64,000 nucleotides of DNA from a virus, in the IMG/VR virus record IMGVR_UViG_3300005190_000020; one strand, given 5' to 3'. Position 1 is the stretch's first letter, and each line of letters starts with the position of its first letter. A program made the position numbers and the translations under genes. The notes below the pieces were generated by a model. It was given only the letters and a program-made list of their open reading frames with translations. It was not told the origin of the DNA and did no database searches. This document shows positions 1 to 64,000 of the stretch, in pieces.

Positions 1-14
1 CTGGCGGCGTTGAA

Positions 15-2975
15 ATGGAGAGAGAACGGATAGTTCAGCACAACCACCCTGTTGGAAGTTCTACATCGCAAGGTGGTACAGGTAGAGACTTTTTAGGGAG
101 TTCAGGAGGTTTCAACTTCACAAACAACATCCCTTCTAGTGGTTGGCAGAGACTTGGAGGTCAGGCTTTCAGCGGCACAAGCCCGCCTGAAAATGATTTA
201 GCCCATGCCGTAGAATTTGAAATAGCTAGTATAACTCCTTTTGACCAGCCTCAAGGAAGTACTGTTGTAAGAGACCTTCACTATGCTATAGTGGCAGGAG
301 ACCCTGTTGCAAACTTTAGTTACACTCCTTTATCTCCTTCTACGGTCGATACTGTACGTTTCGAAGAAAACACCACGCAAGACATTGAGCAGACAGCAGT
401 TTACTTTGACTGGGATTTAGGTGACGGAACAACTTTTGACGGTTCAACACTTCAAGACAACGGAGAGGTTGTAACTCATAGCTACAGCAGTTCCGGTACT
501 TACACAGTTACAATGGAGGCTAGAGACAGTAATGATAACTTGATTGACGATGTTTCGAAAGATATAGAAGTTAGGGTTGCTAATTCTAATTCTTTAAGCC
601 TGCCTGACAGCCCTGAAAAACTTTCAGAAGAACAGAGAGAAGTTCTTGACGATGCTATTCAATCAAAAGCCAAGTCTGAAAGTGTTGAAAGCCAAGACAT
701 TTCGGCTCAGAACGACCCTGATGTAAACGTTGCTCTTGGAGACCCAGACCAAAACAACGTTACACAATGGATTTTTGATGATAACACTGAAACTGTTACT
801 TATGATGGAAGCGTTGTAAACGAATCTAGCACAAACTACAACGGCTTTGAAATTGAGCTTCGTATATTTAAGCTTGACCCTAGCCAGTTCGCCGGAGGCG
901 AAGTTATACAAGCTGAGGAAGTCGTTGACACTCAGACCACAAGTGCTGGTTTCGTTGAAAGTTACTCTTTTGACAGAGACTTCGACGATTTTGATGATGA
1001 CTCAACCTTTGAAGGTCAAGGAGAGGTGTACTACAAGATAATTGTTTACGACCTTAGCGGAAACATACTAGATGAAGTATATCAGAGAGAAGGAGGGAGT
1101 GGCCGGCAGGCAGCACACTTCCTTGCAGAACCGAAGGACTTCACAGAAATAACAGCAATAACTGACGGAAACGGTAACGACGCTACTCAAGGCGACACAC
1201 TTACTTCAGCAAATATAGACATCGAAACTAAATCAATCCATTCTGGAAGAACAGAAGGAATAGACCTAACAATTGATGAAGACGGCGGAACTCAAAACCC
1301 TATAAGAGATGTTGAAATTTCAAGTTCCGTAGATGATGCTTTTATCGAACTAGGTCTTGATGAAATAGTTACATTCACAATAAACGGTCAAGAATATTCT
1401 GTTGTTAACGAGGGAGTTAATGGGGATACCGCAGACGTATTCTTTGACGGAAGCGTAAGCCAGGTAGACCAGGGCGAAACATTTTCAATACAGGGAATTG
1501 GCTTCAAAGCTGTTAAATGTGTTGAAGACGGCGGTTATGAAGGCTTCGTCTTCTCTACGTACTTAACCGAGACAAATAACTTTAATCTTTCAGCAGGCAG
1601 TTTTACAGCTAATCTTGAAGCAGAACACGAAGAAAGAGATGGGAGCTACACTATAACAAGAAATGAGGACTTTACAATAAGCTTGAATCAGCCTCCGACA
1701 GCAGAGTTTTCTTTTTCGCCTACATCCCCTGACAGTTTCGAAGCTATAACATTTACCGATGAATCAACAGACCCAGACGGTTCCGGCGACTTAGATACTT
1801 GGGAGTGGGATTTCGGTGACGGAACAACGCAGACAATTAATAACGCACCAGGAGATACAACACACAGTTACAGTAGTTCGGGTAGTTACGACGTTACACT
1901 GACTGTAACCGATGATTCAGGTGTTCAAGATACTCACACTGAAACAGTGAATGTGGGTGGTATAGATGCACTTGACAACACTGTTGTTATGTCAGGTGTT
2001 AGAAATGTTGGTTCTACACCAATGCTTGATTCACAGGTTGTAAGCAACGCTAATACTATTGAACAATCAGGAGTAACCAATGTCGGAACACAAGTCTCTC
2101 CGGCAGGAGACACCTACATGACTGAGAGAGTTCATATTCCTTACAGACAAATCGCAGGTAGCTACGAAATTTACGTTGCCACTCAAGGAAGCGGCGACTG
2201 CCACGTTATCGGCGGCGTAGAACTTAGACAGTTGAACCACTTCCACGACATGCCACGACAGGACGACTTTGACGGAGCCGACCCTGATATAGGTTCCGGT
2301 GCTGAAAACAAGGAGATACCTTTCCAGAAATCAACAGGTAACAGAGGAGATGTAAACCTAGACTTCAGTACTAACGACGAATCAATTGTTTTAGATACTA
2401 CGGAAAACGGCAACGACGTAACTATTACTGTTGCAAACGAGGACGGTAGCGGAAACTTTACGAATACAGAACAGATAACGGCTAATGACGGTACAGCCAC
2501 TACAACAAATACTTATCAGGACGCAGAGCTTTACATAAGGATTGATTCAGCAAGCGATGAAGAAAACTTTGAAGTCAGAGATGTTTCTGGCGACGATGCT
2601 TATACTTTAGCTGCTGTAACTCTTGACAGCTTCCAATCAGATAAGACAAGTCAACAAAAAGAAAATGTAAGCGATGGAGATGGAGAAGAACAGGATATTA
2701 TCGAAGATGTACCTGCCGACCTTCTACAAGGAAGTACGGCAAATAACGTCCAGATATTTATTGATGACCAACCAGACAGCGGAGGCAACACTGAACAAGA
2801 GATTACAGGAGACCTTTACGGCGGTTCAAATGATTCAGGCACAGCCAAAGATAAAGAGCTTGATATAAGCGACTATGTTGACAGTCCTGGATGGTACAGA
2901 CTTAAAATTGTGCCTGACCAAGCAAGTTTCGTAAAATCAAGAGTATTCCTAGACCACCACAAGGATACAGAATGA
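15..2975 (+). CDS. Large acidic surface/adhesin-like protein with PKD-type repeats (possible fibre/host-recognition protein); may be N-terminally truncated by window edge
   Basis: 986 aa ORF; two repeats of the PKD-like signature WDFGDGT...THSYSSSG(T/S)Y(T/D)VT; very D/E/T/S rich. Confidence 0.6.
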   Translation: MERERIVQHNHPVGSSTSQGGTGRDFLGSSGGFNFTNNIPSSGWQRLGGQAFSGTSPPENDLAHAVEFEIASITPFDQPQGSTVVRDLHYAIVAGDPVANFSYTPLSPSTVDTVRFEENTTQDIEQTAVYFDWDLGDGTTFDGSTLQDNGEVVTHSYSSSGTYTVTMEARDSNDNLIDDVSKDIEVRVANSNSLSLPDSPEKLSEEQREVLDDAIQSKAKSESVESQDISAQNDPDVNVALGDPDQNNVTQWIFDDNTETVTYDGSVVNESSTNYNGFEIELRIFKLDPSQFAGGEVIQAEEVVDTQTTSAGFVESYSFDRDFDDFDDDSTFEGQGEVYYKIIVYDLSGNILDEVYQREGGSGRQAAHFLAEPKDFTEITAITDGNGNDATQGDTLTSANIDIETKSIHSGRTEGIDLTIDEDGGTQNPIRDVEISSSVDDAFIELGLDEIVTFTINGQEYSVVNEGVNGDTADVFFDGSVSQVDQGETFSIQGIGFKAVKCVEDGGYEGFVFSTYLTETNNFNLSAGSFTANLEAEHEERDGSYTITRNEDFTISLNQPPTAEFSFSPTSPDSFEAITFTDESTDPDGSGDLDTWEWDFGDGTTQTINNAPGDTTHSYSSSGSYDVTLTVTDDSGVQDTHTETVNVGGIDALDNTVVMSGVRNVGSTPMLDSQVVSNANTIEQSGVTNVGTQVSPAGDTYMTERVHIPYRQIAGSYEIYVATQGSGDCHVIGGVELRQLNHFHDMPRQDDFDGADPDIGSGAENKEIPFQKSTGNRGDVNLDFSTNDESIVLDTTENGNDVTITVANEDGSGNFTNTEQITANDGTATTTNTYQDAELYIRIDSASDEENFEVRDVSGDDAYTLAAVTLDSFQSDKTSQQKENVSDGDGEEQDIIEDVPADLLQGSTANNVQIFIDDQPDSGGNTEQEITGDLYGGSNDSGTAKDKELDISDYVDSPGWYRLKIVPDQASFVKSRVFLDHHKDTE

Positions 2976-3140
2976 ATATAGTAAAACAAACTGACGGCTC
3001 GGTAGTAGTCGAACTTGAAGACAAAGTAGTCAGATATGCCGCTAGTCGAACAAATAAGAAAAACTACTTGACTGGTGAAGGCGTAGAAAAGTTGGAAGAA
3101 TGGAAAATAGATTTGATTGAAAACTACGGAGTTGGTTTAG

Positions 3141-3647
3141 ATGAATTATGAAGTTAAAGTTTTGAGGACCGCAGATAGTGGAAGCGGTATAAGTGTAGAA
3201 GCAAAGGTTGAAGGAGAAACTGTTGCACACACCTTCCCCAAAGGATTGGGTTTCTTCGATGATTCCGGAGAAGGTAAGCCAAGGTTTGTGGAGAAACTTG
3301 AAGAAAAGTACGAGGAAAAAATGAAGAGAAAGCAAAAAACTTCGGTTCAAGCTCTCAGCACTGAAGAGGCTAAAATCCATGGCCGGTACTACGAAAACAA
3401 AAAATATTCCAGCAGCGTCTCCGAAAGATTTAAACAGGCAAATAACCAAGACAATGTTATGGATGTAGAACTTGATGAACCTGAGAAAATCAGGCAGTAC
3501 TTGAAAGAAAACATGGCTGAAGGTTATCTCTCTGATGAGGAAGAAGCTAGCATCGACAAGTTTGTAGACAGGTACAAAGAAATGATGGAAGGAAGACAAG
3601 GATTTCAGCAAATCGTAGAACGGATTCAAACAGGTAGAGTTCAATGA
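3141..3647 (+). CDS. hypothetical protein (168 aa, K/E-rich)
   Basis: ORF with ATG; follows the previous gene in a plus-strand block. Confidence 0.45.
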   Translation: MNYEVKVLRTADSGSGISVEAKVEGETVAHTFPKGLGFFDDSGEGKPRFVEKLEEKYEEKMKRKQKTSVQALSTEEAKIHGRYYENKKYSSSVSERFKQANNQDNVMDVELDEPEKIRQYLKENMAEGYLSDEEEASIDKFVDRYKEMMEGRQGFQQIVERIQTGRVQ

Positions 3648-3847
3648 ATTTGCTAAGTTACTTCAAGGATTTGTTTTGCGGTGGAGAAGTAAAAAAGCTT
3701 AGGAAAAGGATTTCGAATTTGCAGGAAAGAAATAATGATTTGAGCAGCCAGGTCAGTGAACTAAAGGAAGAGAATCAAGAGCTGCGGGAGAAAGTTGATG
3801 GTTTTGAAGAGTTTGTGGAAGATATTGAACGAGGTAAGATACTATGA
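3644..3847 (+). CDS. small coiled-coil protein (67 aa)
   Basis: Overlapping-stop/start coupling with neighbours; heptad-like E/L-rich sequence. Confidence 0.4.
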   Translation: MNLLSYFKDLFCGGEVKKLRKRISNLQERNNDLSSQVSELKEENQELREKVDGFEEFVEDIERGKIL

Positions 3848-4782
3848 GTAGAATACCAGAGGAAATAAAGAAGAAACTTCTCGATTACCCCTTCGTTACC
3901 GCTGTCGGGACAGGGTACGGACGGGGGGAAAGGCATAAAAACGACGAAAAAGCCGTAGTAGCTTTCGTAGAGGAGAAAAAGGCGGAGTCAGAGCTTGGCG
4001 AAGAAGAGATTCTTCCGAAGGAGATTGACGGCTGGAAAGTCGATGTTCAACCTGTTGGAGAGATTGGAATCGAACCAGTTGAACCTCAAACACCTAAAGA
4101 CACAGGTGAAATTGAGACAACTGACCGACACCGACCTAACCCGCAAGGAGTTTCAATCGGCCACCCTGACATAACTGCTGGAACAGCAGGATTTATTGCA
4201 TGGAAGAAAGAAGAAGATTATGGAATAACGTATCCTGCTCCTAGAGGAGTGACTAATAACCATGTCGGTGCGAATGTTAACGACGCAGAAAAAGGTGACA
4301 GCATCTTACAGCCAGGTAGTTACGACGGCGGAAGCAGTGATGACAAGATTGGAGAACTTGAAGGATTTATACCTATCAAGGACAACGACAACAAGGTAGA
4401 TGTAGCATGGTATACTATCGACGGAAGAAACTCGAACAGTTATGTTCCTTCTGTAGGCGTACCTACTGAGACTGCACAAGTTGAGGAAGGCGAAACAGTT
4501 AAAAAGTTTGGAAGAACTACAGGACTGGAAAAAGGTGATGTCCGGTCAACAGATGCTCGTGTCCGTGTAAGGTACAGCAACGGAGTTAAAGAGTTTGAAG
4601 GACAGATTATTGCAGACAGTATTTCTAGCGGAGGAGATTCCGGAAGCGCTGTTGTTAATCAAGACGGCGAATTAGTTGGACTGCTTTTCGCAGGTTCAAC
4701 AGAGATTACGATTGCAAACCCTATTCAAACTGTTTTAGATGAGACAGGACTTGTCTTAAACCCTGGTGATGTATATGAGTGA
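3844..4782 (+). CDS. trypsin-like (S1 family) serine protease
   Basis: C-terminal GDSGSAV motif (catalytic Ser); upstream TNNHVG (His) and D; 312 aa. Confidence 0.6.
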   Translation: MSRIPEEIKKKLLDYPFVTAVGTGYGRGERHKNDEKAVVAFVEEKKAESELGEEEILPKEIDGWKVDVQPVGEIGIEPVEPQTPKDTGEIETTDRHRPNPQGVSIGHPDITAGTAGFIAWKKEEDYGITYPAPRGVTNNHVGANVNDAEKGDSILQPGSYDGGSSDDKIGELEGFIPIKDNDNKVDVAWYTIDGRNSNSYVPSVGVPTETAQVEEGETVKKFGRTTGLEKGDVRSTDARVRVRYSNGVKEFEGQIIADSISSGGDSGSAVVNQDGELVGLLFAGSTEITIANPIQTVLDETGLVLNPGDVYE

Positions 4783-5125
4783 CGATGATGCAGGAACTCA
4801 GCCTGCTGGGAGAGGACCTCCTGAAAATCCTGGCGGCGGTAGAGGACCTTCTGAAGATGTTCCTCCTGGAAAAGATGAGCATCCCGTTGAAGAAGTAAGA
4901 GAGAAGTTTGAAAACATCATGGATGAGAGTATTGAGCAAGGAAGACTTGGAATGAAGGTTATTGATGAGGACGGTAATGAGAAGAACCGTGTTGAGTACC
5001 TGCGTGTGGACGGACAAGGAAGCGTTGAAGCGTGGAAGTACGATGAGACAAGCGGTCAATCACTTAGTCCTGACTCTGACAGCAGTAAGTGGGCTTTGAG
5101 ACGTAGAGACAAGCTTCAGGAATAA
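4766..5125 (+). CDS. hypothetical protein (Gly/Pro-rich N-terminus)
   Basis: 119 aa ORF, plus-strand block. Confidence 0.4.
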   Translation: MMYMSDDDAGTQPAGRGPPENPGGGRGPSEDVPPGKDEHPVEEVREKFENIMDESIEQGRLGMKVIDEDGNEKNRVEYLRVDGQGSVEAWKYDETSGQSLSPDSDSSKWALRRRDKLQE

Positions 5126-5134
5126 GATATTAAC

Positions 5135-5431
5135 TTGAACGGAGGTGAATACATAAAGATGACTAATGAAGTTTTAGTAGGTGACAAAGAGCTTGGACGT
5201 TACTACAAAGCTGTTGACAAACAGTTAGAAGAGAATGAGGATGTAAAACTTCTTTCTCGTGGACAAGTTAACAACGGAAAAGCTCTTGACGTAGCTGAAA
5301 TCGTTCGTAGAGAGGAAGGTGCTTCAGTTCAAGGTATTTCTACAAGCACTGCAAAGTTTGAGAACGATGACGGTGAAGAAGTTCGTGTTACCGAGCTAGA
5401 AGTTGAAATAATAAAAGAAGACGAGGAATAA
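5135..5431 (+). CDS. Alba-like (Sso10b-type) nucleic-acid-binding protein; true start probably the second Met (nt 5159)
   Basis: Similarity by eye to Alba core (SRGQ..NGKALDVAEIVRRE vs Alba ARGRAISKAVDTVEIVRN); ~90 aa domain size. Confidence 0.4.
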   Translation: MNGGEYIKMTNEVLVGDKELGRYYKAVDKQLEENEDVKLLSRGQVNNGKALDVAEIVRREEGASVQGISTSTAKFENDDGEEVRVTELEVEIIKEDEE

Positions 5432-5460
5432 AGCCTCGTCAGATAAATTTTACTTTTTTC
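5432..5460. terminator. convergent intergenic T-rich tract (putative bidirectional archaeal oligo-T terminator)
   Basis: AAATTTTACTTTTTTCTTATTCT between the end of the plus-strand block and the first minus-strand gene. Confidence 0.3.
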
Positions 5461-5829
5461 TTATTCTGGTGGTCGTCTAACGTCCCAGACGTGTGCGTCG
5501 TTAGGCTGTCCTTCGATTTCAGTGGTTCCTTCGTATACGACTGCGACCACTTCGCCGTTTTCTACTTCGTCAAGCTGATTCCGCAGAATTGCGTGCGGTG
5601 TAAAGCCGTAAGTGATTTCTTCTTCACTGTTGTCGAAGAGAGCGTTTTCAACGCCGCCGATTGGCCGGATACCTGTAAATTCTCCTACCCAGTAGTCTCC
5701 TTCTTCAACTTCCGCCATGTCGATAAATTCTAGGTCGAAATCGTTGAAGTCAGAGTCTTCTGGACCGGAATCTACAGATTCCCAGTCATCGACGTTACTG
5801 TCGAAAAGGACTTCTCCTGCTTCTGCCAT
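5461..5829 (-). CDS. hypothetical acidic protein (122 aa)
   Basis: ORF; D/E-rich like the rest of the proteome. Confidence 0.45.
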   Translation of the reverse strand: MAEAGEVLFDSNVDDWESVDSGPEDSDFNDFDLEFIDMAEVEEGDYWVGEFTGIRPIGGVENALFDNSEEEITYGFTPHAILRNQLDEVENGEVVAVVYEGTTEIEGQPNDAHVWDVRRPPE

Positions 5830-5831
5830 TG

Positions 5832-6068
5832 TTAGTTGTCACCTCCGTTAAAACTTGGTAGTTGGTCTACAAATTCTTGTACTGATTTTGCGTCTTCCTC
5901 AATGTTGTCGAGCCTGTTACGGGCTTCGTCTACTTCGTTGAGCATTTCCTGTGCTTCATCTTTCATTGACTGTAACTGATTGATGAACTCCGCCATTTCT
6001 CCGATGCGGTCATTTCTTCGTGACTCAAGGTCTTCAACGAGACCCGATGTCTTGCGTAGTAAACCCAT
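5832..6068 (-). CDS. small coiled-coil protein (78 aa)
   Basis: ORF; conserved promoter motif at 6102-6122 upstream. Confidence 0.45.
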   Translation of the reverse strand: MGLLRKTSGLVEDLESRRNDRIGEMAEFINQLQSMKDEAQEMLNEVDEARNRLDNIEEDAKSVQEFVDQLPSFNGGDN

Positions 6069-6101
6069 GGGTGTAGTTAGTTCACCTTATAGTAATTAAT
6101 G

Positions 6102-6122
6102 GGTACTTAACTTTTATATACC
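6102..6122 (-). promoter_or_regulatory. conserved TATA/BRE-type promoter motif (family consensus GGTGTTTAACTTTTATAAACC as written on plus strand; reads TATA box TTTATAAAAG on minus strand)
   Basis: GGTACTTAACTTTTATATACC; ~35-50 nt upstream of the minus ATG at 6068. Confidence 0.5.
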
Positions 6123-6138
6123 TATTGGAAAATGTGAC

Positions 6139-6212
6139 GCGTCCGGTAGGATTTGAACCCACGGCCTACCGATTAGAAGTCGGTTGCTCTGATTCCGCTG
6201 AGCTACGGACGC
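6139..6212 (-). tRNA. tRNA-Arg (anticodon UCU)
   Basis: Hand-folded cloverleaf on minus strand: acceptor GCGTCCG/CGGACGC, T-loop TTCAAAT, anticodon loop CTTCTAA. Confidence 0.8.
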
Positions 6213-6235
6213 ATATTTGTGGTTACACAGTGTAT

Positions 6236-6302
6236 ATTCTTTAACACACACACAGTACTTTCCACAAGTTTATAAAGGTTAATACCGACAGGTTTATAAG
6301 GT
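6236..6302. repeat. copy A of a ~65-nt repeated element containing (CA)5 and two TATA-like boxes
   Basis: TTAACACACACACAGTACTTTCCACAAGTTTATAAAGGTTAATACCGACAGGTTTATAAGGTG; ~85% identical to 60723-60790; inverted partial copy at 10021-10045. Confidence 0.55.
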
Positions 6303-6316
6303 GCGTGTTAAGGGTA

Positions 6317-6393
6317 CGAGCGATACCGGATTTGAACCGGTGACTTGAAGGTTAAAAGCCTTCTGCTCTAGAACCAGACTGAGCTAATCGCCC
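6317..6393 (-). tRNA. tRNA-Lys (anticodon UUU)
   Basis: Acceptor GGGCGAT, D-arm GCTC..GAGC, anticodon loop CTTTTAA, T-loop TTCAAAT. Confidence 0.8.
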
Positions 6394-6411
6394 AAAAAAT
6401 CCCACAAATAC

Positions 6412-6642
6412 TTAGTTTTCTTTGTGGAAGTGGAAGTGTTCGATTGTTCTTGAAGGGAATCGTGCTACTTGGTACTCTCCGTCTTTCATTCCTTCTGTTT
6501 CTACGATTCCGTGGTCTTCGCTGTCGTTGCTTGTTTCAAGTTCTGTGTCGTGTAAGTGTAGTTCGTACTCTACACCTGAGTCTAGGACTACGACTATTTC
6601 GCCGTATTCCTGTAGTTCTCGTTGTAATTGGTCGATGTTCAT
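6412..6642 (-). CDS. hypothetical acidic protein (76 aa)
   Basis: ORF between two tRNAs; acidic composition. Confidence 0.35.
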   Translation of the reverse strand: MNIDQLQRELQEYGEIVVVLDSGVEYELHLHDTELETSNDSEDHGIVETEGMKDGEYQVARFPSRTIEHFHFHKEN

Positions 6643-6650
6643 AAGTCTAC

Positions 6651-6724
6651 GAGGCTTGCAGGATTTGAACCTGCGGCTGGCACCTTCGAAGGGTGTTGCT
6701 CTGTCCAGACTGAGCTAAAGCCCC
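6651..6724 (-). tRNA. tRNA-Arg (anticodon UCG)
   Basis: Acceptor GGGGCTT/AAGCCTC, anticodon loop CTTCGAA, T-loop TTCAAAT. Confidence 0.8.
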
Positions 6725-6807
6725 AGTAACGCTGCTGCCATTACTGCGTTAGCTGCAAGCAGCAGTATTATCAGTAGTCTTATTATCTGGAATATTATAT
6801 TCATCAT

Positions 6808-6880
6808 GGACTCGGTGCGATTTGAACGCACGGCTTTTTCGCTGCCAACGAAATGCTCTGCCAGACTGAGCTACGAGCCC
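6808..6880 (-). tRNA. tRNA-Ala (anticodon GGC)
   Basis: Acceptor GGGCTCG with G3:U70 Ala identity pair; anticodon loop TTGGCAG; T-loop TTCAAAT. Confidence 0.8.
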
Positions 6881-7350
6881 GTTAAATGTTCTAGCCTGTG
6901 ACAATTCGCACAGAGTATTTTACATTTATCAACTTCATTTTTTAAGTCTTGTAAATCATATCCTGCTCTTATTTTCATGTTGGCTACAGCATCTACTTTT
7001 TCTGTAGGTTCTTTGTGGTGGAAATCGAGTAACTCTTCTTTTTCTAGTCCACATCCTTCACATTTAGAGTTCTTTTTAATTTTTTCTATGTAATCTATTT
7101 TTCCTTTGTAAGCAGGATTATTTTCTCCTGACCATTCTCTTTCTTCGTGAATGGCTTTTGAACTACACGAGTTGCTACAGTATTTTCCTCTATCGTTGTT
7201 TCTAACTTCTTTTACTATAGCAGTGTGTTTGTCGTTGCAATAGTTACATCTCTTTACTATTACCTTAAACTCTCTGTAACCTCTATCCTCTCTATATACT
7301 TTTTTACCTCTAAATTCTTCATCTGTTTCTTCTAGTTCTTCTATATTCAT
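6871..7350 (-). CDS. HNH endonuclease (start taken at Met of MNIEELEE; longer ORF would overlap the upstream tRNA)
   Basis: Cys pairs plus HH..N..CANCH HNH core; NPAYKG motif shared with the other HNH genes in the island. Confidence 0.7.
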   Translation of the reverse strand: MNIEELEETDEEFRGKKVYREDRGYREFKVIVKRCNYCNDKHTAIVKEVRNNDRGKYCSNSCSSKAIHEEREWSGENNPAYKGKIDYIEKIKKNSKCEGCGLEKEELLDFHHKEPTEKVDAVANMKIRAGYDLQDLKNEVDKCKILCANCHRLEHLTGS

Positions 7351-7353
7351 AAT

Positions 7354-7427
7354 GAAAGCGGGAAGATTTGAACTTCCGACAGCCGCCATATAAGGACGGT
7401 GTTCTCACCTGGCTGAACTACGCTTCC
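7354..7427 (-). tRNA. tRNA with anticodon UAU (Ile/AUA-reading) - anticodon call tentative
   Basis: Acceptor GGAAGCG/CGCTTTC; anticodon arm CCGTC-CTTATAT-GGCGG (same stem as the Ile-GAU tRNA at 8088-8160); T-loop TTCAAAT. Confidence 0.5.
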
Positions 7428-8083
7428 ATGAAAGCGTTCGTCACTCTTTCAGCAAGTTTTTGACCGATACCATCTATTAGTTGTAGTCTTTCGTCAACTA
7501 GGTGTGACTTGCCTGATTGAGTGTAGTTAACTATTTCTTTTATACTTGTTTTCTCAAGTATTTTCTCTGCTTTTTCTTTACTGATTCCTTTAATGCAGGT
7601 AAGCATTGCTACTTGTAGGTCTTCAGTGTCGGCATTAGTCCTTTTTAGTTCTTCTACTTTTCTTTCACCGTTTTCGTCGTGTTTACTTATAATCTTGTTT
7701 ATGGCGTAGGCTGTTGCCTCTGCGTCCGGTGTGTAAATTATGCCGATTCCTTCACCGCTTCGGCTTACCATTGTACCGACGAAAGCATGTTTGTGAAGAC
7801 TGCTGTACTCTAGGTCGTAAGGGTTGCCCTCTACTATGATGTATTGGTGTTCAAAGTCTTCTAGCATGCGAAGTGTCTGCTCTTTCAGGCGACCGTCTTT
7901 GATGCTACTGGCTAGGTCGCTTGCCTCTTTTCGTTCAATTGCTACGTCTCGGTATACGAAGTCAGCTGTTTTCAAGCCTTTGGTTTCTGTGTCTGCACCG
8001 GTGTCTCTGTCTTTTACGGTTAGTTCTACTGTTGTTTGTATGTTGTTTGGTTCGTTGCTGTCTATGTAAAGCGTGTCTGTCAT
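7418..8083 (-). CDS. ERCC4-type (XPF/Mus81/Hef-like) nuclease with C-terminal helix-hairpin-helix
   Basis: ADFVYRDVAIERKEASDL (ERK..D nuclease signature); C-terminal LIDGIGQKLAERV HhH; 221 aa. Confidence 0.6.
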   Translation of the reverse strand: MTDTLYIDSNEPNNIQTTVELTVKDRDTGADTETKGLKTADFVYRDVAIERKEASDLASSIKDGRLKEQTLRMLEDFEHQYIIVEGNPYDLEYSSLHKHAFVGTMVSRSGEGIGIIYTPDAEATAYAINKIISKHDENGERKVEELKRTNADTEDLQVAMLTCIKGISKEKAEKILEKTSIKEIVNYTQSGKSHLVDERLQLIDGIGQKLAERVTNAFMEA

Positions 8084-8730
8084 TGATTACACCCCGACGG
8101 ATTTGAACCGCCGACTACCGCCTCATCAGGACGGGACTCTGACCGCTGAGTTAGGGGTGTATCCGAGTGAATCACTTGATGACAGTTAAAGCATACTATT
8201 TCGCATTTTTCAGCTTCTTGCTTAACATCTTCTAAGTCGTACTTCTTTAGACCGGCCATTCTTGAAACCGGTTTCACCTTTTCTACATTTTCTTTGTGGT
8301 GGAGTGCTAGTGCAGGATTTCTTTCTTCTTCACAGTATTTACAGCTTGAGTTGTCTTTCAATTCCTTTAAGTAGTCCTCTTTACCTCTGTACCTAGGGTT
8401 GTTTTTCCCGCTATAGTCTCTATTTTCGTTTTGATGTTTTGCTATACAACTTTTACCACAGTACTTTGCGCCTCCTCTTTTGTATGAGGATAGCTGATTT
8501 ATTGTTTCTTTGCCACACTGTTTACATTCGATTTTTATACCTTTCTTTCTGTGCGTGTTTTCAAAGTATATCCATACAACTTCTTTACCATCGTAAGTTT
8601 CAGATGTTTCTTCTATTTTTTCTCTTGTCATTTTGACTATGCGTCCTTCTTTTCCCAGCTTGTTTCTATGCTGTGGTTTTTTTCTTTTCCTAGCCATTCT
8701 TTTTCCAGCATGGTTTTTAGTCGCCACCAT
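8080..8730 (-). CDS. HNH endonuclease; ORF reads through the entire tRNA-Ile gene at its 3' end
   Basis: C..C zinc-finger pairs, NNPRYRG motif, HH..N..CFNCH HNH core; last ~26 codons coincide with tRNA 8088-8160. Confidence 0.6.
   Translation of the reverse strand: MVATKNHAGKRMARKRKKPQHRNKLGKEGRIVKMTREKIEETSETYDGKEVVWIYFENTHRKKGIKIECKQCGKETINQLSSYKRGGAKYCGKSCIAKHQNENRDYSGKNNPRYRGKEDYLKELKDNSSCKYCEEERNPALALHHKENVEKVKPVSRMAGLKKYDLEDVKQEAEKCEIVCFNCHQVIHSDTPLTQRSESRPDEAVVGGSNPSGCNQ
8088..8160 (-). tRNA. tRNA-Ile (anticodon GAU)
   Basis: Acceptor ACACCCC/GGGGTGT, anticodon loop CTGATGA, T-loop TTCAAAT. Confidence 0.75.
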
Positions 8731-8879
8731 GTGCCGGCTCTAATCATTTGTTCTACGTCTTTTTCTGTATTCATACGAAACGGCTTTTTTTCCTGTCCCA
8801 AACTGCTTCTTGCCCTGTTGTTTCTTGTTTAAGTGTTATGTATCGTGGTTTTTCGTCGTCGAGTGTTTCCTGCTTCATA

Positions 8880-8954
8880 TAGGCTGGGACAGATTTGAAC
8901 TGCCGCTCTCCTCCATGTCAAGGAGGTGTCATAACCAAGCTAGACCACCAACCT
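8880..8954 (-). tRNA. tRNA-Val (anticodon GAC)
   Basis: Acceptor AGGTTGG/CCAGCCT, anticodon arm CCTCC-TTGACAT-GGAGG, T-loop TTCAAAT. Confidence 0.7.
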
Positions 8955-9053
8955 GTAAAGGGAAATAGTGGAAATCAGGCTGTCAGTCGGTCTTTGCGAG
9001 CTTGAATGCTCTGATACCTCTTGCTTTGCCGAGGAGACTTGCTGTCCAGTCCG

Positions 9054-9082
9054 CCGAAGTAACTGATTTCCTTGCCCTAGTG
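9054..9082 (-). repeat. tRNA-associated conserved element, family 1 copy (minus-strand reading CTAGGGCAAGGAAATCAGTTACTTCGG)
   Basis: One of six copies sharing the 3' block (G/C)TTACTTCGR; lies immediately 3' of the intron-containing tRNA. Confidence 0.55.
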
Positions 9083-9085
9083 AAT

Positions 9086-9220
9086 TGGAGAGAGCTGGAC
9101 TCGAACCAGCGACCACGGGTTATGCATCCGAAGTAACTCCACTACTCGCACCAAGTAATTGGTTAATGTTGTAACGGAGTAGTTAAGTTACGCCGCTCTG
9201 CCTAACTGAGCTACCTCTCC
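9086..9220 (-). tRNA. tRNA gene with ~60-nt insertion (putative intron) between D-arm and T-arm; anticodon unresolved
   Basis: Clear 5' part GGAGAGG-TA-GCTC..GAGC and 3' part GCTGG-TTCGAGT-CCAGC-TCTCTCC-A; intervening sequence ends with conserved GGTGCGAGTAGTGGAGTTACTTCGG. Confidence 0.5.
9128..9152 (-). repeat. tRNA-associated conserved element, family 2 copy (minus reading GGTGCGAGTAGTGGAGTTACTTCGG) inside the tRNA insertion
   Basis: Shares a ~55-nt alignable block with the insertion at 10820-10870. Confidence 0.55.
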
Positions 9221-9223
9221 ATT

Positions 9224-9296
9224 TGGGTTGAAAAGGATTTGAACCTTTGTTCTCCTCGATGTAAGCGAGGTGTCTTGACCGCTAGACCATCAACCC
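9224..9296 (-). tRNA. tRNA-Val (anticodon UAC)
   Basis: Acceptor GGGTTGA/TCAACCC, anticodon arm CCTCG-CTTACAT-CGAGG, T-loop TTCAAAT. Confidence 0.8.
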
Positions 9297-9793
9297 ATAT
9301 ATTCTTCGAGTTTGACTTCCGAATTGTGAAACTCTATATGATGTTTTTTGCAAATCCATTCAACTTCTAAAGGTTTGTCGTAATCTGTGTGATGTGCTTC
9401 AATATTTTCTTCTGTGCCGCACTTTACGCATTTACCTCTTTGAAGTTTTCCTGTTTGAACTGCGCTGTTAACCATTCTCCTTGCTCTGACTTTTTTCGGG
9501 TGTTTTTCTTCTTGTCTTTGTTTGTACCTGTATTTATACTCTGAAATACCGCCTTTCCAATTAGGGTTGTTTTCACCTGTTTGGTCAATTTTTTCTGCCC
9601 TTAGTTTGCCAGAGCATTCTGGGCTGCAAGTTTTTCTTTCTTTTTCTTCATCATCCATTTTAAAGTGGCTGAGTTTTACTTCGTAGTCCTCTCCGCAATA
9701 GTTACACTGCTTGATTACTACTTTACGTTTCCTGCCGTGTAATTTACTTCTGTATACAGTTTTTCCTTGAACTACTTCATCCAGCTCTTCCAT
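9290..9793 (-). CDS. HNH endonuclease (start at Met of MEELDEV; promoter motif 9808-9826 upstream)
   Basis: CNYCG..C..C zinc finger, NPNWKGG motif, EAHHTDYDKPLEVEWICKKHH HNH core. Confidence 0.7.
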   Translation of the reverse strand: MEELDEVVQGKTVYRSKLHGRKRKVVIKQCNYCGEDYEVKLSHFKMDDEEKERKTCSPECSGKLRAEKIDQTGENNPNWKGGISEYKYRYKQRQEEKHPKKVRARRMVNSAVQTGKLQRGKCVKCGTEENIEAHHTDYDKPLEVEWICKKHHIEFHNSEVKLEEYMG

Positions 9794-9829
9794 AGTTATT
9801 ATATGTTTCCCAACTTTTATATATGTTGT

Positions 9830-9905
9830 TAGCGGGAACAGGATTTGAACCTGTGACTTCAAGGTTATGAGCCTTGCGACTTGGACCTGGCTCGTCTACC
9901 CCGCT
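9830..9905 (-). tRNA. tRNA-Met (anticodon CAU), initiator-like (A1:U72)
   Basis: Acceptor AGCGGGG/TCCCGCT with A1-U72 as in archaeal initiators; anticodon arm CAAGG-CTCATAA-CCTTG; T-loop TTCAAAT. Confidence 0.7.
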
Positions 9906-9910
9906 ATTTA

Positions 9911-9985
9911 TGACGAGACACGGATTTGAACCGTGGACATCTCGGATATGAACCGAGTGTTCACTCCTGACTGAACTACCTCGCC
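9911..9985 (-). tRNA. tRNA with anticodon CAU (elongator Met or Ile2/AUA-decoding)
   Basis: Acceptor GGCGAGG (two G-U), anticodon arm CTCGG-TTCATAT-CCGAG, T-loop TTCAAAT. Confidence 0.65.
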
Positions 9986-10020
9986 GTCTTATAGGTTAAC
10001 TTATTTAAACTTTACCAATT

Positions 10021-10045
10021 CACTGTGTGTGTGTTAAAGATTATA
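10021..10045. repeat. inverted partial copy of the (CA)5 element
   Basis: CACTGTGTGTGTGTTAAAGA = reverse complement of TCTTTAACACACACACAGTG seen at 6236 and 60723. Confidence 0.45.
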
Positions 10046-10056
10046 GGGTGGTTGAG

Positions 10057-10130
10057 TGCTAAGGACTGGATTTGAACCAGCATCCTCTCCATCTTCAGTG
10101 GAGCGCCTTCCCGAGTTAGGCTACCTCAGC
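10057..10130 (-). tRNA. tRNA-Phe (anticodon GAA)
   Basis: Acceptor GCTGAGG/CCTTAGC, D-arm GCCT..AGGC, anticodon arm CTCCA-CTGAAGA-TGGAG, T-loop TTCAAAT. Confidence 0.8.
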
Positions 10131-10270
10131 ATCAGGGAAAATTGAAAGAGACGGTAAATAACCAGGCTTACAAGACCTGGGCAGCACGCCTTGTGCTATA
10201 CCTCCCGTCGGGAGGTGAAAGAATCGAACTTTCCGAAGTAAGTCTCCTTCTTGCCCTAGTAAAAAAAAGT
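10131..10270 (-). other. rearranged (apparently circularly permuted) tRNA-like locus: T-arm + 3' acceptor strand lie UPSTREAM of a 5' half carrying a Thr-like (UGU) anticodon arm
   Basis: Minus reading: family-1 element ...TTACTTCGG-AAAG-TTCGATT-CTTTC-ACCTCCC-G-AC-GGGAGGT-AT-AGCA..TGCT-G-CCAGGT-CTTGTAA-GCCTGG; acceptor halves ACCTCCC/GGGAGGT are complementary. Confidence 0.4.
10233..10259 (-). repeat. tRNA-associated conserved element, family 1 copy (minus reading CTAGGGCAAGAAGGAGACTTACTTCGG)
   Basis: Directly abuts the T-arm of the permuted tRNA-like locus. Confidence 0.55.
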
Positions 10271-10407
10271 AATTTGCCGCTTGACAGACCTGGAAAGCCT
10301 GTATCAGCGTAGTGTTGCCACTCGGACAAACATTATTTTAGAAAATGCGAATCTTGAGATACGTGAAATAGTGTCCAAGTGGTTCACCTCTGTAATTTAT
10401 TATTGTG

Positions 10408-10427
10408 GTTTAACTTTTATAAAACCT
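10408..10427 (-). promoter_or_regulatory. conserved TATA/BRE-type promoter motif
   Basis: GGTTTAACTTTTATAAAACC. Confidence 0.5.
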
Positions 10428-10443
10428 TTTGTTTACCGCAAGG

Positions 10444-10517
10444 AGGATTCGAACCTCCGAGCTTCAGGTCCAAAGCCTGATGAGATTGACCACTACTCCA
10501 CTGCGGTGTTATTCGAG
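10444..10517 (-). tRNA. tRNA-Gln (anticodon UUG)
   Basis: Acceptor ACCGCAG/TTGCGGT, anticodon arm TCAGG-CTTTGGA-CCTGA, T-loop TTCGAAT. Confidence 0.75.
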
Positions 10518-10588
10518 AGCTTTTAGCAGCTCTCTGCTTTCAAGTGCTATCCAAAACAGTTTTTGTCTGCGTACTGAGTAACTCATGA

Positions 10589-10661
10589 TAGCTCCGGCAG
10601 GATTCGAACCTGCGTCTCCACGCCCAGAACGTGGAAGGATTGGCCTCTACCCTACGGTGCT
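10589..10661 (-). tRNA. tRNA-Gln (anticodon CUG); one A-A mismatch in acceptor stem
   Basis: Anticodon arm CCACG-TTCTGGG-CGTGG, T-arm GCAGG-TTCGAAT-CCTGC. Confidence 0.6.
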
Positions 10662-10667
10662 GTAAAT

Positions 10668-10741
10668 CGCCTCCACAGGGAGTCGAACCCTGGGCCAACG
10701 CTCGAAAGGCGTTGATGTTTTACCACTTACACCATGGAGGC
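10668..10741 (-). tRNA. tRNA-Glu (anticodon UUC)
   Basis: Acceptor GCCTCCA/TGGAGGC, anticodon arm AACGC-CTTTCGA-GCGTT, 4-nt variable loop, T-loop TTCGACT. Confidence 0.65.
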
Positions 10742-10782
10742 GTATGCGTATTCCTTATTTTGTGTCGAAATGTCGAATGAGG

Positions 10783-10920
10783 GCTGACGGATTCGAACCG
10801 CCGTCACCGGCTCCACAAGCCGAAGTAACCGTACCTAACTCGCACCTTTTTACAGGTTAAACATTGTTGGACGGTGAAAGTGGTATCTTTGACCAAACTA
10901 GACAAAGCCCTCGTCGGTGA
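10783..10920 (-). tRNA. tRNA gene with ~55-nt insertion (putative intron); anticodon unresolved
   Basis: 5' part GAGGGCT-TT-GTCT..AGAT and 3' part GGCGG-TTCGAAT-CCGTC-AGCCCTC-A pair as acceptor; insertion ends AAGGTGCGAGTTAGGTACGGTTACTTCGG, alignable with the insertion in 9086-9220. Confidence 0.45.
10820..10846 (-). repeat. tRNA-associated conserved element, family 2 copy (minus reading GGTGCGAGTTAGGTACGGTTACTTCGG)
   Basis: Second member of the GGTGCGAGT...GTTACTTCGG subfamily. Confidence 0.55.
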
Positions 10921-10924
10921 GTGT

Positions 10925-10998
10925 TGGATTCGAACCAACGACTTCCTACGCCCAAGGTAGGAGTCCTCGCCCACTAGACCAACTCACCATAGGTGAAA
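10925..10998 (-). tRNA. tRNA-Pro (anticodon UGG)
   Basis: Acceptor GGTGAGT/ACTCACC, anticodon arm CCTAC-CTTGGGC-GTAGG, T-arm GTTGG-TTCGAAT-CCAAC. Confidence 0.8.
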
Positions 10999-11097
10999 CA
11001 GTGGGAAACAGCGTTTAGTTGGAGGATTTAAAGTAGGGTCCCGCCTCCTGCCACAGGCGGTTGTGTTCGAAGTATCTGTTTCCCTTGCACCTGTTTA

Positions 11098-11172
11098 TGC
11101 CGCCGACGAGATTTGAACTCGTGTCGCTTGCTCGAAAGGCAAGCATGATTGACCTGACTACACTATGGCGGC
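11098..11172 (-). tRNA. tRNA-Glu (anticodon UUC), typical archaeal Glu-type sequence
   Basis: GCCGCCA..GTGTAGTCAGGTCAATCATGC..CTTGC-CTTTCGA-GCAAG..ACGAG-TTCAAAT-CTCGT. Confidence 0.7.
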
Positions 11173-11177
11173 AGTAT

Positions 11178-11250
11178 CGCCCGGCACGGGATTTGAACCC
11201 GTGTCCACCGGCTGACAACCGACGATGATGAGCCACTACACTAGCCGAGC
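11178..11250 (-). tRNA. tRNA-Asp (anticodon GUC)
   Basis: Acceptor GCTCGGC/GCCGGGC, anticodon arm GTCGG-TTGTCAG-CCGGT, T-arm ACGGG-TTCAAAT-CCCGT. Confidence 0.7.
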
Positions 11251-11358
11251 AAAAAAGGTTAGAGTGCTACAGGATAGCTTACGGTTAGAGATTGGTTACT
11301 CTTCCCTCGCGAGGGTTACGGCTTTGCCGTCCGCAGCCCGCTCCCTGCACTCTGTAGA

Positions 11359-11433
11359 TGCTCCCTCTGAGATTTGAACTCAGGACCCAAGACTGAGAAT
11401 CTTGGATGATTGACCGTACTACACCAAGGGAGC
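11359..11433 (-). tRNA. tRNA-Glu (anticodon CUC)
   Basis: Acceptor GCTCCCT/AGGGAGC, anticodon arm CAAGA-TTCTCAG-TCTTG, T-arm CTGAG-TTCAAAT-CTCAG. Confidence 0.75.
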
Positions 11434-11582
11434 ATGTATACATCGTAGAAAAACTTGCTAACCCAATTGTCTTGGGTCGTTAAGAAGTAAAACCTGGATA
11501 GCTTTACCTCTCTTACTGTCCAGCATCTTCTGGTTGCTGGGGTTCAGAGGGTTCTAGGTAAAGCTCTACAAGTGACATAAGT

Positions 11583-11656
11583 GGTATGGACCCTGTCAGA
11601 CTTGAACTGACGGCCTTTCCGTTGCAAACGGAACGCTCTGCCAACTGAGCTAAGGG
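11583..11656 (-). tRNA. tRNA-Ala (anticodon UGC)
   Basis: Acceptor GGGCCCT with G3:U70; anticodon arm TTCCG-TTTGCAA-CGGAA; T-loop TTCAAGT. Confidence 0.8.
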
Positions 11657-11767
11657 CCCGTGGTAAAGGACGGTGATTCTCGGCATCCGCACCTCCTGCA
11701 CCGTTCCTCGAAGCAGGTTGTGGTTCATCGCCTTTTATTTAAAGGTGCTGGGTAAGCACCGTGTTCA

Positions 11768-11838
11768 TGCGCCCAGTGAGAATCGAACTCACGCCACTCG
11801 CTTGGAAGGCGAGTATCTTACCACTTGACCATGGACGC
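11768..11838 (-). tRNA. tRNA-Gly (anticodon UCC)
   Basis: Acceptor GCGTCCA/TGGGCGC, anticodon arm CTCGC-CTTCCAA-GCGAG, T-arm GTGAG-TTCGATT-CTCAC. Confidence 0.7.
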
Positions 11839-11946
11839 TGGTAGTGAAGGGTTGCCATTGAAGGTGAGTCCGTCACAGGCTTTTTCCGTTCGCCTCTGGT
11901 CTACACCCGCAACCCTTCGGTTTAATTCGTGTTAAGGTTCAATAGT

Positions 11947-12022
11947 ATCCGCAGGCCGGACTCGAACCGGCAGCCTGTCGTTTACAAGACGACTGCTCTG
12001 GAACCAATTGAGCTACTACGGA
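11947..12022 (-). tRNA. tRNA-Thr (anticodon UGU); U1:A72 first pair
   Basis: Acceptor TCCGTAG/CTGCGGA, D-arm GCTC..GAGC, anticodon arm GTCGT-CTTGTAA-ACGAC, T-arm GCCGG-TTCGAGT-CCGGC. Confidence 0.7.
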
Positions 12023-12047
12023 ATTGTCTTGACTGTATATTATTATT

Positions 12048-12069
12048 GTCACTTAACTTTTATAAATCC
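12048..12069 (-). promoter_or_regulatory. conserved TATA/BRE-type promoter motif, ~35 nt upstream of tRNA-Thr(UGU) 5' end
   Basis: GTCACTTAACTTTTATAAATCC. Confidence 0.5.
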
Positions 12070-12079
12070 TTTGTGTGGA

Positions 12080-12151
12080 ATCCGGTTGCGAGACTCGAAC
12101 TCGCACCTCCGACATACCAAGTCGGTGTACTGCCTTTGATACTAAACCGGA
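12080..12151 (-). tRNA. tRNA-Thr (anticodon GGU); U1:A72 first pair
   Basis: Acceptor TCCGGTT/AACCGGA, anticodon arm CCGAC-TTGGTAT-GTCGG, T-arm GCGAG-TTCGAGT-CTCGC. Confidence 0.7.
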
Positions 12152-12160
12152 GTAAGTAAG

Positions 12161-12346
12161 TTAGTATGGTGCTACAAAGTCTTCTGCTTCAGGGGTGGTA
12201 CTCATTATTTCGTAGCTCGTTTCTGGTTCGAGGTTGTGGTCTGCCCATGTTTCTGCTTCGCTCCGGTTGTCTGTCTCCGTGGTGAAGCGTACTTCTCCGT
12301 CTACAGCTACAATCCACCTTACTCTGGTGTCTTGATTCATCATCAT
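12161..12346 (-). CDS. small acidic hypothetical protein (61 aa)
   Basis: ORF only; weak. Confidence 0.3.
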   Translation of the reverse strand: MMMNQDTRVRWIVAVDGEVRFTTETDNRSEAETWADHNLEPETSYEIMSTTPEAEDFVAPY

Positions 12347-12451
12347 ATGTATATTTATAGTTACTAACCTTTAAAAATGTGTTTGAGAGTAGGGGTCGAA
12401 TAGTTTGCCGGAACAAAAACTTTTATTATTGTTTAATTTCAAGTAATATGT

Positions 12452-12985
12452 ATGGAAGAAACCGAAAGAACATGGAACGGGAAAACGGTTTACAGAGGTT
12501 CGAAGAACGATTCTCAAAAACAAGACTATGTAAAGAACAATTGTGAGTATTGTGGCGAATATTTCTATGCTCTTTTACAATCTAGGAAAAGAGGAAACGG
12601 GAACTTCTGTAGTCGCTCCTGTAGCGGTAAAAAACAAGCTGAAGAAGGAAACTTAAGCGGCGAGGACAATCCTAATTGGAAAGGCGGTGTTAGTGAAAAC
12701 CATTACGAAAGGAATAAAGAGCAGTATATACAAAGAACTAAGGAAAATAAGTTGAAGAAGAAGAAATTTGTTGAAGACTACAAAAAGGAAAGAGAATGCG
12801 AAGAATGTGGAGAAGGGTTTTATCGCTGTTTACAGTTTCATCATCGTAACCCTGAAGAAAAATTTAAAGGGGTTTCTGAGATGGCAGACCTCAATTATTC
12901 AATAGACAGAATTAAAGACGAAATAGAGAAGTGTGACTTAGTATGTTCTAACTGTCACAGGAAAAGACATTACGAAGAAGAGTAG
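12452..12985 (+). CDS. HNH endonuclease (the only plus-strand gene of the island)
   Basis: CEYCG..C..C zinc finger, DNPNWKGG motif, FHHRN...CDLVCSNCH HNH core. Confidence 0.7.
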   Translation: MEETERTWNGKTVYRGSKNDSQKQDYVKNNCEYCGEYFYALLQSRKRGNGNFCSRSCSGKKQAEEGNLSGEDNPNWKGGVSENHYERNKEQYIQRTKENKLKKKKFVEDYKKERECEECGEGFYRCLQFHHRNPEEKFKGVSEMADLNYSIDRIKDEIEKCDLVCSNCHRKRHYEEE

Positions 12986-13055
12986 GGTGTGAGATTTGAA
13001 CTCACGTAAATCTGCTCTGCAAGCAGACACATATAAACCACTCTGTCAACCCTAC
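12981..13055 (-). tRNA. tRNA-Cys (anticodon GCA)
   Basis: Acceptor GTAGGGT/ACCCTAC, anticodon arm TCTGC-TTGCAGA-GCAGA, T-arm GTGAG-TTCAAAT-CTCAC. Confidence 0.65.
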
Positions 13056-13056
13056 T

Positions 13057-13140
13057 ATAAGCCGAAGTGCGGACTTGAACCGCGTCTTACCTTTACCATG
13101 GATACGGTTTTTCCCAGTTGGCTGTGTACTTAAGCTCGTC
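13057..13140 (-). tRNA. tRNA-like gene (~84 nt, type-II-like length), anticodon unresolved; 3' end contains the ACTTCGG block
   Basis: T-arm CGCGG-TTCAAGT-CCGCA and acceptor-like GCCGACG/CTTCGGC visible; remainder does not fold canonically by hand. Confidence 0.3.
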
Positions 13141-13189
13141 GGCATAGTGAAGGGAAAAGGTGGAGTCGGAATGGACAACTGGTGTTGCC

Positions 13190-13320
13190 CGTAGGCAGTT
13201 TAGTCTGAACTACGAGACTTGCCGAGGTCTCGGAGGGATTTGAACCCTCGACTTTCAACTCTTAAGGTTGACGTTCTAACCGAAGTAGCCGACTTCCTTA
13301 GCCCTTCAAAGGGTGATTTC
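13190..13320 (-). other. split/permuted tRNA-like locus: family-1 element, then T-arm GAGGG-TTCAAAT-CCCTC + CGAGACC, then 5'-half-like AGTCTCG-TA-AGTT..AACT followed by a 7-bp/ACCA-tetraloop hairpin
   Basis: Minus-strand reading; acceptor halves CGAGACC / AGTCTCG nearly complementary; no canonical anticodon arm found. Confidence 0.3.
13280..13306 (-). repeat. tRNA-associated conserved element, family 1 copy (minus reading AAGGGCTAAGGAAGTCGGCTACTTCGG)
   Basis: Shares AGGGC(A/T)AG-purine run-...TTACTTCGG with copies at 9054, 10233, 13446. Confidence 0.5.
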
Positions 13321-13379
13321 CATCAACTGCGACCGTCTACGTTGGACGGCTAAAAATGTTAAGGGAATAGTGAGAGCGA

Positions 13380-13476
13380 GATTCAGAGCTTTTCCGCCTG
13401 CTCCTATAAGGGATAAGGATTCGAACCTTCCAGGTGATTCTGTAATCGAAGTAACTCGTTCTCTAGCCCTTGTAAA
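13380..13476 (-). other. tRNA 3'-half-like fragment (T-arm GGAAGG-TTCGAAT-CCTTAT) preceded by family-1 element; no matching 5' half identified
   Basis: Minus reading: ...GAGTTACTTCG-ATTACAGAATCAC-CTGGAAGGTTCGAATCCTTATCCCTTAT...; lies immediately 3' of tRNA-Trp. Confidence 0.3.
13446..13470 (-). repeat. tRNA-associated conserved element, family 1 copy (minus reading AAGGGCTAGAGAACGAGTTACTTCGA)
   Basis: Sixth copy of the motif family. Confidence 0.5.
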
Positions 13477-13551
13477 TGGGAGAGACAGGACTCGAACCTG
13501 TATCCACTGCTCTGGAGGCAGCAGCTCGGCCAATTGAGGCTATACACTCCC
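13477..13551 (-). tRNA. tRNA-Trp (anticodon CCA), apparently intron-less
   Basis: Acceptor GGGAGTG/CTCTCCC (one mismatch), anticodon arm GCTGC-CTCCAGA-GCAGT, T-arm ACAGG-TTCGAGT-CCTGT. Confidence 0.6.
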
Positions 13552-13557
13552 AATATG

Positions 13558-13600
13558 TGGCAGGGCATCGAACAGTTAGTTAGTATATGCGCGCCCTGCC
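13558..13600. other. strong GC hairpin (GGCAGGGC ... GCCCTGCC, ~27-nt loop) between promoter motif and tRNA-Trp
   Basis: 8-bp perfect GC-rich inverted repeat; possible processing/termination structure. Confidence 0.3.
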
Positions 13601-13630
13601 GTGCAAGGTGACAACCTGTATACTATAATG

Positions 13631-13652
13631 GGTGTTTAACTTTTTTAAACCT
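13631..13652 (-). promoter_or_regulatory. conserved promoter motif (weaker TATA: TTTTTTAAAC)
   Basis: GGTGTTTAACTTTTTTAAACC ~90 nt upstream of tRNA-Trp 5' end. Confidence 0.4.
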
Positions 13653-13759
13653 TGTCCTTTTTCCCGCATCTGCGGCATGTGTATTTGTGGTGTTTTTTGG
13701 TTGCTCCTGTGAACTGCCATTCGTGACTGTAAACAAGGCACTTGACTTTGTTGACTAAG

Positions 13760-13954
13760 TTATTCCACATATTCTTCACCTATGTATTTACAGTTGCCGC
13801 ACTGTTTTCTGACGGTGTGCCATTTTTCTCCGTCTTCGGAGACCTGTGTTTTTTTGTAGTTGTATTCTCCGCAGTGAGGGCATTGACTGTAAGGTCTTTC
13901 AACTCTTTTTAGAGGCGGGTTTAATCCTGTAGCTGCTAGTTCTTGGTTATTCAC
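13760..13954 (-). CDS. small zinc-ribbon protein (64 aa)
   Basis: CPHCG...CGNC four-Cys arrangement. Confidence 0.45.
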   Translation of the reverse strand: MNNQELAATGLNPPLKRVERPYSQCPHCGEYNYKKTQVSEDGEKWHTVRKQCGNCKYIGEEYVE

Positions 13955-14519
13955 TGGTTTCTACCTCGTGGCAGTCTCTACACCGTGCTTCGTATATGTC
14001 GTCTCCACCTACTTTTACTGTTGGTTCTTCGACATTGGCTGGTTCGCCTGTCTGGTCAAGTCTCTGGTTCATAGATGCGTCGTCTCCACATCTCTGACAC
14101 ACGGCTTGAAGTTTGTCTACTCGGTCTGCGACAGCCATCAAACCGTCCACGGGGGTGAAGGGTGTGCCTCTAAACGTTTGGTCTGTTCCAGCGGCGATTA
14201 CCCTGTAACCTTGGTTGGCCAATGACTGAAGATTGCCGATTAAACGCCCGTCGAAGAAATTGGCTTCGTCAATGATTACTACGTCATCTGATTCTTTGAC
14301 GTGGCTGACGATTTGCCGGCTGTTTTCAACCATTAATGCTTGGACGGAGTTGCCGTCGTGGCTTCCAATCTCTGTCTCTGAGTACCTGTCGTCTAGCACA
14401 GGTTTGAAGCATTTCACTTTTTGGTCTGCGATTTCTGCCCTGTTGATTCTTCTGATAAGCTCTGAGGTTTTACCTGAGTACATGGGACCGGTGATTACTT
14501 CTAGTTGTCCGTCACTCAT
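13947..14519 (-). CDS. tdk: thymidine kinase (TK1-type)
   Basis: N-terminal P-loop GPMYSGKTSELIRR, C-terminal CQRCG...CRDCH zinc ribbon typical of TK1 family; 190 aa. Confidence 0.85.
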   Translation of the reverse strand: MSDGQLEVITGPMYSGKTSELIRRINRAEIADQKVKCFKPVLDDRYSETEIGSHDGNSVQALMVENSRQIVSHVKESDDVVIIDEANFFDGRLIGNLQSLANQGYRVIAAGTDQTFRGTPFTPVDGLMAVADRVDKLQAVCQRCGDDASMNQRLDQTGEPANVEEPTVKVGGDDIYEARCRDCHEVETSE

Positions 14520-16558
14520 AGTACCACCTCGCCAGCAGCTTTCAGTTCGTCTAACTTGGATTTAGGGCTTGGCATGTTGTCTCCGTCGATTCTGATAACT
14601 CCTTTTTCTTCTAGGTCTGTTGCTACACTTATGAAGTCGATGCTGTCGTCTTGGTACATTTGCTCAAGGTCGTTCAGGTTTGCTTCCCATGCGAACTCGT
14701 TCATTTGGTCGAGGACTTTTTCTTCTTCGTCTGTGATTTCGATGTCTGGTTTGTCGTCTCTTTGTTCCTCGATTTCTTCTTTACGTTCCTCTGCTTTCTT
14801 GATTAGGTAGTCTGTAACCTGGATTTCTGTGTTGAAGATGCTGTCTAGGAGTTGTTCGTCTGGCTCCATTCCTGCTTCGTTAAGCATGCTTGTTACTGTG
14901 TCTTGGTTGAACTCTCTGATTTCTGGTTTGTTGTCAACCAGTTTCTTCACGTCTGCTCCTGCCCAGTGTACGTACCTTCCGTCTTCGTAGTCGGTGTTAA
15001 TCAGTTGTAGTTCTTCTGTTTCTTCCAGTTTGTCGCAGGTCTCCTTTACCTTGTTTGTGGAGAATCCTGATAGCTGAAGTCTTAACTGTTGACGGTCGAT
15101 TGCGTCGTTTCTGTCTTCTGGAAGTTCTTTCAACAGTTTGATGCTTTCTTCGTCTGTCTGTGCGACTGTTGTGTCGATTAGTGTTCCCCAAATCAGTTTG
15201 GCTAGTTCGAAGTCTGCTTTGGTGACGAAGATGTGTCCGTCTCGTGTTTCACGGTTTTTGTAGTGGATTTTGGCAATCATACCCATTAACGTGTAGAAGA
15301 ACGGGTAAAGCCGTCTGTTGAAGTTTTGCTTCCAGTTGATTCTGAATGGTACGATTGGTTTGAAGTCTGGTGTGTTCTCTCTGATGTCTCTAACCATTCT
15401 CTGAATAACTACTGATTCTTTCGGTGTGAAGTCTAAGTCTCCTCCGAAGTTCAGGATGTCTTGCTGGTGCTGGTTTACTGTGTCGTCCTGTGCGCTACTT
15501 GCGTCAGGGTTTGTAAGGATGAACCTGTTTTTCAGTTGTTCGTCTTGAATGGTGTCTACGGATGTGAACCAGACTGTGACGTTTCCGGCTTCCATGGTTA
15601 GTTCAAGGATTTCCTGGTCTTTCACTGCTTCGTGAGTGATTATGTCTTTGTCTTGGTCGGTTAGAAGCCTGATTAGTTCGATTGCGTTTTCAATGTTTTC
15701 TCCTACTTCGTCGAAGTACACTAACTGATTGTCCATGAAGTCGGACGGGTTGTTCTGTGTCTTGTACTGAAGTGCTTTCGGGGAGAAACTTTCTTTCTGT
15801 GTGTAGGCTTCGTTTGGCAGGTATTTAAGCAACTGTCTTTTCAAGTGGCTTTTTCCTTTGCCTGACGGTCCTACTGCCCATGAGTGAATCTGTCTGTCAG
15901 CGCAGGTGGCGCTTAGTGCTGAGATAAGCTCCCAAATCTTCAGTAGGTGGTCTCCTTTGTGGATTTTGTTGAAGCTGTCAAGGTAGTACCTTAAAGGATT
16001 GTTTTTAAGTTGTTCCTGTGCTTCTGCTTCTGGGTCTCCTTCGAATGCTTCGAATCCAAGGAATTCCTTGACTTTTTGCTCTCCTTTGTCTGTAATGGTG
16101 AGCTTACCCTCAACTGAGAAAACGTATTGTGCTTGAGGGTCCATTTCGTCGATGATAGCCATTACTTCGTAGTCAGTTTGCAGTGCTTCGACTTCTAAAG
16201 TGCCTCCTGCACTCATTATGTGGTGAAGGATTTCATTGAAGTCTTCTTCCATGTCTCGTGGCTGGTTGTCTTCCAAGTCTTGTTGCTGGCCTGCTTTCTC
16301 TCTTATATCGTTTTTCAGCTTCATAATTTCTGTTTTCAGTTCTTCTTGTTCGCTGTCTTCAAGCTGATATACGTCTTGAATGTTGTTGGCGTACTCTGAG
16401 CAGCTTCTTCCTTTCACCTTGATTTTTTCGTCGTAGCCACTGCCTTCTTCTCCAAGCGGTTTGGCTCTGATTCTTGCCTCTACTTCGCCGCCTGGAAGTT
16501 CTCTAGGGTCTTCTACTTCAATGTTGAAGTTCCGAGTTTCTTTTTCTATTAGAGCCAT
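14516..16558 (-). CDS. large P-loop NTPase, putative replicative helicase/primase-helicase (SF3-like)
   Basis: Walker A VGPSGKGKSH, Walker B LVYFDEVGE, downstream FTSVD/ILTNP motif-C-like; 680 aa acidic. Confidence 0.45.
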   Translation of the reverse strand: MALIEKETRNFNIEVEDPRELPGGEVEARIRAKPLGEEGSGYDEKIKVKGRSCSEYANNIQDVYQLEDSEQEELKTEIMKLKNDIREKAGQQQDLEDNQPRDMEEDFNEILHHIMSAGGTLEVEALQTDYEVMAIIDEMDPQAQYVFSVEGKLTITDKGEQKVKEFLGFEAFEGDPEAEAQEQLKNNPLRYYLDSFNKIHKGDHLLKIWELISALSATCADRQIHSWAVGPSGKGKSHLKRQLLKYLPNEAYTQKESFSPKALQYKTQNNPSDFMDNQLVYFDEVGENIENAIELIRLLTDQDKDIITHEAVKDQEILELTMEAGNVTVWFTSVDTIQDEQLKNRFILTNPDASSAQDDTVNQHQQDILNFGGDLDFTPKESVVIQRMVRDIRENTPDFKPIVPFRINWKQNFNRRLYPFFYTLMGMIAKIHYKNRETRDGHIFVTKADFELAKLIWGTLIDTTVAQTDEESIKLLKELPEDRNDAIDRQQLRLQLSGFSTNKVKETCDKLEETEELQLINTDYEDGRYVHWAGADVKKLVDNKPEIREFNQDTVTSMLNEAGMEPDEQLLDSIFNTEIQVTDYLIKKAEERKEEIEEQRDDKPDIEITDEEEKVLDQMNEFAWEANLNDLEQMYQDDSIDFISVATDLEEKGVIRIDGDNMPSPKSKLDELKAAGEVVL

Positions 16559-16712
16559 AGTGTTTACTCGTTTGTTTCTTTTTCTACTTCTTCTCTTGCT
16601 TTTTCTATTTTACCTAGGACTTTTTCCAGGTCTTCTTCGTCAAGGTCGTCTAGTTCAAGTCTTTCAACGGCTTGTTCTAGGTATGCCTGTATTGTTGCTG
16701 CTGCGCTTTCTC

Positions 16713-16943
16713 TCATTCCTGAATCACTCTGGTTTCTATTACTTCTGACTGGATTTCAAGGTCGCTGTTGGTGATTAGTTCGTTGATTGCTTCCTGTGCT
16801 GTGAAGTCTTCTCTCAGTACGCTGTCAAGCATCAGCATCATGGCGTACAGTGATGTGTTGTTGTAGCTTACTTCGTCTTGCTCGGCTTTTCTGTGGATGT
16901 CGTCTTGCAGTTTTTCTAGTCTTTGTCGTGTTTCTTGGTTCAT
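16713..16943 (-). CDS. hypothetical protein (76 aa)
   Basis: ORF. Confidence 0.35.
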   Translation of the reverse strand: MNQETRQRLEKLQDDIHRKAEQDEVSYNNTSLYAMMLMLDSVLREDFTAQEAINELITNSDLEIQSEVIETRVIQE

Positions 16944-17125
16944 TCTTCTTCAAGCCTCCTACGTGTTTCAGAGAATACTACATTCATTTCTCTGAAGTTT
17001 GAGATTTTTTCTGTGATGGTTTCGATAAGTTCTTCGTGTTCGTCTGCGATTCGTGAGCGTTCATCGTCCACTACTCCGCTTACAAGGTCTTCTGCCTCCT
17101 CTTCTGGTGTTTGTTCCATAGTATC

Positions 17126-17422
17126 TTATACCTCTTGTGTTTGTACGGTTTCGTGTTTTGACATGTATTTGTATACTACGCCGCGTGATATATTATCATT
17201 GTCCTCAAATGTTTTAAGTGTGTGGTTCCATGCTTCTTCGGTGACTGTCATTTTTTTCAGTTTTTGGTCTTTGATGTCGAAGAATATGAAGTCGGTGGGG
17301 AAACCGCCTTCGTAGTCTTTTAGCAGGTTCATGTTTACACTGCTAGTATTGCGACTGTTGCTACGGTGATTGTAAGTGTGAGCGCTGTTGCTGCTTTTTC
17401 TGTTGTATTCATTCGTCGTCAC
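17126..17422 (-). CDS. hypothetical protein (98 aa)
   Basis: ORF. Confidence 0.35.
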   Translation of the reverse strand: MTTNEYNRKSSNSAHTYNHRSNSRNTSSVNMNLLKDYEGGFPTDFIFFDIKDQKLKKMTVTEEAWNHTLKTFEDNDNISRGVVYKYMSKHETVQTQEV

Positions 17423-18410
17423 CTCCGTTCATTTCGCTTTCGAAGTCTGGGTCTCTGATTCCTTCTGGGAAGATGTCGTAGTAGATGTCGCCTGGCGGAA
17501 TATTTGGAGAGTCTACAAGTTCTGCGTTGTAGCCTTTGCTTCCACGGCTGTCAAGTCTTAGCCTGAAACTGGATTGGTGTTCTAGTGTGCTTGGGCCGTA
17601 GGCGTATACAGGGTCTCCGTATTGGACGGCGGGGTCTTTGCCTGCTTGGTTTGTGTAGAATACTGCTAGGTTGTGTCCTGTCTCTGTTGAAGCCATTTTG
17701 CTGAGTTCGGCTAGCATGTTTCCGAGGCGGTCTGCTCTTTCTCCGTATTCTTCTCTTCCTTCGAACTCGCTTCTTACGTGTCCTACAAGTGAGTCGATTA
17801 CGATTAGTGCTACGTCGTCTAGGTCTAACTGTCTGGCTTCGCTTATTGCTAGTTCTTGGTCGTTTAGGTCTGTTGGTCGTGTGACGTGGATGTTGCCTAG
17901 TACTTCGTCTGGGTCCATGTCTAGTGCTTCTGCCATTGACCTGATTCGGTCGGCTCTGAATGTTTCTTCTACGTCGATGAAGATTATTTGGTCGCCGTTG
18001 TCGGCTCCTCCTTCGTCTTCTCCTCTTTGTGCGTTTACGCATAGTTGGAATGCTAACTGGGTTTTACCTGAGCTTGAAAGCCCGTATGCTTCTGTAAGGT
18101 ATCCTACTCCGATACCTCCTTTCATCAGTCCGTCGAAGTTGCTTGAACCTGTGCTTATTGTTCCCATATTATTTTGCTCTTTTTCGAAGTCTAAACCGTT
18201 TTTGTACCTGTTTCCGCCTCGCATTGCTTGACGTGCTTTCATTACGAGGTCTTTCGATTTTTTTTCGCCTAAAGTGGTGTGTTCGGGCAGGGTGTCTGGG
18301 TTGGCTGTTGCCAGTTTCCGTATTGTTCCTCGCCCGTTTTCTTTAAGGTTTTTGGCCGTTTTTGCGCCTACTCCTTTCAAGTCTTTGATTGGGTCGTCTG
18401 GTTCTACCAT
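17409..18410 (-). CDS. radA: RadA/Rad51-family recombinase with N-terminal HhH domain
   Basis: N-terminal LKGVGAKTAKNL HhH; Walker A GLSSSGKTQLAFQL; overall RadA architecture, 333 aa. Confidence 0.85.
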   Translation of the reverse strand: MVEPDDPIKDLKGVGAKTAKNLKENGRGTIRKLATANPDTLPEHTTLGEKKSKDLVMKARQAMRGGNRYKNGLDFEKEQNNMGTISTGSSNFDGLMKGGIGVGYLTEAYGLSSSGKTQLAFQLCVNAQRGEDEGGADNGDQIIFIDVEETFRADRIRSMAEALDMDPDEVLGNIHVTRPTDLNDQELAISEARQLDLDDVALIVIDSLVGHVRSEFEGREEYGERADRLGNMLAELSKMASTETGHNLAVFYTNQAGKDPAVQYGDPVYAYGPSTLEHQSSFRLRLDSRGSKGYNAELVDSPNIPPGDIYYDIFPEGIRDPDFESEMNGGDDE

Positions 18411-18414
18411 TTTA

Positions 18415-18744
18415 TCATCCTAGTACGTCGTCTTCAAGGTCTTCTAAACTTTTTGAGTCTTTTATTTGGTTGTTGCTGATTTCTTCAAGAAGTTCTCTTA
18501 TGATGTGGTCTTGTTTTTCTGCTTCGTTCATTTCTGTGACTCGTGCTTCAAGTTCTGCGCCGATGTGCTGACTTGCTTCGCTGAGCCGTCCTTGGTCCAT
18601 CATTTTAGGTACTTCTTCAAGAAGTTCTGTTGCGTCGATGTGCATTTCAAGTAGTTGTTTTAAACTGGTGCGTGTAACTTCGATGGTTTCGGTCATGGTA
18701 TACATTTGGTTCTTAACTTTTATATGTTTATGGATACACCGCAA
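18415..18744 (-). CDS. hypothetical protein (likely starts at internal Met near 18696)
   Basis: ORF; promoter motif at 18708-18726 ~20 nt upstream of the internal ATG. Confidence 0.4.
   Translation of the reverse strand: MRCIHKHIKVKNQMYTMTETIEVTRTSLKQLLEMHIDATELLEEVPKMMDQGRLSEASQHIGAELEARVTEMNEAEKQDHIIRELLEEISNNQIKDSKSLEDLEDDVLG
18708..18726 (-). promoter_or_regulatory. conserved promoter motif
   Basis: GGTTCTTAACTTTTATATG. Confidence 0.45.
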
Positions 18745-18777
18745 ATGTTTTTAATGTCGAAAACGAATATTTGGGTT

Positions 18778-19308
18778 ATGGGACGGAAGAACAAAGTTTT
18801 GAAGAACGGCTGGCCTTGTGAGTCAATGGTTCTTTCCCTGCATAACCAGGGGAAAAGCCTGCGTGAAATCAGTAACGAGGTAAGTGAACGTTTTAACACT
18901 GACATAAGCCATGAATCGGTTAAAAATTATTTGAACGAGCATAAAGATGAGAAACTTGCTCGTATGAGTGAGGAAAATCGTGGCTACATTGAGCAGGATA
19001 AGATTGAAAACATTATCGAGGTTGAAGACCGTTTAGAGCAGATGGATGAAATGCTTGAAACGATTATGGATGAAACCTTGAGTGAGCATGAGAAACAAGA
19101 TGTCGGACAGTTGCTTCAAGTGTTTAAAGAGATTAGAAACTTGATGGAGTTCCACAAAGAGTATATTGAAGATGCTACTACTCCTGACACACAGATTAAC
19201 AATGTTGAAGTTACAAACAACACTGCCATCCAGTTAAGTGAGAAACTGATGGAGTATGAGAAGGAAGGGATTATCGACATCAAAAAACCCCATAAACTTT
19301 CTAAATAA
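18778..19308 (+). CDS. helix-turn-helix domain protein (start taken at Met of MGRKNKV)
   Basis: NGWPCESMVLSLHNQGKSLREISNEV resembles a resolvase/terminase-small-subunit type HTH; rest acidic coiled-coil. Confidence 0.4.
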   Translation: MGRKNKVLKNGWPCESMVLSLHNQGKSLREISNEVSERFNTDISHESVKNYLNEHKDEKLARMSEENRGYIEQDKIENIIEVEDRLEQMDEMLETIMDETLSEHEKQDVGQLLQVFKEIRNLMEFHKEYIEDATTPDTQINNVEVTNNTAIQLSEKLMEYEKEGIIDIKKPHKLSK

Positions 19309-19351
19309 GAGGTGTTGATTTATCGGATTTAAGAACGGTATCTCCACTTTT

Positions 19352-19594
19352 ATGGATACCGCCCGTGAAAGCCGTTTGTGGCATAACGGGATTTACCAAG
19401 GTTTGAAAACGGGTTTTAAGACCCATAATCCTTCGAAGATTTACAGCCGTATGAAGATTAGTGAGTACGGTATGAAGGAGTGGTATGAGCAGGACGGCCA
19501 TTATTTTGACGTGCCGTTTATCTTGATGTACTTAGTCAGTACGGCTGTAGAACTTGGTCTGCTTGCTTTACTAGCAAGTTATTTAGGTCTTTAA
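19352..19594 (+). CDS. small protein with C-terminal hydrophobic segment (80 aa)
   Basis: ORF; C-terminal LVSTAVELGLLALLASYLGL. Confidence 0.3.
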   Translation: MDTARESRLWHNGIYQGLKTGFKTHNPSKIYSRMKISEYGMKEWYEQDGHYFDVPFILMYLVSTAVELGLLALLASYLGL

Positions 19595-19596
19595 GT

Positions 19597-20496
19597 TTAT
19601 TTGTAGGCTTCTGCGGTTAGTTCCGCAAAGTCCTCCCAGTATTCTTTATGGTTGTCAAGTGTTACTATTTCTTTTTCTTTGTTGTCGGGGTGGAAACGCC
19701 ATATTTCGGCTCTGTCTATGTAGTCTCCGTTCATATCCGGGCTTTCTAGTGCTGCTTGTGCGTATGCTGCTGCCTGGTATTTGTGTTTGTCGTATACGTC
19801 TTTACTTGTTTTAAGGTCTACTACTACGTGTTCGCCGGTTGCAGGGTCTTCGTATATCATGTCGGCTTGTCCTCCGTAACCTGAGTGTCCGCTTTCAGGG
19901 TTTTCTGGCAGTGCGAACATGTGTTCAACACTTAGTACGTCTTCCGGCGTTACGCCTTTTGAAAGCATTGTGTCTGCGAAAGCGTTTTTGAAGAAGTCCA
20001 TGTCTTGGTGGAATATGTCGGTTACGTCGTTGTCTTCGTTTTGTTTGTAGTCTTGGTATGCTGCCACGCTGTTTACCCATTCACGGTCTTTCAAAATGCT
20101 GTATTCGAAGTCTTGGTCGCCTGCCCTATTCATTATTGCGTTTAGGCTTTGTTTTTCGTCTTTGCTCCATAACTGGTCTGCGTGTGGATGGTGTTGTTCT
20201 AACTGGCTTAGGGCGGCGTAGTGCGCCATTGTACCACGGTTTTGTTTGTATTCTAGTATGTGTTCCCAGTCGGCGTTGTCGCCTTTTCCGTCGTTGGCTT
20301 CTTTCCAGTATTTTAGGTGGTCTGGTTCGCCTTCGTTTTTCTGGTCGAGGATTGTGGTTACTGAGTATACGTCTAGGTCAGGGTCTTTTTCGTAGTGCCG
20401 TCTTTCTTCTTCGTCTAGGTATCTTCTTACTTCTTCTAATTCCTGTTCTGCGTCGTCTGTTAAAGTTGTGTCCTCCAGTTCATCGGAGATGCTCAT
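19597..20496 (-). CDS. PD-(D/E)xK nuclease of the RecB/Cas4/lambda-Exo-like family
   Basis: GQADMIYEDPATGEHVVVDLKTSKDVYDKHKYQAAAYAQA: D...E.K catalytic triad spacing plus QxxxY motif. Confidence 0.55.
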   Translation of the reverse strand: MSISDELEDTTLTDDAEQELEEVRRYLDEEERRHYEKDPDLDVYSVTTILDQKNEGEPDHLKYWKEANDGKGDNADWEHILEYKQNRGTMAHYAALSQLEQHHPHADQLWSKDEKQSLNAIMNRAGDQDFEYSILKDREWVNSVAAYQDYKQNEDNDVTDIFHQDMDFFKNAFADTMLSKGVTPEDVLSVEHMFALPENPESGHSGYGGQADMIYEDPATGEHVVVDLKTSKDVYDKHKYQAAAYAQAALESPDMNGDYIDRAEIWRFHPDNKEKEIVTLDNHKEYWEDFAELTAEAYK

Positions 20497-20672
20497 TTAC
20501 CGCCGTAGAGCTTTTGTATGACGGTTTTAGTTTTTTGGAGAAAAGCGTGGAAATGGTTTTCTTTCATGTAGAAACTGTATATTATTCACTATATTAAATG
20601 TGGTTGTGGTTGTTTGTCGCAGTTAAAAAACACGATAAGGTATAAAAGTGTTGAGGTACATTAATTAAGTGT

Positions 20673-21092
20673 ATGTATCCAGAAGTTGAAGTTAGGCAAA
20701 ATAATTCGAACGGTCAAAAACTTGTAACAGTTCCAAAAGAATCTGATATAGAACCAGGTGACAAAGTTAGGCTTGTTAGTCTAGGTAAAAACTGGGATTT
20801 AATACCTACCCACCTTAAAGCCCACCACAACATAAGAGAGCTAATCGACCTTTCTGTAAAAGCTTCAAAACCTCTTAAAGGAGAAGGAGAAGAATTCAAC
20901 GATGTTGACGCTCATTTAGAAGAGGCGGGTAAACACATGGACAAAGCACTTGAAGTAATCGAAGATGAGAGAACTGTTTACGCAGATGTATCTACAGAAG
21001 AACTACAGGAAAGTTGTCCGCATAACAAGCTAGAGAAAGAAGAAAAGGGTTGGAGGTGTCAGGACTGTAAAAAAGTCCTTAACCTCTCTTAA
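20673..21092 (+). CDS. hypothetical protein with C-terminal zinc ribbon
   Basis: CPHNK...WRCQDCKK. Confidence 0.4.
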   Translation: MYPEVEVRQNNSNGQKLVTVPKESDIEPGDKVRLVSLGKNWDLIPTHLKAHHNIRELIDLSVKASKPLKGEGEEFNDVDAHLEEAGKHMDKALEVIEDERTVYADVSTEELQESCPHNKLEKEEKGWRCQDCKKVLNLS

Positions 21093-21097
21093 TTTTT

Positions 21098-21248
21098 ATT
21101 TGCAAGGCGAGAATCCGCATTCTAGGCAACGTGAGCAGCCTTCTGCGACTTCGTACTTAACTGAGTCGCATTCTGGACAGGTCTCTGTGTTGGGTGCCTG
21201 CATTGATGCTGGTCCGCATGTTGCGCAGCTTGTTTCTGTTTCTGGCAT
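21098..21248 (-). CDS. 50-aa Cys-rich zinc-ribbon peptide immediately after the RNR stop codon
   Basis: MPETETSCATCG...CPECDS...CSRCLECGFSPCK; starts 2 nt after the nrdJ TAA. Confidence 0.4.
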
Positions 21249-21250
21249 TG

Positions 21251-23506
21251 TTACTCACCTCCTTCAATTTTTTGCTTGACTTCTTCTAGGTCTTCGGTGT
21301 CTGCGTCGTCAATCCATTGAAGTACATCAATTTTTTCGATGATTTTGTTGTCTTTGTTGGTCTGCATTACTTGTGTGTCTCTGCTACCGTCTCGGTAAAC
21401 AGTCATTCCTTTAACTCCTTCTTCGAACGCTTTGATGTAGGCTTCTTTAACGTCTTCTCTTGTAGCGGTGTTAGGGAAGTTACAAGTCTTGCTGATTCCA
21501 CTGTGGTTGTGTTTTTGGAAAGCGGCTTGAATCTCGATGTGTTCTTCAGGTGTTACTTGGTCTGCTGTTGCGAAGTACTTCTTCACTCGTGCTGGAAGAA
21601 TCTCGTCTGAAATGCTTTGTACGCCGTTCCATTCGTTGTTCTCCATCTTGTCCTTAGCGTCTGCCTTGACTTTTTCTACGTCTACGTCGTTGTGTTCCAA
21701 TGCTTTCAGGAAGTAGTCGTCGAACTCGACGAGCATGTCCTCGCCTTGAATGTCTTTAGCCACGTTTTTGAAGTAGGCTAGGCTGAAGATTGGTTCGCAT
21801 CCTCCGGAAGTGTCTCCAAGCATGCTAGTCGTGCCTGTCGGCGCAATAGTGACCATGTTGTGGTTTCTGACTTCGTAGCCGTCACTGTGTTTTTCTGTGT
21901 CTACTTCTGGTGCGTACTGGTCGAACCAGTCCTCGTACTCTGTAGGGTTAGCCCACTTGGATTCATCCCAGTCAGGGAATTTGCCTTTGGTCTCCGCCAG
22001 TTTGTGTGACTCTTGGACGCTGAACTTTGTGATTAAACGCTGTACTTCTTTAGCTAGAGCAATTGACTCATCTGAGCCGTAGCGGACTCCCATCTGGATG
22101 AGCATCTGTGCGAAGCCCATAAGTCCTAAACCGATTTTACGGTTGGCTTCTGCTGTTTCCTTGATTTCTTCGGTCGGCCAGTCGTTCATGCTGACTACGT
22201 TGTCAAGGAATCGTGTGCCGGTTCTACAGATACGCTCTAGTTCGTCCATGTCAAGAGCTTCTTCAAGGTAGTTTCTAGCTGCTTCGTTAAGCTCGTCTTC
22301 TTCTGTGTCTCCGACTTTTACTTCCTTGTTAGGGAATAGTTCTGTGCTTAGGTACTCTTCGAACTTCGGTGCGTCTTCCTCGACCAATAGGCTTAGGTTG
22401 ACGTGTCCAAGGTTACAAGCCTCGCCGTTCATCAAGCCTTGTTCTCCGCAAGGGTTACAGGCCTCGATTTTTTTCTCAGGTTTCTGGTCTACGTCGTAGC
22501 TGTGCATGTCGTTGTACTCTGTGTAGTTGTAGAATCCTGGTTCTCCGTTTCTCCATGCGCCGTCTACAATTGCTTCGAAGATAAACTTGGCTGGTAGAGT
22601 GAATGGCTCTCCTTCTTCTACATTTTCTAACTTGTCTCTGTAAGAATCTACGTCGCTTTCAAAGTTGTCAGCGAAGTCACGCCAAAAGTTGTCGTCTTTC
22701 CCTGTGTCTGACCCTTCGGCCCTTGGGTAGTCCTCCTTGTTACTGCTGTAGAACTCGACTGTTTTCTTGCTGGTCTGGAATACGTCGTCTGTACGCGGGT
22801 TAATCAGTTCGTATTCTTCGTCGTTTTTAACTGCTTCCATGAAGTCTTCTGTGAATCCTACGCTTATGTTAAAATTAGATAGTTTGCCTTCTTTTCGTTT
22901 GGCAACAATGAATCGTAGAATGTCTGGATGGTCTACACGCATGATTCCCATTTGTGCGCCTCTCCTGACTCCGCCTTGCTTGATTGTTCCGCAAGTGGTG
23001 TCGAAGACTTCCATGAAGCTCATAGGCCCTGAACTGATTCCGCCTGTGCTTTTTACGATGTCGCCTTTCGGCCTTAACAAGTGGAATGGGTAGCCCATGC
23101 CTCCTCCGTCTTTAAATGTTAGTGCTGCGTCTCTGGAAGTGTTGAAAATGCTTTCCATGTCGTCTTCTGGGTGTAGGACGAAGCACGCACTTCCCATTTG
23201 GAGTTCGTCGCCCATGTTCATAAGTGTTGGGCTGTTAGGCATAAACTTGAGTTCTGTCATCAAGTTGTAGAACTCTTCTTTAGTGTCTTCGTAGTCGTAG
23301 TTCTCATTGTTTTTTGCTGGCTGTGCTACGTTTTCAGCTACTCGTTCGAATAGTTCTTCAGGTGTCTCGGTGACGTTGCCTTCTTCGTCTTTGTTGAGAT
23401 ACCTTGCAGGTAAGATTCTTTGGTATGCGTTCGCCGTCATTCTGTCTTCTAGGGTTTTGCCGTCTTTGCGTTTTTTTGGTAGTTCGAAATTGGATGGTTG
23501 TGTCAT
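21251..23506 (-). CDS. nrdJ: ribonucleotide reductase, class II (adenosylcobalamin-dependent, monomeric NrdJ type)
   Basis: 751 aa; N-terminal ATP-cone-less class II layout, conserved CNLG.. and C..E active-site segment (NPCGEQGL), typical length. Confidence 0.85.
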
Positions 23507-23589
23507 TGTTTTTTATCCTCGTACTATCGAAAAAAAGAGAAGGAAAGTAAGAATTGGTTATTTTAATTGCATTTATGAACTTTTGGACT

Positions 23590-23796
23590 TTAGACTTCGC
23601 TGCTTGAACCGCCTAAAAAGAAGGCTGTTAGCAGGAATGCGGCCACCCATTCAATTATGCCGTATGAGGCAGTTGCTATTCCAAGTGTGTTGAGGCACCA
23701 GATTAGCAGTAGTGGTATGGCGACTAATGCTGCCGCGAAAATGGCTAGCATTAAAAGTCCGAGTGCAATTGTGCCGGCTGTGTCTAGCACTCCCAT
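23590..23796 (-). CDS. small integral membrane protein (68 aa, two TM helices)
   Basis: Hydrophobic throughout; promoter motif 23807-23828 ~25 nt upstream. Confidence 0.45.
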   Translation of the reverse strand: MGVLDTAGTIALGLLMLAIFAAALVAIPLLLIWCLNTLGIATASYGIIEWVAAFLLTAFFLGGSSSEV

Positions 23797-23806
23797 ATCT
23801 ATCAGT

Positions 23807-23828
23807 GGTTGTTTAACTTTTATATATC
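23807..23828 (-). promoter_or_regulatory. conserved promoter motif
   Basis: GGTTGTTTAACTTTTATATATC. Confidence 0.5.
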
Positions 23829-24014
23829 TAGGGGTAAAGTGTGCCGTACATTTTCATGTGTTTGATGCACATGTCTTGAAGGTTGTCTGTGGTGTCGGTT
23901 TCGCAGTTGTCACAGTATTTCTGCATTGCGTGTTCGATTTGTTCTACGCATTCTTGTTTGTCTTCTTCGTCTAGGTCTTCGGCGGCGTTGAAGTCCATGT
24001 AGAATATTGCGTGG

Positions 24015-24383
24015 TTAAATGTTATAAGCCTTACTCCTGGCTGTGGGGAATGAGTTGAAACGGTTGTATATCAGGGTTGTTGAGTATTCTCCTTTCTCTC
24101 TGTAGTCGCTTACCTTCATTAACCCGTCTACTTCGTCGTTGACTTTTTTCAAGTCTTTAAGAAGTTGTTTGTCTGAAATGGTGTTGCCTTTGCGTTGTTC
24201 TTTGTATATTCCTGCTCTGGCACGGGCTTCGTTCCAGGAGCCGAACCGGTTGACGGCCTGCCACGGGTTGTTGTCTCCGTGTTTTTCGTATTGTTTCTTC
24301 GTCATTGTTTCTCCGTCTGTACGCCTGTTTGTCTTGATAAGGTCTTTCAGCAGGTCGTCTTCGGTTGGCTGGTGTCCTGTCAT
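24015..24383 (-). CDS. hypothetical protein (122 aa)
   Basis: ORF. Confidence 0.4.
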   Translation of the reverse strand: MTGHQPTEDDLLKDLIKTNRRTDGETMTKKQYEKHGDNNPWQAVNRFGSWNEARARAGIYKEQRKGNTISDKQLLKDLKKVNDEVDGLMKVSDYREKGEYSTTLIYNRFNSFPTARSKAYNI

Positions 24384-24808
24384 ACTTCGAAACTGGTCTC
24401 TGCTTTAATGTCGTCTTCGTCGTTTTCGAACGGGTCGAACTCTGTTACCTCTCCTTCTGAGTCCAGTGACACCCAGAAACGCGGTCTCTGAGGATACTCA
24501 GGTTCAGGGAAAGGTCTCGGATTGGGGTTTGGGTCGATGTCAGGAACGTCTGAAGGCGTTACACCTGGCTCTGTTTTTTCTTCTTCCTGCATTTCCTTGA
24601 TTTCTTCTTTGAGTTCTTTGATTCTCTCTAGTTCTTTCCGTAGTTCTTTGATTTCGTCAAGGTTTACGACGTTGACTCCGATTGTAAGTTCTTGGTCTGG
24701 CATAAATTTTTTGTCACCTCCTTTATCTGTATCTTTTTTTGAGTACGATTTTTCCACGGTCTTTTTCTGTGGCATCGTTTTCGATGCTGTGGATTTCCTT
24801 GTCTCCAA
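24380..24808 (-). CDS. hypothetical acidic protein (142 aa)
   Basis: ORF; coupled overlap with neighbours. Confidence 0.4.
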   Translation of the reverse strand: METRKSTASKTMPQKKTVEKSYSKKDTDKGGDKKFMPDQELTIGVNVVNLDEIKELRKELERIKELKEEIKEMQEEEKTEPGVTPSDVPDIDPNPNPRPFPEPEYPQRPRFWVSLDSEGEVTEFDPFENDEDDIKAETSFEV

Positions 24809-25094
24809 TCGTTTTTAACTCGTTGAGTTTTCCTAGGCAGTACTGTCTTTCTGTGATGTCGGGGTTTGCTACTTCTTCGATGTGGAGAGCAAGGTCTTCG
24901 GGTATGGCTTCGTCTGGTATGTCGTGAAGCCGGTTCTTGATTTTACCTCTTTTGGTGTACCTGTCGTTTTGCCGGTCTATACGGTTTATTTCTTGTTGTA
25001 AACCTGTTGTGCATGTCGTACACATTGCCGGTTCTTCGACAGATTTTGGTTTGAGAATGGTTTCCTCGCATTTTACACATGTGATTACTGGCAT
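24723..25094 (-). CDS. zinc-finger protein (123 aa)
   Basis: N-terminal CVKC...CTTC. Confidence 0.4.
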   Translation of the reverse strand: MPVITCVKCEETILKPKSVEEPAMCTTCTTGLQQEINRIDRQNDRYTKRGKIKNRLHDIPDEAIPEDLALHIEEVANPDITERQYCLGKLNELKTIGDKEIHSIENDATEKDRGKIVLKKRYR

Positions 25095-25290
25095 AACTAT
25101 ATAAAAGTATGCCTTCCCGAGGTTTAAAAATGTTGTGGACAGGTGGTAACAACACCACCTTTATGTAAGAAGTATAACCAGTGCGATAAACGGACTGAAC
25201 ACTAACAGCAGTATTATGAATACAGCTAGTAAGGCGATTAAGGCGATTCCTATTCTTTTTCCTTTACCTTCTACTTCTTCGCCGTTTACT

Positions 25291-25749
25291 TTAATCTCCA
25301 TAATGCTTGGCGGTAATCTTGCTTACCTGGTTTAAAAGGTCTGGCTGTGGATTGGCTACAGGCCTTACTTTTTTGATTCTGTTGACGTTTTCTTTAAGCG
25401 GTTGATTGTTTTTAAGACTCATCAACGCTGCTGCTACTGCCACGCTTCTGCTTGAACCCATTGCGCAGTGGACAAGCATTGAGACTTCTTCTTCTTTGGC
25501 TTGTTTGTGAAGTTTCTCTGCTGTTTCAACTATTGTCTTGATTAGGAAGTCTGGGTTGCTTCCGTCGTCTGCGATTGGGATGTGGAAGTAATTGGTTTTC
25601 TTGATTGTTTCGTAGCCTGGTGCTGAGTCTCTTTCCGGTCCGCTACCTGAAAGGTTCAGAATGTATTCTATGTCGTTTCTTCTTTGTTTTGCGTCGTTGT
25701 CTGCGTCGCTTACATCGCCTACGAATAAGTTGTCGTATACTTGTTTCAT
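25291..25749 (-). CDS. dual-specificity / Cys-based protein-tyrosine-phosphatase-fold phosphatase
   Basis: VHCAMGSSRS = HCX5R(S) P-loop signature; 152 aa; promoter motif 25763-25781. Confidence 0.65.
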   Translation of the reverse strand: MKQVYDNLFVGDVSDADNDAKQRRNDIEYILNLSGSGPERDSAPGYETIKKTNYFHIPIADDGSNPDFLIKTIVETAEKLHKQAKEEEVSMLVHCAMGSSRSVAVAAALMSLKNNQPLKENVNRIKKVRPVANPQPDLLNQVSKITAKHYGD

Positions 25750-25839
25750 AATTATTTTTCCTCTATTAAACTTTTTATATGTTTGGATGCTACTTTTGTG
25801 TTGTCGTAATCATAGCTATCAAAAAAGAAAAAAGAGGGT

Positions 25840-27375
25840 TTACTGGTATGCCTCTATTTCCATTGGCTCCCAGTTTTTAATGTCGTTCAAGAGTGCTTCC
25901 TCGTTTTCAGCGTGCTGAATGTAGTCAAGCATGTCGCTTGTCCATCCCTGCAACTCGTAAACGTCAGGGTAGCCTTCAGGGAAGCTTAGGTCTCCGTAAC
26001 TTGAAAGGTCTACAAGGTAAAGACTTGCGGACGGATTAACTTCTTCCTTGTAAGCCTCCCACTCGTCTTTCAAGGTTTGTGCGTCGTGACTCCAACCTGC
26101 GTTTGAATCCCATAACTGTAGGTCGGAGAACATAACTACACGTTTGTAGCTCTCTCCTTTCTGCCGGATGTCTCTGATTGCTTTGTAAGCGTTTGTGCTT
26201 CCTCCTGTCTGAGCATCCATGATTTTCTGCTGAAGCTCAAGTGTCGGAGTGTTGTAGTGAGCTTTGACGCGTTTGTAACGCTTACCGAATGCTCCTGTGT
26301 CGCTTCCGTGACGCATCATCATGGCTCCGAACAAGGCACCGATTTCTGCGTGCTGTAGGTCGGATTCCTGACTGATTCCTACTCCGTACATGGAGCCGGA
26401 TGTGTCTACAGCTGTGAATGTGTCGCTTAGGTTGTCGTCTAAACTGTCTGATGCTTTGTCGATTGCCTCTGAAAGTTTTTCTTCGATGACTGGGTCGCTG
26501 ACTCCTGCGTCCTTAACTGCTTTGTAGGACTGGTAGAATCTGAAAGGCCAAATCTGTGCGTGTTCAACCCATTCTAGGTCGATGTCGCCTACGATTTCCT
26601 CTGATTCAAGCCCTGCTTCTTTCATGTTTCGAATGTTTCTGATTCGGGCGAACAGTCCCATGTCGTCTAGGACTTCTCTCCATGCTTCGGCGTTGTTGCC
26701 TTTCTCGGAGATAACTGTTTCCCATGTCTTGCCTTGTGACTCGTTTAGAGGCTGTACGTCTGGGTACTTGTCTAGGTCGCCTCTCATCAGTCTTTCGAAG
26801 ATTTCGTCTCTTAACTCGTCTTGAGGGTTTGGGTGAGTCCTGTTGATTACGTCTCTAATGTTGACTTCACGGTTGTCGTTGTCGTACTTGTCGTACTGGT
26901 ATTTGTCGAATTTGTGAAGTGCTTTGTTGATTCCTTTTTTCAAAGGCTTCGGCATTGTTCCGCCTTGTAGCTGGTCCCATGCTGCTACGACTGTTGCTGG
27001 TTCGTCGGCTCTGTCGATAATGTTTCCAGCCCATTTTTCGACGTATTCCTTGGTTCTGTCGTCGCCTGCTGCAAGGACTAGAAGGACTTGTGAAATGTCT
27101 CTTAATCCCATGCTTTGTCTGGCGTATGCAGCCAGTTTCAAAGCAAACTCAGGGTTTTCGTCTGCTACTTCTTCGAAGGCTCGTTCAACGCTTCTAAGCT
27201 GTTCTTGGTCGTTTTCGTAGTAAGTGTCTTCAAGAAGGTTGTTGATGACGTTTTTAGCCAGGCCTAGTTCAGGTGTGTCTGGCTCGTATGCTTCGCCACC
27301 TTCATAGTTTGTGGTTTTGGTTCTTTCTGCAACTGTGTCTTTTGTGCTGTTTAGTTCCATTGTGTTGTTTAGCAC
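25840..27375 (-). CDS. vWA-domain protein with large N-terminal helical domain (Ro60/TROVE-like architecture)
   Basis: C-terminal MIDAS-like AVDTSGSM...; ~320-aa alpha-helical N-terminus + ~190-aa vWA, 511 aa total as in Ro60/Rsr. Confidence 0.4.
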   Translation of the reverse strand: MLNNTMELNSTKDTVAERTKTTNYEGGEAYEPDTPELGLAKNVINNLLEDTYYENDQEQLRSVERAFEEVADENPEFALKLAAYARQSMGLRDISQVLLVLAAGDDRTKEYVEKWAGNIIDRADEPATVVAAWDQLQGGTMPKPLKKGINKALHKFDKYQYDKYDNDNREVNIRDVINRTHPNPQDELRDEIFERLMRGDLDKYPDVQPLNESQGKTWETVISEKGNNAEAWREVLDDMGLFARIRNIRNMKEAGLESEEIVGDIDLEWVEHAQIWPFRFYQSYKAVKDAGVSDPVIEEKLSEAIDKASDSLDDNLSDTFTAVDTSGSMYGVGISQESDLQHAEIGALFGAMMMRHGSDTGAFGKRYKRVKAHYNTPTLELQQKIMDAQTGGSTNAYKAIRDIRQKGESYKRVVMFSDLQLWDSNAGWSHDAQTLKDEWEAYKEEVNPSASLYLVDLSSYGDLSFPEGYPDVYELQGWTSDMLDYIQHAENEEALLNDIKNWEPMEIEAYQ

Positions 27376-27417
27376 CTCTTGTTAGGTGAAAAATGTGTTT
27401 TCGGTAAGTAATTATTA

Positions 27418-27437
27418 GGGATTAACTTTTATAAATG
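27418..27437 (-). promoter_or_regulatory. conserved promoter motif
   Basis: GGGATTAACTTTTATAAATG. Confidence 0.45.
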
Positions 27438-27773
27438 TTGTGTTATTTTCTGTTTAATTAGTTCTCGGTAGGTCATGTGTTTCCGGCCAAGCCAGTCTTC
27501 TTCTTCGGGTGCTCTGTAGAAGTATATTCCAACCCACATAACGAACCGGATTAAACTGATTGTAAATGTTCCCCACAAACCTAGAATTGCTACAGGAAGT
27601 AGAAGAGTTACAGGATAAGTTATAGTGTTCGGCAGGCTTGATTTCCTTGTGTAAATTGTCTGCTTGTCTCTCAAGGCGTTGGCTTGTTGCCCAAGACCTA
27701 TCATGCTGCCGATGCTCATAAGCAGGTCTGCTGTTGCTGCTGTGATTATAATGAATCCGAGGTCGAGAGCCAT
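27429..27773 (-). CDS. membrane protein (114 aa)
   Basis: Three hydrophobic segments. Confidence 0.4.
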   Translation of the reverse strand: MALDLGFIIITAATADLLMSIGSMIGLGQQANALRDKQTIYTRKSSLPNTITYPVTLLLPVAILGLWGTFTISLIRFVMWVGIYFYRAPEEEDWLGRKHMTYRELIKQKITQHL

Positions 27774-28048
27774 TATGTCAGCCCTCGTCTTTTTGCTTCT
27801 AGGAATGCGTCTGCGTCATCCCACTCCATCGCTGTATGTAAAGTGGTGTCAGGATGGTCTGGTGCGTTGTAGTTATGGCTTATACGGACTTCGTACCTGT
27901 CGTCTGCTTCTTCGATGTCTTCGAACGTGGTCTGGTTTTCCCAGGTGTCTTCGATGTATAGAAGGTCTCTGTCCATGTTTACAAGGGTTTTTTCGTAAGC
28001 TGTTTCGTCAACTTCTTTCCATTCATAGTCTTCGATAGAATCTAACAT
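27773..28048 (-). CDS. hypothetical protein (91 aa)
   Basis: ORF. Confidence 0.35.
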   Translation of the reverse strand: MLDSIEDYEWKEVDETAYEKTLVNMDRDLLYIEDTWENQTTFEDIEEADDRYEVRISHNYNAPDHPDTTLHTAMEWDDADAFLEAKRRGLT

Positions 28049-28200
28049 AGATAATATGTTTTGGTTAGTGACTTTTTTATTTCCTTTGCCACCGCAGTCT
28101 TGTTTTACAGATGGGGCAGAAGCCGGAGGGGTTGAAGGAAAATTCTCTTTCCTCTCCGACTTGTGGACAGTACACCACCATTTTCTTTCTTATGAATCCT

Positions 28201-28938
28201 TTACGTGTCTTGTAGTGCATTGGTCTCTGTCTCCCCGCCTTTACGCCAGTGAAGTTCTTCTGTTTGAACATGGTTTTCACGCACGCATTTAGCCATGTTC
28301 TCAGTTAATTCATCCAGCGGGAATCCTTTAGTGTTTCTTACGACGTAGCCTTCTCTTGTGTCTCCGTACTTGCTTTCTCCTTCAGGCATTTTGTCTACGA
28401 TACTCATGTACCTTCTGAAGTCGTCTCCTATTTCTAAAAATTCTTCGAGGTCTGTTATACGGAATTTGTCTATTACTGGTACGGTTGGCAACCCTACTTC
28501 TTCTGCTATTGCTTCTACTTCGTACCACGGCAGCCATTCTCCGTCGTAAAGCACTCCGAATACTAGGAAGTAGCTTGGAAGGTTTTCATAATCTATGCTG
28601 TGCCGTGCGTAAAGGTATTCTCCGAAGATTGCGAAGTCTTCAGGTATTTTGTGCATCAGTTCTTCTCTGTGCCTTTTCTTGAGATAGTCCCATTCTTCTC
28701 TATGCGGTTCACCTGAGTGGCTCCGGGCATAGACTTTGTCACTGGTTAGGCAGGCGTTTGCCCCGTCCATCTTCTCTGTTATCACTACTTCGTTCATAAA
28801 GTTTTGTTTCGTGAACATTTCTTCGGTTTCTGATTTGCTAAGCCATTTCTGTTGCCGTGCGTCTTCTTGACTCCAAGGCAGGTGTTTCATGCTCGGCATT
28901 TTAGGTACTTCGTGTCCATGTTCGTTATTCTGTGTCAT
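28201..28938 (-). CDS. covalent nucleotidyltransferase of the ligase family, most likely an RNA ligase (Rnl2/DRB0094-like size)
   Basis: Motif I VITEKMDGANA (KxDG), motif III-like IFGEYLY, motif IV EGYVVRN; only 245 aa and a bona fide DNA ligase is encoded elsewhere (62383-63315). Confidence 0.5.
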   Translation of the reverse strand: MTQNNEHGHEVPKMPSMKHLPWSQEDARQQKWLSKSETEEMFTKQNFMNEVVITEKMDGANACLTSDKVYARSHSGEPHREEWDYLKKRHREELMHKIPEDFAIFGEYLYARHSIDYENLPSYFLVFGVLYDGEWLPWYEVEAIAEEVGLPTVPVIDKFRITDLEEFLEIGDDFRRYMSIVDKMPEGESKYGDTREGYVVRNTKGFPLDELTENMAKCVRENHVQTEELHWRKGGETETNALQDT

Positions 28939-28962
28939 TTTGTCAACTCCTCCTAAGAAAAG

Positions 28963-29634
28963 TTAGTCATCTAACTCTTTTAAAACCTTGTGAAAGAAAA
29001 GCTGTTTTTCAGCGTTTTCCGGTCCGAAGTAGCTCGTGGCTGCTAACGGATTTACCTTGGTTGTACGACTAAAGTTTTCGTCTCCTTGAATCTCTGCTTC
29101 TTCTTTTGAGATGGTTTTCAGTTCTTCTTGGGCTATACCCTCAGGAGATACGCACACTGCGTTGGCGTAGTCTGATACAGGTTCTTCGCTGATAAGTGTT
29201 ATGTCGATGTCGTGACGGTTGCTTATCTGTTTTGCCACGCCTATAAGCAGGCCGAAGTTGTCTGTAGGAATTTTCTCATGTATACAAGGCGCTTCTCCTG
29301 CTTTTTCAAGCAGTTCTTGTTTGGCTTCTTCCTCTAGATTGTCTCTGTATTTTCTAAGCTCTTTCACGTTTTCAAACAAGACTTTTGATGCTTTGGGAGC
29401 GCCTTTGGCAAGTGCTGTAAGATATACTGGTTCTGTATCTGGTTCGTATTCTTTGTCAAGGTAGTCGCATAGTTTTTTCGTTGTTACCTCTAGTTCTGCG
29501 TGTTCAATTCTTAGTTTTTTAACGCCTCTTGTTAGTTTTTCCATGTCGGGTCTGAACTTGTTTTCTTCTATCTCTATGCCTTCTGCTATACCTCTGCTGA
29601 TTTCTTTGAACAAATCGTCTTTTTTGTAGTCCAT
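28963..29634 (-). CDS. hypothetical protein (223 aa)
   Basis: ORF. Confidence 0.4.
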   Translation of the reverse strand: MDYKKDDLFKEISRGIAEGIEIEENKFRPDMEKLTRGVKKLRIEHAELEVTTKKLCDYLDKEYEPDTEPVYLTALAKGAPKASKVLFENVKELRKYRDNLEEEAKQELLEKAGEAPCIHEKIPTDNFGLLIGVAKQISNRHDIDITLISEEPVSDYANAVCVSPEGIAQEELKTISKEEAEIQGDENFSRTTKVNPLAATSYFGPENAEKQLFFHKVLKELDD

Positions 29635-29894
29635 TATTCTTCCACCTTTAAACTTATGTCAATGCTTGGAACTACTGTTACCTCCACCTCTGTCTGGCAT
29701 TCACCGCAGTAAAGATACTCTGTGTTTTCTTCGTTCCATACAGGGTATGAAAGGTAGCGGTCTGTCCAGTCAAGTGTTTTCCGTGTTCCGCAGCCTGGAC
29801 AAGTCCATTCTACTTTGTACGGTATTCTCTGCCTTTTCGCTCCTTTAACGTATTTCCCGTCTTCTTGCTCTACTTTCTCTACTTCAATATCCAT
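29634..29894 (-). CDS. zinc-ribbon protein (86 aa)
   Basis: CPGCG...CGECQ. Confidence 0.4.
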   Translation of the reverse strand: MDIEVEKVEQEDGKYVKGAKRQRIPYKVEWTCPGCGTRKTLDWTDRYLSYPVWNEENTEYLYCGECQTEVEVTVVPSIDISLKVEE

Positions 29895-29963
29895 GTTTTA
29901 CCTCCTCCGCAAACATTATAACGATGAGAACTATCACTGTTGAAGAAAAGGCGAGGGCGGCGT

Positions 29964-31361
29964 TCATTCATCTCCCTCGCTGATTTCCTTCATCATGTGG
30001 ACACGGTCGTTTAAAATGGTTTGTCCAAGTGCTTCGCCGTCAAAGTCTTCGATTTCTTTGTCTCTCTGGTCTGCGACGTATTCTGCGTCAACGATTCTTA
30101 TTGCTTCTCTCGCCATTTCAAGTCTTTGCTCAATCCGGTTGAAGGCGGTCATGTCTACTGGTACTTCTTTTTCTCTTCCTGCGTTGTCAGCCTTGGCTAA
30201 GTCGATAAGTTCTTCCTGTGTCGCACCTTTGTTGCTGTCAAGCCTTTGAACGAGTTCAATGACTTTTGACTCTCTCATACAGGATTCCTGTGCTGGGTCT
30301 ACGTTGAAAATCCTCATGTGTTCTCTGCATGCGTCTTTCATTTTTTCTTTGTACTCGTTGCTTAACCTCCATTTCTCGGCTAGGTCTTCTGCTAGTTCAA
30401 CTCCTAGTTTGTCGTGGCCTCCTGTGTTCTCTTCGTTTCTGGTTTCCAGTTTGCCGATGTCGTGGACTAAGGCCATCATCAGTTTGTCGTTGTTGCCGAG
30501 GTCTAGGTCTGCCATTTCGTCTACGACCATCATGGTGTGTGTCCAGCAGTCTCCTTCGCCGTGGTGTTCTTCTGGTCCGGCACTGATGTAACGTAGCTTG
30601 GTTAGTTCCGGTGCGATGACGTGTAAGGCGTTTACTTCCATGCAGACTTCCCAGAATCGTCTTGGGTCTTCTGCTTGTTTCATTGCTTTGTGTATTTCGT
30701 CTCCGATTCTTTCGCCTGGAACTTCTTCAAGTTTCGGACTGGTTAACTGGGCGATTTCAATTGTTTCGTCTGCTATTTCGAACTCTGGCATCCGTGCTGC
30801 GAAACGTGCCAATCTTAGGACGCGTACAGGGTCTTCTTTGAATGCCTGTGATGTGTGTCTCAACACTTTTTCGTCTAGGTCTTTGATTGGGTTGATTGGT
30901 CTTTCCGGCCTGATTTCGTCTTCTTCGAAGTTGTCAAGCAGTGGGAAGTGGTAGTCTTGTTTACCTGGCTCCATTGCAATGCTGTTTATGGTTAGGTCTC
31001 TTCGTCTAAGGTCTGCTTCCAAGCTTACGTTTTCTGTGTTTACTTCGAAGTCGTGGTATCCGTCGCCTGTGTTTTCTTCTGTCCGTGCCAGTGCGAACTC
31101 GTTTTTCTGGTTGTCGTGGAATACTGGGAAGCTCTGTGCGTCTATTTTGTGGAATCCTCTGTCCAGCATTTCTTCTTCCGTTTCTTCTGTGACAACGAAG
31201 TCGTAGTCCTCTGTTTCCTTACCTATTAAAGAGTCTCTTACCTGTCCTCCTACTGCGAACCATTTAAGGTCTTCGAAGTCTATTCCTTCTTGGTTTTCTA
31301 TTTCTTCGTGTTTTGGCCGTATGTCGATTGGGTCGAAATCTGTCATTTTATCATTCCTCAC
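29964..31361 (-). CDS. cca: class II tRNA nucleotidyltransferase (CCA-adding enzyme) with C-terminal HD domain
   Basis: GGQVRD (GGxVRD), DYDF, RRDLTINS class-II head motifs; HDIGK HD motif; 465 aa. Confidence 0.8.
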   Translation of the reverse strand: MRNDKMTDFDPIDIRPKHEEIENQEGIDFEDLKWFAVGGQVRDSLIGKETEDYDFVVTEETEEEMLDRGFHKIDAQSFPVFHDNQKNEFALARTEENTGDGYHDFEVNTENVSLEADLRRRDLTINSIAMEPGKQDYHFPLLDNFEEDEIRPERPINPIKDLDEKVLRHTSQAFKEDPVRVLRLARFAARMPEFEIADETIEIAQLTSPKLEEVPGERIGDEIHKAMKQAEDPRRFWEVCMEVNALHVIAPELTKLRYISAGPEEHHGEGDCWTHTMMVVDEMADLDLGNNDKLMMALVHDIGKLETRNEENTGGHDKLGVELAEDLAEKWRLSNEYKEKMKDACREHMRIFNVDPAQESCMRESKVIELVQRLDSNKGATQEELIDLAKADNAGREKEVPVDMTAFNRIEQRLEMAREAIRIVDAEYVADQRDKEIEDFDGEALGQTILNDRVHMMKEISEGDE

Positions 31362-31479
31362 AGTTTAATTAGGTAAAGCCCCACCACTTCTTCTTCCTCC
31401 ATTTTCTCTTCTATTTCCACGTTTGTGGGTTGTGTGTCTTTATCCTCTCCAAACACTTCTTTCACTTTGCTTGTTATAC

Positions 31480-31704
31480 TCACAGCAAGGATTCACCTTC
31501 TTGGAAGACTTTTTTAGCTATTTCTTCTTCGCTCATGCCTTCAAACTTGTCCTGTATTTTTTCTCTGAGTTCTTCGGCAAATTCTTCTTCGTGTTCCTTG
31601 CAAAGCCTTAGTGGTTCTCCTGCTTCGGTTTTGATTCTGGCCGTGGCCGGCTCGTCGCATTTGTCGCATTCTACGTCGTCTTCGATTTTTTTGATGTCTT
31701 TCAT
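31480..31704 (-). CDS. small Zn-binding protein (74 aa)
   Basis: CDKCDE...CKEHE. Confidence 0.35.
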   Translation of the reverse strand: MKDIKKIEDDVECDKCDEPATARIKTEAGEPLRLCKEHEEEFAEELREKIQDKFEGMSEEEIAKKVFQEGESLL

Positions 31705-32108
31705 CTGTTATCAACTCGTATTTTAGTATAGCTTGGTTCTTCTGCGTTCCACGGCCTGTCTTCTCCGTTGCAGTTAGGGTTTGTGGCGTGGTGGACACCT
31801 ATTCCTTGTTTGGTGTCGAAGATTTCTCCGCACCGGTCACATTCGTATATGTACATTCTCAAAAATTTTCTGATGTCGTAGTTGTCCAACAGTTCTTCTA
31901 GTTCGTCGAATTTCTGTCTTAGTTCGTTGTCTTCTTCTCTCAGTTCTTCTCTTATAGCGTCTATCCTGTTCGTGACTTTTCTTTTCCGTCCCTGGTCTAA
32001 AGGGATTTGAAACCTTGTCCTCTCCGGTTCTTCTTGTTCACCGTAGTTTTCTTCCTGGTTCTCTGCTTCTTGGGCAGGGGTGTAGGCCGAGGTGTCGAGG
32101 TCACTCAT
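31701..32108 (-). CDS. hypothetical protein with CxxC...HH..NPNC zinc finger (135 aa)
   Basis: ORF; the overlapping Arg-rich ORF 31541-31798 is an alternative frame and rejected. Confidence 0.4.
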   Translation of the reverse strand: MSDLDTSAYTPAQEAENQEENYGEQEEPERTRFQIPLDQGRKRKVTNRIDAIREELREEDNELRQKFDELEELLDNYDIRKFLRMYIYECDRCGEIFDTKQGIGVHHATNPNCNGEDRPWNAEEPSYTKIRVDNR

Positions 32109-32385
32109 CTTCTTCCTCTATTAATGTTCCTTTCAAGTTTTCCTGCGCCGGATTCATTGCTGCGTGTGCTTCGGCTTTGTCTTCGAAGCAGTTGGCTTCG
32201 ATGAAGTTGAACATGTGTAGGAACATCTCCATCATTTCTTCTGGGTCGGCGTACACTATTCTGTCATCTGTCAGGATGAAGTTGTAGTGGTCTGGCAGTG
32301 CTTCTTCGACTTGTGTGCTTACATGGTCTAGTTCTTCCGGTGATGCGTCCTCTACTTTAAGGAACGCCAGTTTTTCTTCAGTCAC
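32101..32385 (-). CDS. hypothetical acidic protein (94 aa)
   Basis: ORF. Confidence 0.35.
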   Translation of the reverse strand: MTEEKLAFLKVEDASPEELDHVSTQVEEALPDHYNFILTDDRIVYADPEEMMEMFLHMFNFIEANCFEDKAEAHAAMNPAQENLKGTLIEEEDE

Positions 32386-32506
32386 TCTAATCTACCTCTT
32401 ATTTCGGAACCTTTTACTTCTGGATGCTTATGTTCAATAACTTCTAAAAGTGAGTTTACCATGGTGTCTTCCTCTACCTCAAGTTCAACTTTTATTGTTT
32501 CAGTCA

Positions 32507-32872
32507 TTAATCCATCAACCCTTTCCTAGCGCTTAGGATGTCTTGAACATCGGTTTTAGGAATCATGGTTTTGCCGTCTTCCTCAAGGATTGTCGCACCC
32601 TGCAACTGTTTCTTGAATCTTACGTACTCTTCCTCGTTCAAGCAGTCAGCGATTTCTTCCTCGCTTATTCTGTAATCGCTTTTCTGCGGACTGTTCTCAC
32701 CTGTTACTTTGTCATACAGGTCTTTGTTGTAAAGCATGTAGTGGACTTGGAAAAGTGCTTCCTTTACTTTCTCCTCGTCTTGTCTTGCGTCCTCCACATC
32801 TGTTTCTGGGAAGAGTTCTTCGTATTCAGCGTCTCGTACCTTGGCCGCCAGTTCTTTCAGTGTTTCGTCCAT
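32507..32872 (-). CDS. hypothetical protein (121 aa)
   Basis: ORF; promoter motif 32885-32904 ~25 nt upstream of ATG. Confidence 0.45.
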   Translation of the reverse strand: MDETLKELAAKVRDAEYEELFPETDVEDARQDEEKVKEALFQVHYMLYNKDLYDKVTGENSPQKSDYRISEEEIADCLNEEEYVRFKKQLQGATILEEDGKTMIPKTDVQDILSARKGLMD

Positions 32873-32884
32873 ACCTAAAATATA

Positions 32885-32904
32885 CTGTTTAACTCTTATA
32901 AACC
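32885..32904 (-). promoter_or_regulatory. conserved promoter motif
   Basis: CTGTTTAACTCTTATAAACC. Confidence 0.5.
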
Positions 32905-32999
32905 TGTTGGAAAGTTTCTTGTTTCATGTGTTTAAAGTACACATTTTAGTTAATTATAGAGACATGAAGTAAGAAAAAGTAAAAATAAGTGGCCTGCCT

Positions 33000-33290
33000 C
33001 GCTTGTCGTCCACGAGGCTAGGCGCGTGCGTACCAGAACCAGACCGTTCGCCTTACAGCTTTCAGGCTTTAGGGTTTCTGCGAACTGGTAATGTAGGCTC
33101 AGGTGGTCGCCGTCCGAGTCCAAGTTACCAACCTGTGAATAGGCTGGGACACACCAGTCACCGGTTTAAGCTGCGGTGGTCAGACACGGACTTATGGATG
33201 TGCCGTCTGACGGTCTCCTACTCCACACTTATGAAGGATGTAGTACAGTAGTTGGAGCCCACCCAATAATCTACGGGCTTATATTGTTTT
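33000..33290 (-). ncRNA. candidate structured non-coding RNA (~290 nt, ORF-free, GC-richer than flanks)
   Basis: No ORF >= 60 aa on the gene strand; GC visibly higher than neighbours; TATA-type motif at 33295-33320 positioned to start a minus transcript; next promoter at 32885 delimits it. Confidence 0.35.
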
Positions 33291-33298
33291 ATTATCAC

Positions 33299-34087
33299 CT
33301 AATCTTTATAAATGTATTTGTCGGGCCACTTGTATTCAAAACCTTTTGGAGGATTACCCATCCACTTCCATACTTTCTTTGAGTCTTCAACGCTAAATTC
33401 TATTATACAGTTTACTTTACCTGCTCCATTTTTTCTTTTGTGTTCATTCCATCGAGCTATTTCTACAGGTGTGGAATCAAACATTTTTCCTACTTTTTCT
33501 TTCTCTGCTCGTTCGTTTGACAAGCCTATTGCTATGTAATTGTTATTATTTGTGTTATGCCATGTGCCGTCACAGCAGAACCAGTGCTTTAATATTTTTG
33601 GAGTTAACTTTATTTCAGGGAACTTTTTTTCACCGCTTTCATACCATTTTTCAAAGTTTGATAGTTCTGGATGTTTTCTTCCGTTGAGAACATATAAGTC
33701 TGAGTAATTTTCTTCAGAAGCGTTTTCACTCAACCCTGTTTTTCTTGCGTGTCTGGCGGATTCTTCTGCTGTTGCTTTCCTGCTGATTTTGCTTGACAAA
33801 AACGTTAGTTCGCTGTCTAAGTATTCAAGGTATTTTCTATTAGTATTTGTTACGCATATTGAAGGATTTCCAGCTTTGTTGATGTATCCATCTCCCATCA
33901 ATACACCTGTAATTATTTCTTTTTGTTTTTCAGAAATTTCTGGGTAATTACAGCTAGATTTATTCCAGTGAAGAGATATGTTCTTGTAGTTGTTTCCACA
34001 TTGTTTACATTTCATAAGAGAAAAAAGGTGGAAGGTGAAAGTGAAGTTCGGGAAAACCCACCTTGCTGGGTTATGACATTGGGGCAA
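33299..34087 (-). CDS. LAGLIDADG homing endonuclease (two-motif, monomeric type); start uncertain (34087 or internal Met ~34015)
   Basis: ITGVLMGDGYI and WFCCDGTW LAGLIDADG-type motifs; AT-rich. Confidence 0.6.
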   Translation of the reverse strand: MPQCHNPARWVFPNFTFTFHLFSLMKCKQCGNNYKNISLHWNKSSCNYPEISEKQKEIITGVLMGDGYINKAGNPSICVTNTNRKYLEYLDSELTFLSSKISRKATAEESARHARKTGLSENASEENYSDLYVLNGRKHPELSNFEKWYESGEKKFPEIKLTPKILKHWFCCDGTWHNTNNNNYIAIGLSNERAEKEKVGKMFDSTPVEIARWNEHKRKNGAGKVNCIIEFSVEDSKKVWKWMGNPPKGFEYKWPDKYIYKD

Positions 34088-34143
34088 TTGTTCTGGATTG
34101 CGAAGTAACCGAACTTCTCGCCCTTCTATAATAACATTATTAG

Positions 34144-34163
34144 TGTTTAACTTTTATAAACCT
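34144..34163 (-). promoter_or_regulatory. conserved promoter motif
   Basis: GTGTTTAACTTTTATAAACC. Confidence 0.5.
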
Positions 34164-34255
34164 TTTCAATTTAACGCATATTTTGTGGAGGTCGTCGTGG
34201 TTTAGTTCGGATATTATGAATCCTGCGGTCAGCATAACCATGCAAAGAAAAATGG

Positions 34256-34462
34256 TTAGGTATACGTGGTCGTGCATTCTCTCCATCCCTCAACTACTTT
34301 GTCTTTCGAAGGTTTTTCCTGGCTTACCCACCACATTCCGTGGCCGTACTTCGTGTTGTATTCATCGGCTATGCTGTGCGCTCTTTCCTTGCTTATCCCT
34401 TGCCACGGAGTGATTGGCCTGTATTCTTCGTCTTCGCCTTGCCTGTACCAGATTGTTGTCAT
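34256..34462 (-). CDS. hypothetical protein (68 aa)
   Basis: ORF. Confidence 0.3.
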   Translation of the reverse strand: MTTIWYRQGEDEEYRPITPWQGISKERAHSIADEYNTKYGHGMWWVSQEKPSKDKVVEGWRECTTTYT

Positions 34463-35358
34463 CGTGGAACCACGCTTCTAATCAGGTCGTTGACTTTTTC
34501 ACGGCTGATTCCTCGGACATCGTGTTCTGAATGATTTATTTCTTCGCCTTTCTCGATTTCGTTGCTCATCCAGTCCCAGAGTTCTTGGTCTGCGATTTCA
34601 CGGCTTCCTTCTCCGTTTGTCTTGGCACGGATAAATTCGTCGAGGTAGGTTTTAACCATGTCTGGAACATTTAACTGGTCAAGTTCCTCATCAACGAATC
34701 TTTGGAAGTCCAGTGGCGGCCTCTGGTGTGTCTCTAAGACGTACTTGGCATAGGTCAAACCTCTTAGAATGTATAGGTGTCGCTTTATTGAGAGGTCGTT
34801 CCGGTTGTCGATGTATTTGTTGTAGTTTGCCTTACCCATCTCCCTGTAATGCCCCCAGAGTGCGATAGGTTTAAATTCGTCGTTGGCGTGTTGCCTGATT
34901 AATTCCAGGTTGCCTTTGACGTTAGGCATGTCGTTAACCCTCATAAGTTTTGGGTCTTTCATTTTTTCTTCGCTTGGCTGTTCGAAGATTTTCTCGCCTT
35001 TCCAAACCCAGTAAGGTTCTAGTTCGTAGTACGTGATTCCGCTGTTCAACCATTCAATCATGGAAGGATTGGACTTGTTCAACAGTTCTGCGAAGCGTTT
35101 AATGTTCCAACCGATTAGTTCGAACTCTTCTCCGTCCAGCATGAATTTGCGGTCGATGTTCTGCGTGTATCCTCCTAGTTCGATGTAGTCCATTGGCTCT
35201 TGACTGAAAACCATTCCTGCGTCCATGTCGCTTGTCTCTGAGTCAAGGTTCCATGCCCGTGAACCGTAGTCACGGACGGAAAGGACTTTGATTTCGTACT
35301 TGTTTTCAAGGTATCGAATCATTTCGTGGATGTCGTCAAATTCTTTGTGGTCTGTCAT
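34459..35358 (-). CDS. Pol-beta-superfamily nucleotidyltransferase
   Basis: YGSRAWNLDSETSDMDAG = GS-x9-DxD nucleotidyltransferase signature; 299 aa. Confidence 0.5.
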   Translation of the reverse strand: MTDHKEFDDIHEMIRYLENKYEIKVLSVRDYGSRAWNLDSETSDMDAGMVFSQEPMDYIELGGYTQNIDRKFMLDGEEFELIGWNIKRFAELLNKSNPSMIEWLNSGITYYELEPYWVWKGEKIFEQPSEEKMKDPKLMRVNDMPNVKGNLELIRQHANDEFKPIALWGHYREMGKANYNKYIDNRNDLSIKRHLYILRGLTYAKYVLETHQRPPLDFQRFVDEELDQLNVPDMVKTYLDEFIRAKTNGEGSREIADQELWDWMSNEIEKGEEINHSEHDVRGISREKVNDLIRSVVPR

Positions 35359-35642
35359 AATACTTCACTTATGATGCGTCTGATACCGGATTTAGGGATA
35401 ACCATTGGCGATTCAGGTAGTTCGCCCCAGTGCTGAATGACTTTTGCGTCGATAAAGTATTCTTCTCCGCTCGGTGCGTAAGCTGTCTGCTTTTTCAACC
35501 TTTCTCTGTGTCTTGGTTCTACAAGTATTACTAACTCGCTGTAGTCTGTGTCGTTTTCTGCGTATTTCTGCATTTTGTCAATTACTTGTTCATGTATGCT
35601 CGGTTCTGTTTCTACTACTTCAAGTTCAACTTCTTCAGTCAT
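35355..35642 (-). CDS. hypothetical protein (95 aa)
   Basis: ORF. Confidence 0.35.
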   Translation of the reverse strand: MTEEVELEVVETEPSIHEQVIDKMQKYAENDTDYSELVILVEPRHRERLKKQTAYAPSGEEYFIDAKVIQHWGELPESPMVIPKSGIRRIISEVL

Positions 35643-36075
35643 AGCGTTCTTTCATCCTCTCAAATTCTTCTTCGGTTTTAACTTTTATATTTATGTCGGT
35701 CTCGGTGTCGAGGTCGTCGAAGACATCTCTCCTTACTTCCTCGGTTATTTTGTTTCTGAAGTTCCAAAGCAACCTGAAATCTTCTTCGATGTCGTCACTT
35801 TCTCTGACTTGTTTAATACATTTTTCCTGGTCTTCCTCAAGCAAGAGAATCACTGAAAGCCTTATGTTGCTTGATTCGTAGCTGGGCTTTACCTGTACTG
35901 CGTAGTTCCTTACTTTGTGATGGTCTTTCAGGTCGTCGCCGTAACGCCTGTCAATATGTTTTTGAAGGTCGTGGTAGGCTTGTTTCTTGGCTTTGTACGC
36001 CATTGTCTCCTGTTTTTCTGCGAGTTGTATCGTGTCGTCTATGTCGTCTAGGAACATAAATATCAGCAACAGCAA
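35635..36075 (-). CDS. hypothetical protein (146 aa)
   Basis: ORF. Confidence 0.35.
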   Translation of the reverse strand: MLLLIFMFLDDIDDTIQLAEKQETMAYKAKKQAYHDLQKHIDRRYGDDLKDHHKVRNYAVQVKPSYESSNIRLSVILLLEEDQEKCIKQVRESDDIEEDFRLLWNFRNKITEEVRRDVFDDLDTETDINIKVKTEEEFERMKERYD

Positions 36076-36208
36076 TCGTTACGGTTTTTACCGCATTTTT
36101 TACAGTCTCCGGTTTTCTCTCTACATTTTTCGCATTCGTCTTTACCCCAAGGCACTCTTGCCTCGATGGCAGGGTTGTCTCCACAATTTACACAAGTTTT
36201 TTCGTCTG

Positions 36209-36562
36209 TCATTCTTCTCCACCTCTCCAAGCATGTTTTGTACCTACTGGCGATGCACCAAGATATACTTCTGTCGTAACTTTGCTTTTCTCTGCGTCGT
36301 TTAAATTGTTTTCCTCGACGTGTTTTTCAACTATTTCTCTCTGCCGTTCTTCTTGAAGGAAGTAGTCTCTGTACGGGTTTGGGTCGTCGTGGTCTGCTTC
36401 TTTACTGAATTTTCCTTGTTTAAGTTCGTCGAAATCTGCGCTAGGCGTTGCTTCTTCGTATAATTCGTTGTAAATGTCTACGCATATTTCCCATAGTTCT
36501 TCATCAGTTTTCATTGTGTGTAACCTCCTATCATAACTGTTTCTCTTCCGCACTGAGTACAT
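36209..36562 (-). CDS. hypothetical protein (117 aa)
   Basis: ORF. Confidence 0.35.
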   Translation of the reverse strand: MYSVRKRNSYDRRLHTMKTDEELWEICVDIYNELYEEATPSADFDELKQGKFSKEADHDDPNPYRDYFLQEERQREIVEKHVEENNLNDAEKSKVTTEVYLGASPVGTKHAWRGGEE

Positions 36563-36981
36563 ACAAATAATTGGTCGTCTTCGTCTTGCTCTGCTGTCTC
36601 TGTCTCGCAGTCAGGGCATTCAACTACGTCAGGCAGCTCTGTCTTGGGTTTGGTCATTCCTTCGAACCATCTTCCTGATTGGAAGAATGCGCCTTCGTCT
36701 AGGTAACGGATTATTACGTCTCCGTGACACAGTTTTGGTTTGCAGTGGCAGGCCAGTGTCTTACCTTTCAGGTTGTCTACTGCTTTTTTGAAGTCTTCGT
36801 CGTGCCTGATTCTTTTGTCGAAGTAGTTGCTGTATAGGTCTACTACGAGTTCCCGTGCTGCTTCGTCGCTCATGTTGTCGTTGAAGTCTGAGATTTTGAA
36901 TGGGTTGCCGAATTTTGACCTTCGGTCAATCCACTGGTCGATTTCTTTGTCGGTTTTGTTTCCGTTTACGATGTCAGTCAT
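36511..36981 (-). CDS. hypothetical Cys-rich protein (156 aa)
   Basis: CHCKPKLCHGD and C-terminal CPDC...CTQCG clusters. Confidence 0.4.
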   Translation of the reverse strand: MTDIVNGNKTDKEIDQWIDRRSKFGNPFKISDFNDNMSDEAARELVVDLYSNYFDKRIRHDEDFKKAVDNLKGKTLACHCKPKLCHGDVIIRYLDEGAFFQSGRWFEGMTKPKTELPDVVECPDCETETAEQDEDDQLFVCTQCGRETVMIGGYTQ

Positions 36982-37592
36982 TTTATCATGTCCTCCTCAA
37001 TCATGTCTGCGGCTTCACGCAGTCTGTCAACTACTTTCTCATCGTCGATGTGTGTAATGTGGTACTGGACGTATGCCTTCGTGATTTTCCTGTATGCCTT
37101 CTTGTTTTTCTCCGGTACGTTGTCTGTGAACTCTCTCGGCCTTTTAAGACTGTTGTGAGTGTATACTCCGTGATGGAGAATCATGTAGGCAGCTGCTTTT
37201 GCTCCTACAGGTCTTCCGTGCGCCAGTTCTTGTTCTTCGAACTCGTCGATACAGGCTAGGTCTCCTTCGTCGTAGCCAAGCCATGAACCGTTTGCTCGTT
37301 CGTAGTATTTGGCGTGTCCTGTATCTCCTGTGTCGTTGGCTTTCAGGATTACTGCTTTTTTCCAGCCTTTGATTTCGTCTAGGAAGTCTTCGTATTCATC
37401 CCAGTCTTTGTAGCCTCCGAGCTGTGCTATTGGGTGTCCGTTGTTGGAAGTTATTGTGGCGTACCAGTCTCTTTCTTCTGCTTGTTCTTTCATCTGTGTA
37501 CGCATTGCGTCTAGTTCTGCGAAGTCTCCTTCAGCCATTTCGTCTAGTTTTTCTGTGTCTTCAACTACTGTGATTGTCGCCCATCCACTCAT
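36978..37592 (-). CDS. hypothetical protein (204 aa)
   Basis: ORF. Confidence 0.4.
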   Translation of the reverse strand: MSGWATITVVEDTEKLDEMAEGDFAELDAMRTQMKEQAEERDWYATITSNNGHPIAQLGGYKDWDEYEDFLDEIKGWKKAVILKANDTGDTGHAKYYERANGSWLGYDEGDLACIDEFEEQELAHGRPVGAKAAAYMILHHGVYTHNSLKRPREFTDNVPEKNKKAYRKITKAYVQYHITHIDDEKVVDRLREAADMIEEDMIK

Positions 37593-37810
37593 TAGTTTGC
37601 TACACCTCTTTCAACTTGTGATGTAGGCATACAAGTAAAGCCTTCTCCTTCAATGTTGTTTGACATGAAGCAAGTTGCTTCTTTGTATTCGAATACTTCA
37701 ACGTTTGGGCCTTCTGTAACTGTGGTGTAAATTGCTCCGCCTACTATTGCTACGACAAGTAGAATCCAGCCGTAGGACATAAGGTATTCGAGGGCTGTTT
37801 CACTGTCCAT
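37592..37810 (-). CDS. small protein with one TM helix (72 aa)
   Basis: ORF. Confidence 0.3.
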   Translation of the reverse strand: MDSETALEYLMSYGWILLVVAIVGGAIYTTVTEGPNVEVFEYKEATCFMSNNIEGEGFTCMPTSQVERGVAN

Positions 37811-38029
37811 TTATACAGCACCTCTGCCTTTTTCTTCGATGACTTTCGGCTTCCATTTCTGGTCGATGATGTTGATGCCGTGGTCTACTTCGTCATCTTT
37901 GTCTACGCCTCTGTCTTTTTCTACTTCGTGGCGTTCGCATTGTCCGTGGTTTTCGATTTGTGCTGTTGGAACCATTACGCCGCATACTGGGCATTCTTTT
38001 TCTTCGTATTCGTAGGGGTCGTCTGTCAT
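37811..38029 (-). CDS. small zinc-ribbon protein (72 aa)
   Basis: CPVCG...HGQCERH. Confidence 0.35.
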   Translation of the reverse strand: MTDDPYEYEEKECPVCGVMVPTAQIENHGQCERHEVEKDRGVDKDDEVDHGINIIDQKWKPKVIEEKGRGAV

Positions 38030-38054
38030 TGTGTCACCTTGTAAATTATGTTAT

Positions 38055-38076
38055 GTGTGTAAAGTTTTATAAATGC
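38055..38076 (-). promoter_or_regulatory. conserved promoter motif
   Basis: GTGTGTAAAGTTTTATAAATGC. Confidence 0.45.
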
Positions 38077-38255
38077 TCTCCTATACCTTGTAGGACTGCG
38101 CCGGCAACCAGAAATAATAGCTCTACGATGTAGGCTACCCATAGAATTATTCCTGCGTCGATTGATACAAGGATGCCTGCTGTTACTACAATGCTTAACA
38201 GGAATCCTATAAGTGCTAGGGCGCTTCCGAATGCTTCTACTCCTTCTCCACTCAT
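38067..38255 (-). CDS. small membrane protein (62 aa)
   Basis: Two hydrophobic helices. Confidence 0.3.
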   Translation of the reverse strand: MSGEGVEAFGSALALIGFLLSIVVTAGILVSIDAGIILWVAYIVELLFLVAGAVLQGIGEHL

Positions 38256-38617
38256 TGTTCTGCCTCTACAGGTACTTTTTCTGTCACGGTTTTAGTGTAC
38301 TCCATCTCTCTTTGTTTTCTTTCTACGGTCTCCATTTTCTTGAAGTTGCTGTACGGGATTGTAGCGATTGTTTCTCTACGCCACCCGCCGTATTTTCCTC
38401 CTTCGTAACCTGTGTAGTACCTGTAGAATTTTACGCCTTCATCTGTTTTGTCCATGCTGTCGAAAACTATTTCCTCTGACGTGTCTTCACCGACTCGATG
38501 TATGGCTCCTATGTGTTCGGTGTATCCTTTGTGCCGTTTTTCCATTGCTTCGACTTTTGCGTAAGCTGTTTTGTCTAGCTCAGATTCTTTCGTAAGTGTG
38601 TACCCAAATAGTCCCAT
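38252..38617 (-). CDS. hypothetical protein (121 aa)
   Basis: ORF; promoter motif 38629-38649 ~25 nt upstream. Confidence 0.4.
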   Translation of the reverse strand: MGLFGYTLTKESELDKTAYAKVEAMEKRHKGYTEHIGAIHRVGEDTSEEIVFDSMDKTDEGVKFYRYYTGYEGGKYGGWRRETIATIPYSNFKKMETVERKQREMEYTKTVTEKVPVEAEQ

Positions 38618-38628
38618 ATTGATACATG

Positions 38629-38649
38629 GGGGTTTAACTCTTATAAACC
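38629..38649 (-). promoter_or_regulatory. conserved promoter motif
   Basis: GGGGTTTAACTCTTATAAACC. Confidence 0.5.
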
Positions 38650-38655
38650 TGTGGA

Positions 38656-39009
38656 TTAGTTAAGTAAGAATGAGAGATTGTCGCCTTCTGAAATGTTGAA
38701 GTCGTCTGCCTTGCCTTGTTTCAGTTCAATGGCGTAGCTGCATTCTCCGTTGCTGTGTATGTGTTCTGTGCTTTCTGGTTCGCCTTGTTCAATGTTTAGA
38801 ACTGTGCCGTCTTCGGAAAGAAAAACTATGTCAAGCGGTATATGAGTGTTTTTCATCCAGATGCTTTGTTTCTCTGTTTCTGGGAAGTTGAACAGCATCC
38901 CTCTGTACTGGCTTAGTTCTTCTCTGTTTTGCAGTCCTTCTGCTCTTTCTTCCTGTGTCTCCGCTGTTTCTAGTTCAAGAAATGTTTTGAGAAATGCTTT
39001 TTTGGTCAT
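38656..39009 (-). CDS. hypothetical protein (117 aa)
   Basis: ORF. Confidence 0.4.
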   Translation of the reverse strand: MTKKAFLKTFLELETAETQEERAEGLQNREELSQYRGMLFNFPETEKQSIWMKNTHIPLDIVFLSEDGTVLNIEQGEPESTEHIHSNGECSYAIELKQGKADDFNISEGDNLSFLLN

Positions 39010-39038
39010 GTATGTGAAAAAGGTTTTACTCGTTTAAA

Positions 39039-39644
39039 TTATTTTTGCTGCAACTCTTCGTATTTTTGCTTTTTTCTCTTGAGATAATATTTTGCAGGGT
39101 AGAAGAAGTCTTGAATTTTTTTACTATCTTTCTGCATATAAGATAAAACAAACCCGTTATTAGTTCTTTCATGTATGTTAACTGAGGTACAACCTGCTTT
39201 CTGGTTTAACTTTTTTCTTATTTCTTTTAAGAAGTTTTTATCTTCTGAGAAAAATCTGGTGTTCATATATCCTTTACTTTCATATATGCCGCCGTCGCCG
39301 TCGAAGAAACCTCTTATGAAATCTCTGTCTGAAACTTCTTCAGGGTAAACTAAATCTCTGGATTTATCTGAAGTGTAACCTATACTTTTAAGGGCGTCTG
39401 CTAATTCTTTGCTGTTGAAATTTATGTAGAAACAGTTTTTCTTTTTTCTTTCAGTTATAGGGTGGCTTGAGTTAAGACAGGTCTTTAAGTCCTGTAAAAC
39501 TTGCTTATCTCCCGAAGTTATTCTTACGGTTGTGTCTCTTAAGTTTCCATCAGCGGCAAAGTATCCTAAGAAATATGATTGTTTTTCTGAACTTAAATCA
39601 TCTAAATCCTCTTTCAAATCGTATTTTCTGTATCGTTTAGGCAT
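39039..39644 (-). CDS. LAGLIDADG homing endonuclease (two-motif)
   Basis: LGYFAADGNL and IRGFFDGDGG motifs; AT-rich, 201 aa. Confidence 0.65.
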   Translation of the reverse strand: MPKRYRKYDLKEDLDDLSSEKQSYFLGYFAADGNLRDTTVRITSGDKQVLQDLKTCLNSSHPITERKKKNCFYINFNSKELADALKSIGYTSDKSRDLVYPEEVSDRDFIRGFFDGDGGIYESKGYMNTRFFSEDKNFLKEIRKKLNQKAGCTSVNIHERTNNGFVLSYMQKDSKKIQDFFYPAKYYLKRKKQKYEELQQK

Positions 39645-40017
39645 AAAGTTCTACCACTTCTTCTCCAAATTTTCTGCTGTTTTTTCTTTCATCGACAGGC
39701 TGTTTCCATTCTTCTTCTTCAAGTTTTTTCACTCTCCAACCATTGTAATCGTGAGCGACCCATACTTGAATGTTCATGTGTTCAGGATTCAGAAATTCTT
39801 TGTTTTTTATTTGTTTAAGTGCGCCATCTGTAGTATTTGATTTTACTTGGATGTATAAAGGTTTTTCTCCTTTTTTAGTTGCTATAACGTCAAATAAGCC
39901 CCAGATGTCGCTGTTATCGTAAGTATTGTTTACTTTTTTGTGTGCTTTCCAACCTGCTCTTTCTAGGGCTTTGACGCACTGTCTTTCTCTAGTTCCTCCT
40001 TTTCCTCTTGTAGACAT
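39637..40017 (-). CDS. Hjc-like Holliday-junction resolvase / archaeal PD-(D/E)xK nuclease
   Basis: KGGTRERQCVKALERAGWKA (Hjc N-terminal ER..L..G signature) then D..IQVKS; 126 aa. Confidence 0.5.
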   Translation of the reverse strand: MSTRGKGGTRERQCVKALERAGWKAHKKVNNTYDNSDIWGLFDVIATKKGEKPLYIQVKSNTTDGALKQIKNKEFLNPEHMNIQVWVAHDYNGWRVKKLEEEEWKQPVDERKNSRKFGEEVVELYA

Positions 40018-40020
40018 GTG

Positions 40021-40212
40021 CTACTCTCCATCATAATAACCTTTCATCCCACGCTTAAATGCTTTACTGGGCTTGTTTTCTTCTACGCAGAAGTGTCCTC
40101 CAAAGTAGTACAGGACTCCGCATTCTCCGCAGATTCCAGGTTTTTCGTGGGTTTCAGGGTTGTCTGCGTCTATTGTAAGGCCGTTGCCAAGTTCGAAGCG
40201 TCCGTCGCTCAT
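40021..40212 (-). CDS. small zinc-ribbon protein (63 aa)
   Basis: CGECG...HFC. Confidence 0.3.
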   Translation of the reverse strand: MSDGRFELGNGLTIDADNPETHEKPGICGECGVLYYFGGHFCVEENKPSKAFKRGMKGYYDGE

Positions 40213-40280
40213 AATTATTATTGTGTGATAAAAAGTTTTAAAGGTGTTGTTAAATTACTTGTTTTTAGGGAGAGTCCCCC

Positions 40281-40490
40281 TTGAAAGAACCTTCGTATGA
40301 AGAGAATTACCTGTACACAAGTTATGACCGAGGCGTTTTAACTGTTGTCGATGACTTGGCTGAAGCGGATTTTGCTTATGCCGAGGACATAGGTTACGGC
40401 AGTGATGAACGGTTCGAGGTAAGAGAGAAGGGTATAACTCTAGGAAGATTTGAAACGCTTGATGACGCTAAAAGTTTTCTTGACGGATAA
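40281..40490 (+). CDS. small hypothetical protein (69 aa), plus strand
   Basis: ORF only. Confidence 0.25.
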   Translation: MKEPSYEENYLYTSYDRGVLTVVDDLAEADFAYAEDIGYGSDERFEVREKGITLGRFETLDDAKSFLDG

Positions 40491-40509
40491 AAAATAATTG
40501 AAGGAGGTG

Positions 40510-40755
40510 TTACTCCTCTTCTTCGTTGCTGGCTTCTTGAACTCTTTGCTCAACTTCTTCTTGGATTTCTTCCTCTGAAATGTCTTGCATTTCCTTGACG
40601 ATTTCCTGTGCTTCTTCGTTGATTCGTTCTTGGTCAAGGATGTCTTCTTTCTCCATCACATTCAAAAGTGCGTGTACTGTGAGTTCAAGGTTTCCGATTT
40701 TCTGTTGAAGCATTTTCAAAATGTCTTGTGAATCCATTTGTGGTTGTTGGTCCAT
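40510..40755 (-). CDS. acidic coiled-coil protein (81 aa)
   Basis: ORF. Confidence 0.35.
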   Translation of the reverse strand: MDQQPQMDSQDILKMLQQKIGNLELTVHALLNVMEKEDILDQERINEEAQEIVKEMQDISEEEIQEEVEQRVQEASNEEEE

Positions 40756-40934
40756 GTTTAGTTCTCCTCTTCTACTATGTGTTCGATTAGTTTTTCTGCT
40801 GCAAGTCCTAGTCCGCTGATTACCGTTATAAATACTGCTACAGCAATCACGAACTCTGTCAGGAAGTAAACAAATCCTAGCAAGGCGAATATTATAAGCC
40901 CTAGGATTGCTCTTTCGAACCAGTCAAGGTTCAT

Positions 40935-41141
40935 TCAGTTTAGCACCTTGTCTTCGTGTTCTTCAAGTTTGTCTGCTGCTTTACGGGCAAGATAAGCCTT
41001 TACGGTTAGTGCTGTGAAGGCTACAAGCATCCCGCCTAGTGTCGGGATAACGAATTTTATGGCTTTGATGAGGACAAGTATCAGTGATACACTGATTCCT
41101 ATAGTTAGTACTATTGCCCTGAGTTTGTCGTAGTCAGTCAT
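40935..41141 (-). CDS. small membrane protein (68 aa)
   Basis: Promoter motif 41152-41172 directly upstream. Confidence 0.4.
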   Translation of the reverse strand: MTDYDKLRAIVLTIGISVSLILVLIKAIKFVIPTLGGMLVAFTALTVKAYLARKAADKLEEHEDKVLN

Positions 41142-41151
41142 TGCATTAGTG

Positions 41152-41172
41152 TTTAATGTGTTTAACTTTTAT
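41152..41172 (-). promoter_or_regulatory. conserved promoter motif (perfect consensus)
   Basis: GTGTTTAACTTTTATAAACTT. Confidence 0.55.
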
Positions 41173-41176
41173 AAAC

Positions 41177-42934
41177 TTATTTCACTGTGACAGATTTTGC
41201 CAGGTTTCTTGGACGGTCAACTGGTAACTGTTTCAGGTGTGCCCAGTACATCGCAAGCCAGAATCCGTAGATTGCTGAGTTGAATACGAAGTCGTTTTCG
41301 TTTCCTGTTGCTTCAAGTTTCTTGGTTCTTGCACCTCGTGCCTCTACTTCTTCGATACTGGTTTGAATGTTTCCTGTGCCGTCGTCTAAACATATTACAG
41401 GTGTTCCTTCTTCAATCAAAGCTAAAGTACCGTGTTTAAGTTCGCCCGCCATCATTCCTTCTGCGTGGACGTAGGCTATTTCCTTTATTTTTAACGCGAT
41501 TTCCCGTGCGACAGGGTATGTTGAAGCGTTTCCTATTATGTAAAGGTCTTCGTGTCCTGCGTCGTGGAACTCTGCTGCATCTTGGAATGCCATCATACCT
41601 ATGTTTTTAACGGTTTCGATTTCTTCTGCGCCGAAGGTGTCTGCACCTGCCAAGTTCATTAATGCGTATACTTGGTTTGTGAATGTTTTAGTGGCTGCTA
41701 CACAGTTTTCTTGCTGTGCCTTGATTTCAAGGCTGATACTGCTTTTTCTTTGAATCGTTGAGTGCGGTACGTTTACAAGACTGGCTATTTCAGCGCCTTT
41801 GTTTTCTGCTACTTCGATTGCGTCTAGTACGTCTCTTGTCTCTCCTGACTGGCTTATTGCTAGCAGCAGTGTGTCTTCGTTTACTCTTTCGTAGTTTTCG
41901 AACTCGGAGGCGATAAGTGCTTGTGCGTCTACACCGTTTTTCTGTAGGTAGTACACTCCGAGCAGTGCGGCGTGGTAACTTGTTCCGCTTGCGGTCAGTA
42001 TTACTTTCTCCGCTGATTCAATCTTGGTTTGAAGCCTTGTAAATGCGTCGTATTGCGTGTTGTTAAGGCTTTCTGCAAGCCGGTTTATTGCTTCAGGTAT
42101 TTCTTTGATTTCTTTCTCCATCCAGTACTTGTTGCGTTCGCCTAGTTCTGGTTCTTCTTCAGTCCATTCGAACTCTTTCCAGTTTTCGTTTTTGAATCCT
42201 TCTGTCCATTTCCCGTCTTCCATAAGTCCGAGGTTGGAGCCGCTTGTCATTATAATGTCTCCGTCTTCCATGAAGTATGCTTTGTCGCATTTGTCGGATA
42301 TGGCGTACAGGTCGCTTGAGAAGTATGCTCCTTTAGCTGGTTTAAGAAGTTCGTCTTCTACTCTTGGGTATGCGAAGACCAGTGGGCTTCCTCTTTTCAG
42401 TCCGTAGAGTTGTTCTTCTTTCCTGTCGAGTACGACTACGGCGTAGTTTCCCTCTGCTTCTTCGTCGAATAGGTGAAGTGCTTCTGCCGTTGTCCTACCT
42501 GCTTCGGTGTGGTGTTCGAGGAAGTGAGGTATAACTTCGGTGTCTGTGTCTGATGTGAAGCAGTGGTCGCTGTTTAATTGTTCTCTCAGTTCTTCGTGGT
42601 TTTCAATTATTCCGTTGTGTACTACTGCGAATCTTCTTTCAGGGGTTTCTAGTTTTCTACAGCTTTCGTGAGGATGTGCGTTCTCCTTTGTTACGCCTCC
42701 ATGGGTCGCCCATCTTGTATGGCCGACGCAGGATTCTGCCTCTGCCTCTCTTTCGTCCATTGCGAAGGTTTCAGGTACTTCGCCTACTTGTTTGTTTGTG
42801 TACCCGTTGCTTGTGCTGTATCCCCAGCTGTCGTATCCTCTGTAAACAAGTCTTCTTAACCCGTTTGATACTTCGTTTACTACGTCTTTGTCTTCGGGTT
42901 CAAGTCCTTGTATGTATCCGAATATTCCACACAT
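41177..42934 (-). CDS. glmS: glutamine--fructose-6-phosphate aminotransferase (glucosamine-6-phosphate synthase)
   Basis: N-terminal MCGIFGY class-II (Ntn) amidotransferase start, two C-terminal SIS domains (SGTSYHAALLG...), 585 aa. Confidence 0.85.
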   Translation of the reverse strand: MCGIFGYIQGLEPEDKDVVNEVSNGLRRLVYRGYDSWGYSTSNGYTNKQVGEVPETFAMDEREAEAESCVGHTRWATHGGVTKENAHPHESCRKLETPERRFAVVHNGIIENHEELREQLNSDHCFTSDTDTEVIPHFLEHHTEAGRTTAEALHLFDEEAEGNYAVVVLDRKEEQLYGLKRGSPLVFAYPRVEDELLKPAKGAYFSSDLYAISDKCDKAYFMEDGDIIMTSGSNLGLMEDGKWTEGFKNENWKEFEWTEEEPELGERNKYWMEKEIKEIPEAINRLAESLNNTQYDAFTRLQTKIESAEKVILTASGTSYHAALLGVYYLQKNGVDAQALIASEFENYERVNEDTLLLAISQSGETRDVLDAIEVAENKGAEIASLVNVPHSTIQRKSSISLEIKAQQENCVAATKTFTNQVYALMNLAGADTFGAEEIETVKNIGMMAFQDAAEFHDAGHEDLYIIGNASTYPVAREIALKIKEIAYVHAEGMMAGELKHGTLALIEEGTPVICLDDGTGNIQTSIEEVEARGARTKKLEATGNENDFVFNSAIYGFWLAMYWAHLKQLPVDRPRNLAKSVTVK

Positions 42935-43194
42935 TAGAAACCATCCTCCGGCACATCTGCACCTGAGTCTGGTGCTTCAAAATCGTCATATCTTTCATTT
43001 TCTTTATTGTGTTTGTACCCTTCAGCAAGAAGTTTTTCCTCTTGGTCTGTGGATAAGCTGTCTACTTTGATGTGACTGTTTTCTGGGTTGATTGTTTTTA
43101 CTCCTTCCATCTCCATAAGTTTCTTCATTATATCTGCTTTTTCCTTGCTGTCGATTGTTAAAATTATTTCTTCTTTCCTTCCTTTGATAAGCAT
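42934..43194 (-). CDS. hypothetical protein (86 aa)
   Basis: ORF coupled to glmS. Confidence 0.35.
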   Translation of the reverse strand: MLIKGRKEEIILTIDSKEKADIMKKLMEMEGVKTINPENSHIKVDSLSTDQEEKLLAEGYKHNKENERYDDFEAPDSGADVPEDGF

Positions 43195-43196
43195 TT

Positions 43197-43907
43197 TTAA
43201 TCTCCTCTGTACCTTTGTTTCGTATGTGTTGTCATTTTGTCGAACGGTACCTGTCTTAGAACAGGGTTTTTGCTGCCTGTCGGGTGTCCGTACTCGCCGT
43301 TTTCTCCGAAGGCGTTGCCGTGGTCGGCGGTTATAACTGTGTTGCCTAGAAGCCTGTCATCTACATCGTAGACGTAAGGCATTACTTTTTCAAGGTTTTC
43401 TTTGAATGCCTTCCATACTTCTTGGTCGGAGAACTCTCCTTCTTCAAGTCTGTCCCATACGTTCATGTCACGTTCTTCGTCTTGCTTCACATCTGAATCT
43501 ATGAACGGTGTGTGAGGCTGCATGAAGTGTATTATGAAGTTGTTGTCTTTGTCTGGGTATTTGTTTGCTGCTTCGTCTACTGCCTCAACCATTTTTTCCG
43601 GCGGCACTGTGCCTAGTTCGTCATCCCAGTATTTGTCGTGTGCGAAGCATTTTATAACTGCTTTGAATACTTCGTCCGGTTTTTTACCTGTTTCTTCTTC
43701 GAACAACGGGCCGAAGTAGTGCGGGTTTGCTGTTACGACTACGGTGTCACTCCAGTCTCCTTGGCTGAATGTTTCTTGTATAAATTCTTCGCTGCTGCTT
43801 CCGACTGTTCTTCTTTTCCTTGTTTTGCTGTTTACTTCTTCGTATAGGTCGTGCCGTGCTGCGTCCAGTATTATCAGGTTTGTCCATTCAAATTCGTCAA
43901 TCCTCAT
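43197..43907 (-). CDS. alkaline-phosphatase-superfamily metalloenzyme (sulfatase/phosphotransferase-like)
   Basis: ILDAARHD, HFMQPHTPF and ITADHGNAFGENGEYGH motifs reminiscent of the AP/sulfatase core. Confidence 0.4.
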   Translation of the reverse strand: MRIDEFEWTNLIILDAARHDLYEEVNSKTRKRRTVGSSSEEFIQETFSQGDWSDTVVVTANPHYFGPLFEEETGKKPDEVFKAVIKCFAHDKYWDDELGTVPPEKMVEAVDEAANKYPDKDNNFIIHFMQPHTPFIDSDVKQDEERDMNVWDRLEEGEFSDQEVWKAFKENLEKVMPYVYDVDDRLLGNTVITADHGNAFGENGEYGHPTGSKNPVLRQVPFDKMTTHTKQRYRGD

Positions 43908-44100
43908 CTTTCAACACCTCTGCTGCTTCTACAAGTTTCCAGAATGCTTCTGCGTCTAGGCTTAGTCTCTGGTTTGTGTCTTCGTCGTAGTTTGGTCCTC
44001 GTTCAATAGTTATTATTTCTTTGTCGCTGTCCATGTTTCTGTAGAATCCTTCTTCGTCTGTGATGCTGTACTCTTTTTCGTCTTCGAAACTTATTCTCAT
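43897..44100 (-). CDS. hypothetical protein (67 aa)
   Basis: ORF. Confidence 0.3.
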   Translation of the reverse strand: MRISFEDEKEYSITDEEGFYRNMDSDKEIITIERGPNYDEDTNQRLSLDAEAFWKLVEAAEVLKDED

Positions 44101-44303
44101 TCCTGTTTCACTTCTAAGACTACGATTCTACTGGTTTGACGATAACCTGAGCCAAGTTCTTTGGCTAGTAAATCATCCCAGTCTACATCGTTTTTCTGGT
44201 TTACAAGGCTTTTAGCTTTTTTCGTAGGTGTGCCGTATCCAGCGGCTTCTGTCTCCTTGAACACCCATACTCTCTCGTTTTCTACAAGTTCTACTTCTTC
44301 CAT
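44097..44303 (-). CDS. hypothetical protein (68 aa)
   Basis: ORF. Confidence 0.3.
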   Translation of the reverse strand: MEEVELVENERVWVFKETEAAGYGTPTKKAKSLVNQKNDVDWDDLLAKELGSGYRQTSRIVVLEVKQE

Positions 44304-44314
44304 GTGCGTATCAC

Positions 44315-44752
44315 TTATTCCGTGTCGTTTTGTCGAATGATTTCAGGTTGTTCCAGGATTTTTGCCTCTGTCTCTGTTCTGCTTGCGTGTGAGTGACGGA
44401 CTCTGCGTTTTACTTCTCTCGTTGCGTATTTGACATCTTTGGCAATGTATTTTCGTGTGCTTACTGTTTCTTTTTTGATTGCTGCGATTTCGTCTTCGTT
44501 TAACTCAAGTTTTTCGTCGCCCTTGATTTTCCTTAGTTTCGGGCTGCTGTACGGCGTTTTTACTTCAAATCCTTCGATGTCGTGGAAGTACCTGTTGCCG
44601 TAGTTTTTCCTTACGTGGTCTGCCTCTACTGCGATGTCGTCGCCGGATTCAAGTTTGATTTCGTATCTTTTGCGTTTAACGGTTTCGGTGAGTCGTACAG
44701 GGTCTTCTTCAACCCAGTCGGTCGGGTAGTCTGATTTGAATAATCCTAGCAT
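44315..44752 (-). CDS. hypothetical basic protein (145 aa)
   Basis: ORF. Confidence 0.4.
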   Translation of the reverse strand: MLGLFKSDYPTDWVEEDPVRLTETVKRKRYEIKLESGDDIAVEADHVRKNYGNRYFHDIEGFEVKTPYSSPKLRKIKGDEKLELNEDEIAAIKKETVSTRKYIAKDVKYATREVKRRVRHSHASRTETEAKILEQPEIIRQNDTE

Positions 44753-44937
44753 AGTTCTTCCTCTGATTCGAAAACTTTTACAGGTTTAACTGTGTCTTGG
44801 TTTGAGATAGCGGTTTTTGTTTTGATGATGTCGTCGAAACCTATTCTTTCTCCGCATTCGCTGCACACTACTTCTTTGATTTGTGTGCCTGTGTAGAAGG
44901 TTTCTCCGCAGTGCTGGTATCTATTGTAGGTTTTCAT
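44746..44937 (-). CDS. small zinc-ribbon protein (63 aa)
   Basis: HCGE...CSECGE. Confidence 0.35.
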   Translation of the reverse strand: MKTYNRYQHCGETFYTGTQIKEVVCSECGERIGFDDIIKTKTAISNQDTVKPVKVFESEEELC

Positions 44938-45151
44938 AGTACTGTTTTTGGTTTAGGTACATCTGTGTTTTCAGGATTTCAAGTTGTGTGTTTAGGCTGT
45001 CACGCATACCTGGAAACAGCTCTGCCTTTGTTGTACTAGGTATTGCGAAAAACATTAAAGCTGAAAATATTATGTATTGCGGGTTTACTGTTATGGCCAT
45101 GGCCAGCCAGAAGTAGTGCTGTATGGTGGCCATCCAGAAGTAGTATTCCAT
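44921..45151 (-). CDS. small membrane protein (76 aa)
   Basis: Promoter motif 45163-45183 ~25 nt upstream. Confidence 0.35.
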   Translation of the reverse strand: MEYYFWMATIQHYFWLAMAITVNPQYIIFSALMFFAIPSTTKAELFPGMRDSLNTQLEILKTQMYLNQKQYYENLQ

Positions 45152-45162
45152 ATAGACTTATT

Positions 45163-45183
45163 GGCGGTTAACTTTTATAAACC
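45163..45183 (-). promoter_or_regulatory. conserved promoter motif
   Basis: GGCGGTTAACTTTTATAAACC. Confidence 0.5.
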
Positions 45184-45467
45184 TATTCCTCGACTTTGTC
45201 TTTGGCTTTTTCAGCGGTCTCTCCTGCTTTTTTCTTCAGTCGTTTGTCATAGACATAAATTACAAAAGTCAAAATTGCTACAAGCAGGAAGGTTGTCCAA
45301 AGAGGTATAGGTAGGTCTTGCCCGATTCCTTTCAGAATTAGTTCCATGCTTTTTTGAAGCATGAGGATTATAAACATAGGTATGCCGATTCCGGCTTCGT
45401 CAAGTTCACGTAGTTTTTTCCTCACGGAGTTGTCACCATGGTATGGAACCCATGATTTCCATGACAT
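45183..45467 (-). CDS. membrane protein (94 aa)
   Basis: ORF. Confidence 0.35.
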   Translation of the reverse strand: MSWKSWVPYHGDNSVRKKLRELDEAGIGIPMFIILMLQKSMELILKGIGQDLPIPLWTTFLLVAILTFVIYVYDKRLKKKAGETAEKAKDKVEE

Positions 45468-45492
45468 ATCGAAGTTTTTTGGTTGAACACAT

Positions 45493-45804
45493 TTATATAA
45501 GTTGCCTGATTCGATGCTCTAAATGTGCTACAAGGCTTTGTTCAACAGGTTTCTCACCGATTCTCCATGTTACATCGACTGTCCGTATTTCTGTAGGGTA
45601 AGCGTTCATTTTAGGTTTGTAGTGTTGGTTTAGTTCTTCTACAGTTTTTACAGGGAATCTTGCATCCATCACTTCGGAGTTGAAAGGGTTGAGAAGTGCG
45701 AGTTCGCCGTCTATCTTCACTGTTTTCAAGTGTATTGTGGCGTCTGCGTTGGTTTTGGCTTCAAGGTAGTCACCTGCTTCTACGTAGTCTTTGTCGTTTG
45801 ACAT
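45493..45804 (-). CDS. hypothetical protein (103 aa)
   Basis: ORF. Confidence 0.4.
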   Translation of the reverse strand: MSNDKDYVEAGDYLEAKTNADATIHLKTVKIDGELALLNPFNSEVMDARFPVKTVEELNQHYKPKMNAYPTEIRTVDVTWRIGEKPVEQSLVAHLEHRIRQLI

Positions 45805-45811
45805 AGGAAAA

Positions 45812-45897
45812 TGAGGCTGACAGGATTCGAACCTGCGAAGAGACTAACCGACGGGTCTTAAGCCCGTTGCCTTTGACCTGACTTGGCTTACAGCCTC
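45812..45897 (-). tRNA. tRNA-Leu (anticodon UAA), type II
   Basis: Acceptor GAGGCTG/CAGCCTC, anticodon arm ACGGG-CTTAAGA-CCCGT, long variable arm, T-loop TTCGAAT. Confidence 0.75.
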
Positions 45898-46201
45898 ATG
45901 CTAGGCTCAGCATGCTTAGAACACCTTTCAGGAAGAGTATTCCTGACATCAGTGTTTTGTAGCTTTCAAGTATTGGAGGCGTGCCTGTGAACAGTATGGT
46001 TGCTGAAAGCAGGTCTGCGGCTCCGCCCAGTACGAAAACCGGTAACGGGAATCTGACCTGTTTAATTACTGTTCCTACTCCTTTGATTATCAGGAAGTAT
46101 GCGTGTATCTCTGCTACGGCTACAGGTATTGGGCTTGTTGTGAATAGCAGCAGCACTCCTACCAGTATGTCGAAAAACCCTATCGGGTCTGGTCTTATCA
46201 T
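45896..46201 (-). CDS. membrane protein (101 aa)
   Basis: ORF. Confidence 0.35.
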   Translation of the reverse strand: MIRPDPIGFFDILVGVLLLFTTSPIPVAVAEIHAYFLIIKGVGTVIKQVRFPLPVFVLGGAADLLSATILFTGTPPILESYKTLMSGILFLKGVLSMLSLA

Positions 46202-46737
46202 TCATCCTCCAATTCCTCTGAGTCGAATGGTCTTTTAGCGCTCATCGCAATTACTAAGTCTTCTTGGTCTTGGATTCTACTGGCTTCAAGGACTTTGGGT
46301 TTGCCTTTAATCCTGACCTTTAATTGTAGTCGGTCGTCTTCCTCTGCTTCGTCAATTATTTGCTTGGCTCTGTCCGTCGGTTCTTCGTACTTAGCTTCTT
46401 GAAGGTCTTCGTACCGGCTCTTTGTGAAGAGTTTGATACTTGTCTCTCTTTCGTCTTTTGTTCTTTCTCTAGCGACTTTGAAGCTGACTATTTTGTCTGT
46501 GAACAGTTTCTCGTCAAAGTAGTAAGTTATATCTCCTGCTCCGAAAGTTTTTTCAACTTCTTTGTCTAGGTCTTGAAGCACATCGTGGCTTTGAACTTGG
46601 TCTGCGTCATAAGGGATTGTAACTGTTTTAGTGTGTTCTATCCCAGCTACGTCTACAGCTGTTATTTTAGCCTTAACGATTTCTGATTTTCCTTCTTGGA
46701 TGTGTTCTGGGTCGGCGTAGTCTTTATCTGCTAACAT
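46198..46737 (-). CDS. hypothetical acidic protein (179 aa)
   Basis: ORF. Confidence 0.4.
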   Translation of the reverse strand: MLADKDYADPEHIQEGKSEIVKAKITAVDVAGIEHTKTVTIPYDADQVQSHDVLQDLDKEVEKTFGAGDITYYFDEKLFTDKIVSFKVARERTKDERETSIKLFTKSRYEDLQEAKYEEPTDRAKQIIDEAEEDDRLQLKVRIKGKPKVLEASRIQDQEDLVIAMSAKRPFDSEELEDE

Positions 46738-46741
46738 GATA

Positions 46742-46826
46742 TGCGGATGACAGGATTTGAACCTGTGTACCCCCTTCGGAGAGCGGAGCTTGAATCCGCT
46801 GCCTTTGGCCGCTTGGCTACACCCGC
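46742..46826 (-). tRNA. tRNA-Leu (anticodon CAA), type II
   Basis: Acceptor GCGGGTG/CATCCGC, anticodon arm GCGGA-TTCAAGC-TCCGC, long variable arm, T-arm ACAGG-TTCAAAT-CCTGT. Confidence 0.75.
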
Positions 46827-46849
46827 AAGTAGGCAGTTTTACGAGGTTG

Positions 46850-47468
46850 CCTAGCTCGGGAAGGTGAATTTAGATGAAAGCTATCAAGGGTTGATGGTTG
46901 AGCGGCTTTCTGTGCGTCTAAACTCAGATTTACCTTCGCACGCGTACCGTCTCCGGTTACGATTGCACGCCCGTTTTACAGGTTTAATACCTGCCTGTCT
47001 TCGGCTTCCCTCCGCTGCGTTCCACAATCAACGCCGACAAACCTGATACGGCTTGTCAGCCCTCGTCTCTATAGCTTCGGGTCTGACTTACGCCAGTCCG
47101 CCTCTCGTGGAAGAGCCTTCGAATAGGGGTGTGTCGTGAGCCGACTTTAACCTAAGCAGCTTTTTTCACTGCCTGGTCTGAGTTCCTCAACCCTTAGTCG
47201 GAGAGGTCTTTGGTGTCTGCCCACCGCCCTATGGTTCGAACCTTTTCCTTTTTATCGGTTTTAAGCCCTCGACCGTCTTCACGGATTTGAGAGCGCAGTA
47301 GGGTAATAAGCATAGGGTTTGTGCTGAACCGGTTAAAGCTCAGGGTGTCTCACCTCGGTATCCCGCACCTATCTAAAGACCGGCTTTTAACAAGTGACTT
47401 ATCCCAGTCAAGTGCCTCCGCCTTTTTAGCCTCGGGTGAACTTTTTCCTTCTCCTAGTAAATTAGTAT
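46850..47468 (-). ncRNA. candidate large structured non-coding RNA or decayed element (~620 nt without plausible ORF), between promoter motif 47469-47490 and tRNA-Leu(CAA)
   Basis: No minus-strand ORF >= 60 aa; GC visibly higher than coding flanks; many inverted repeats; perfect-consensus promoter immediately upstream. Confidence 0.3.
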
Positions 47469-47490
47469 TGGTGTTTAACTTTTATAAACC
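47469..47490 (-). promoter_or_regulatory. conserved promoter motif (perfect consensus)
   Basis: GGTGTTTAACTTTTATAAACC. Confidence 0.55.
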
Positions 47491-47602
47491 TATTTGGAAT
47501 CGGAGTAGTGCCACGCATTCACTGATGTTACGGGTTTTTTCACCTATTCCTGATTCGAAGTAAGTGACTTCTCCGCCTTTGTTTTCTACTTTTTCTTGTA
47601 GG

Positions 47603-48490
47603 CTAAACGTACTGTCCTTCTGGCACGACTAGGTGCTGTACTGCGTCCATTTCTGCGGCTTTTTCTACTTCGTTTTTGCCGTACGCTACTTTTTCGGGTT
47701 GTTGGTCTAGCCGTGTCAGGAATTGTTCGGTTACTTTTTCTAGTTCTAGTTCGTTCCTGTTTTTCAGGTTGTCTTTTACTTGTTGGAATGCTTTGCTTAG
47801 GTTCTGTGTTTCTTTGGCTTCGGCTACGATTTCTTCTTTGAGTTCGCCGTTCAGTTTTTGTTTGATGTCTTTGTTGAGTGTGCCTGTTATGATTACTCCT
47901 AGTAGTTCGTCGTTCCTCAGTTTTTTGAGGAAGTGGTCTTGTGCTGTGTTACTGATTTCCTTTACATAGTTTTTCTTCTTCTCTGCCCTGTATCTTTCCC
48001 ATCTCTGCGCACTTTGACCTCCTTTGGAATGCTTTGAGGGTATGCCGGAGACGTCTTCACGGAGTCGGGTTGTGTTTCCTTGTTTGTCTGCCATGCCTGC
48101 CCTGTACTTATCTCTGTCTGCTTGTATGATTCCGTAACGCGTGTCATCTCGCTCAAGTTTTTCGATGGGTTCGGTGTGGAATTTGTTGTCGCAACGGTAA
48201 AGTTTCTGATTCAATTCTTTCTCTGGAATATGTGTAACTGCTTTATCGTGTTTTGTGTAAATCGCTACACCGTTTTCAGGTACTCTGCCTAGTTCCTTCA
48301 ACTTGTTCTGCGCTTTCTTTAACGCGGCTTGGACTTTTTTCCTAGTGTTCTTGTTCTTTATATTTTTTGCTTCGCTTCTTTCGTTTTTCAAAAGGTTTCG
48401 AGCATTTTTTATGCTGTAGTCTGCTGGTAACAGGAGGCTTACAAGTGTTGTACCTGTGCCTTCGATGTCGCTTAGTTCGTTTAGAGTCAT
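47603..48490 (-). CDS. eRF1/aRF1-like class I peptide chain release factor (domains 1-2; shorter than cellular aRF1)
   Basis: NIKN (NIKS-like) motif, YRCDNKFHTE (eRF1 YxCxxxF motif) and KHSKGGQSAQRWERYR (GGQ motif) in correct order; 295 aa. Confidence 0.75.
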   Translation of the reverse strand: MTLNELSDIEGTGTTLVSLLLPADYSIKNARNLLKNERSEAKNIKNKNTRKKVQAALKKAQNKLKELGRVPENGVAIYTKHDKAVTHIPEKELNQKLYRCDNKFHTEPIEKLERDDTRYGIIQADRDKYRAGMADKQGNTTRLREDVSGIPSKHSKGGQSAQRWERYRAEKKKNYVKEISNTAQDHFLKKLRNDELLGVIITGTLNKDIKQKLNGELKEEIVAEAKETQNLSKAFQQVKDNLKNRNELELEKVTEQFLTRLDQQPEKVAYGKNEVEKAAEMDAVQHLVVPEGQYV

Positions 48491-48498
48491 AAGTAAAG

Positions 48499-48583
48499 TG
48501 AGGTTGGCAGGATTCGAACCTGCGGTAGGTCGCTATGGACCGGCTCCTAAGGCCGGCACCTTTGGCCGCTCGGTCACAACCTC
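48499..48583 (-). tRNA. tRNA-Leu (anticodon UAG), type II
   Basis: Acceptor GAGGTTG/CAACCTC, anticodon arm CCGGC-CTTAGGA-GCCGG, long variable arm, T-loop TTCGAAT. Confidence 0.75.
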
Positions 48584-48692
48584 GTACAAAAAAGAATAGA
48601 AAATTTTGGTATGGCGACGACTAACTAAAGTATAGAAAAATTCTACAGGAGTAAGAGATTTGTGTCGCCGTCGAATCTCATACCAATTAATT

Positions 48693-48713
48693 GGTGTTCA
48701 ACTTTTATAAACC
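48693..48713 (-). promoter_or_regulatory. conserved promoter motif upstream of tRNA-Leu(UAG)+aRF1-like gene
   Basis: GGTGTTCAACTTTTATAAACC. Confidence 0.5.
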
Positions 48714-48938
48714 TTATCGGTCTTCGATGAAATCTTTCCTGATTTTTTCAGAAGAAAAGTAAATGACTACTCCAGTCCATGCCAACGGGTAGAATGTGCC
48801 TGCCGCACAGCCTATTACGACTGCCATCATTTTGTCTGCGGTGCAGTAGTTAAGACTGTTCTCTTTGAAGTGTTGGTTGGCGTATGCCGTGGCTATTATT
48901 GCTGTTGCGACCGCAAGGATTAAATGTATCAGAATCAC
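48714..48938 (-). CDS. membrane protein (74 aa)
   Basis: ORF. Confidence 0.35.
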   Translation of the reverse strand: MILIHLILAVATAIIATAYANQHFKENSLNYCTADKMMAVVIGCAAGTFYPLAWTGVVIYFSSEKIRKDFIEDR

Positions 48939-49123
48939 TGCATTTCACCTAGGTTCTGTGCGTAGCTGTAGGCTTCTTCTACATGTTCGTCTCCAAGCTC
49001 GTATTCGCCTTGTTCGTATAGTTGCTGTGCTACGCCGTAATGTATTTCAACCATGTTTTGAATGCTTATCTTTTCTGTTTCTTCGAAGTCTGGTTCTAAC
49101 GCGTTTTCTATAACTTCTTTCAC
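48935..49123 (-). CDS. hypothetical acidic protein (62 aa)
   Basis: ORF. Confidence 0.3.
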   Translation of the reverse strand: MKEVIENALEPDFEETEKISIQNMVEIHYGVAQQLYEQGEYELGDEHVEEAYSYAQNLGEMQ

Positions 49124-49407
49124 TGGTCTCCGCCCTCCGGTTCAAGTAGGTCTTCGGTTAGTTCCAGTGCTTCGTCCACTTGTCCTTTGTTTAGGTGTCT
49201 GCTGACTTCCATAGCATCTTTCTCACTGACATAGGTTGATGCTCTAAGGTTGTCGTAGAGCTGTCCTTGCCACAAACTGTATAGTGGACTGTTTACTTCT
49301 TCTGCTGCGTAAAGGTTTTCGAAGAATGTGTCTGGCATCTCCATTGTGTCGTACTCTTCCGGCAGGTTAGGTTCTGAAAGTGTGTCGTATTCATCTTCTC
49401 GTGTCAT
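49120..49407 (-). CDS. hypothetical acidic protein (95 aa)
   Basis: ORF. Confidence 0.35.
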   Translation of the reverse strand: MTREDEYDTLSEPNLPEEYDTMEMPDTFFENLYAAEEVNSPLYSLWQGQLYDNLRASTYVSEKDAMEVSRHLNKGQVDEALELTEDLLEPEGGDQ

Positions 49408-49622
49408 TATGTGTTGTCCTCCATGTTTTTCTTCTTGGTTTGTGTTGGGATGTATGTGATTTCTGCTTCAGGTATCCGTGCCTGTGAATGTGTGCGTAGA
49501 TGACCGCATTTTTTACAGGTTAAAACTTTTTCTCCGTTGTATTTGTAAAGCCCTGTTTGGTAGGGTTTGTGCGGTGTTGGTTGTTCGCATGGTCTACAAT
49601 GCTTCTTTTTCATGTAGTACAC
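49407..49622 (-). CDS. zinc-ribbon protein (71 aa)
   Basis: CRPC...CKKCGH. Confidence 0.35.
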   Translation of the reverse strand: MYYMKKKHCRPCEQPTPHKPYQTGLYKYNGEKVLTCKKCGHLRTHSQARIPEAEITYIPTQTKKKNMEDNT

Positions 49623-49875
49623 CTTTACAGTTTGACTTTAAAGGGTTTCTCCACCAATCATCTCCGATTCCGTACCCGAAACTGTAGCAGTCCTTGGTGT
49701 ATATCATTGTGTTGATTTCTCGCTTCATTTTCTCAGTCATTTTGTCACTGTACTCTCCCTGTATATTAAGCTCTGTTTCTTCGGTGACTGCTCTTTCTAG
49801 GTCGATTTCTACATCGAACTCAGTTGTGAATGCGTCTCCTATTCTGTCGCAGCATGTTCTTCTGAATACTGTCAT
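49594..49875 (-). CDS. hypothetical protein (93 aa)
   Basis: ORF. Confidence 0.35.
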   Translation of the reverse strand: MTVFRRTCCDRIGDAFTTEFDVEIDLERAVTEETELNIQGEYSDKMTEKMKREINTMIYTKDCYSFGYGIGDDWWRNPLKSNCKGVLHEKEAL

Positions 49876-50302
49876 TCTGGTACCTCGTAGATGTCTTCGT
49901 TCAGGTTTTCGTGTTTGTCGGTTTTAAGGTTGCTCCAAGTTGTGATTGTGTGTTCGTCGTCCGGCTCTATAACCAGTATTTTATCTCTCTCACTGTCTAA
50001 GTGTTTCCTCATTGCTATAAACTTGACTTCGCCGTCTTGGACTGTGATTTCGAATACATGTGTTTTTGTCGGTGTGTCTTCGTCTCCGATTGCTTCTTTC
50101 GGGTTTCTTTCGTACATTTCCTGTGTAAGGTCTTGTCTCAGTGGTAGGTCGTAGCTTCCGAACTGGTCTTTTTCTGCTTCGTCTCTTGCGTGTTCTGTGC
50201 TGTAAAGCATCATTATTCCTGTCGGTAGTTCTACGTTTTCTGGGAAGCCGAGTTCTTTGTGGTATCTGTCGCCTTCGACGTGTTGTTCGTATCCTTCGCT
50301 CA
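49872..50302 (-). CDS. hypothetical protein (143 aa; start moved to Met of MSEGYEQH, upstream part of the tracked ORF is out-of-context frame of the next gene)
   Basis: Promoter motif 50330-50349 upstream of the internal ATG. Confidence 0.4.
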
Positions 50303-50397
50303 TGGGTGTGTTGCCTCTGTAAATGTATGCGGTCTTAACTCTTATAAACCTAACTGGAAGAAAGAAAAAAGTGAAATGTGGTGACTCCTTACGGGAG

Positions 50398-51450
50398 TTA
50401 CTCGTACTGTGAGGTAAGGTCTGCGTACTGTGCGTCGAACTCGTCGCCGTTGTCTGTACCTTCAACTTCGACAACTGTGTCTCCATCTCTGTAAATGTTG
50501 TTCTCTGTGTTGTCGTCTTCATCGTACTGGAAGTAAGTCCACTCGTCACCGTTGTCTACTGCTACTTCTTCTAGGTCGCCGTCATCTTTTGCGTCTCTGT
50601 AAGTGACTGAAACTGTGTCTCCTTCGTCAACCTGATACTCGCTGCTTAGAGTGATTCTGAGCTGTTCGTCGTTGTTTCCTGCGTAACTTACAGATTCTAC
50701 TCGGTCTGTAATGTCTACTCCGTCAACTGTAAGGTCTTGGATGTCGTCTACATCATTGACATCTTCAATTGCTTCTGCATCATCATACTCGATGTCCAGC
50801 TGCTTCATTTCACCTTCGTAGTCGGTTACTTCGACTGTGTGTTCGTCGCCGTCTCTGCTGATTGTTACAGGGTCTTGTGCTTCTTCAAACTCGTCTACTC
50901 TTTCCTCTGCGTCATCTACAGATTCAAACTGCTGAATGGTTACATGATAGAATCCGTCGTCGCTGTCGTAGTTTACATCAAGCTCGTCGTAGTCGTAGTC
51001 GGAGTTTGAAATTGCGTCAAGCTCTTCTGCTTCCTGGTCAAGACTTACGCTTATTGGGTCTTGTAGTTCTACGTCTTCGTCTGAGAAGACTGGAAGATAG
51101 TCAACAAGTCCGACTCGTTCCTGTGCCTGTGCTACTGCGTCTTCAAGGTCTGCGTTCTCTGCTCTAAGGTCTTCAACCGTCTGATTGAATTGTGTGACCT
51201 GTGATTCAAGGTTTGCTACTCTGTCCTCTTTCTCCGTTACAGTAGTTTCAAGGTCAGAAATTTGGTCTTCAAGGTCTGCGTTGTCGCTCTGTGCGTCCTG
51301 AAGTGTTTGGTTAAGGTTTTGATAAGCGTCTGTTTTTTGGGTTGGAGTGTCATTTACAGTGTAACCTGCTAGGCCCACTCCGATGCCGACAACTGCTGTT
51401 GCGGCATACTTGCCATAATTCTTTGCCTGTTCTCGTGTAATGGTTTTCAT
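50398..51450 (-). CDS. membrane-anchored extracellular acidic coiled-coil protein (350 aa)
   Basis: N-terminal TM/signal anchor then heptad-rich and very D/E-rich domain; promoter motif 51469-51490. Confidence 0.45.
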   Translation of the reverse strand: MKTITREQAKNYGKYAATAVVGIGVGLAGYTVNDTPTQKTDAYQNLNQTLQDAQSDNADLEDQISDLETTVTEKEDRVANLESQVTQFNQTVEDLRAENADLEDAVAQAQERVGLVDYLPVFSDEDVELQDPISVSLDQEAEELDAISNSDYDYDELDVNYDSDDGFYHVTIQQFESVDDAEERVDEFEEAQDPVTISRDGDEHTVEVTDYEGEMKQLDIEYDDAEAIEDVNDVDDIQDLTVDGVDITDRVESVSYAGNNDEQLRITLSSEYQVDEGDTVSVTYRDAKDDGDLEEVAVDNGDEWTYFQYDEDDNTENNIYRDGDTVVEVEGTDNGDEFDAQYADLTSQYE

Positions 51451-51468
51451 AGGTAGTATCTACTGTTT

Positions 51469-51490
51469 GGTAATTAACTTTTATAAACCC
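51469..51490 (-). promoter_or_regulatory. conserved promoter motif
   Basis: GGTAATTAACTTTTATAAACCC. Confidence 0.5.
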
Positions 51491-51555
51491 TTTGATGTGA
51501 ACGGTCTGTGAACGGTTAAATAATAAAAAGAAAAAGAAGGGTGTGGTCGTGGTTT

Positions 51556-52407
51556 TTACTGTGTGGCGTTTGCTGGTGTTCCTAGTCCTGTTCCGTCAAG
51601 GTTCTCTACGAACTGAGGTGTTCCTGAGCTACCTGTTGGGATGTAGACTGTGTCGGAGTTGTCAAGCGCCTTAATGAACTTCTCGGTTAGGACTGGCTTG
51701 GTTAGTGACTCGGTTAGAATCTCGTTCTGCCTTTTCTTCTTCTGAGCGATTTCTACCTTTTTCTCCTGAATCTCAAGCTCTTGCTCTGTTCTCTTCTTCT
51801 CCTGAATCTTTGCTCTTACTTGTTCTGGCAGCATGATGTTCCTAACCTGTGCTGCTTCAATTGTGAAATCGTCGCTGTAATCTCTTTCACCTGATTCAAA
51901 TTCAGAATAGGTTGCGTTTTTAATACAGGTTGCTAGTTCTGCTCTTCCTGCTGACGCAATTTCACGTGATGTGAACTGTGCCGTACAGTCTCTTACCGCC
52001 GTTCTTACTGATGGACGGATAAGTTTTCTGACAATTGTGGACTCGTCACCTAGATTTCTGTGGACTACTGTTGCAGAGTCCTCATTTAGGTGGTAACGTA
52101 TTGAAATGTCGAGAGTCTCTAAGTTCAGTTCTTCGTCTGTAAGAGCTTGGATGGTGTCGTCTCCTTCACCAGCAGACATTGTGTACTCTTGTGACTTCAC
52201 ATCGTATGTCCGTGTTCCTTTCAACGGATTGATGAGGTGCATACCTTCGTCAAGCGTGTCGTTCTGTAGTTCTCCGAAATAAGTGACCGTCTTCGTTTGT
52301 CCTGGATTGACTACTTGGACGGACGACATAAGCACCAGCACCGCAATTACTGCAATACCGGCTACACCGTATAGGCCATAAGTTGTCTTTGATGTCATCG
52401 GTATCAT
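51556..52407 (-). CDS. SPFH/band-7 (stomatin/prohibitin-like) membrane protein
   Basis: N-terminal TM helix followed by band-7-like core and C-terminal coiled coil (EKKRTEQELEIQEKKVEIAQKKK). Confidence 0.55.
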   Translation of the reverse strand: MIPMTSKTTYGLYGVAGIAVIAVLVLMSSVQVVNPGQTKTVTYFGELQNDTLDEGMHLINPLKGTRTYDVKSQEYTMSAGEGDDTIQALTDEELNLETLDISIRYHLNEDSATVVHRNLGDESTIVRKLIRPSVRTAVRDCTAQFTSREIASAGRAELATCIKNATYSEFESGERDYSDDFTIEAAQVRNIMLPEQVRAKIQEKKRTEQELEIQEKKVEIAQKKKRQNEILTESLTKPVLTEKFIKALDNSDTVYIPTGSSGTPQFVENLDGTGLGTPANATQ

Positions 52408-52414
52408 TGTTATG

Positions 52415-52436
52415 TGGTTTAACTCTTATAAACCCA
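52415..52436 (-). promoter_or_regulatory. conserved promoter motif
   Basis: GTGGTTTAACTCTTATAAACCC. Confidence 0.5.
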
Positions 52437-52947
52437 TTGGCTGAACCATGAATTCAGGGGTGACTGAGTGATTGTATTCGCTTATATCTGCTTTTGCCTG
52501 TCTGTAGTATGCCCTGTAGCCACGGACTACTTGTTCAAAAGTTTCCCCTTCTGTGAGAGCTTCCGGAGTGTCTTTAAATGCTTGTGGAGGGACTGTCTCT
52601 GTCTGTGAAGGGAAAGTGTGTTCTTCCAAGAGTTTCTGCCAGTCGATGTTTTCATGTAGTTTAGTGTAGGTTAAGTGGTTACCAGAGTCAAAACGTTTTT
52701 TCTTCTCTTCGTTCAAACACTTCATAAGTTTAAGAGCCTTGAAAATGTTTTGTTTACTTTCCGCCGCCCACTTTACACATGGATGGTTTGAATGTGTTTT
52801 ACGGTAAAGGCGTTCGTCTTCTACTCCTCGTATCTGTGCGGCGGTTGAGATTATTTGACCGATTTCAAGTATTATTTTTGAGCAGTGTTTATCGTTGTAT
52901 AATTCGGCGTTTCTTTCAGGGTCTTGGTGAAGCCAGAATATCTGCAT
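52426..52947 (-). CDS. hypothetical protein (173 aa)
   Basis: ORF; promoter motif 52960-52980 ~25 nt upstream. Confidence 0.4.
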   Translation of the reverse strand: MQIFWLHQDPERNAELYNDKHCSKIILEIGQIISTAAQIRGVEDERLYRKTHSNHPCVKWAAESKQNIFKALKLMKCLNEEKKKRFDSGNHLTYTKLHENIDWQKLLEEHTFPSQTETVPPQAFKDTPEALTEGETFEQVVRGYRAYYRQAKADISEYNHSVTPEFMVQPMGL

Positions 52948-53260
52948 ATAGTATGGTGCGCGGTTTAATTTTATAAACTCTGTGCTAATGCGGAAAGTAT
53001 TGAGAAAATTGCTTTCAAAACCGATTCAAGTATACGGAAAAATGTTACTATCACTCCGGCTATTATACGGGCTAGCCAGCCCCATCTCCGTTCAGTTTTT
53101 GGTTTATCCATTATCATCATTTAGGTTTAATCTCGTTTATACCTGTTTCCACCCTTCTTTAGTGTGGGTGTGCGAAGAAGACTCTGAGAGACCTGTGTAG
53201 AAACTCTGTATGTAGGGATTAAAGGTAGCTGAAAAAAGAAATATGGAAATGGATATGTGG

Positions 53261-54388
53261 TTACCGCCAGTCGATTTCTGTCATCGCTTTCTGGTTCGGG
53301 TGTTCGGACGGGTGCTGTTTCTCGTCGTCTTCACTCATTCCGCCGTAGTTTTGCTTGTAGTGTTCGTAGCTTCCTTTCGGCGGTTCGTCTCCACCACGAC
53401 TTGCTTTCTTCCCGTAGTCTCCTCTGATTTGGTTGTAGTTCCTGTCCTTGTTTTTCTTCCCTCTGCTGGACGACCTTTTCTTTGTCGTCACATTCTCTAA
53501 ACCCTCAACACTTGGAAGCTGTTTCTCAGGACTGTCTACAACTACTTCTGGCTGGATACGGGCTGTTACACCGTCTTCTACTTCAACGTTGGCTACTGCG
53601 TCTGCGAAGGTTTCCGCACCTCCGGCGTACAGGACCGCCATGTCGAAATGGCTGTTGATGTGGTCATCGTCTGTGCCACTGAACCCTGAGCTTTCTCCTG
53701 CCCATGGATGGCTGTGAATGTTGACGATGTAGCCCTCATCCCTGTACTTTTTCAGGTCTTCCTTGTATGTGATGTGCGCCCTACTTGCTTTCTGCTCTGG
53801 AATCACATAGTCTGGCTTTACTTTGAAGCCTTCGTCAGTCCATTCTCCTTTGAACAGGACTCCGAACTCGCACGCTGAACCGTAGTCCTCGTTTACTTCT
53901 TCCTGTATTGCTACACAAATCTTCCTTACTTCTTCGGAGAGGATTACCTTGTTTTTCTCGATGCCAAGCTGTTGGATGGCGTATTGTTCAAGGCTTCTTG
54001 CCCCGATTTCCTGTTCCAGTAGGTCTCGTAGGCTGGATGCTCCGAGTTCGTGTTCGGCAAGGTCTTGTGCTGAGTCAAGGATTTCCAGTCCTGAGTCCCA
54101 TACACCGCTCCTTGTCCCGTTCGTCGTGGTTGATGTGCTGGATGTTTCTGTCTTGGTTTTGTCCATGCTTCTGTCGTAGTCATCTCGTGCTTCTACTTCT
54201 CCTTGAAGCAAGGCGATTTTCTCTGGGTCGTCTGTGTTTACTGTGAACCATTCAAGTTGGTAGGCGTGGAAACGGTTTAACTGGCTGGCAAGGTCTTCCG
54301 TGCTTTGTTCTTCAAGCCAGTCTTCTACATCTCCTTCTACGCTGTCTGCTTCTTCGTACTCTGTCGGGTAATCTTTTTCTTCACTCAT
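53261..54388 (-). CDS. JAB/MPN (JAMM)-like metalloprotease domain protein
   Basis: NIHSHPWAGESSGFSGTDDDH resembles HxH-x(7-9)-S-xx-D JAMM motif; acidic N-terminal half; 375 aa. Confidence 0.4.
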   Translation of the reverse strand: MSEEKDYPTEYEEADSVEGDVEDWLEEQSTEDLASQLNRFHAYQLEWFTVNTDDPEKIALLQGEVEARDDYDRSMDKTKTETSSTSTTTNGTRSGVWDSGLEILDSAQDLAEHELGASSLRDLLEQEIGARSLEQYAIQQLGIEKNKVILSEEVRKICVAIQEEVNEDYGSACEFGVLFKGEWTDEGFKVKPDYVIPEQKASRAHITYKEDLKKYRDEGYIVNIHSHPWAGESSGFSGTDDDHINSHFDMAVLYAGGAETFADAVANVEVEDGVTARIQPEVVVDSPEKQLPSVEGLENVTTKKRSSSRGKKNKDRNYNQIRGDYGKKASRGGDEPPKGSYEHYKQNYGGMSEDDEKQHPSEHPNQKAMTEIDWR

Positions 54389-55083
54389 TCTTCATCACCT
54401 CCTTCATCTTCTTCTTCGTCCTCGTGTCCGTCTTCCGTATTCTCTGTCGAGTTGTCGCCTCCGCCTAACAGGTCTCGGATAACCTCTCTCATGTCATGTG
54501 TCGTATACTGTTCTTCTTCTGTCCGAAGCTCTGGACTACATACGATTGAGGTTACGATGCTGGAAAGGAATTGCGGTGGTGCGATAAAGCTCGGAACTGT
54601 CTCGTATTCCGTGTCTTCGTCACCCCAAATCTGGTCGTAGTCAGGGTTTGTGTGAAGTGTGAACTCGAATCCGTCGTAACCTGCTGTCAGAACTACTTGT
54701 TCATCAAGGTCGTCTCCGAGTGGGTCAGCACTGTCACGGCAGTCGATAATCGGATTGCTCTTTATTTCATCTCTGAAAGTACCTGCCAGTTGTTCAATTC
54801 TTTCTGTAATCGGTACTGCCTCTGCGTCAATACGCCTCTCCGAAATCAACTCTGTAAGTGCTGTTACTTTGTCGGTGTCGATTTGTTCTTCTTTGAACGG
54901 TGTCCTGTTGAGGTTGTGGGTTTCGATGTGGTCGTGGTCTACTAAGTAGATTTTCTGGACTCCTGCGAGTGCTAAGTCGAGTGCGACCCATGAACCTACA
55001 CCTCCTACTCCTATCACCGTTACTGTGTGTGGGGGTTCGAGGTCGAGTTCTTGTTGTCGTTGGTAGATGTCATCTTGTGTCAT
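54385..55083 (-). CDS. E1-like (ThiF/MoeB/UBA-family) adenylyltransferase
   Basis: VIGVGGVGSWVALDLALAGVQKIYLVDHDHIETHNLNR = Rossmann GxGxxG plus D.D.(V/I)E.SNLNR signature; 232 aa. Confidence 0.7.
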   Translation of the reverse strand: MTQDDIYQRQQELDLEPPHTVTVIGVGGVGSWVALDLALAGVQKIYLVDHDHIETHNLNRTPFKEEQIDTDKVTALTELISERRIDAEAVPITERIEQLAGTFRDEIKSNPIIDCRDSADPLGDDLDEQVVLTAGYDGFEFTLHTNPDYDQIWGDEDTEYETVPSFIAPPQFLSSIVTSIVCSPELRTEEEQYTTHDMREVIRDLLGGGDNSTENTEDGHEDEEEDEGGDEE

Positions 55084-55272
55084 TTGGTTGTATCACCTTG
55101 TATAGTAAAATTGTGGAGTAAGGCTTTTAAACCTTCTCCACACCTCTTATTGTTGCTAAGGGGAAAACATCGAGGTTGCCTTCCTCTGGACTGTCAAGTC
55201 CTCTGCCTTCTAAGAGTTCTTCTTGTTTGTCTTCCTTGAGGTCGTCGAAGTAAATCTCCATCATAGCACCTT

Positions 55273-56427
55273 TTAATCGGTTGTCCATACTTCTTCTGTG
55301 ACTTCTCGTTCTTCTTCTTCACCGTCTTCGTTTTCAACGGTTTCTGTTTTCACATATTCTTCCCAGTTGTTTTTCAGGTCTTGCTCACATTCTGTGTGGT
55401 TACGGCTGTGGAGGTCTCCGTGCTTCAACTGGTCGATTGCCTCTCGTAAACCTTCTTCACCCATTTCTGCTCTGAAACTTCCGGTACAAGTTCCGTAGCT
55501 CAGTGCGTGTGGGTGGTAAGCGTCTTCGTATTTGACCTTCTTAATCTTTTTTCTAATCGGGATTTTTACGCCGTCAATGTAGAACTTTTCCTGTGCTTCT
55601 TCTGTAAGTTCTCTTGGCTCATCGTGGTCTTTTAACTTGACGGTCTCCATCTGAACGGTTTTTGTGTATTTCAGGTAGTCTCCTTCAACTTTCCAGTCCT
55701 CAAGGTTTCCGACCATTTGGATTCCTTTTACCAGCATTTCTTTTCTCTCCGATTCAATCTTGTCTTCTAAACGCTGGTTACGGGCTTTAAGTGTGTCTAC
55801 TCTTGCGTCTACTTGGTTTTCGTAGACTTCTTTGGTGTCTTCTTCTACTTGTTGTTTTACATCGTCAAGTGTTTCTGCTCCTTCTACATCTTGGACTTGT
55901 AGCTTTTTAGCACCGTCGTTTGTGACTACCAGTGCTTCGTCAAGCATTTCGGGGTCGGTAAGTGTGCCACTTGGTTCTGCGTCTACTGTTACGCTGGATT
56001 GTGCGACGAAGTTTTCTTCATCGCTTAGTAGTTCGTCATCGTAGTTGTCAAGTGCTTCCTTCAACTTTTGTGCTATTACATCGCTGAATAGTTGTAGGTC
56101 TTCATCGCTGTCGATGTATTTGACGTAGGAAGTGTTGAAAGCGTCTTGAAGGAATTGTCTCCAACCTCCTGTGTTGAAGTCCTGTCCTGTCGGTCCGTGT
56201 TCTACTCCTGCGTCGAAGCCGAAGTAGTCGTAGAACTGGCTGTGGTTCTCGAAGAATGTGGAGAGGGCGTACTTCAACTTTTGCTCGTCTGAAGGGCTGT
56301 AACCCCATGTTCCACAATCTATGCCGAGTTGGTCTTCAAGGGCTTCTTCTATCTTCTCGTAGTCGTTGCTTTGGATTTGAACGTAGTTACGGTTATTTTC
56401 CCGTCTTATTTGAACTGCGAGTCTCAT
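55273..56427 (-). CDS. hypothetical acidic protein (384 aa)
   Basis: ORF. Confidence 0.45.
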   Translation of the reverse strand: MRLAVQIRRENNRNYVQIQSNDYEKIEEALEDQLGIDCGTWGYSPSDEQKLKYALSTFFENHSQFYDYFGFDAGVEHGPTGQDFNTGGWRQFLQDAFNTSYVKYIDSDEDLQLFSDVIAQKLKEALDNYDDELLSDEENFVAQSSVTVDAEPSGTLTDPEMLDEALVVTNDGAKKLQVQDVEGAETLDDVKQQVEEDTKEVYENQVDARVDTLKARNQRLEDKIESERKEMLVKGIQMVGNLEDWKVEGDYLKYTKTVQMETVKLKDHDEPRELTEEAQEKFYIDGVKIPIRKKIKKVKYEDAYHPHALSYGTCTGSFRAEMGEEGLREAIDQLKHGDLHSRNHTECEQDLKNNWEEYVKTETVENEDGEEEEREVTEEVWTTD

Positions 56428-56511
56428 GGTTGTATTTTTGTCACCTTTGTAGTATTTATTTGTTGTGTGCGGTTTAAAATAATAAAAAAGAGAGTGTTTT
56501 GAGAACGGTTT

Positions 56512-56739
56512 TTAAGCGTTCTCGTTGTATTCCCGTACAACTACATCGCCGTTGTATGGAAACTGGTCTTGGTCAAGTCCGTTGCCTTCGGAGTCTTCTA
56601 CCTTGAAGTTTTTAACTCCGTTGTCACGGGCAACTTCTTTTACTCTGTCGATTGTTACTTCGCCTTCAACCGATTCTGTTGTGTTTCCTACGGTAATTGA
56701 GTTTACGGGGTCTGCTGTTGCGTCGAATGTGTCTGACAT
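56512..56739 (-). CDS. hypothetical protein (75 aa)
   Basis: ORF; promoter motif 56771-56792. Confidence 0.35.
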   Translation of the reverse strand: MSDTFDATADPVNSITVGNTTESVEGEVTIDRVKEVARDNGVKNFKVEDSEGNGLDQDQFPYNGDVVVREYNENA

Positions 56740-56948
56740 AAAGTGTGGTCACCTCTTGTAATTTTGTTTTGGGTTTTAACTTTTATAAATGGGTTGATTC
56801 CTTCAATTCTTCAAGGTTTGCGTAACCTCTGCCCTGTGCCTCTTCTAAGGCGGTTACTATATCGTTGAAGGGTTGTGATTCTGCGTCCATCATCTGAGTG
56901 ATGTGTTCTGCTAGTTCGTTGTCGTCCATCATAAGTGTTTCTTCCATT

Positions 56949-57266
56949 CTAGTTCAACCTCCCTTCAATCCAGTCTGTTGTCGCCTCGATTACTTCTTCT
57001 TCTCCGCTGTCTATTGCGTCTTGTTCAAGCGGTGTAAGGTCGCCTGAGTTAAGGCTGTGGTGTGAAAGAATTTCACCGTAAGCCTCTTGAAGTTTGGACT
57101 GGATTATTTCTTTGATTTTGTCTTCGTCTACCTTGATTTTTTCTGCTTCAAAGACCGTGAATGTTTCGTTGTTTAAATACTCTACAAGTTCGTCACCTGT
57201 AAGAGTGTATTTATTGGGTTCTTTACTGTTTGTGTCACGGCCTATCAAACATTTGAATAATCTCAT
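56949..57266 (-). CDS. hypothetical protein (105 aa)
   Basis: ORF. Confidence 0.35.
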   Translation of the reverse strand: MRLFKCLIGRDTNSKEPNKYTLTGDELVEYLNNETFTVFEAEKIKVDEDKIKEIIQSKLQEAYGEILSHHSLNSGDLTPLEQDAIDSGEEEVIEATTDWIEGRLN

Positions 57267-57307
57267 AATAGTGTTACCTCGTATAGTATAATGAGGGAGT
57301 AAGGCTT

Positions 57308-57556
57308 TTAAACCTCATCCCCGAGTCTGTTTTGTTCAGTGTTTGGTGTTCCTCTGTCGTATTTGTCGGTTAGTTTGTCTGCTATTCTAAGGTTGAGTTC
57401 TCTGTGGTCTGGAAGCCTTGTTACTTCGTTCCTTGTTTCTGTTTCTACTACATCTCCTTCAAGGTTGCGTGTCTTTGAAGTCTTTACTGCTGTGAAGACA
57501 AGTTCTCCTGTGTCTTCGTCTTTCGCCATCTCCACATCGTCGTAGTCTTCCATCAT
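57308..57556 (-). CDS. hypothetical protein (82 aa)
   Basis: ORF. Confidence 0.35.
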   Translation of the reverse strand: MMEDYDDVEMAKDEDTGELVFTAVKTSKTRNLEGDVVETETRNEVTRLPDHRELNLRIADKLTDKYDRGTPNTEQNRLGDEV

Positions 57557-57810
57557 TCTTCTAGCCCCACTGCTGTGTTGTAGTCTTGGAAAAACTCGTA
57601 TAGTTCTTCTGAAAGTTCTTCCATGTCGTCTGCCTGTGCTACTTGTTGAAGTTTGTTCGGTGTGTAAAGCAGTGCTACAACACTTACTATGTTGTCCTGT
57701 GAATCGGTTTCAGGGAATACTTCTACTGCGTTCCCTGTCACCGTGTTCTTGAATTGTCCGTCTTCTTTCACCCATTTAGGTGTGCTGTTAAGCAGTTCTT
57801 CTTCGTTCAT
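57553..57810 (-). CDS. hypothetical acidic protein (85 aa)
   Basis: ORF. Confidence 0.35.
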   Translation of the reverse strand: MNEEELLNSTPKWVKEDGQFKNTVTGNAVEVFPETDSQDNIVSVVALLYTPNKLQQVAQADDMEELSEELYEFFQDYNTAVGLEE

Positions 57811-57811
57811 T

Positions 57812-58591
57812 TTATTCCTCCTCGATTCTCGGTGCTAGGACAAAAGTCAGGTTTTCACGGTCTGCCTCGTGTGTCATCTCCATCGGGAAGTCTTCCCCCA
57901 TCTTAATCGTTACTTTGTCGCACGGTTCAAGGCTTCTAAACATTTTCTCCGCCTTTGTCAAGTAGTCAAGTGCGAACATACTCTGTGCTGATTCTACTTC
58001 TTCATCCAAGTTCTCAACATTTTCAAGGTCGAAACTGGATTCGATACTGATTTGGTCGCCTCCACCTTCAAATTCGAATGTGCCGTCATCGTTGAAGGTT
58101 ACAGTTGTGCTGTCACTTGCTACTGCCAGTTTCTTAACCATCGTCTTGAATTGGTCGGTTGTCAGGTCTCCCTCTACCTTGAAGTCGTCAAGAGAGTCCA
58201 TACTTGGAATGTCGTCTGTTGAAAGGTTCAGAATCGGTAACTCGAATCTGTCGCTTCCTTCTTCAAGCACAAACTGGTTTCCGTCTACTGTGAATGTGAT
58301 TTCTTCGTCAAACAGGTTTACGATTGCTGAAAGGTTTTCAAGGTCTACACCTATTAGGATTCCTTCTGTTCCTTCTTCTGTCAAGTGTTCGTAGTCTTCG
58401 TTGTCAGGGTTTACTTCGTATTCTTCGAAACTGCTTTCAGGGACTTCTAGGTTTATCATACTCACCATTGCTGGGTCTGCCGTTGTCACCTTCAAGCCGT
58501 CTTCCGTGAAGCGTAGGATTGCTTCACCTATAAGGTTTGACATTTTGTCAAACAGTTCGTCCGTTTGGTCTGCGTTTAGTGTTGTTTCCAT
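57812..58591 (-). CDS. pcn: PCNA-type DNA sliding clamp
   Basis: 259 aa, two-domain repeat layout and archaeal-PCNA-like sequence pattern; acidic. Confidence 0.8.
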   Translation of the reverse strand: METTLNADQTDELFDKMSNLIGEAILRFTEDGLKVTTADPAMVSMINLEVPESSFEEYEVNPDNEDYEHLTEEGTEGILIGVDLENLSAIVNLFDEEITFTVDGNQFVLEEGSDRFELPILNLSTDDIPSMDSLDDFKVEGDLTTDQFKTMVKKLAVASDSTTVTFNDDGTFEFEGGGDQISIESSFDLENVENLDEEVESAQSMFALDYLTKAEKMFRSLEPCDKVTIKMGEDFPMEMTHEADRENLTFVLAPRIEEE

Positions 58592-58737
58592 TTGTTTATC
58601 AAGCCTCTGTATTATAGTATTATACCTTAACCTTTAAAAGGCTGTTTCTATGTCTACGCCTTCGATTTCTCTGATTTTTTCAAGTGCTTCTGTTGGTTCT
58701 ATCTGTTCTTCATCTATTTCAAGGTAAGTCTTAAACT

Positions 58738-58790
58738 CCATAAAGCACGGACGGGAATCGAACACCGTCCTCCAACCAGTCGTGCTTCCA
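58738..58790 (-). other. tRNA-like minihelix (7-bp acceptor-like stem AAGCACG/CGTGCTT enclosing a T-arm-like GACGG-TGTTCGATT-CCGTC), lacks D and anticodon arms
   Basis: Hand-folded on minus strand in the PCNA-NTPase intergenic region. Confidence 0.25.
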
Positions 58791-58821
58791 TATTCTCTAT
58801 ACTGTGTCGGATTGTCGAATC

Positions 58822-60057
58822 CTATGCCTGTCCAAGTGCCTCTTGGACTTTCTCGGACTTGTCAAGTAGTTCATCTCTAGCCCTTGTGTAAGTTCTTCCG
58901 CCTTTACCTGTTCTCTCCTTGAATGAGTCTTTTCTATCTCCTACGGTTGTGTGGTCTTCCTCAAGGATTACAGCTCTTGCGTGGTAAAGGTTGTCATCTG
59001 TTTCGATGAGTTCGTTGGTAAGTTCGTGCCAAGTTTCATCTCCTATCTCTGCGTCAATATCTTCTGCGTAGTCGTAAAGTTTGAACGCTCTCATCAAGGT
59101 TCTAAGGTTTACATCTTTTGTAGCCGATGTAGTGACTTCTCTTATCCAGTCGGCTATCTCAAGCCTTGTATCTCTATCTATGTCGTGTTCTTGAACACCT
59201 TTTTTAGCTACTGCTCCGATTAGCTTCAGCCTTTGCTCGTATGTAAACTGTAGCTCGTAGTAAAAGCACCTGTCCTGTAAACTGTGGACTATGGGGTCAT
59301 CAGGGACTTCGTTGAAGCACATAATGATTCTGCCTGTAAACTCAAACTTGGGGTCTATATCCTGTCCGTGTTCGTTCTGTAGTTTGCTGGTGCTACTGTT
59401 CCATTCTACATATCTCTTGTCTGTTTCACTCCAAGTCGCCTGTTTGAGTATAGCCAGTGCTTTCTTGTTGTTTATCAAGCCTTCGATGTCGTCAAGGAAT
59501 AACACTTCTTTGTCAGGGTCTTGTTCTACTTCCCACAACTTTTTGTAAAACTGGAATGGTGGGCAGTAACCACTCTGTGTTTTGTAGCCGTCAGCACCTA
59601 GTTCGTTGGTTAAAGTCTTCTGAATCTGGTAACTTTTTCCTATACCGTGCTTTGCGTTAATCATTAATGCGTCGTGGTGTCCTTTGGCAATAGCTCTTAC
59701 ATAGTGGTTGAAAAACTTGTAGAAGCTCTGGACTTCTTCTTCTTCATCTGTGCTTCCGTCACCGAAAAATCTTTCAAGTTCTTGTTCTTTCTGTTCTTCT
59801 ATCTCCTCTATGTATTTTTCGTGTATCTCTCTTTCCTTCGCTTTAATTTCATCTTCTGTCAAGTCTTCTGCTTTTTCTTCTAGCTTTGCTTCACTATCCA
59901 TCAAACCCTCTACTTTCTCCTTAATAATATCCCAGTTCTCTGCTTCCGTCAGTTCTTTATCAAGCACACTCTCAAAGTCTATCCGTGAAGGGTCTACATT
60001 TCTCGCCTTAGCATACTGCTCTGCGTTCGTTTTCATCAGCTCTTTGTTTGTTTCCAT
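58822..60057 (-). CDS. P-loop NTPase (AAA/SF3-helicase-like), acidic N-terminal domain
   Basis: Walker A AKHGIGKSY, Walker B VLFLDDIEG; 411 aa. Confidence 0.45.
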   Translation of the reverse strand: METNKELMKTNAEQYAKARNVDPSRIDFESVLDKELTEAENWDIIKEKVEGLMDSEAKLEEKAEDLTEDEIKAKEREIHEKYIEEIEEQKEQELERFFGDGSTDEEEEVQSFYKFFNHYVRAIAKGHHDALMINAKHGIGKSYQIQKTLTNELGADGYKTQSGYCPPFQFYKKLWEVEQDPDKEVLFLDDIEGLINNKKALAILKQATWSETDKRYVEWNSSTSKLQNEHGQDIDPKFEFTGRIIMCFNEVPDDPIVHSLQDRCFYYELQFTYEQRLKLIGAVAKKGVQEHDIDRDTRLEIADWIREVTTSATKDVNLRTLMRAFKLYDYAEDIDAEIGDETWHELTNELIETDDNLYHARAVILEEDHTTVGDRKDSFKERTGKGGRTYTRARDELLDKSEKVQEALGQA

Positions 60058-60082
60058 AATATTGTATTACCTCATAACCTTT

Positions 60083-60682
60083 TTAAATCTCAAGCATTTC
60101 GTGTAGCTCGAAACTTTTTTGTCGTAGTTCTTCGATTTTGTCTGAGTCGGCTCTGTCCTCCTCAAATATGTCTTTGTAGGTTTGTCTGCGTCTTCTATCT
60201 CTCCTAGCCATTTGCTGTCTGTCGCCTTTCTTTAAGTGAAGTTCTTTTTTAATCATCTCGAATATGAAGTCTGCTTCCTGCTTTGAATACTGGTCGCCTA
60301 AGTAGTCTTCCACAAACTGCTCAATATTTGATACTTCTTCGATTACTGCTTCCGTAAACACTGCGGAGAAGTTCACTCCGTATTGTTCTCCTGCCTGTAA
60401 CACATTTTCTGGAATTGCTACTTGTTTCTGTCTTTTACGGTCTTCCTTATCTACATTTACACCTGCTTTCTCTGGTTTCTTTACTATCCAAGTTTGTGTT
60501 TCAGGGACTTGTTCTATCCTGCCGAAGTCGTGTAGTTCGTTCCAGTATTTTTCTACTACTGTATATCCTGCTACTTTTTTGATTATCTTTTTTATTTCAT
60601 CTGCTGTTATCTCTCCGTCATCGCTTTCTTCCCAACACTCTTTGTGTATCTCGTTTAGGTATTGGATAAATTCTTTTGTCAT
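60083..60682 (-). CDS. hypothetical protein (199 aa)
   Basis: ORF. Confidence 0.4.
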   Translation of the reverse strand: MTKEFIQYLNEIHKECWEESDDGEITADEIKKIIKKVAGYTVVEKYWNELHDFGRIEQVPETQTWIVKKPEKAGVNVDKEDRKRQKQVAIPENVLQAGEQYGVNFSAVFTEAVIEEVSNIEQFVEDYLGDQYSKQEADFIFEMIKKELHLKKGDRQQMARRDRRRRQTYKDIFEEDRADSDKIEELRQKSFELHEMLEI

Positions 60683-60722
60683 CTTTTTCGGCTCTTGTTA
60701 TTTTTTGTCTGATTTACCAATA

Positions 60723-60790
60723 TTTAACACACACACAGTGTTTTCCACAACTTTTTAAAGGTTAATACCGCCAAGTTTATAAAAGGTAAC
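60723..60790. repeat. copy B of the (CA)5 / double-TATA repeated element
   Basis: TTAACACACACACAGTGTTTTCCACAACTTTTTAAAGGTTAATACCGCCAAGTTTATAAAAGGTAAC; upstream of minus gene starting at 60682. Confidence 0.55.
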
Positions 60791-60795
60791 AAGGT

Positions 60796-61197
60796 TCAGT
60801 GGATTCGTGAAAACCCACTAATGTTGTAGTTCTCACGGAAATACCCTGTTACATCTCTTGCCATCGCACCTTCGTAACCGCTTTCTACATCTACTTGTTC
60901 AAGTTTTATTTCTTCGTTCTCGGTGTGTTCTACTTCGTAAAGGACTCCATCTCCGCTGTCGGTTGTGTCGTTGGCTTCTATAATCAATACTTTGTCGCCT
61001 TTTTCTGTTTCTATCTCTTTCAGTAAATCTCCTACTTCTGATTTTATATCTGCTTCGTAGCCTCCCATTCCTATTGAGTCATCACTAAGTTTCTTGACAT
61101 TTTCTGCGTCCTCTACTTTCTCGTTGATTGCTTTGTTCAGGTTTTGGTTGTGTTCGTCTGCCTTTGCGTTGATTGTAGCCGTTTTCCAACCACTCAT
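60796..61197 (-). CDS. hypothetical acidic protein (133 aa)
   Basis: ORF. Confidence 0.4.
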   Translation of the reverse strand: MSGWKTATINAKADEHNQNLNKAINEKVEDAENVKKLSDDSIGMGGYEADIKSEVGDLLKEIETEKGDKVLIIEANDTTDSGDGVLYEVEHTENEEIKLEQVDVESGYEGAMARDVTGYFRENYNISGFSRIH

Positions 61198-61618
61198 AGT
61201 TCTCGCCTCATAGTATTTGTTTTGTTCCTTAACCTTTTAAGTCTCGCCTGTTCTTTCTTCCATTTTTTGTGTCTGTAATATGTTGATATTGACGCTACTG
61301 CTATTGCTGTTAATGTTATAGCTATACCTATCATTTTAACACTTCTTCTTTTATTAGGCTTCTCTGTTTTTCTCTACAACTTTTTACTATATCTTTGTAA
61401 CCGCTTCTCCGTGCGTCTCTCTCGGTTACAAGTTCTACTCTGTATAGTAAATGTCTCCACGCCTTACTCATTTTTAAACTCCTTTTTGTATCCTCTTTTC
61501 ATACCTTTCAAAAAGAGTTTAACGGTTTTTACTGGGTGGTAAAACCAATATCTGTATAGTTCTTTCCATCTAATCATCACTATTTCATCTTCTTTCTCAA
61601 GTGTTGTGACTTTTGTAG

Positions 61619-62359
61619 TCATTCTTTTAGCCTCTCAGGTATGCTATATGTAGGTTTTTTATTCACTCCTTCATCTTTTCTTCTTAATCTTCTCTGTTTG
61701 TTGTGGCAGTTATTAGAACAGTATTTTTTTGTGTTACTTCCTGTGTCTTCACCGCACATAATACAATTTGTTGTCTTTAAACTTTTTAAAAGCTCTTTGT
61801 TTTTTCTATTTATTTCAAACCCTACTTTCTCTGCGTATTTCTCTCTTGCTTTCCTTCTACCTATTTTCAGTCCGTAAACTTTGTTCTCTGATAGTCCTTT
61901 CTCTGTTGTAAAACTGTGTATGTTTTCTTCTTCAATTCCTATTTCTTGAAGTTTTTTCTGTGCTGTATTCACTACATCAGGGTTTGTCATTCTAAGCCTT
62001 ATGTCGTATGCTGTTTTTCTGTTTGTTTTTTTCTGTATGTTTCCGTCACCATCAAATAGTGCTTGTAGATATGGCTCTGGTTGTGCTTTGGTTCTGTCTG
62101 AAAACATTATTTCTTCGTAAAGCTCTTTGTTTGCCTTGTTTACTTGATAAAAGTCATCGTAGTCATATAAATTTACTTCTTCGCCTGTTTCTTCTTCTAA
62201 TATTTTTCTGAATTTTTCTGCGTATTCTCTGTCTTTTACTCCGAGCTGTATTGAATAAGCACCATCTCTTGTTTTTGATAAACAACCGTCTGAGTCTACT
62301 ACTCCTTTAAGGTATGATAGGTTCTCTCTCATATTTTTGTTTTCGTTTTTCACATTCAT
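61619..62359 (-). CDS. LAGLIDADG homing endonuclease (two-motif) with C-terminal Cys cluster
   Basis: LKGVVDSDGCL and LQALFDGDGNI motifs; C-terminal CIMCGE...CSNNCH; AT-rich. Confidence 0.65.
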   Translation of the reverse strand: MNVKNENKNMRENLSYLKGVVDSDGCLSKTRDGAYSIQLGVKDREYAEKFRKILEEETGEEVNLYDYDDFYQVNKANKELYEEIMFSDRTKAQPEPYLQALFDGDGNIQKKTNRKTAYDIRLRMTNPDVVNTAQKKLQEIGIEEENIHSFTTEKGLSENKVYGLKIGRRKAREKYAEKVGFEINRKNKELLKSLKTTNCIMCGEDTGSNTKKYCSNNCHNKQRRLRRKDEGVNKKPTYSIPERLKE

Positions 62360-62382
62360 AACCTTTTTAGTGAGTGGTTCTC

Positions 62383-63315
62383 TTACTTTACCAATCGTTT
62401 GTAGCGGGGTTCTCTGAGTTTACCGTTTTTACTTCTCTCTAAATAGCTTACTTCTACTTCCGCCGTGTCGCCGTCTTCGATTTCCTGTCTAACCTGTTCA
62501 CTTACCCTGCCGTTCACGGTAAACCTGTGGTTGTCATCGTGGTCGTCTTCACCGATTACGGTTATTCCTTTGTCATGTTCTTCGTATTGGCTACATGTCA
62601 GTATGGTATCCTTAATGTTTTTAACCTTTCGCCATGTAGGGGTGCGTCCTTCGGGGTATCGGCTTTCCGGCTTCTTCAATATTACTCCTTCCATCTTGTT
62701 TTCTGTTACTTCGTTCCAAGCCTTGTTAAAGTTATCGTATCTTTTGCTTATAGTTACTTCGTCACCTAAGCCTTCTACAACTGTCTTTAACAGTTCTCTG
62801 CGTTTTTCTATCGGCATGTCTCTCACATTTTCTCCTTTGTATCTTAATATGTCAAATGCTACAAACTGTGCTGAGTATTGTTTCATCTTCATTTTTTGTT
62901 TAAAGTTTTTCCGTCCACTTTTTCGTAGGACTGGTTTGCCTCCGTCTCTTTTTTGTAGCACATTTTTGTTGCCGTGTGGGTGTAGTTCGTCTGTTACTAT
63001 TGTTTCTCCGTCTAAGACTACTCCTTTGGGTAGAGCTATTTCTTTTGTTATCTCTGGAAAATGTCTTGTTTTGTTTGTTCCTCTTTTGTTGTGTAGTTCT
63101 GTTCCTGTATCTGTTCCCATCAGGAATTGTCTTGTGCCGTCATATTTCAAGGATACATACCAGTCTTTATATTTTTCACTATTTTTGACTGTTTCTACAT
63201 CTGCTTGTTTAGGTTTCGCATAACCTTCGATTTTACCAGTTTTCATATTGTGTTTCCTCTGTGTTAAGGTTGAAGTTCTGTGGGTTTGGTCGGGTTGTGC
63301 GTATTCATCTATCAT
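62383..63315 (-). CDS. lig: ATP-dependent DNA ligase (minimal, ~310 aa)
   Basis: Motif I KYDGTR, motif III VLDGE, motif IV EGVILK, motif V WRKVK in canonical order. Confidence 0.8.
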   Translation of the reverse strand: MIDEYAQPDQTHRTSTLTQRKHNMKTGKIEGYAKPKQADVETVKNSEKYKDWYVSLKYDGTRQFLMGTDTGTELHNKRGTNKTRHFPEITKEIALPKGVVLDGETIVTDELHPHGNKNVLQKRDGGKPVLRKSGRKNFKQKMKMKQYSAQFVAFDILRYKGENVRDMPIEKRRELLKTVVEGLGDEVTISKRYDNFNKAWNEVTENKMEGVILKKPESRYPEGRTPTWRKVKNIKDTILTCSQYEEHDKGITVIGEDDHDDNHRFTVNGRVSEQVRQEIEDGDTAEVEVSYLERSKNGKLREPRYKRLVK

Positions 63316-63453
63316 CTTAACACTTTTGAAATAGCTTTTTTGAGTTTTTCGTATTTTTCTTTGTCGCTTCTTTCAAGTTCTTCTGTTGTTAGGATTGATT
63401 TCATAAATAGCCGTTCCGTGAATTGAACACGGACGGTGGCTTCCAAGCACGGC

Positions 63454-63735
63454 TCAGTTAGGTGGTCGTTCTTCTTGGATTTCTGCGTACTGGTATTTTT
63501 CTACTGCTTCTTCGAATGTGTTTACTCCTTCGTCACTTGTCAGTTCTGTGATTATATCCTCTCCATCTATGAAGTCTGCTACTTTCAATAGTTCTTCTCT
63601 TTCTGTACTTGTTATCCAGTAGTACCCTACTTGGTCTTCGTAAATGTCGCCTACTTCTTGTTTAAGTTTTTCCATTTCTTCGTTGAATGTTGCTTTAACC
63701 CAATAAGGGTTGTCGGTGTGTAGCTTGTATGTCAT
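63454..63735 (-). CDS. hypothetical protein (93 aa)
   Basis: ORF. Confidence 0.35.
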   Translation of the reverse strand: MTYKLHTDNPYWVKATFNEEMEKLKQEVGDIYEDQVGYYWITSTEREELLKVADFIDGEDIITELTSDEGVNTFEEAVEKYQYAEIQEERPPN

Positions 63736-63995
63736 AATACTGCCTCTAATTTGTCTTCTGCTTCCTGTTGCTCTGCTTCTTCCTGCTCTGTCTCCACATC
63801 AAGTTCTTCGCCGTTCATCTTCTTTTCAATTGCTTCTTCGATTTTCTCCCTTTGGTCGTTTACAATTCTGTCGGTTTGATTGTTTTCTTCTACTTTCTCG
63901 ATAAAGGATTCGGCTTTTTCTTGAAGGTTCTCATTAAGTTCCTCAATTTCTACATCGGCTGTTTCAAATCCTTCTGGATAAACCATCTGTGACAA
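63732..63995 (-). CDS. hypothetical acidic coiled-coil protein (87 aa); may continue beyond window
   Basis: ORF. Confidence 0.3.
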   Translation of the reverse strand: MSQMVYPEGFETADVEIEELNENLQEKAESFIEKVEENNQTDRIVNDQREKIEEAIEKKMNGEELDVETEQEEAEQQEAEDKLEAVL

Positions 63996-64000
63996 CCATA

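What the first reader, a model, noticed from the sequence alone, without database searches (positions are those of the whole stretch)
33000..33290. ORF-free ~290-nt GC-richer segment with its own promoter motif, next to a LAGLIDADG endonuclease gene
The interval between the promoter motif at 32885 (serving gene 32507-32872) and the 3' end of the LAGLIDADG ORF has no ORF of 60 aa or more on the gene strand. Its GC content is visibly higher than its AT-rich surroundings. A TATA-type box at 33295-33320 (CACCTAATCTTTATAAATG) is oriented to launch a minus-strand transcript across it. Structured RNAs in AT-rich viral genomes typically stand out this way. The adjacent LAGLIDADG gene raises the possibility of an intron-derived or homing-associated RNA.
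Basis: seen in the sequence. Interest (0 to 1): 0.6.

Follow-up and report, generated by a model that had tools for sequence, protein, structure and literature searches.

The report
Virus RNA gene split by endonuclease
The GC-rich stretch is the larger half of a conserved, intricately folded non-coding RNA gene of an uncultured salt-lake archaeal virus; a selfish endonuclease gene has cut the gene in two, and its smaller half resembles the Y RNAs that partner the RNA-quality-control protein Ro60, which this virus also encodes.

Summary
Window 32982-33278 (minus strand) is ORF-free, has GC 0.52-0.56 against 0.30-0.36 in its flanks, and lies behind a TATA octamer.

It is not a stand-alone element or an intron remnant. 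In three related metagenomic virus contigs, this stretch and the 110-nt leader of the LAGLIDADG gene (34022-34130) are contiguous. Together they form one ~410-nt RNA gene behind the virus's consensus promoter.

In this window and in one other relative, a LAGLIDADG cassette (33279-34020) sits in the AU-rich linker between the two domains. The cassette carries a TATA box about 25 nt upstream of the 3' domain.

Sixteen helices, two of them pseudoknots, are supported by compensatory changes. No Rfam family matches. No copy was found in IMG/VR or in the genome collection.

A covariance model of the 5' domain finds four clear paralogues (plus two weak candidates) in the window's tRNA array. It also finds one copy 8 nt upstream of the TROVE (Ro60) gene of halovirus HGTV-1. 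These modules share the architecture of bacterial YrlA-type Y RNAs, a GNCGAA-like motif and, in three paralogues, tRNA-like T-arms.

The function of the 3' domain itself remains inferred. My best guess is that it is an effector part or co-transcribed partner of a viral Ro60 RNP. It lies within an RNA-repair gene module.

The parts
34145..34162 (-). Consensus viral promoter (GGTTTATAAAAGTTAAAC) of the RNA gene. The transcription start is inferred near 34130.
   Evidence: Perfect match to a motif found 17 times on the minus strand against 0.2 expected. Leaderless genes start about 23 nt after the TATA box. The same motif precedes the RNA in L021, L022, L025 and L028.
34027..34130 (-). 5' domain of the RNA: a Y-RNA-like module. 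Its layout is stem P1, internal loop with GGCGAG, 9-bp stem P2, invariant UUACUUCG, and two hairpins (P3, P4).
   Evidence: Folding z-score is -2.84. P2, P3 and P4 covary among orthologues. CM R1 scores 119.6 bits here and finds paralogues and an HGTV-1 copy.
34021..34026 (-). U6 linker between the two domains. It is a possible partial terminator.
   Evidence: Present in the window, L021 and L028. Replaced by AUUAAACUAUAUU in L022 and by GUUUU in L025.
33279..34020 (-). Inserted homing-endonuclease cassette (742 nt), absent from L021, L022 and L028.
   Evidence: BLAST and nhmmer show the window's 34021 and 33278 are adjacent in the endonuclease-free homologues. The boundaries were read from the alignment.
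33299..34015 (-). LAGLIDADG_2 homing endonuclease ORF (238 aa, ATG at 34015).
   Evidence: Pfam PF03161, E 8.7e-9. 45 homologues were found. The L025 copy at the same site is 35% identical, E 4e-47.
33305..33312 (-). TATA box (TTTATAAA) in the last codons of the endonuclease ORF, about 25 nt upstream of the 3' domain. It is the inferred promoter of the 3' domain in this virus.
   Evidence: In L025 the homologous position holds CCTTTATAAAAGTTAGAC, close to the full consensus, 26 nt before GCCCG.
32992..33278 (-). 3' domain of the RNA (the finding). It comprises pseudoknot PK1, helices P7-P14, and pseudoknot PK2 between the P9 loop and the P13 loop. It has two invariant 11-nt hairpin loops (ACGGCGACCAC and UGGACGAYAAG).
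   Evidence: 74-83% identical by BLAST to L021, L022 and L025 (85% for the whole RNA against L028), while the neighbouring protein is 44-83% identical. Curated helices pair in 451 of 452 cells. 19 pairs show double changes against 7.0 +/- 2.0 in shuffles. CM R2 finds a single copy at 33095-33217.
32972..32991 (-). U-rich tail (CACUUAUUUUUACUUUUUCU) after the closing hairpin P14. This is the inferred transcription terminator.
   Evidence: Read from the sequence. U-runs follow P14 in all homologues.

Best explanation
SHOWN.
- Window 32982-33278 (minus strand) is the 3' domain of a conserved, non-coding, heavily base-paired RNA gene of about 410 nt. It belongs to an uncultured haloarchaeal tailed virus distantly related to HGTV-1.
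- The gene starts at the consensus promoter at 34145-34162.
- Its ~100-nt 5' domain (34027-34130) is separated from the ~295-nt 3' domain by a short U/AU-rich linker.
- In this virus, and in one relative, a free-standing LAGLIDADG homing-endonuclease cassette (33279-34020) has inserted into that linker.

INFERRED FROM ANATOMY.
- The cassette is not spliced out.
- The 5' domain is transcribed from the gene's own promoter as the leader of the endonuclease mRNA, or it ends at the U6 run.
- The 3' domain is transcribed separately from the TATA box that the cassette carries in its last codons.
- The RNA is therefore made 'in pieces'.

INFERRED FUNCTION.
- The 5' domain belongs to a family of modules that look like bacterial YrlA-type Y RNAs. 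There are at least 5 copies in this window and one directly upstream of the TROVE/Ro60 gene of HGTV-1.
- They share a 5'/3' terminal stem with a conserved internal loop carrying a GNCGAA-like motif. In three paralogues they also carry tRNA-like T, acceptor-like or D arms.
- I propose that this module binds the virus's own Ro60 (TROVE) protein (25840-27375).
- I propose that the 3' domain is either the effector or tethering part of that RNP, or a second RNA co-transcribed with it.
- The proposed role is in the tRNA/RNA repair and quality-control module in which it is embedded. That module comprises RlaP nucleotidyltransferase, the CCA-adding enzyme, RNA ligase and Ro60.
For: A contiguous gene exists in relatives.
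- The leader and the element abut in L021. BLAST places utr5 1-145 at L021 528-672 and el3 43-339 at L021 673-983.
- The same holds in L022 and L028.
- nhmmer aligns the whole profile end to end in these loci, with E values from 1e-123 to 1e-133.

The endonuclease sits at the same site in two viruses.
- The window and L025 carry homologous LAGLIDADG genes (35% identity) at the same site.

The structure is supported.
- RNAalifold predicts 97 pairs, 22 of them with compensatory changes.
- Sixteen curated helices pair in 451 of 452 cells, including 16 G-U pairs that would be A-C mismatches on the other strand.
- On the raw MAFFT alignment, 88.9% of cells are paired against 82.4% in shuffles. There are 19 double-change pairs against 7.0 +/- 2.0 (0 of 500 shuffles reach this) and at most 10 in the slid controls.

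The sequence is under purifying selection.
- The RNA is 83% identical to L021, where the adjacent protein is 44% identical.
- There is no conserved ORF on either strand.

A promoter lies in the cassette.

The 5' domain belongs to a module family.
- CM R1 hits window 13357-13474 (32.5 bits), 13146-13309 (26.5), 10128-10261 (24.8) and 8954-9082 (24.6).
- It also hits HGTV-1 at L001 3718-3812 (28.2 bits). E values run from 3e-7 to 8e-5.
- Each copy folds on its own into the same architecture.
- 22 of 25 pairs covary among the copies.

The modules resemble Y RNAs.
- The HGTV-1 copy starts at the transcription start and ends 8 nt before the TROVE start codon.
- Canonical T-loops (UUCGAAU, UUCAAAU, UUCGAUU) occur in three paralogues.
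- Rfam YrlA aligns the T-arm, acceptor-like hairpin and D-arm of paralogue 13169-13282 in YrlA's permuted order (19.8 bits).
- The motif GNCGAAN0-1G, described as the likely Ro60 contact near the 5' end of bacterial Y RNAs (PMC4201824), is matched exactly in the L021 and L022 orthologues (GGCGAAG). It is matched with one change in the window (GGCGAG).

The genomic context is RNA repair.
- TROVE, RNA ligase, the CCA-adding/HD enzyme and RlaP all lie on the same strand within 9.5 kb.
- In the relative L023, an RtcB gene occupies the RNA's position.
Against: - No transcription or binding data exist.
- The Rfam YrlA score is far below gathering (19.8 against 69) and concerns a paralogue, not this gene.
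- The window's own module has GGCGAG rather than GNCGAA, and lacks T- or D-arm-like hairpins.
- The paralogues have GGC[U/A]A[A/G]G.
- The TROVE gene is 6.6 kb from the RNA gene. This is beyond the 4 kb used to define bacterial Y RNAs, and no module lies next to it in this window.
- The 3' domain lies outside the module's closing stem, which is unlike any described Y RNA.
- It is absent from the ~134 kb of HGTV-1 that was scanned (for L001, L008 and L035; for L036).
- It is also absent from the 60%-identity relatives L023 and L024 at the syntenic spot upstream of the conserved neighbouring gene. So it is not an obligatory partner of Ro60.
- Only five distinct full-length sequences support the structure, and they are related to one another.
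Confidence: 0.6

Rival explanations
1. The 3' domain is an independent structured RNA. It could be a ribozyme, a decoy against a host nuclease or defence system, or a binder of tRNA 3' ends. On this view it merely sits downstream of a Y-like module and has nothing to do with Ro60.
For: - It has its own promoter whenever the endonuclease is present.
- It has its own terminator hairpin.
- It lies outside the module's closing stem.
- A U6 run separates the domains in three of five sequences.
- Other copies of the module are followed by tRNAs rather than by this domain.
- It has very long invariant blocks (44 and 37 nt), two pseudoknots, and invariant loops containing UGGA and ACCAC.
- It is single-copy and absent from HGTV-1, which has both Ro60 and the module.
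Against: - In the endonuclease-free genomes no promoter lies between the domains, so the two are co-transcribed.
- The two domains are always found together in the five full-length loci.
- The gene sits inside the RNA-repair/Ro60 module.
- No ribozyme or other family matches.
Confidence: 0.3
2. The LAGLIDADG insert is an intron, either archaeal bulge-helix-bulge or group I, within the RNA gene. It is spliced out to restore one continuous RNA.
For: - Homologous endonuclease genes occupy exactly the same site in two diverged viruses.
- From general knowledge, LAGLIDADG genes are typical of group I introns and of archaeal rRNA introns.
- HGTV-1 tRNA genes are annotated with introns.
Against: - No bulge-helix-bulge arrangement lies within 6 nt of either junction in the window or L025. 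About 8% of shuffled junctions give one by chance.
- The insert has only 5 nt before the ATG and about 20 nt after the stop, so there is no room for a group I core.
- There is no Rfam intron match at E <= 10.
- A promoter sits at the 3' end of the insert.
- Homologous endonuclease genes elsewhere are free-standing between protein genes.
Confidence: 0.06
3. The repeated 5' modules are not Ro60 ligands. They are processing or stabilising cassettes, or tRNA-derived relics, of polycistronic tRNA transcripts. The 410-nt RNA is then simply another cargo transcript that begins with such a cassette.
For: - Four strong and two weak copies lie inside the tRNA array. Two of them abut tRNA 5' ends (8954/8954 and 10128/10130).
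- Copies begin at transcription starts or directly after tRNAs.
- None lies next to the TROVE gene of this window.
Against: - The HGTV-1 copy is the leader of the TROVE gene itself.
- The conserved internal-loop motif resembles the published Ro60 contact motif.
- The YrlA-like permuted order of T, acceptor and D arms in one copy is not what a relic of a normal tRNA would give.
- Bacterial YrlA RNAs are themselves processed like tRNAs (PMC4201824), so the two readings overlap.
Confidence: 0.2
4. The segment is a decayed protein-coding gene, or a 3' UTR or terminator region of the endonuclease gene, with no function of its own.
For: A stop-free stretch of 82-92 aa exists on the plus strand in the window.
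Against: - Open stretches differ in frame and position among the homologues.
- Indels are not multiples of three, and they sit in hairpin tips.
- Compensatory changes are seen in 19 pairs.
- The RNA is present without the endonuclease in three relatives.
Confidence: 0.02

Closest known systems
Bacterial and phage Y RNAs of the YrlA type (Rfam RF02553; Chen et al. 2014, PMC4201824), partners of Ro60/Rsr
   Same: This comparison applies to the 5' domain and its paralogues.
- Size is about 100-165 nt.
- A long stem is formed by the 5' and 3' ends, with a conserved internal loop.
- A GNCGAA-like motif lies near the 5' end.
- The inner module is variable and is tRNA-like in three copies (T-loops; T, acceptor and D order in one).
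- There are several paralogues per genome.
- They are co-transcribed with neighbours.
- They are encoded in genomes that carry a TROVE gene, directly upstream of it in HGTV-1.
- They are embedded in RNA-repair genes, as in the Salmonella rsr-yrlBA-rtcBA operon.
   Different: - The host is an archaeal virus.
- The Rfam model does not reach its threshold.
- The motif is degenerate in most copies.
- The copies lie 6-17 kb from the TROVE gene in this window.
- The finding itself, a 295-nt pseudoknotted domain appended 3' of the closing stem, has no counterpart in any described Y RNA.
Genes 'in pieces' made by free-standing homing endonucleases in T4-like phages. From my own knowledge: Aeromonas phage Aeh1 nrdA split by mobE (Friedrich et al. 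2007), and the split topoisomerase genes 39/60 of T4.
   Same: - A free-standing endonuclease gene is inserted inside a functional gene without being an intron or intein.
- The two halves are expressed separately and are presumed to work together.
- Alleles with and without the endonuclease coexist in related viruses.
   Different: - Here the split gene encodes an RNA, not a protein.
- The host is an archaeal virus.
- The enzyme is a LAGLIDADG rather than an HNH or GIY-YIG type.
- The cassette appears to supply an archaeal TATA promoter for the downstream half.
Archaeal rRNA/tRNA introns carrying LAGLIDADG genes (for example I-DmoI and I-PorI; from my own knowledge) and group I introns
   Same: A LAGLIDADG gene interrupts a structured RNA gene at a fixed site.
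   Different: - There is no bulge-helix-bulge motif at the junctions.
- There is no ribozyme core and no Rfam intron match.
- The insert carries a promoter, which points to separate transcription rather than splicing.
Large structured RNAs of phages found next to tRNA genes (GOLLD, ROOL; Rfam)
   Same: - It is a large, highly conserved, pseudoknotted RNA of unknown function.
- It is found in a virus rich in tRNA genes.
   Different: - There is no sequence or structure match to those families at E <= 10.
- It is smaller, at about 300-410 nt.
- It occurs in archaeal virus genomes.

Membership tests
Y RNA / YrlA (Ro60-binding ncRNA) | Reaches the curated score of the Rfam YrlA or Y_RNA model | tested here: not met
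   There is no hit at E <= 10 on the finding, on its 5' domain, or on the uninterrupted homologues. Only paralogue 13169-13282 gets 19.8 bits, against a gathering score of 69.
Y RNA / YrlA (Ro60-binding ncRNA) | Long stem formed by the 5' and 3' ends, enclosing a large loop or module; size 80-130 nt (PMC4201824) | tested here: met
   This is met for the 5' domain and all paralogues. P1, the internal loop and P2 are recovered by independent MFE folds and covary. It is not met for the 3' domain (the finding), which lies outside that stem.
Y RNA / YrlA (Ro60-binding ncRNA) | GNCGAAN0-1G motif near the 5' end (presumed Ro60 contact; PMC4201824) | tested here: inconclusive
   The match is exact in orthologues L021 and L022 (GGCGAAG). 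The window and L028 have GGCGAGAAG, and L025 has GGCGAAAAG. The paralogues have GGCUAG, GGCUAAG or GGCAAG, and HGTV-1 has UGCGAGG.
Y RNA / YrlA (Ro60-binding ncRNA) | tRNA-like module with T, acceptor-like and D stem-loops | tested here: inconclusive
   T-arms with canonical T-loops are present in paralogues 13474, 13309 and 10261. The T, acceptor and D order aligns to YrlA in 13309. This feature is absent from the 5' domain of the gene under study.
Y RNA / YrlA (Ro60-binding ncRNA) | Encoded within about 4 kb of a Ro60/TROVE gene on the same strand | tested here: inconclusive
   HGTV-1 copy: 8 nt upstream, same strand. Window: same strand, but 6.6 kb away for this gene and 12-17 kb for the paralogues.
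Y RNA / YrlA (Ro60-binding ncRNA) | Physical binding to Ro60 | not testable with these tools
   This needs EMSA or RIP with the TROVE protein encoded at 25840-27375.
Archaeal bulge-helix-bulge intron | Two 3-nt bulges separated by a 4-bp helix, with the splice sites in the bulges | tested here: not met
   An exhaustive search within 6 nt of both junctions gave 0 arrangements in the window and 0 in L025.
Group I intron | Ribozyme core (P3-P9) within the intervening sequence, and a flanking host gene restored by splicing | tested here: not met
   The insert is the ORF plus 5 nt and about 20 nt. There is no Rfam Intron_gpI hit at E <= 10. The structured RNA is exon-like, being present without the insert.
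Free-standing homing endonuclease cassette | Endonuclease gene present or absent at a fixed site among close relatives, not bounded by intron or intein structures, with homologues that stand alone between genes | tested here: met
   Presence in the window and L025, absence in L021, L022 and L028, all at the same junction. Homologues in L005-L007 lie between protein genes. Cleavage activity was not tested.
RNase P RNA, SRP RNA, tmRNA, GOLLD/ROOL and other Rfam families | Match to the family covariance model | tested here: not met
   Nothing was found at E <= 10 over the window region or over the uninterrupted homologues L021, L028 and L025.

The most novel reading that the evidence does not exclude
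The 295-nt domain is a new class of large, pseudoknotted functional RNA. It may be catalytic, or it may bind tRNA 3' ends through its invariant UGGA and ACCAC loops. On this reading it works with a Y-RNA-like module and a virus-encoded Ro60. That would make this the first Ro60-Y RNA system described for the archaeal domain, with an effector domain unlike anything known in bacteria or animals, and one that tolerates being expressed in two pieces.
Probability: 0.3. Interest if true: 0.85.

Novelty: new variant of a known kind. Interest (0 to 1): 0.72.

Why it matters
**Ro60 without known RNA partners in archaea.** Ro60 orthologues have been noted in archaeal viruses, but no RNA partner has been noted with them. 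The Asgard-virus preprint only cites bacterial work, and the papers on HGTV-1 do not mention one.

**A testable set of candidates.** This finding offers a family of candidate Y RNAs, with a covariance model. It includes one copy in a cultured virus-host pair: HGTV-1 with Halogranum. Binding and knock-out experiments are possible there.

**A well-supported orphan RNA.** The 3' domain is a strongly constrained RNA with two pseudoknots and no known relatives. It sits inside a viral tRNA/RNA-repair module.

**An RNA gene in pieces.** The endonuclease insertion gives a natural case of an RNA gene expressed in two pieces, with a promoter brought in by the mobile element. This bears on how selfish elements limit the damage they do to their hosts.

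Tried and rejected
**Rfam and tRNA scans**
- Rfam at gathering score on the whole window gave only tRNAs.
- Rfam at E <= 10 on the region, on 23.5-36.5 kb and on the uninterrupted homologues gave nothing relevant.
- ARAGORN with intron, low-threshold and tmRNA options on 32900-34250 found nothing.

**Searches for relatives that found nothing**
- DNA similarity to 50,697 phage records: no match.
- IMG/VR scans with two neighbouring proteins, a protein-family alignment, two exact RNA patterns and one gapped module pattern: nothing.
- Genome collection scan with a 20-mer from the most conserved block: five chance matches in acidic-repeat coding DNA, no homologue.
- Of the 13 metagenome hits to an 18-mer, 12 were chance matches and one (L021) was real.

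**Ideas considered by eye and dropped**
- RNase P RNA: AAGUCCG and GCUUA are present, but the would-be P4 strands are 13 nt apart and there is no P1.
- SRP RNA: L025 has UGUAAU and a CCCAGC hairpin, but the topology is wrong and no model hits.
- K-turn: there is no GA/GA pair.

**Other negative checks**
- Long-range pairing of GGGCGA with UUGCCC, as proposed by RNAalifold: rejected. The A-for-G change in L022 and L028 is compensated in the PK1 loop, not there.
- A bulge-helix-bulge intron.
- Whether the second ORF-free stretch (46830-47470) is a paralogue: no.
- Whether HGTV-1 has the 3' domain: not in the ~134 kb examined. Record positions 120001-143855 were not fetched.
Full report
**Setting**

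The window comes from an uncultured head-tailed virus of halophilic archaea.
- Nearly all genes are on the minus strand and their proteins are acidic.
- There are 27-30 tRNA genes.
- The best protein matches, at 30-35% identity, are to Halogranum tailed virus HGTV-1.
- There is no DNA match to any deposited phage record.
- A motif, GGTTTATAARAGTTAAAC, occurs 17 times on the minus strand against 0.2 expected. It sits so that leaderless genes begin about 23 nt after its TATA box. I treat it as the viral promoter.

**The observation**

The segment is as described.
- GC is 0.52-0.56 across 33000-33250, against 0.30-0.36 in the flanks and 0.434 overall.
- No minus-strand ORF exceeds 57 aa.
- TTTATAAA lies at 33305-33312.
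- The adjacent ORF, 33299-34015, is a LAGLIDADG_2 endonuclease.
- On the minus strand the segment ends in a G+C-rich hairpin followed by CACUUAUUUUUACUUUUU.
- Single-sequence folding is only mildly better than shuffles, with z about -2.1 on either strand. The case therefore rests on comparison with relatives.

**Finding relatives**

Exact look-ups of the neighbouring proteins recovered only the same virus from JGI sample 3300005195. There, two contigs end inside the element with a 99-nt overlap.

An 18-mer from that overlap, scanned over the metagenome collection, gave one true homologue, L021. Homologues of the downstream 121-aa protein led to L022, L025, L027 (partial) and L028, which is identical to L029 in this region.

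The decisive result is that three of these lack the endonuclease gene: L021, L022 and L028. In them, the sequence homologous to the endonuclease gene's 110-nt leader (window 34021-34132) runs straight into the sequence homologous to the finding (window 33278 downward). This is shown, and by nhmmer end-to-end alignments with E 1e-123 to 1e-133.

The window and L025 carry homologous LAGLIDADG genes (35% identity) at the same point. The insert in the window is 34020..33279. It consists of CUCUU, the ORF, and about 20 nt.

**It is an RNA gene**

Across five distinct full-length sequences there is no conserved reading frame on either strand. Indels fall in hairpin tips.

The RNA is more conserved than its neighbour. 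Against L021 it is 83% identical, while the adjacent protein is 44% identical.

The structural evidence is as follows.
- RNAalifold predicts 97 pairs, 22 of them with compensatory changes.
- I curated sixteen helices.
  - P1-P4 lie in the 5' domain.
  - An H-type pseudoknot, PK1, opens the 3' domain. Its stem GCCC:GGGC becomes ACCC:GGGU. Its other stem reads UUGG:CCAA, GUCGA:UCGAC or GUCAC:GUGAC.
  - P7-P14 follow.
  - A second pseudoknot, PK2, joins the P9 loop to the P13 loop. GCAGCUU:AAGCUGU becomes GCAGUUU:AAACUGU in L022.
- These helices pair in 451 of 452 cells. Sixteen are G-U pairs that would be mismatches on the plus strand.
- On the raw MAFFT alignment, which misaligns several variable hairpins and so undercounts, 88.9% of cells pair against 82.4% in shuffles. 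There are 19 pairs with changes on both sides against 7.0 +/- 2.0 (0 of 500 shuffles reach this). The slid controls give at most 10.
- Two 11-nt hairpin loops (ACGGCGACCAC and UGGACGAYAAG) are essentially invariant, with one change in L025's UGGAAGAUAAG. Blocks of 44 and 37 nt are nearly so: both are identical in the window and L021, and the 37-nt block holds in four of the five sequences.

**Not a known family**

Rfam 15 gives nothing at E <= 10, either on the window or on the uninterrupted homologues. ARAGORN finds no tRNA or tmRNA. IMG/VR and one-genome-per-species scans find no copy. A covariance model of the 3' core (R2) finds only the window's own copy. It finds nothing in about 134 kb of HGTV-1 or in the other loci.

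**The insert is a free-standing endonuclease cassette, not an intron**

- It has no room for a ribozyme.
- No bulge-helix-bulge arrangement exists near either junction in the window or L025.
- Homologous endonuclease genes in other viral contigs sit tightly between protein genes with no such RNA.
- The last codons of the window's ORF contain TTTATAAA, about 25 nt upstream of the first base of the 3' domain.
- In L025 the equivalent place holds CCTTTATAAAAGTTAGAC, close to the full consensus, 26 nt upstream of GCCCG.

I infer that in endonuclease-bearing genomes the 3' domain is transcribed on its own from a promoter that travels with the cassette. The 5' domain then becomes the leader of the endonuclease mRNA, or ends at the U6 run.

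In the endonuclease-free genomes no promoter separates the domains, so they are co-transcribed. The linker is U6 in three sequences but AUUAAACUAUAUU in L022, so it is a spacer rather than a conserved terminator.

**What the 5' domain is**

A covariance model of it (R1: 101 positions, 25 pairs) finds four further copies in the window.
- 13357-13474 (32.5 bits)
- 13146-13309 (26.5 bits)
- 10128-10261 (24.8 bits)
- 8954-9082 (24.6 bits)
- Two weaker candidates: 10302-10394 and 10986-11096

All lie in the tRNA array. The model also finds one copy in HGTV-1 (L001 3718-3812, 28.2 bits). The E-values are rough.

All copies share the signature UA.AAGGGC.A, then the P2 5' strand, then (N)UACUUCG, then a variable module, then the P2 3' strand, then CA.UUUU.CCCUU. 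Each folds by itself into the same shape. Among the copies, 22 of 25 pairs show changes on both sides. Cells are 89.7% paired against 62.2% in shuffles. That alignment is fitted to the model.

The HGTV-1 copy begins at the inferred transcription start and ends 8 nt before the start codon of the TROVE (Ro60) gene. The window also encodes a TROVE protein (25840-27375). It lies on the same strand as an RNA ligase, a CCA-adding/HD enzyme and an RlaP nucleotidyltransferase. The RNA gene lies among them. In the more distant relative L023, an intein-bearing RtcB ligase occupies the RNA's place.

**Comparison with Y RNAs**

Chen et al. 2014 (PMC4201824) define bacterial and phage Y RNAs by these features.
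- A long stem made by the two ends
- A GNCGAAN0-1G motif near the 5' end that probably contacts Ro60
- A tRNA-like module with T, acceptor-like and D arms
- Several copies per locus
- Co-transcription
- A position within 4 kb of rsr on the same strand

The modules here compare as follows.
- They have the stem and internal loop.
- The motif is exact in orthologues L021 and L022 (GGCGAAG). It is one base off in the window (GGCGAG) and more degenerate in the paralogues.
- Three paralogues have hairpins with canonical T-loops (UUCGAAU, UUCAAAU, UUCGAUU).
- In paralogue 13146-13309, Rfam's YrlA model aligns the T-arm, the following hairpin and a D-arm-like hairpin in YrlA's permuted order. The score is only 19.8 bits against a threshold of 69.

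I therefore call the 5' domain Y-RNA-like in how it probably works. I do not file it as a member of the YrlA family.

**What remains inferred**

The finding itself, the 3' domain, has no counterpart in known Y RNAs and lies outside the module's closing stem. The following facts are established.
- It is co-transcribed with a Y-like module in the endonuclease-free genomes.
- It has a promoter of its own in the two genomes invaded by the endonuclease.
- It is extremely constrained.
- It is embedded in an RNA-repair module.

From these I propose that it is the effector part of, or a partner RNA in, a viral Ro60 RNP acting on tRNAs or other structured RNAs. An independent function is the main rival (0.3). 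That could be as a ribozyme, a decoy or a binder of tRNA ends. No experiment or expression data bear on this yet.

**Verdict**

It is partly wrong: the RNA is not intron-derived, and it is half of a larger gene that the endonuclease split.

The 5' half extends a known kind, Y RNAs, to archaeal viruses. I could find no published description of such RNAs there. The 3' half is an orphan structured RNA.

Noticed in passing
window 46830-47470 (minus strand): A second large ORF-free stretch of about 620 nt, with GC about 0.52 and purine-rich. It starts right after a perfect consensus promoter (47473-47490) and runs directly into tRNA-Leu(CAA) at 46741-46827. No ORF exceeds 47 aa on the minus strand; a 60-aa ORF (46864-47046, GTG start) and part of an 80-aa ORF (47321-47563) lie on the plus strand. 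There is no Rfam hit at E <= 10. It is unrelated in sequence to the finding and is not hit by R1 or R2. It is a candidate large ncRNA.
   Followed up: partly
window 8954-9082, 10128-10261, 13146-13309, 13357-13474 (minus strand); weaker 10302-10394 and 10986-11096: Paralogues of the 5' domain (Y-RNA-like modules) are interspersed with the tRNA genes. Two abut tRNA 5' ends. Three carry T-arm-like hairpins. One has a weak full-length Rfam YrlA alignment.
   Followed up: yes
L001 3718-3812 (HGTV-1 NC_021328 record 67607-67701, complement): An unannotated copy of the same module in the cultured virus HGTV-1. It fills the 134-nt gap upstream of the TROVE-domain gene 129 and ends 8 nt before its start codon. 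A TATA-like TTTAAGTA lies about 25 nt upstream.
   Followed up: yes
window 9086-9220 and 13477-13549 (minus strand): Two tRNA genes missed by ARAGORN. One is a 135-nt tRNA, probably with an intron (39.6 bits, seen only in the permissive Rfam scan). The other is a weak tRNA whose anticodon loop reads CCA (Trp), at 29.9 bits.
   Followed up: no
window 13560-13612 (minus strand): Between the promoter at 13634-13651 and the tRNA-Trp lies a long hairpin, GGCAGGGC...GCCCUGCC, of unknown role. It is at the start of a polycistronic tRNA/Y-like transcript.
   Followed up: no
L036 3099-3449 (HGTV-1 record 52999-53347): A 350-nt unannotated gap in HGTV-1 between a LAGLIDADG endonuclease gene (gene 104) and tRNA-Arg(GCG). 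The layout is like the finding's, but neither R1 nor R2 matches it.
   Followed up: partly
L022 2912-3469: In this relative an extra 185-aa ORF with no Pfam match sits between the RNA gene and the conserved 121-aa gene. This suggests the locus is a hot spot for insertions.
   Followed up: partly
L023 1-2244: In a more distant relative the place of the RNA gene is taken by an RtcB RNA ligase gene. That gene is interrupted by an intein with an HNH endonuclease.
   Followed up: partly
window 33121-33219; JGI contigs Ga0073163_1000003 and Ga0073163_1000007: The public assembly of the same virus breaks inside the RNA gene, with two contigs overlapping by exactly 99 nt. This points to a sequence variant in that population at one edge of the overlap. 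The variant itself was not recovered.
   Followed up: partly
window 39039-39644 (minus strand): A second, unrelated LAGLIDADG_3 endonuclease gene lies in the same window. HGTV-1 likewise carries several LAGLIDADG and HNH genes.
   Followed up: no

Follow-up and report, generated by a model that had tools for sequence, protein, structure and literature searches.

The 64,000-nt stretch of DNA analyzed here (the window), from the record IMGVR_UViG_3300005190_000020, comes from a large, virus-like genome of salt-loving archaea. The 295-aa ORF that an earlier note had reported at 47603–48490 on the minus strand is present. On the same strand and just upstream of it, as described, lies a tRNALeu gene with anticodon UAG (48499–48583, minus strand; 48498 is also given as its boundary), which was recognized by ARAGORN and by the Rfam tRNA model (58.8 bits, E = 9e-12). 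This tRNA reads CUN codons and is not a suppressor. Its 3′ end is 7 to 8 nt from the ATG of the ORF, rather than the 9 nt previously given. A perfect promoter motif does precede the tRNA-ORF unit, at 48700–48713 (minus strand) instead of 48693. This TATA-box-type sequence, GGTTTATAAAAGTT, is an exact match, and motifs of its type occur 20 times in the window (up to two mismatches; 0.93 expected), with 17 of the 20 on the minus strand, the strand of the ORF. The space between the tRNA and the ORF is insufficient for a promoter, and a tRNA or tRNA-like 3′ end adjoins the start codon in 10 of the 11 other loci of this family (the exception is L006). The chances appear evenly balanced that the message is cut from a tRNA–mRNA co-transcript by tRNA 3′ processing, which would leave it nearly leaderless.

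Judged by its domains, motifs, and predicted fold, the ORF product is a genuine class I release factor of the aRF1/eRF1 family, as had been proposed. An HMM search with the 295-aa ORF recovered the three Pfam eRF1 domains in order, each above its gathering cut-off: eRF1_1 at 28.8 bits (cut-off 23.8), eRF1_2 at 52.6 bits (27.1), and eRF1_3 at 31.1 bits (25.8). In phmmer searches of the PDB, eRF1 was matched with E = 1e-34 and aRF1 (3agk) with E = 3e-26, and Pelota far more weakly (E = 2e-4). The hallmark motifs occur in the order noted earlier: NIKN (residues 43–46), YRCDNKFHTE (residues 98–107), and KHSKGGQSAQRWERYR (residues 153–168). The first, encoded at 48353–48364 (minus strand), corresponds to the NIKS stop-codon-recognition motif of the N domain; in an alignment of 53 sequences, N43, I44, and K45 show at least 90% conservation, and the fourth residue is N, D, or S within the viral family. 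YRCDNKF (residues 98–104; 48179–48199, minus strand) is the second stop-codon-recognition motif of the N domain, YxCxxxF, and its Y98 and F104 are invariant in that alignment and C100 nearly so. E37, equivalent to eRF1 E55, is also invariant. The GGQ peptidyl-tRNA hydrolysis motif of the M domain is encoded at 48014–48022 (minus strand), and G157, G158, Q159, and S160 do not vary among the 53 aligned sequences. Pelota/Dom34 and bacterial Balon have the three-domain eRF1-like fold in common with the viral factor (Foldseek E values of 1e-8 to 1e-17) but are known to lack the stop-recognition motifs and GGQ. Because the viral factor retains GGQ, NIK, and YxCxxxF, it is not a Pelota, and a Pelota-like rescue factor is disfavored; the match to aRF1/eRF1 is also far better than that to Pelota/Dom34 or Balon.

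The protein had been thought to be truncated and to lack its C-terminal domain. This description does not hold: eRF1_3 matches residues 251 to 291 above its cut-off, and the remainder of the domain lies in the +1 frame, so that a conserved +1 frameshift divides the gene at the TAG “stop.” Nothing else at the locus is as important as this split, which was overlooked earlier. The zero-frame part, codons 1 to 295 (47606–48490, minus strand), encodes the N domain, the GGQ-bearing M domain, and ~45 residues from the beginning of the C domain. At its end is the shift site GTT TAG C (47602–47608, minus strand), made up of a Val codon that would occupy the P site, the in-frame stop, and a C at +4. The +1-frame tail, SLQEKVENKGGEVTYFESGIGEKTRNISECVALLRFQIGL, spans 40 codons (47485–47604, minus strand), completes the C domain, and carries ALLRF, the equivalent of the GILRY strand. 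The true stop, TAA in the context TAA-A (47482–47484, minus strand), ends the full-length product and is embedded in the next promoter motif, a second exact copy (47477–47490, minus strand) that overlaps the tail codons GGT TTA TAA and heads a non-coding RNA region. With the rest of the C domain in the +1 frame, the feature thus extends past the 295-aa ORF, down to 47482. Joined, the two parts (295 zero-frame and 40 +1-frame codons) give a compact, three-domain aRF1 of 335 aa.

Structure prediction of the fused protein yielded the full aRF1 fold with all three domains (AF2 model, pLDDT 89.1), and the best Foldseek matches of the model were aRF1 (3agk, 4af1, and 3vmf) and eRF1 structures. The tail region is modeled as a helix (295–303) and two strands (307–311 and 326–329) in the C domain, and a complete C domain with a GILRY-type strand is present only once the +1 tail is joined. 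The ALLRF of the tail lines up with A(I/L)LR(F/Y) in cellular factors. By hhalign, the tail matches the last ~41 residues of cellular aRF1 with 97.3% probability (E = 2.3e-11). When an HMM of the C terminus was compared with 1,902 six-frame fragments of the window, the tail was the top match (E = 0.022), followed by a fragment at 3.7.

The split is shared by all 12 metagenomic loci of the viral family. An ORF that stops at the shift site, with a +1 tail behind it, occurs in the window and in 10 homologous loci from independent assemblies, at 83 to 35% identity, and a 12th locus found later (L171), examined as a prediction, has both site and tail (12 of 12 loci). The heptamer GTT TAG C is identical in 11 of the 12; in L008 it reads TTT TAA C. 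GTT makes up just 16% of the Val codons elsewhere in the split aRF1 genes, and its per-gene frequencies multiply to 4e-10. Both this rare codon and the +4 C are unchanging at synonymous positions. The tail itself has a pN/pS of 0.37 in the +1 frame, against 1.0 to 1.14 in the other two frames, equal to the 0.38 of the gene body; its conservation is codon-periodic in the +1 frame over all 35 to 42 codons, with synonymous sites saturated (pS 0.77). Cellular genes are organized differently. In two control sets of aRF1/eRF1 loci, the C terminus was reached in one frame in 73 of 79 and 76 of 79, the remaining loci running off the contig or being partial or eukaryote-like, and the split arrangement was absent from every cellular locus (~150 genes). 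A metagenome scan returned almost solely cellular aRF1 genes, which served as unsplit controls.

These comparisons bear on how the stop is passed. The zero-frame ORF has no internal stop, leaving a single event at codon 295 of 335. Readthrough of UAG is rejected, as the zero-frame extension is 1 to 20 codons long and not conserved. Reassignment of the stop is rejected as well, since all three stops are in use: the earlier observation to this effect stands, with TAA ending 38, TGA 28, and TAG 13 of the window ORFs (a crude ORF set), and TAG-G ending two PHROG-supported genes of the window. No wholesale stop-codon reassignment is apparent from these ORFs. Synthesis of full-length aRF1 probably requires a programmed +1 ribosomal frameshift at the stop codon. 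No stimulatory RNA structure is conserved around the shift site (consensus energy −0.04 kcal/mol), and no Shine–Dalgarno-like or purine-rich element upstream of it is conserved across the loci.

In the mechanism that we propose, the ribosome would read codons 1 to 295 and stall with tRNAVal on GUU in the P site and the poorly terminating UAG-C in the A site. If the release factor is slow to act, the P-site tRNA would slip from GUU to UUU (from UUU to UUU in one lineage); AGC (Ser) would then be read in the +1 frame, and translation would continue, for 40 codons in all, to the strong TAA. Slippage would give the junction peptide HLVVPEGQYVSLQEK (...PEGQYVSLQEK), with Ser at the junction, or Asn in L008. 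Re-pairing of GUU to UUU involves a first-position C:U mismatch and is worse than that of CUU to UUU in bacterial prfB. Termination at UAG would instead leave a 295-aa protein whose C domain is broken, and the frameshifted product alone would have the complete domain, including the ALLRF strand for the delivery GTPase. Cellular aRF1/eRF1 use the equivalent of this strand to bind their delivery GTPase, in line with the GTPase contact ascribed to GILRY-type strands (PMC3521657). No partner GTPase of the aEF1-alpha type was found among the larger window ORFs.

We consider ribosomal slippage the probable event, with good confidence given the conserved site and tail. Transcriptional slippage or RNA editing, in which one nucleotide is dropped at the GUUUAG run to give an mRNA with a continuous 335-codon ORF, is a very improbable substitute. 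DNA sequence does not distinguish it from a ribosomal shift, and the conserved TTT at the junction would suit a polymerase equally well. The run, however, consists of three T only, and known slippage-prone homopolymers are far longer; moreover, the stop codon and the +4 C are also invariant, and these matter to the competition between termination and frameshifting, not to a polymerase. A Mimivirus heptamer of this type is unedited in cDNA and shifts in translation (PMC3521657).

Very doubtful is a split gene, in which the 295-aa protein and a peptide of ~40 aa are made apart by re-initiation at the overlap and then assemble. Gene callers annotated a 41- to 43-aa ORF overlapping the stop in L002, L003, and L006, and five loci have a +1-frame ATG two codons ahead of the site. 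That ATG, however, depends on the choice between synonymous Tyr codons, existing with TAT but not with TAC; there is no ATG, GTG, or TTG ahead of the tail in the +1 frame in the window, L001, L004, or L005, and in L004 the entire +1 ORF is devoid of them. In the model, moreover, part of the C domain (one helix and two strands) comes from the tail, which speaks against a separate peptide.

It is highly unlikely that the truncated 295-aa protein is the sole functional product (for example, as a decoy or a GTPase-independent factor) and that conservation downstream has another cause. The majority of ribosomes may indeed terminate at UAG, and the promoter motif overlaps the final three codons of the tail. 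Yet the promoter does not explain 120 nt of frame-specific constraint, and the tail, besides its codon periodicity in the +1 frame, has specific homology to the aRF1 C terminus. Quadruplet decoding by a viral tRNA with an enlarged anticodon loop, reading UAGC or GUUU as one codon, predicts a product of the same length, and the genome encodes at least 27 tRNAs. It is nevertheless extremely unlikely: the tRNAs that ARAGORN reported from the window and the related loci include none with a four-base anticodon, and the L008 site, UUU UAA C, would demand another quadruplet reader. Although pseudogenes and sequencing or assembly errors alike most commonly show up as a single-base frame break, both are effectively refuted by the comparative data and have negligible probability, given the identical break at the identical codon in 12 assemblies from varied projects and technologies, the purifying selection on both halves, and the conserved junction heptamer.

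Two known systems resemble the programmed frameshift proposed here. Mimivirus R726 and Megavirus mg280 likewise encode a viral factor of the eRF1/aRF1 family with a +1 shift at an in-frame stop, and frameshifting at their heptamers, CUU UAG C and CUU UAA C, respectively, was shown experimentally (Jeudy et al. 2012, PMC3521657). These heptamers are almost identical to GUU UAG C and UUU UAA C of the archaeal-virus genes, and both groups of genes combine a weak UAR-C stop at the shift site with a strong stop at the true end. They differ in that the giant viruses infect eukaryotes, the present genome being archaeal virus-like; the P-site codon is Leu in the former and Val or Phe in the latter; and the giant-virus shift occurs in the 5′ part of the gene after an obligatory UGA readthrough, whereas the archaeal-virus gene has one event, inside the C domain and 40 codons from the end. 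In bacterial prfB (RF2, CUU UGA C), an in-frame stop also interrupts a release-factor gene, and a slippery NUU U P-site codon and a +4 C accompany a frameshift that competes with termination. The protein folds are unrelated, however, RF1/RF2 on one side and eRF1/aRF1 on the other; the prfB shift, at codon 26, is enhanced by a Shine–Dalgarno-like element upstream, for which the archaeal-virus site has no conserved counterpart; and the prfB stop, UGA, is an RF2-specific codon, whereas aRF1 should recognize any of the three stops.

Like that of bacterial prfB, the frameshift may provide negative feedback by sensing the total release-factor activity of the infected cell, a role to which we give an even chance. 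aRF1 is normally omnipotent, reading all three stops, and such feedback would therefore sense host and viral factor together, not the viral factor alone. The UAG and UAA stops represent effectively three or four independent lineages, too few to speak for codon specificity.

As to origin, the closest cellular relatives are the aRF1 proteins of Nanohaloarchaeota (Nanosalina, Nanohalobium, and Nanoanaerosalina), at 33 to 38% identity. A neighbor-joining tree places the monophyletic viral family as the sister group of Nanohaloarchaeota aRF1, a placement recovered in 98 of 100 bootstraps. The two groups have three domains and the motifs in common, but the nanohaloarchaeal genes encode ~395 to 416 aa in one frame, compared with 335 aa for the viral product. 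They carry a Cys-rich insertion of ~55 residues (CxxC...CxxC) exactly at the position of the viral frameshift site; this insertion and an N-domain loop are missing from the viral proteins. The different position of the site, along with the monophyletic, nanohaloarchaeal-like origin, argues that the arrangement arose independently of the giant viruses. Archaeal viruses may have captured a nanohaloarchaeon-like aRF1 and then independently evolved a prfB-like sensor within a translation module, a history that we regard as possible, its chance falling slightly short of even.

If our interpretation is correct, a bare GUU UAG C shifts archaeal ribosomes by +1 whenever release-factor activity is limiting. 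It would be the first stop-codon-dependent +1 recoding signal in Archaea, and the feedback circuit would have been invented convergently a third time, in a third translation system. To our knowledge, release-factor self-sensing by frameshifting has so far come solely from bacterial RF2 and Mimivirus-type giant viruses. Counting bacterial RF2, giant-virus eRF1, and archaeal-virus aRF1, the stop-guarded release-factor gene would then have at least three separate origins, which would argue that the circuit is a strong attractor, not a relic. Programmed frameshifting in archaea comprises a handful of cases, with one experimental −1 event and predicted ones in halovirus tail-chaperone genes (PMC8211752, PMC5009743), and we found no description of a stop-codon +1 frameshift in a release-factor gene for archaea or archaeal viruses. 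The +1 signal of the locus is short, free of structure, and validated by phylogeny. It also calls for caution in annotation, as such genes are called as truncated 295-aa proteins.

Searches of 50,697 GenBank phage and archaeal-virus records, with DNA (distant mode) and by tblastn, gave no match to the locus or the protein, and scans of IMG/VR with the single protein and with the alignment found no relative. A survey of isolated archaeal tailed viruses does not list a release factor (PMC8651126), and given also the lack of a homolog in the GenBank phage and archaeal-virus records, the aRF1 gene widens the known set of archaeal-virus translation genes. No virion genes were found among the larger window ORFs, and the label “virus” thus rests on indirect evidence.

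The gene would belong to a virus-encoded module for tRNA maturation and translation, composed of tRNAs, an RNase P-like RNA, a CCA-adding enzyme, an RNA ligase, Ro60/RlaP RNA-repair proteins, and aRF1. Such a module would sustain translation when the host machinery is shut down or attacked. If it is active, the RNase P-like RNA would add another unusual piece to a virus-borne tRNA-processing toolkit. This conserved RNA lies directly downstream of the aRF1 gene (46888–47193, minus strand) and is not part of it; an Rfam scan of the aRF1 gene region itself matched tRNA only. The copies in L004, L005, and L009 matched Rfam RNaseP_arch (RF00373) along its full length, model positions 1–288, with E values of 3.5e-10, 7e-5, and 0.024, respectively, all three under the gathering threshold of 84 bits (the best, L004, at 46.5 bits). 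Rfam gave no match for the window’s own copy, which is collinear with these three over more than 150 invariant columns. Among 80 predicted pairs, 21 are compensatory, and four consecutive GC/CG swaps fall in a long-range P4-like helix that has AAAGUC and ACAGAA on its flanks.

The minus-strand ORF at 47603..48490 (295 aa) contains the motifs NIKN, YRCDNKFHTE and KHSKGGQSAQRWERYR in that order, as the earlier note described. Its Pfam scores of 28.8 bits (eRF1_1), 52.6 bits (eRF1_2) and 31.1 bits (eRF1_3) all exceed the curated cut-offs, which identifies the gene as a true eRF1 homologue and rules out a chance arrangement of motifs. The absence of a C-terminal domain, proposed in the same note, was not borne out: eRF1_3 lies above its cut-off, and the end of the C domain is encoded in the +1 frame. 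Three-frame translation of the window revealed, one base beyond the T of the TAG stop, SLQEKVENKGGEVTYFESGIGEKTRNISECVALLRFQIGL followed by a stop codon, a sequence that resembles the C-domain end of eRF1/aRF1. At the junction, TAC GTT TAG CCT, +1 reading gives GTT-T-AGC-CTA. The window gene is a complete, compact aRF1 rather than a truncated one, and its synthesis probably depends on conserved +1 recoding at the stop codon.

A protein search recovered a tight family, nearly all exactly 295 aa and 52-100% identical, together with two distant members of 310 and 312 aa. For ten family members, DNA was compared from independent assemblies, which comprised JGI viromes, Logan SRA assemblies and two NCBI records. 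The ORF ends in GTT TAG C in all ten except L008, which has TTT TAA C, and in every one the stop is followed by a +1 continuation of 35-42 codons with the pattern S.xE.VE..GGE..Y......I..VA.LRF.I, then a stop. The distant member P0063 (locus L171, 55% GC) surfaced after these ten and was examined as a prediction of the split architecture; its ORF ends in GAC GTT TAG C, and its +1 tail reads SSVEEAVEQQGGEVVHISTEHEAGQRLKRMTDVAALLRFKSR up to a stop codon. The split arrangement is therefore present in 12/12 loci (the window, the ten and L171), with C after the in-frame stop in every locus. GTT is the rarest Val codon in the family genes (44/279, 16%; 5% in the window's gene), yet each of the 11 loci with Val at the P-site position uses it (product of per-gene GTT frequencies, 4e-10). 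The long product ends in TAA in 10/12 loci, and the base after its stop is A or T in 10/12. Elsewhere in the window TAG is a real stop, as the PHROG-supported genes at 33299-34087 and 58822-60057 both end in TAG-G. No cellular gene with the split arrangement was found among 79 metagenome and 79 reference-genome loci. In one frame, 73/79 of the non-family metagenome loci reach an LR[FY] C-terminus, the others running off the contig end or being partial or eukaryote-like with longer tails; 76/79 reference loci (a count that includes MRY, TRY, SRY and ARY variants) reach a same-frame C-terminus, and the remaining three run off the contig.

By pairwise Nei-Gojobori comparison, pN/pS of the tail in the +1 frame was 0.37, versus 0.38 for the gene body; in the two remaining frames, these nucleotides gave 1.14 and 1.00. 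With a pS of 0.77, synonymous sites in the tail are almost saturated, which makes the loci nearly independent at these positions. Of the window's 1,902 stop-to-stop fragments, the one with the tail scored best (E 0.022; runner-up, 3.7) against an HMM restricted to the final ~46 residues of 34 cellular aRF1/eRF1 proteins. Profile-profile comparison of 11 tails with cellular C-termini gave 97.3% probability (E 2.3e-11) and an end-to-end alignment, the tail HMM matching the extreme C-terminus of cellular factors (e.g. residues 325-362 of 364).

AlphaFold2 modeled the fused 335-aa protein with a mean pLDDT of 89.1 (53-row alignment), the tail contributing a helix (295-303) and two strands (307-311 and 326-329) to the C domain. 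On this model, the 295-aa product would lack these three elements as well as the ALLRF motif. GILRY, the counterpart of ALLRF in eRF1, mediates class-II factor binding, and in archaea aEF1-alpha is contacted by the C-terminal part (PMC3521657). The best Foldseek matches were aRF1 (3agk, 4af1, 3vmf) and eRF1, with Balon and Pelota/Dom34 well behind.

We infer that the locus architecture matches stop-codon-dependent +1 frameshifting; ribosomal +1 frameshifting as such probably occurs at the aRF1 stop. While a slow UAG-C occupies the A site, the tRNA on the P-site GUU would re-pair on UUU, and AGC would be decoded next. The GUU UAG C site follows the same logic as bacterial prfB (CUU UGA C) and matches almost to the letter the heptamers of Mimivirus R726 (CUU UAG C) and Megavirus mg280 (CUU UAA C); experiments in E. 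coli demonstrated the +1 shift at the R726 site (PMC3521657). Termination and shifting would compete at one codon, so that high release-factor activity should lower the yield of the full-length factor. Such feedback is plausible, with the chances evenly balanced. Across the aligned loci, neither a conserved RNA structure flanking the shift site (consensus energy -0.04 kcal/mol) nor a conserved purine-rich element upstream of it was seen.

Readthrough of the stop would continue translation in the 0 frame, but the extension there is 1-20 codons long and unconserved among loci, so readthrough is not the conserved route. That the tail is made from its own start codon is rejected: the open +1 stretch upstream of it contains no ATG, GTG or TTG in the window, L001, L004 or L005 (in L004 the whole +1 ORF has none), and where an ATG is present (five loci), it arises incidentally from the choice between the synonymous codons TAT and TAC for the preceding Tyr. 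Sequencing error and pseudogenization are excluded by recurrence across loci together with the selection pattern. Stop-codon +1 recoding of a release factor is a known kind of system, found here in a new domain of hosts. In the searchable literature, we found neither an archaeal-virus aRF1 gene nor +1 recoding of a release-factor gene in archaea described; for Archaea, reviews cite one -1 event demonstrated by experiment, plus predicted ones in the tail-chaperone genes of haloviruses (PMC8211752, PMC5009743).

The family was monophyletic in 100/100 neighbor-joining bootstraps, with Nanohaloarchaeota aRF1 as its sister in 98/100; the best cellular matches (Nanosalina, Nanohalobium and Nanoanaerosalina, 33-38% identity) agree with this tree. 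These cellular relatives differ in carrying a ~55-residue Cys-rich insertion exactly at the position of the viral gene's shift site. The window (43% GC) has 27 tRNA genes (24 lie within 6136-13055) and encodes ribonucleotide reductase, RadA, PCNA and DNA ligase. An RNA-repair and tRNA-maturation set, all on the minus strand, comprises a Ro60/TROVE protein (25840-27375), an RNA ligase (28201-28938), a CCA-adding enzyme (29964-31361) and an RlaP nucleotidyltransferase (34459-35358). The CCA-adding enzyme carries an HD domain, and its best known-virus match is to Halogranum tailed virus 1 (35% identity), which has 36 tRNAs and a similar toolkit (PMC8651126). Several family contigs come from virome samples (record names P4metv, MetavP1 and p5metav). 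The viral origin of the window is well supported but indirectly so, because no virion gene was found in it. One family contig, CAZCWR010000001.1 (120 kb, GCA_964502455.1; L007/L091), was deposited as an "uncultured archaeon" MAG and carries its split aRF1 within a cluster of 13 tRNAs; it probably represents the genome of a virus or another mobile element that was binned as cellular. The tRNA-His called by ARAGORN at 10777-10844 (minus strand) is only 68 nt long with its anticodon at position 29, and may have a mis-set 5′ end or be an atypical tRNA. Several LAGLIDADG and HNH homing-endonuclease-like ORFs lie among the replication and RNA genes (33299-34087, 39039-39644 and 61619-62359, minus strand). 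P0012, a 203-aa family member with 80% identity that occurs on contigs of up to 84 kb, stops abruptly after ...LLGVIITG, within the M/C linker; this could reflect a mobile insertion, which fits the frequency of homing endonucleases in these genomes, or a gene-calling break.

The tRNA-Leu (UAG) noted earlier was recovered by ARAGORN and Rfam on the aRF1 strand (48499-48583, minus), with 8 nt separating its 3′ end from the ATG, and the upstream promoter motif GGTTTATAAAAGTT was located by exact match at 48700-48713 on the gene strand. The aRF1 start codon lies 1-8 nt past a tRNA or tRNA-like 3′ end in 11/12 loci (10/11 besides the window): at 48491-48499 in the window, and at the aRF1 start in L001-L005, L007-L010 and L171. 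The exception, L006, has a TATA box ~25 nt upstream of the start. The ATG annotated for L008 falls within the tRNA; the following ATG is the likely start. This abutment suggests a nearly leaderless aRF1 mRNA, arising through tRNA 3′ processing or direct transcription. In L004, Rfam places a 110-nt tRNA match (2890-2999, 37.7 bits) directly against the aRF1 ATG; this match is absent from the ARAGORN calls and may be an intron-containing or otherwise atypical tRNA. The promoter-like motif occurs 20 times in the window versus 0.93 expected by chance, 17 times on the gene strand, with sites including 34149, 45170, 47477, 48700 and 51476. The copy at 47477-47490, again an exact one, overlaps the last codons of the aRF1 tail.

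Directly 3′ of aRF1, behind this second motif, lie ~560 nt without a credible ORF and with conservation above that of coding sequence. Compensatory changes affect 21 of 80 predicted pairs, including a long-range helix between AAAGUC... and ACAGAA... segments. Full-length matches to Rfam RNaseP_arch, all below the gathering threshold, were obtained for L004 (4238-4555, E 3.5e-10), L005 (4018-4317, 7e-5) and L009 (2765-3189, 0.024). The window copy (~46888-47193, minus strand) is collinear with these three; it has no Rfam match by itself and is detectable only by alignment to its relatives. Covariation and these matches point to a putative RNase P-like RNA, and no report of a virus-encoded RNase P RNA was found in the searchable literature. 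Between the 47477-47490 motif and the RNase P-like core is a second conserved structured stretch of ~200 nt (~47240-47445, minus strand), absent from L005 and matching no Rfam family, with a closing helix GUUCACC/GGUGGGC and internal hairpins that carry compensatory changes.
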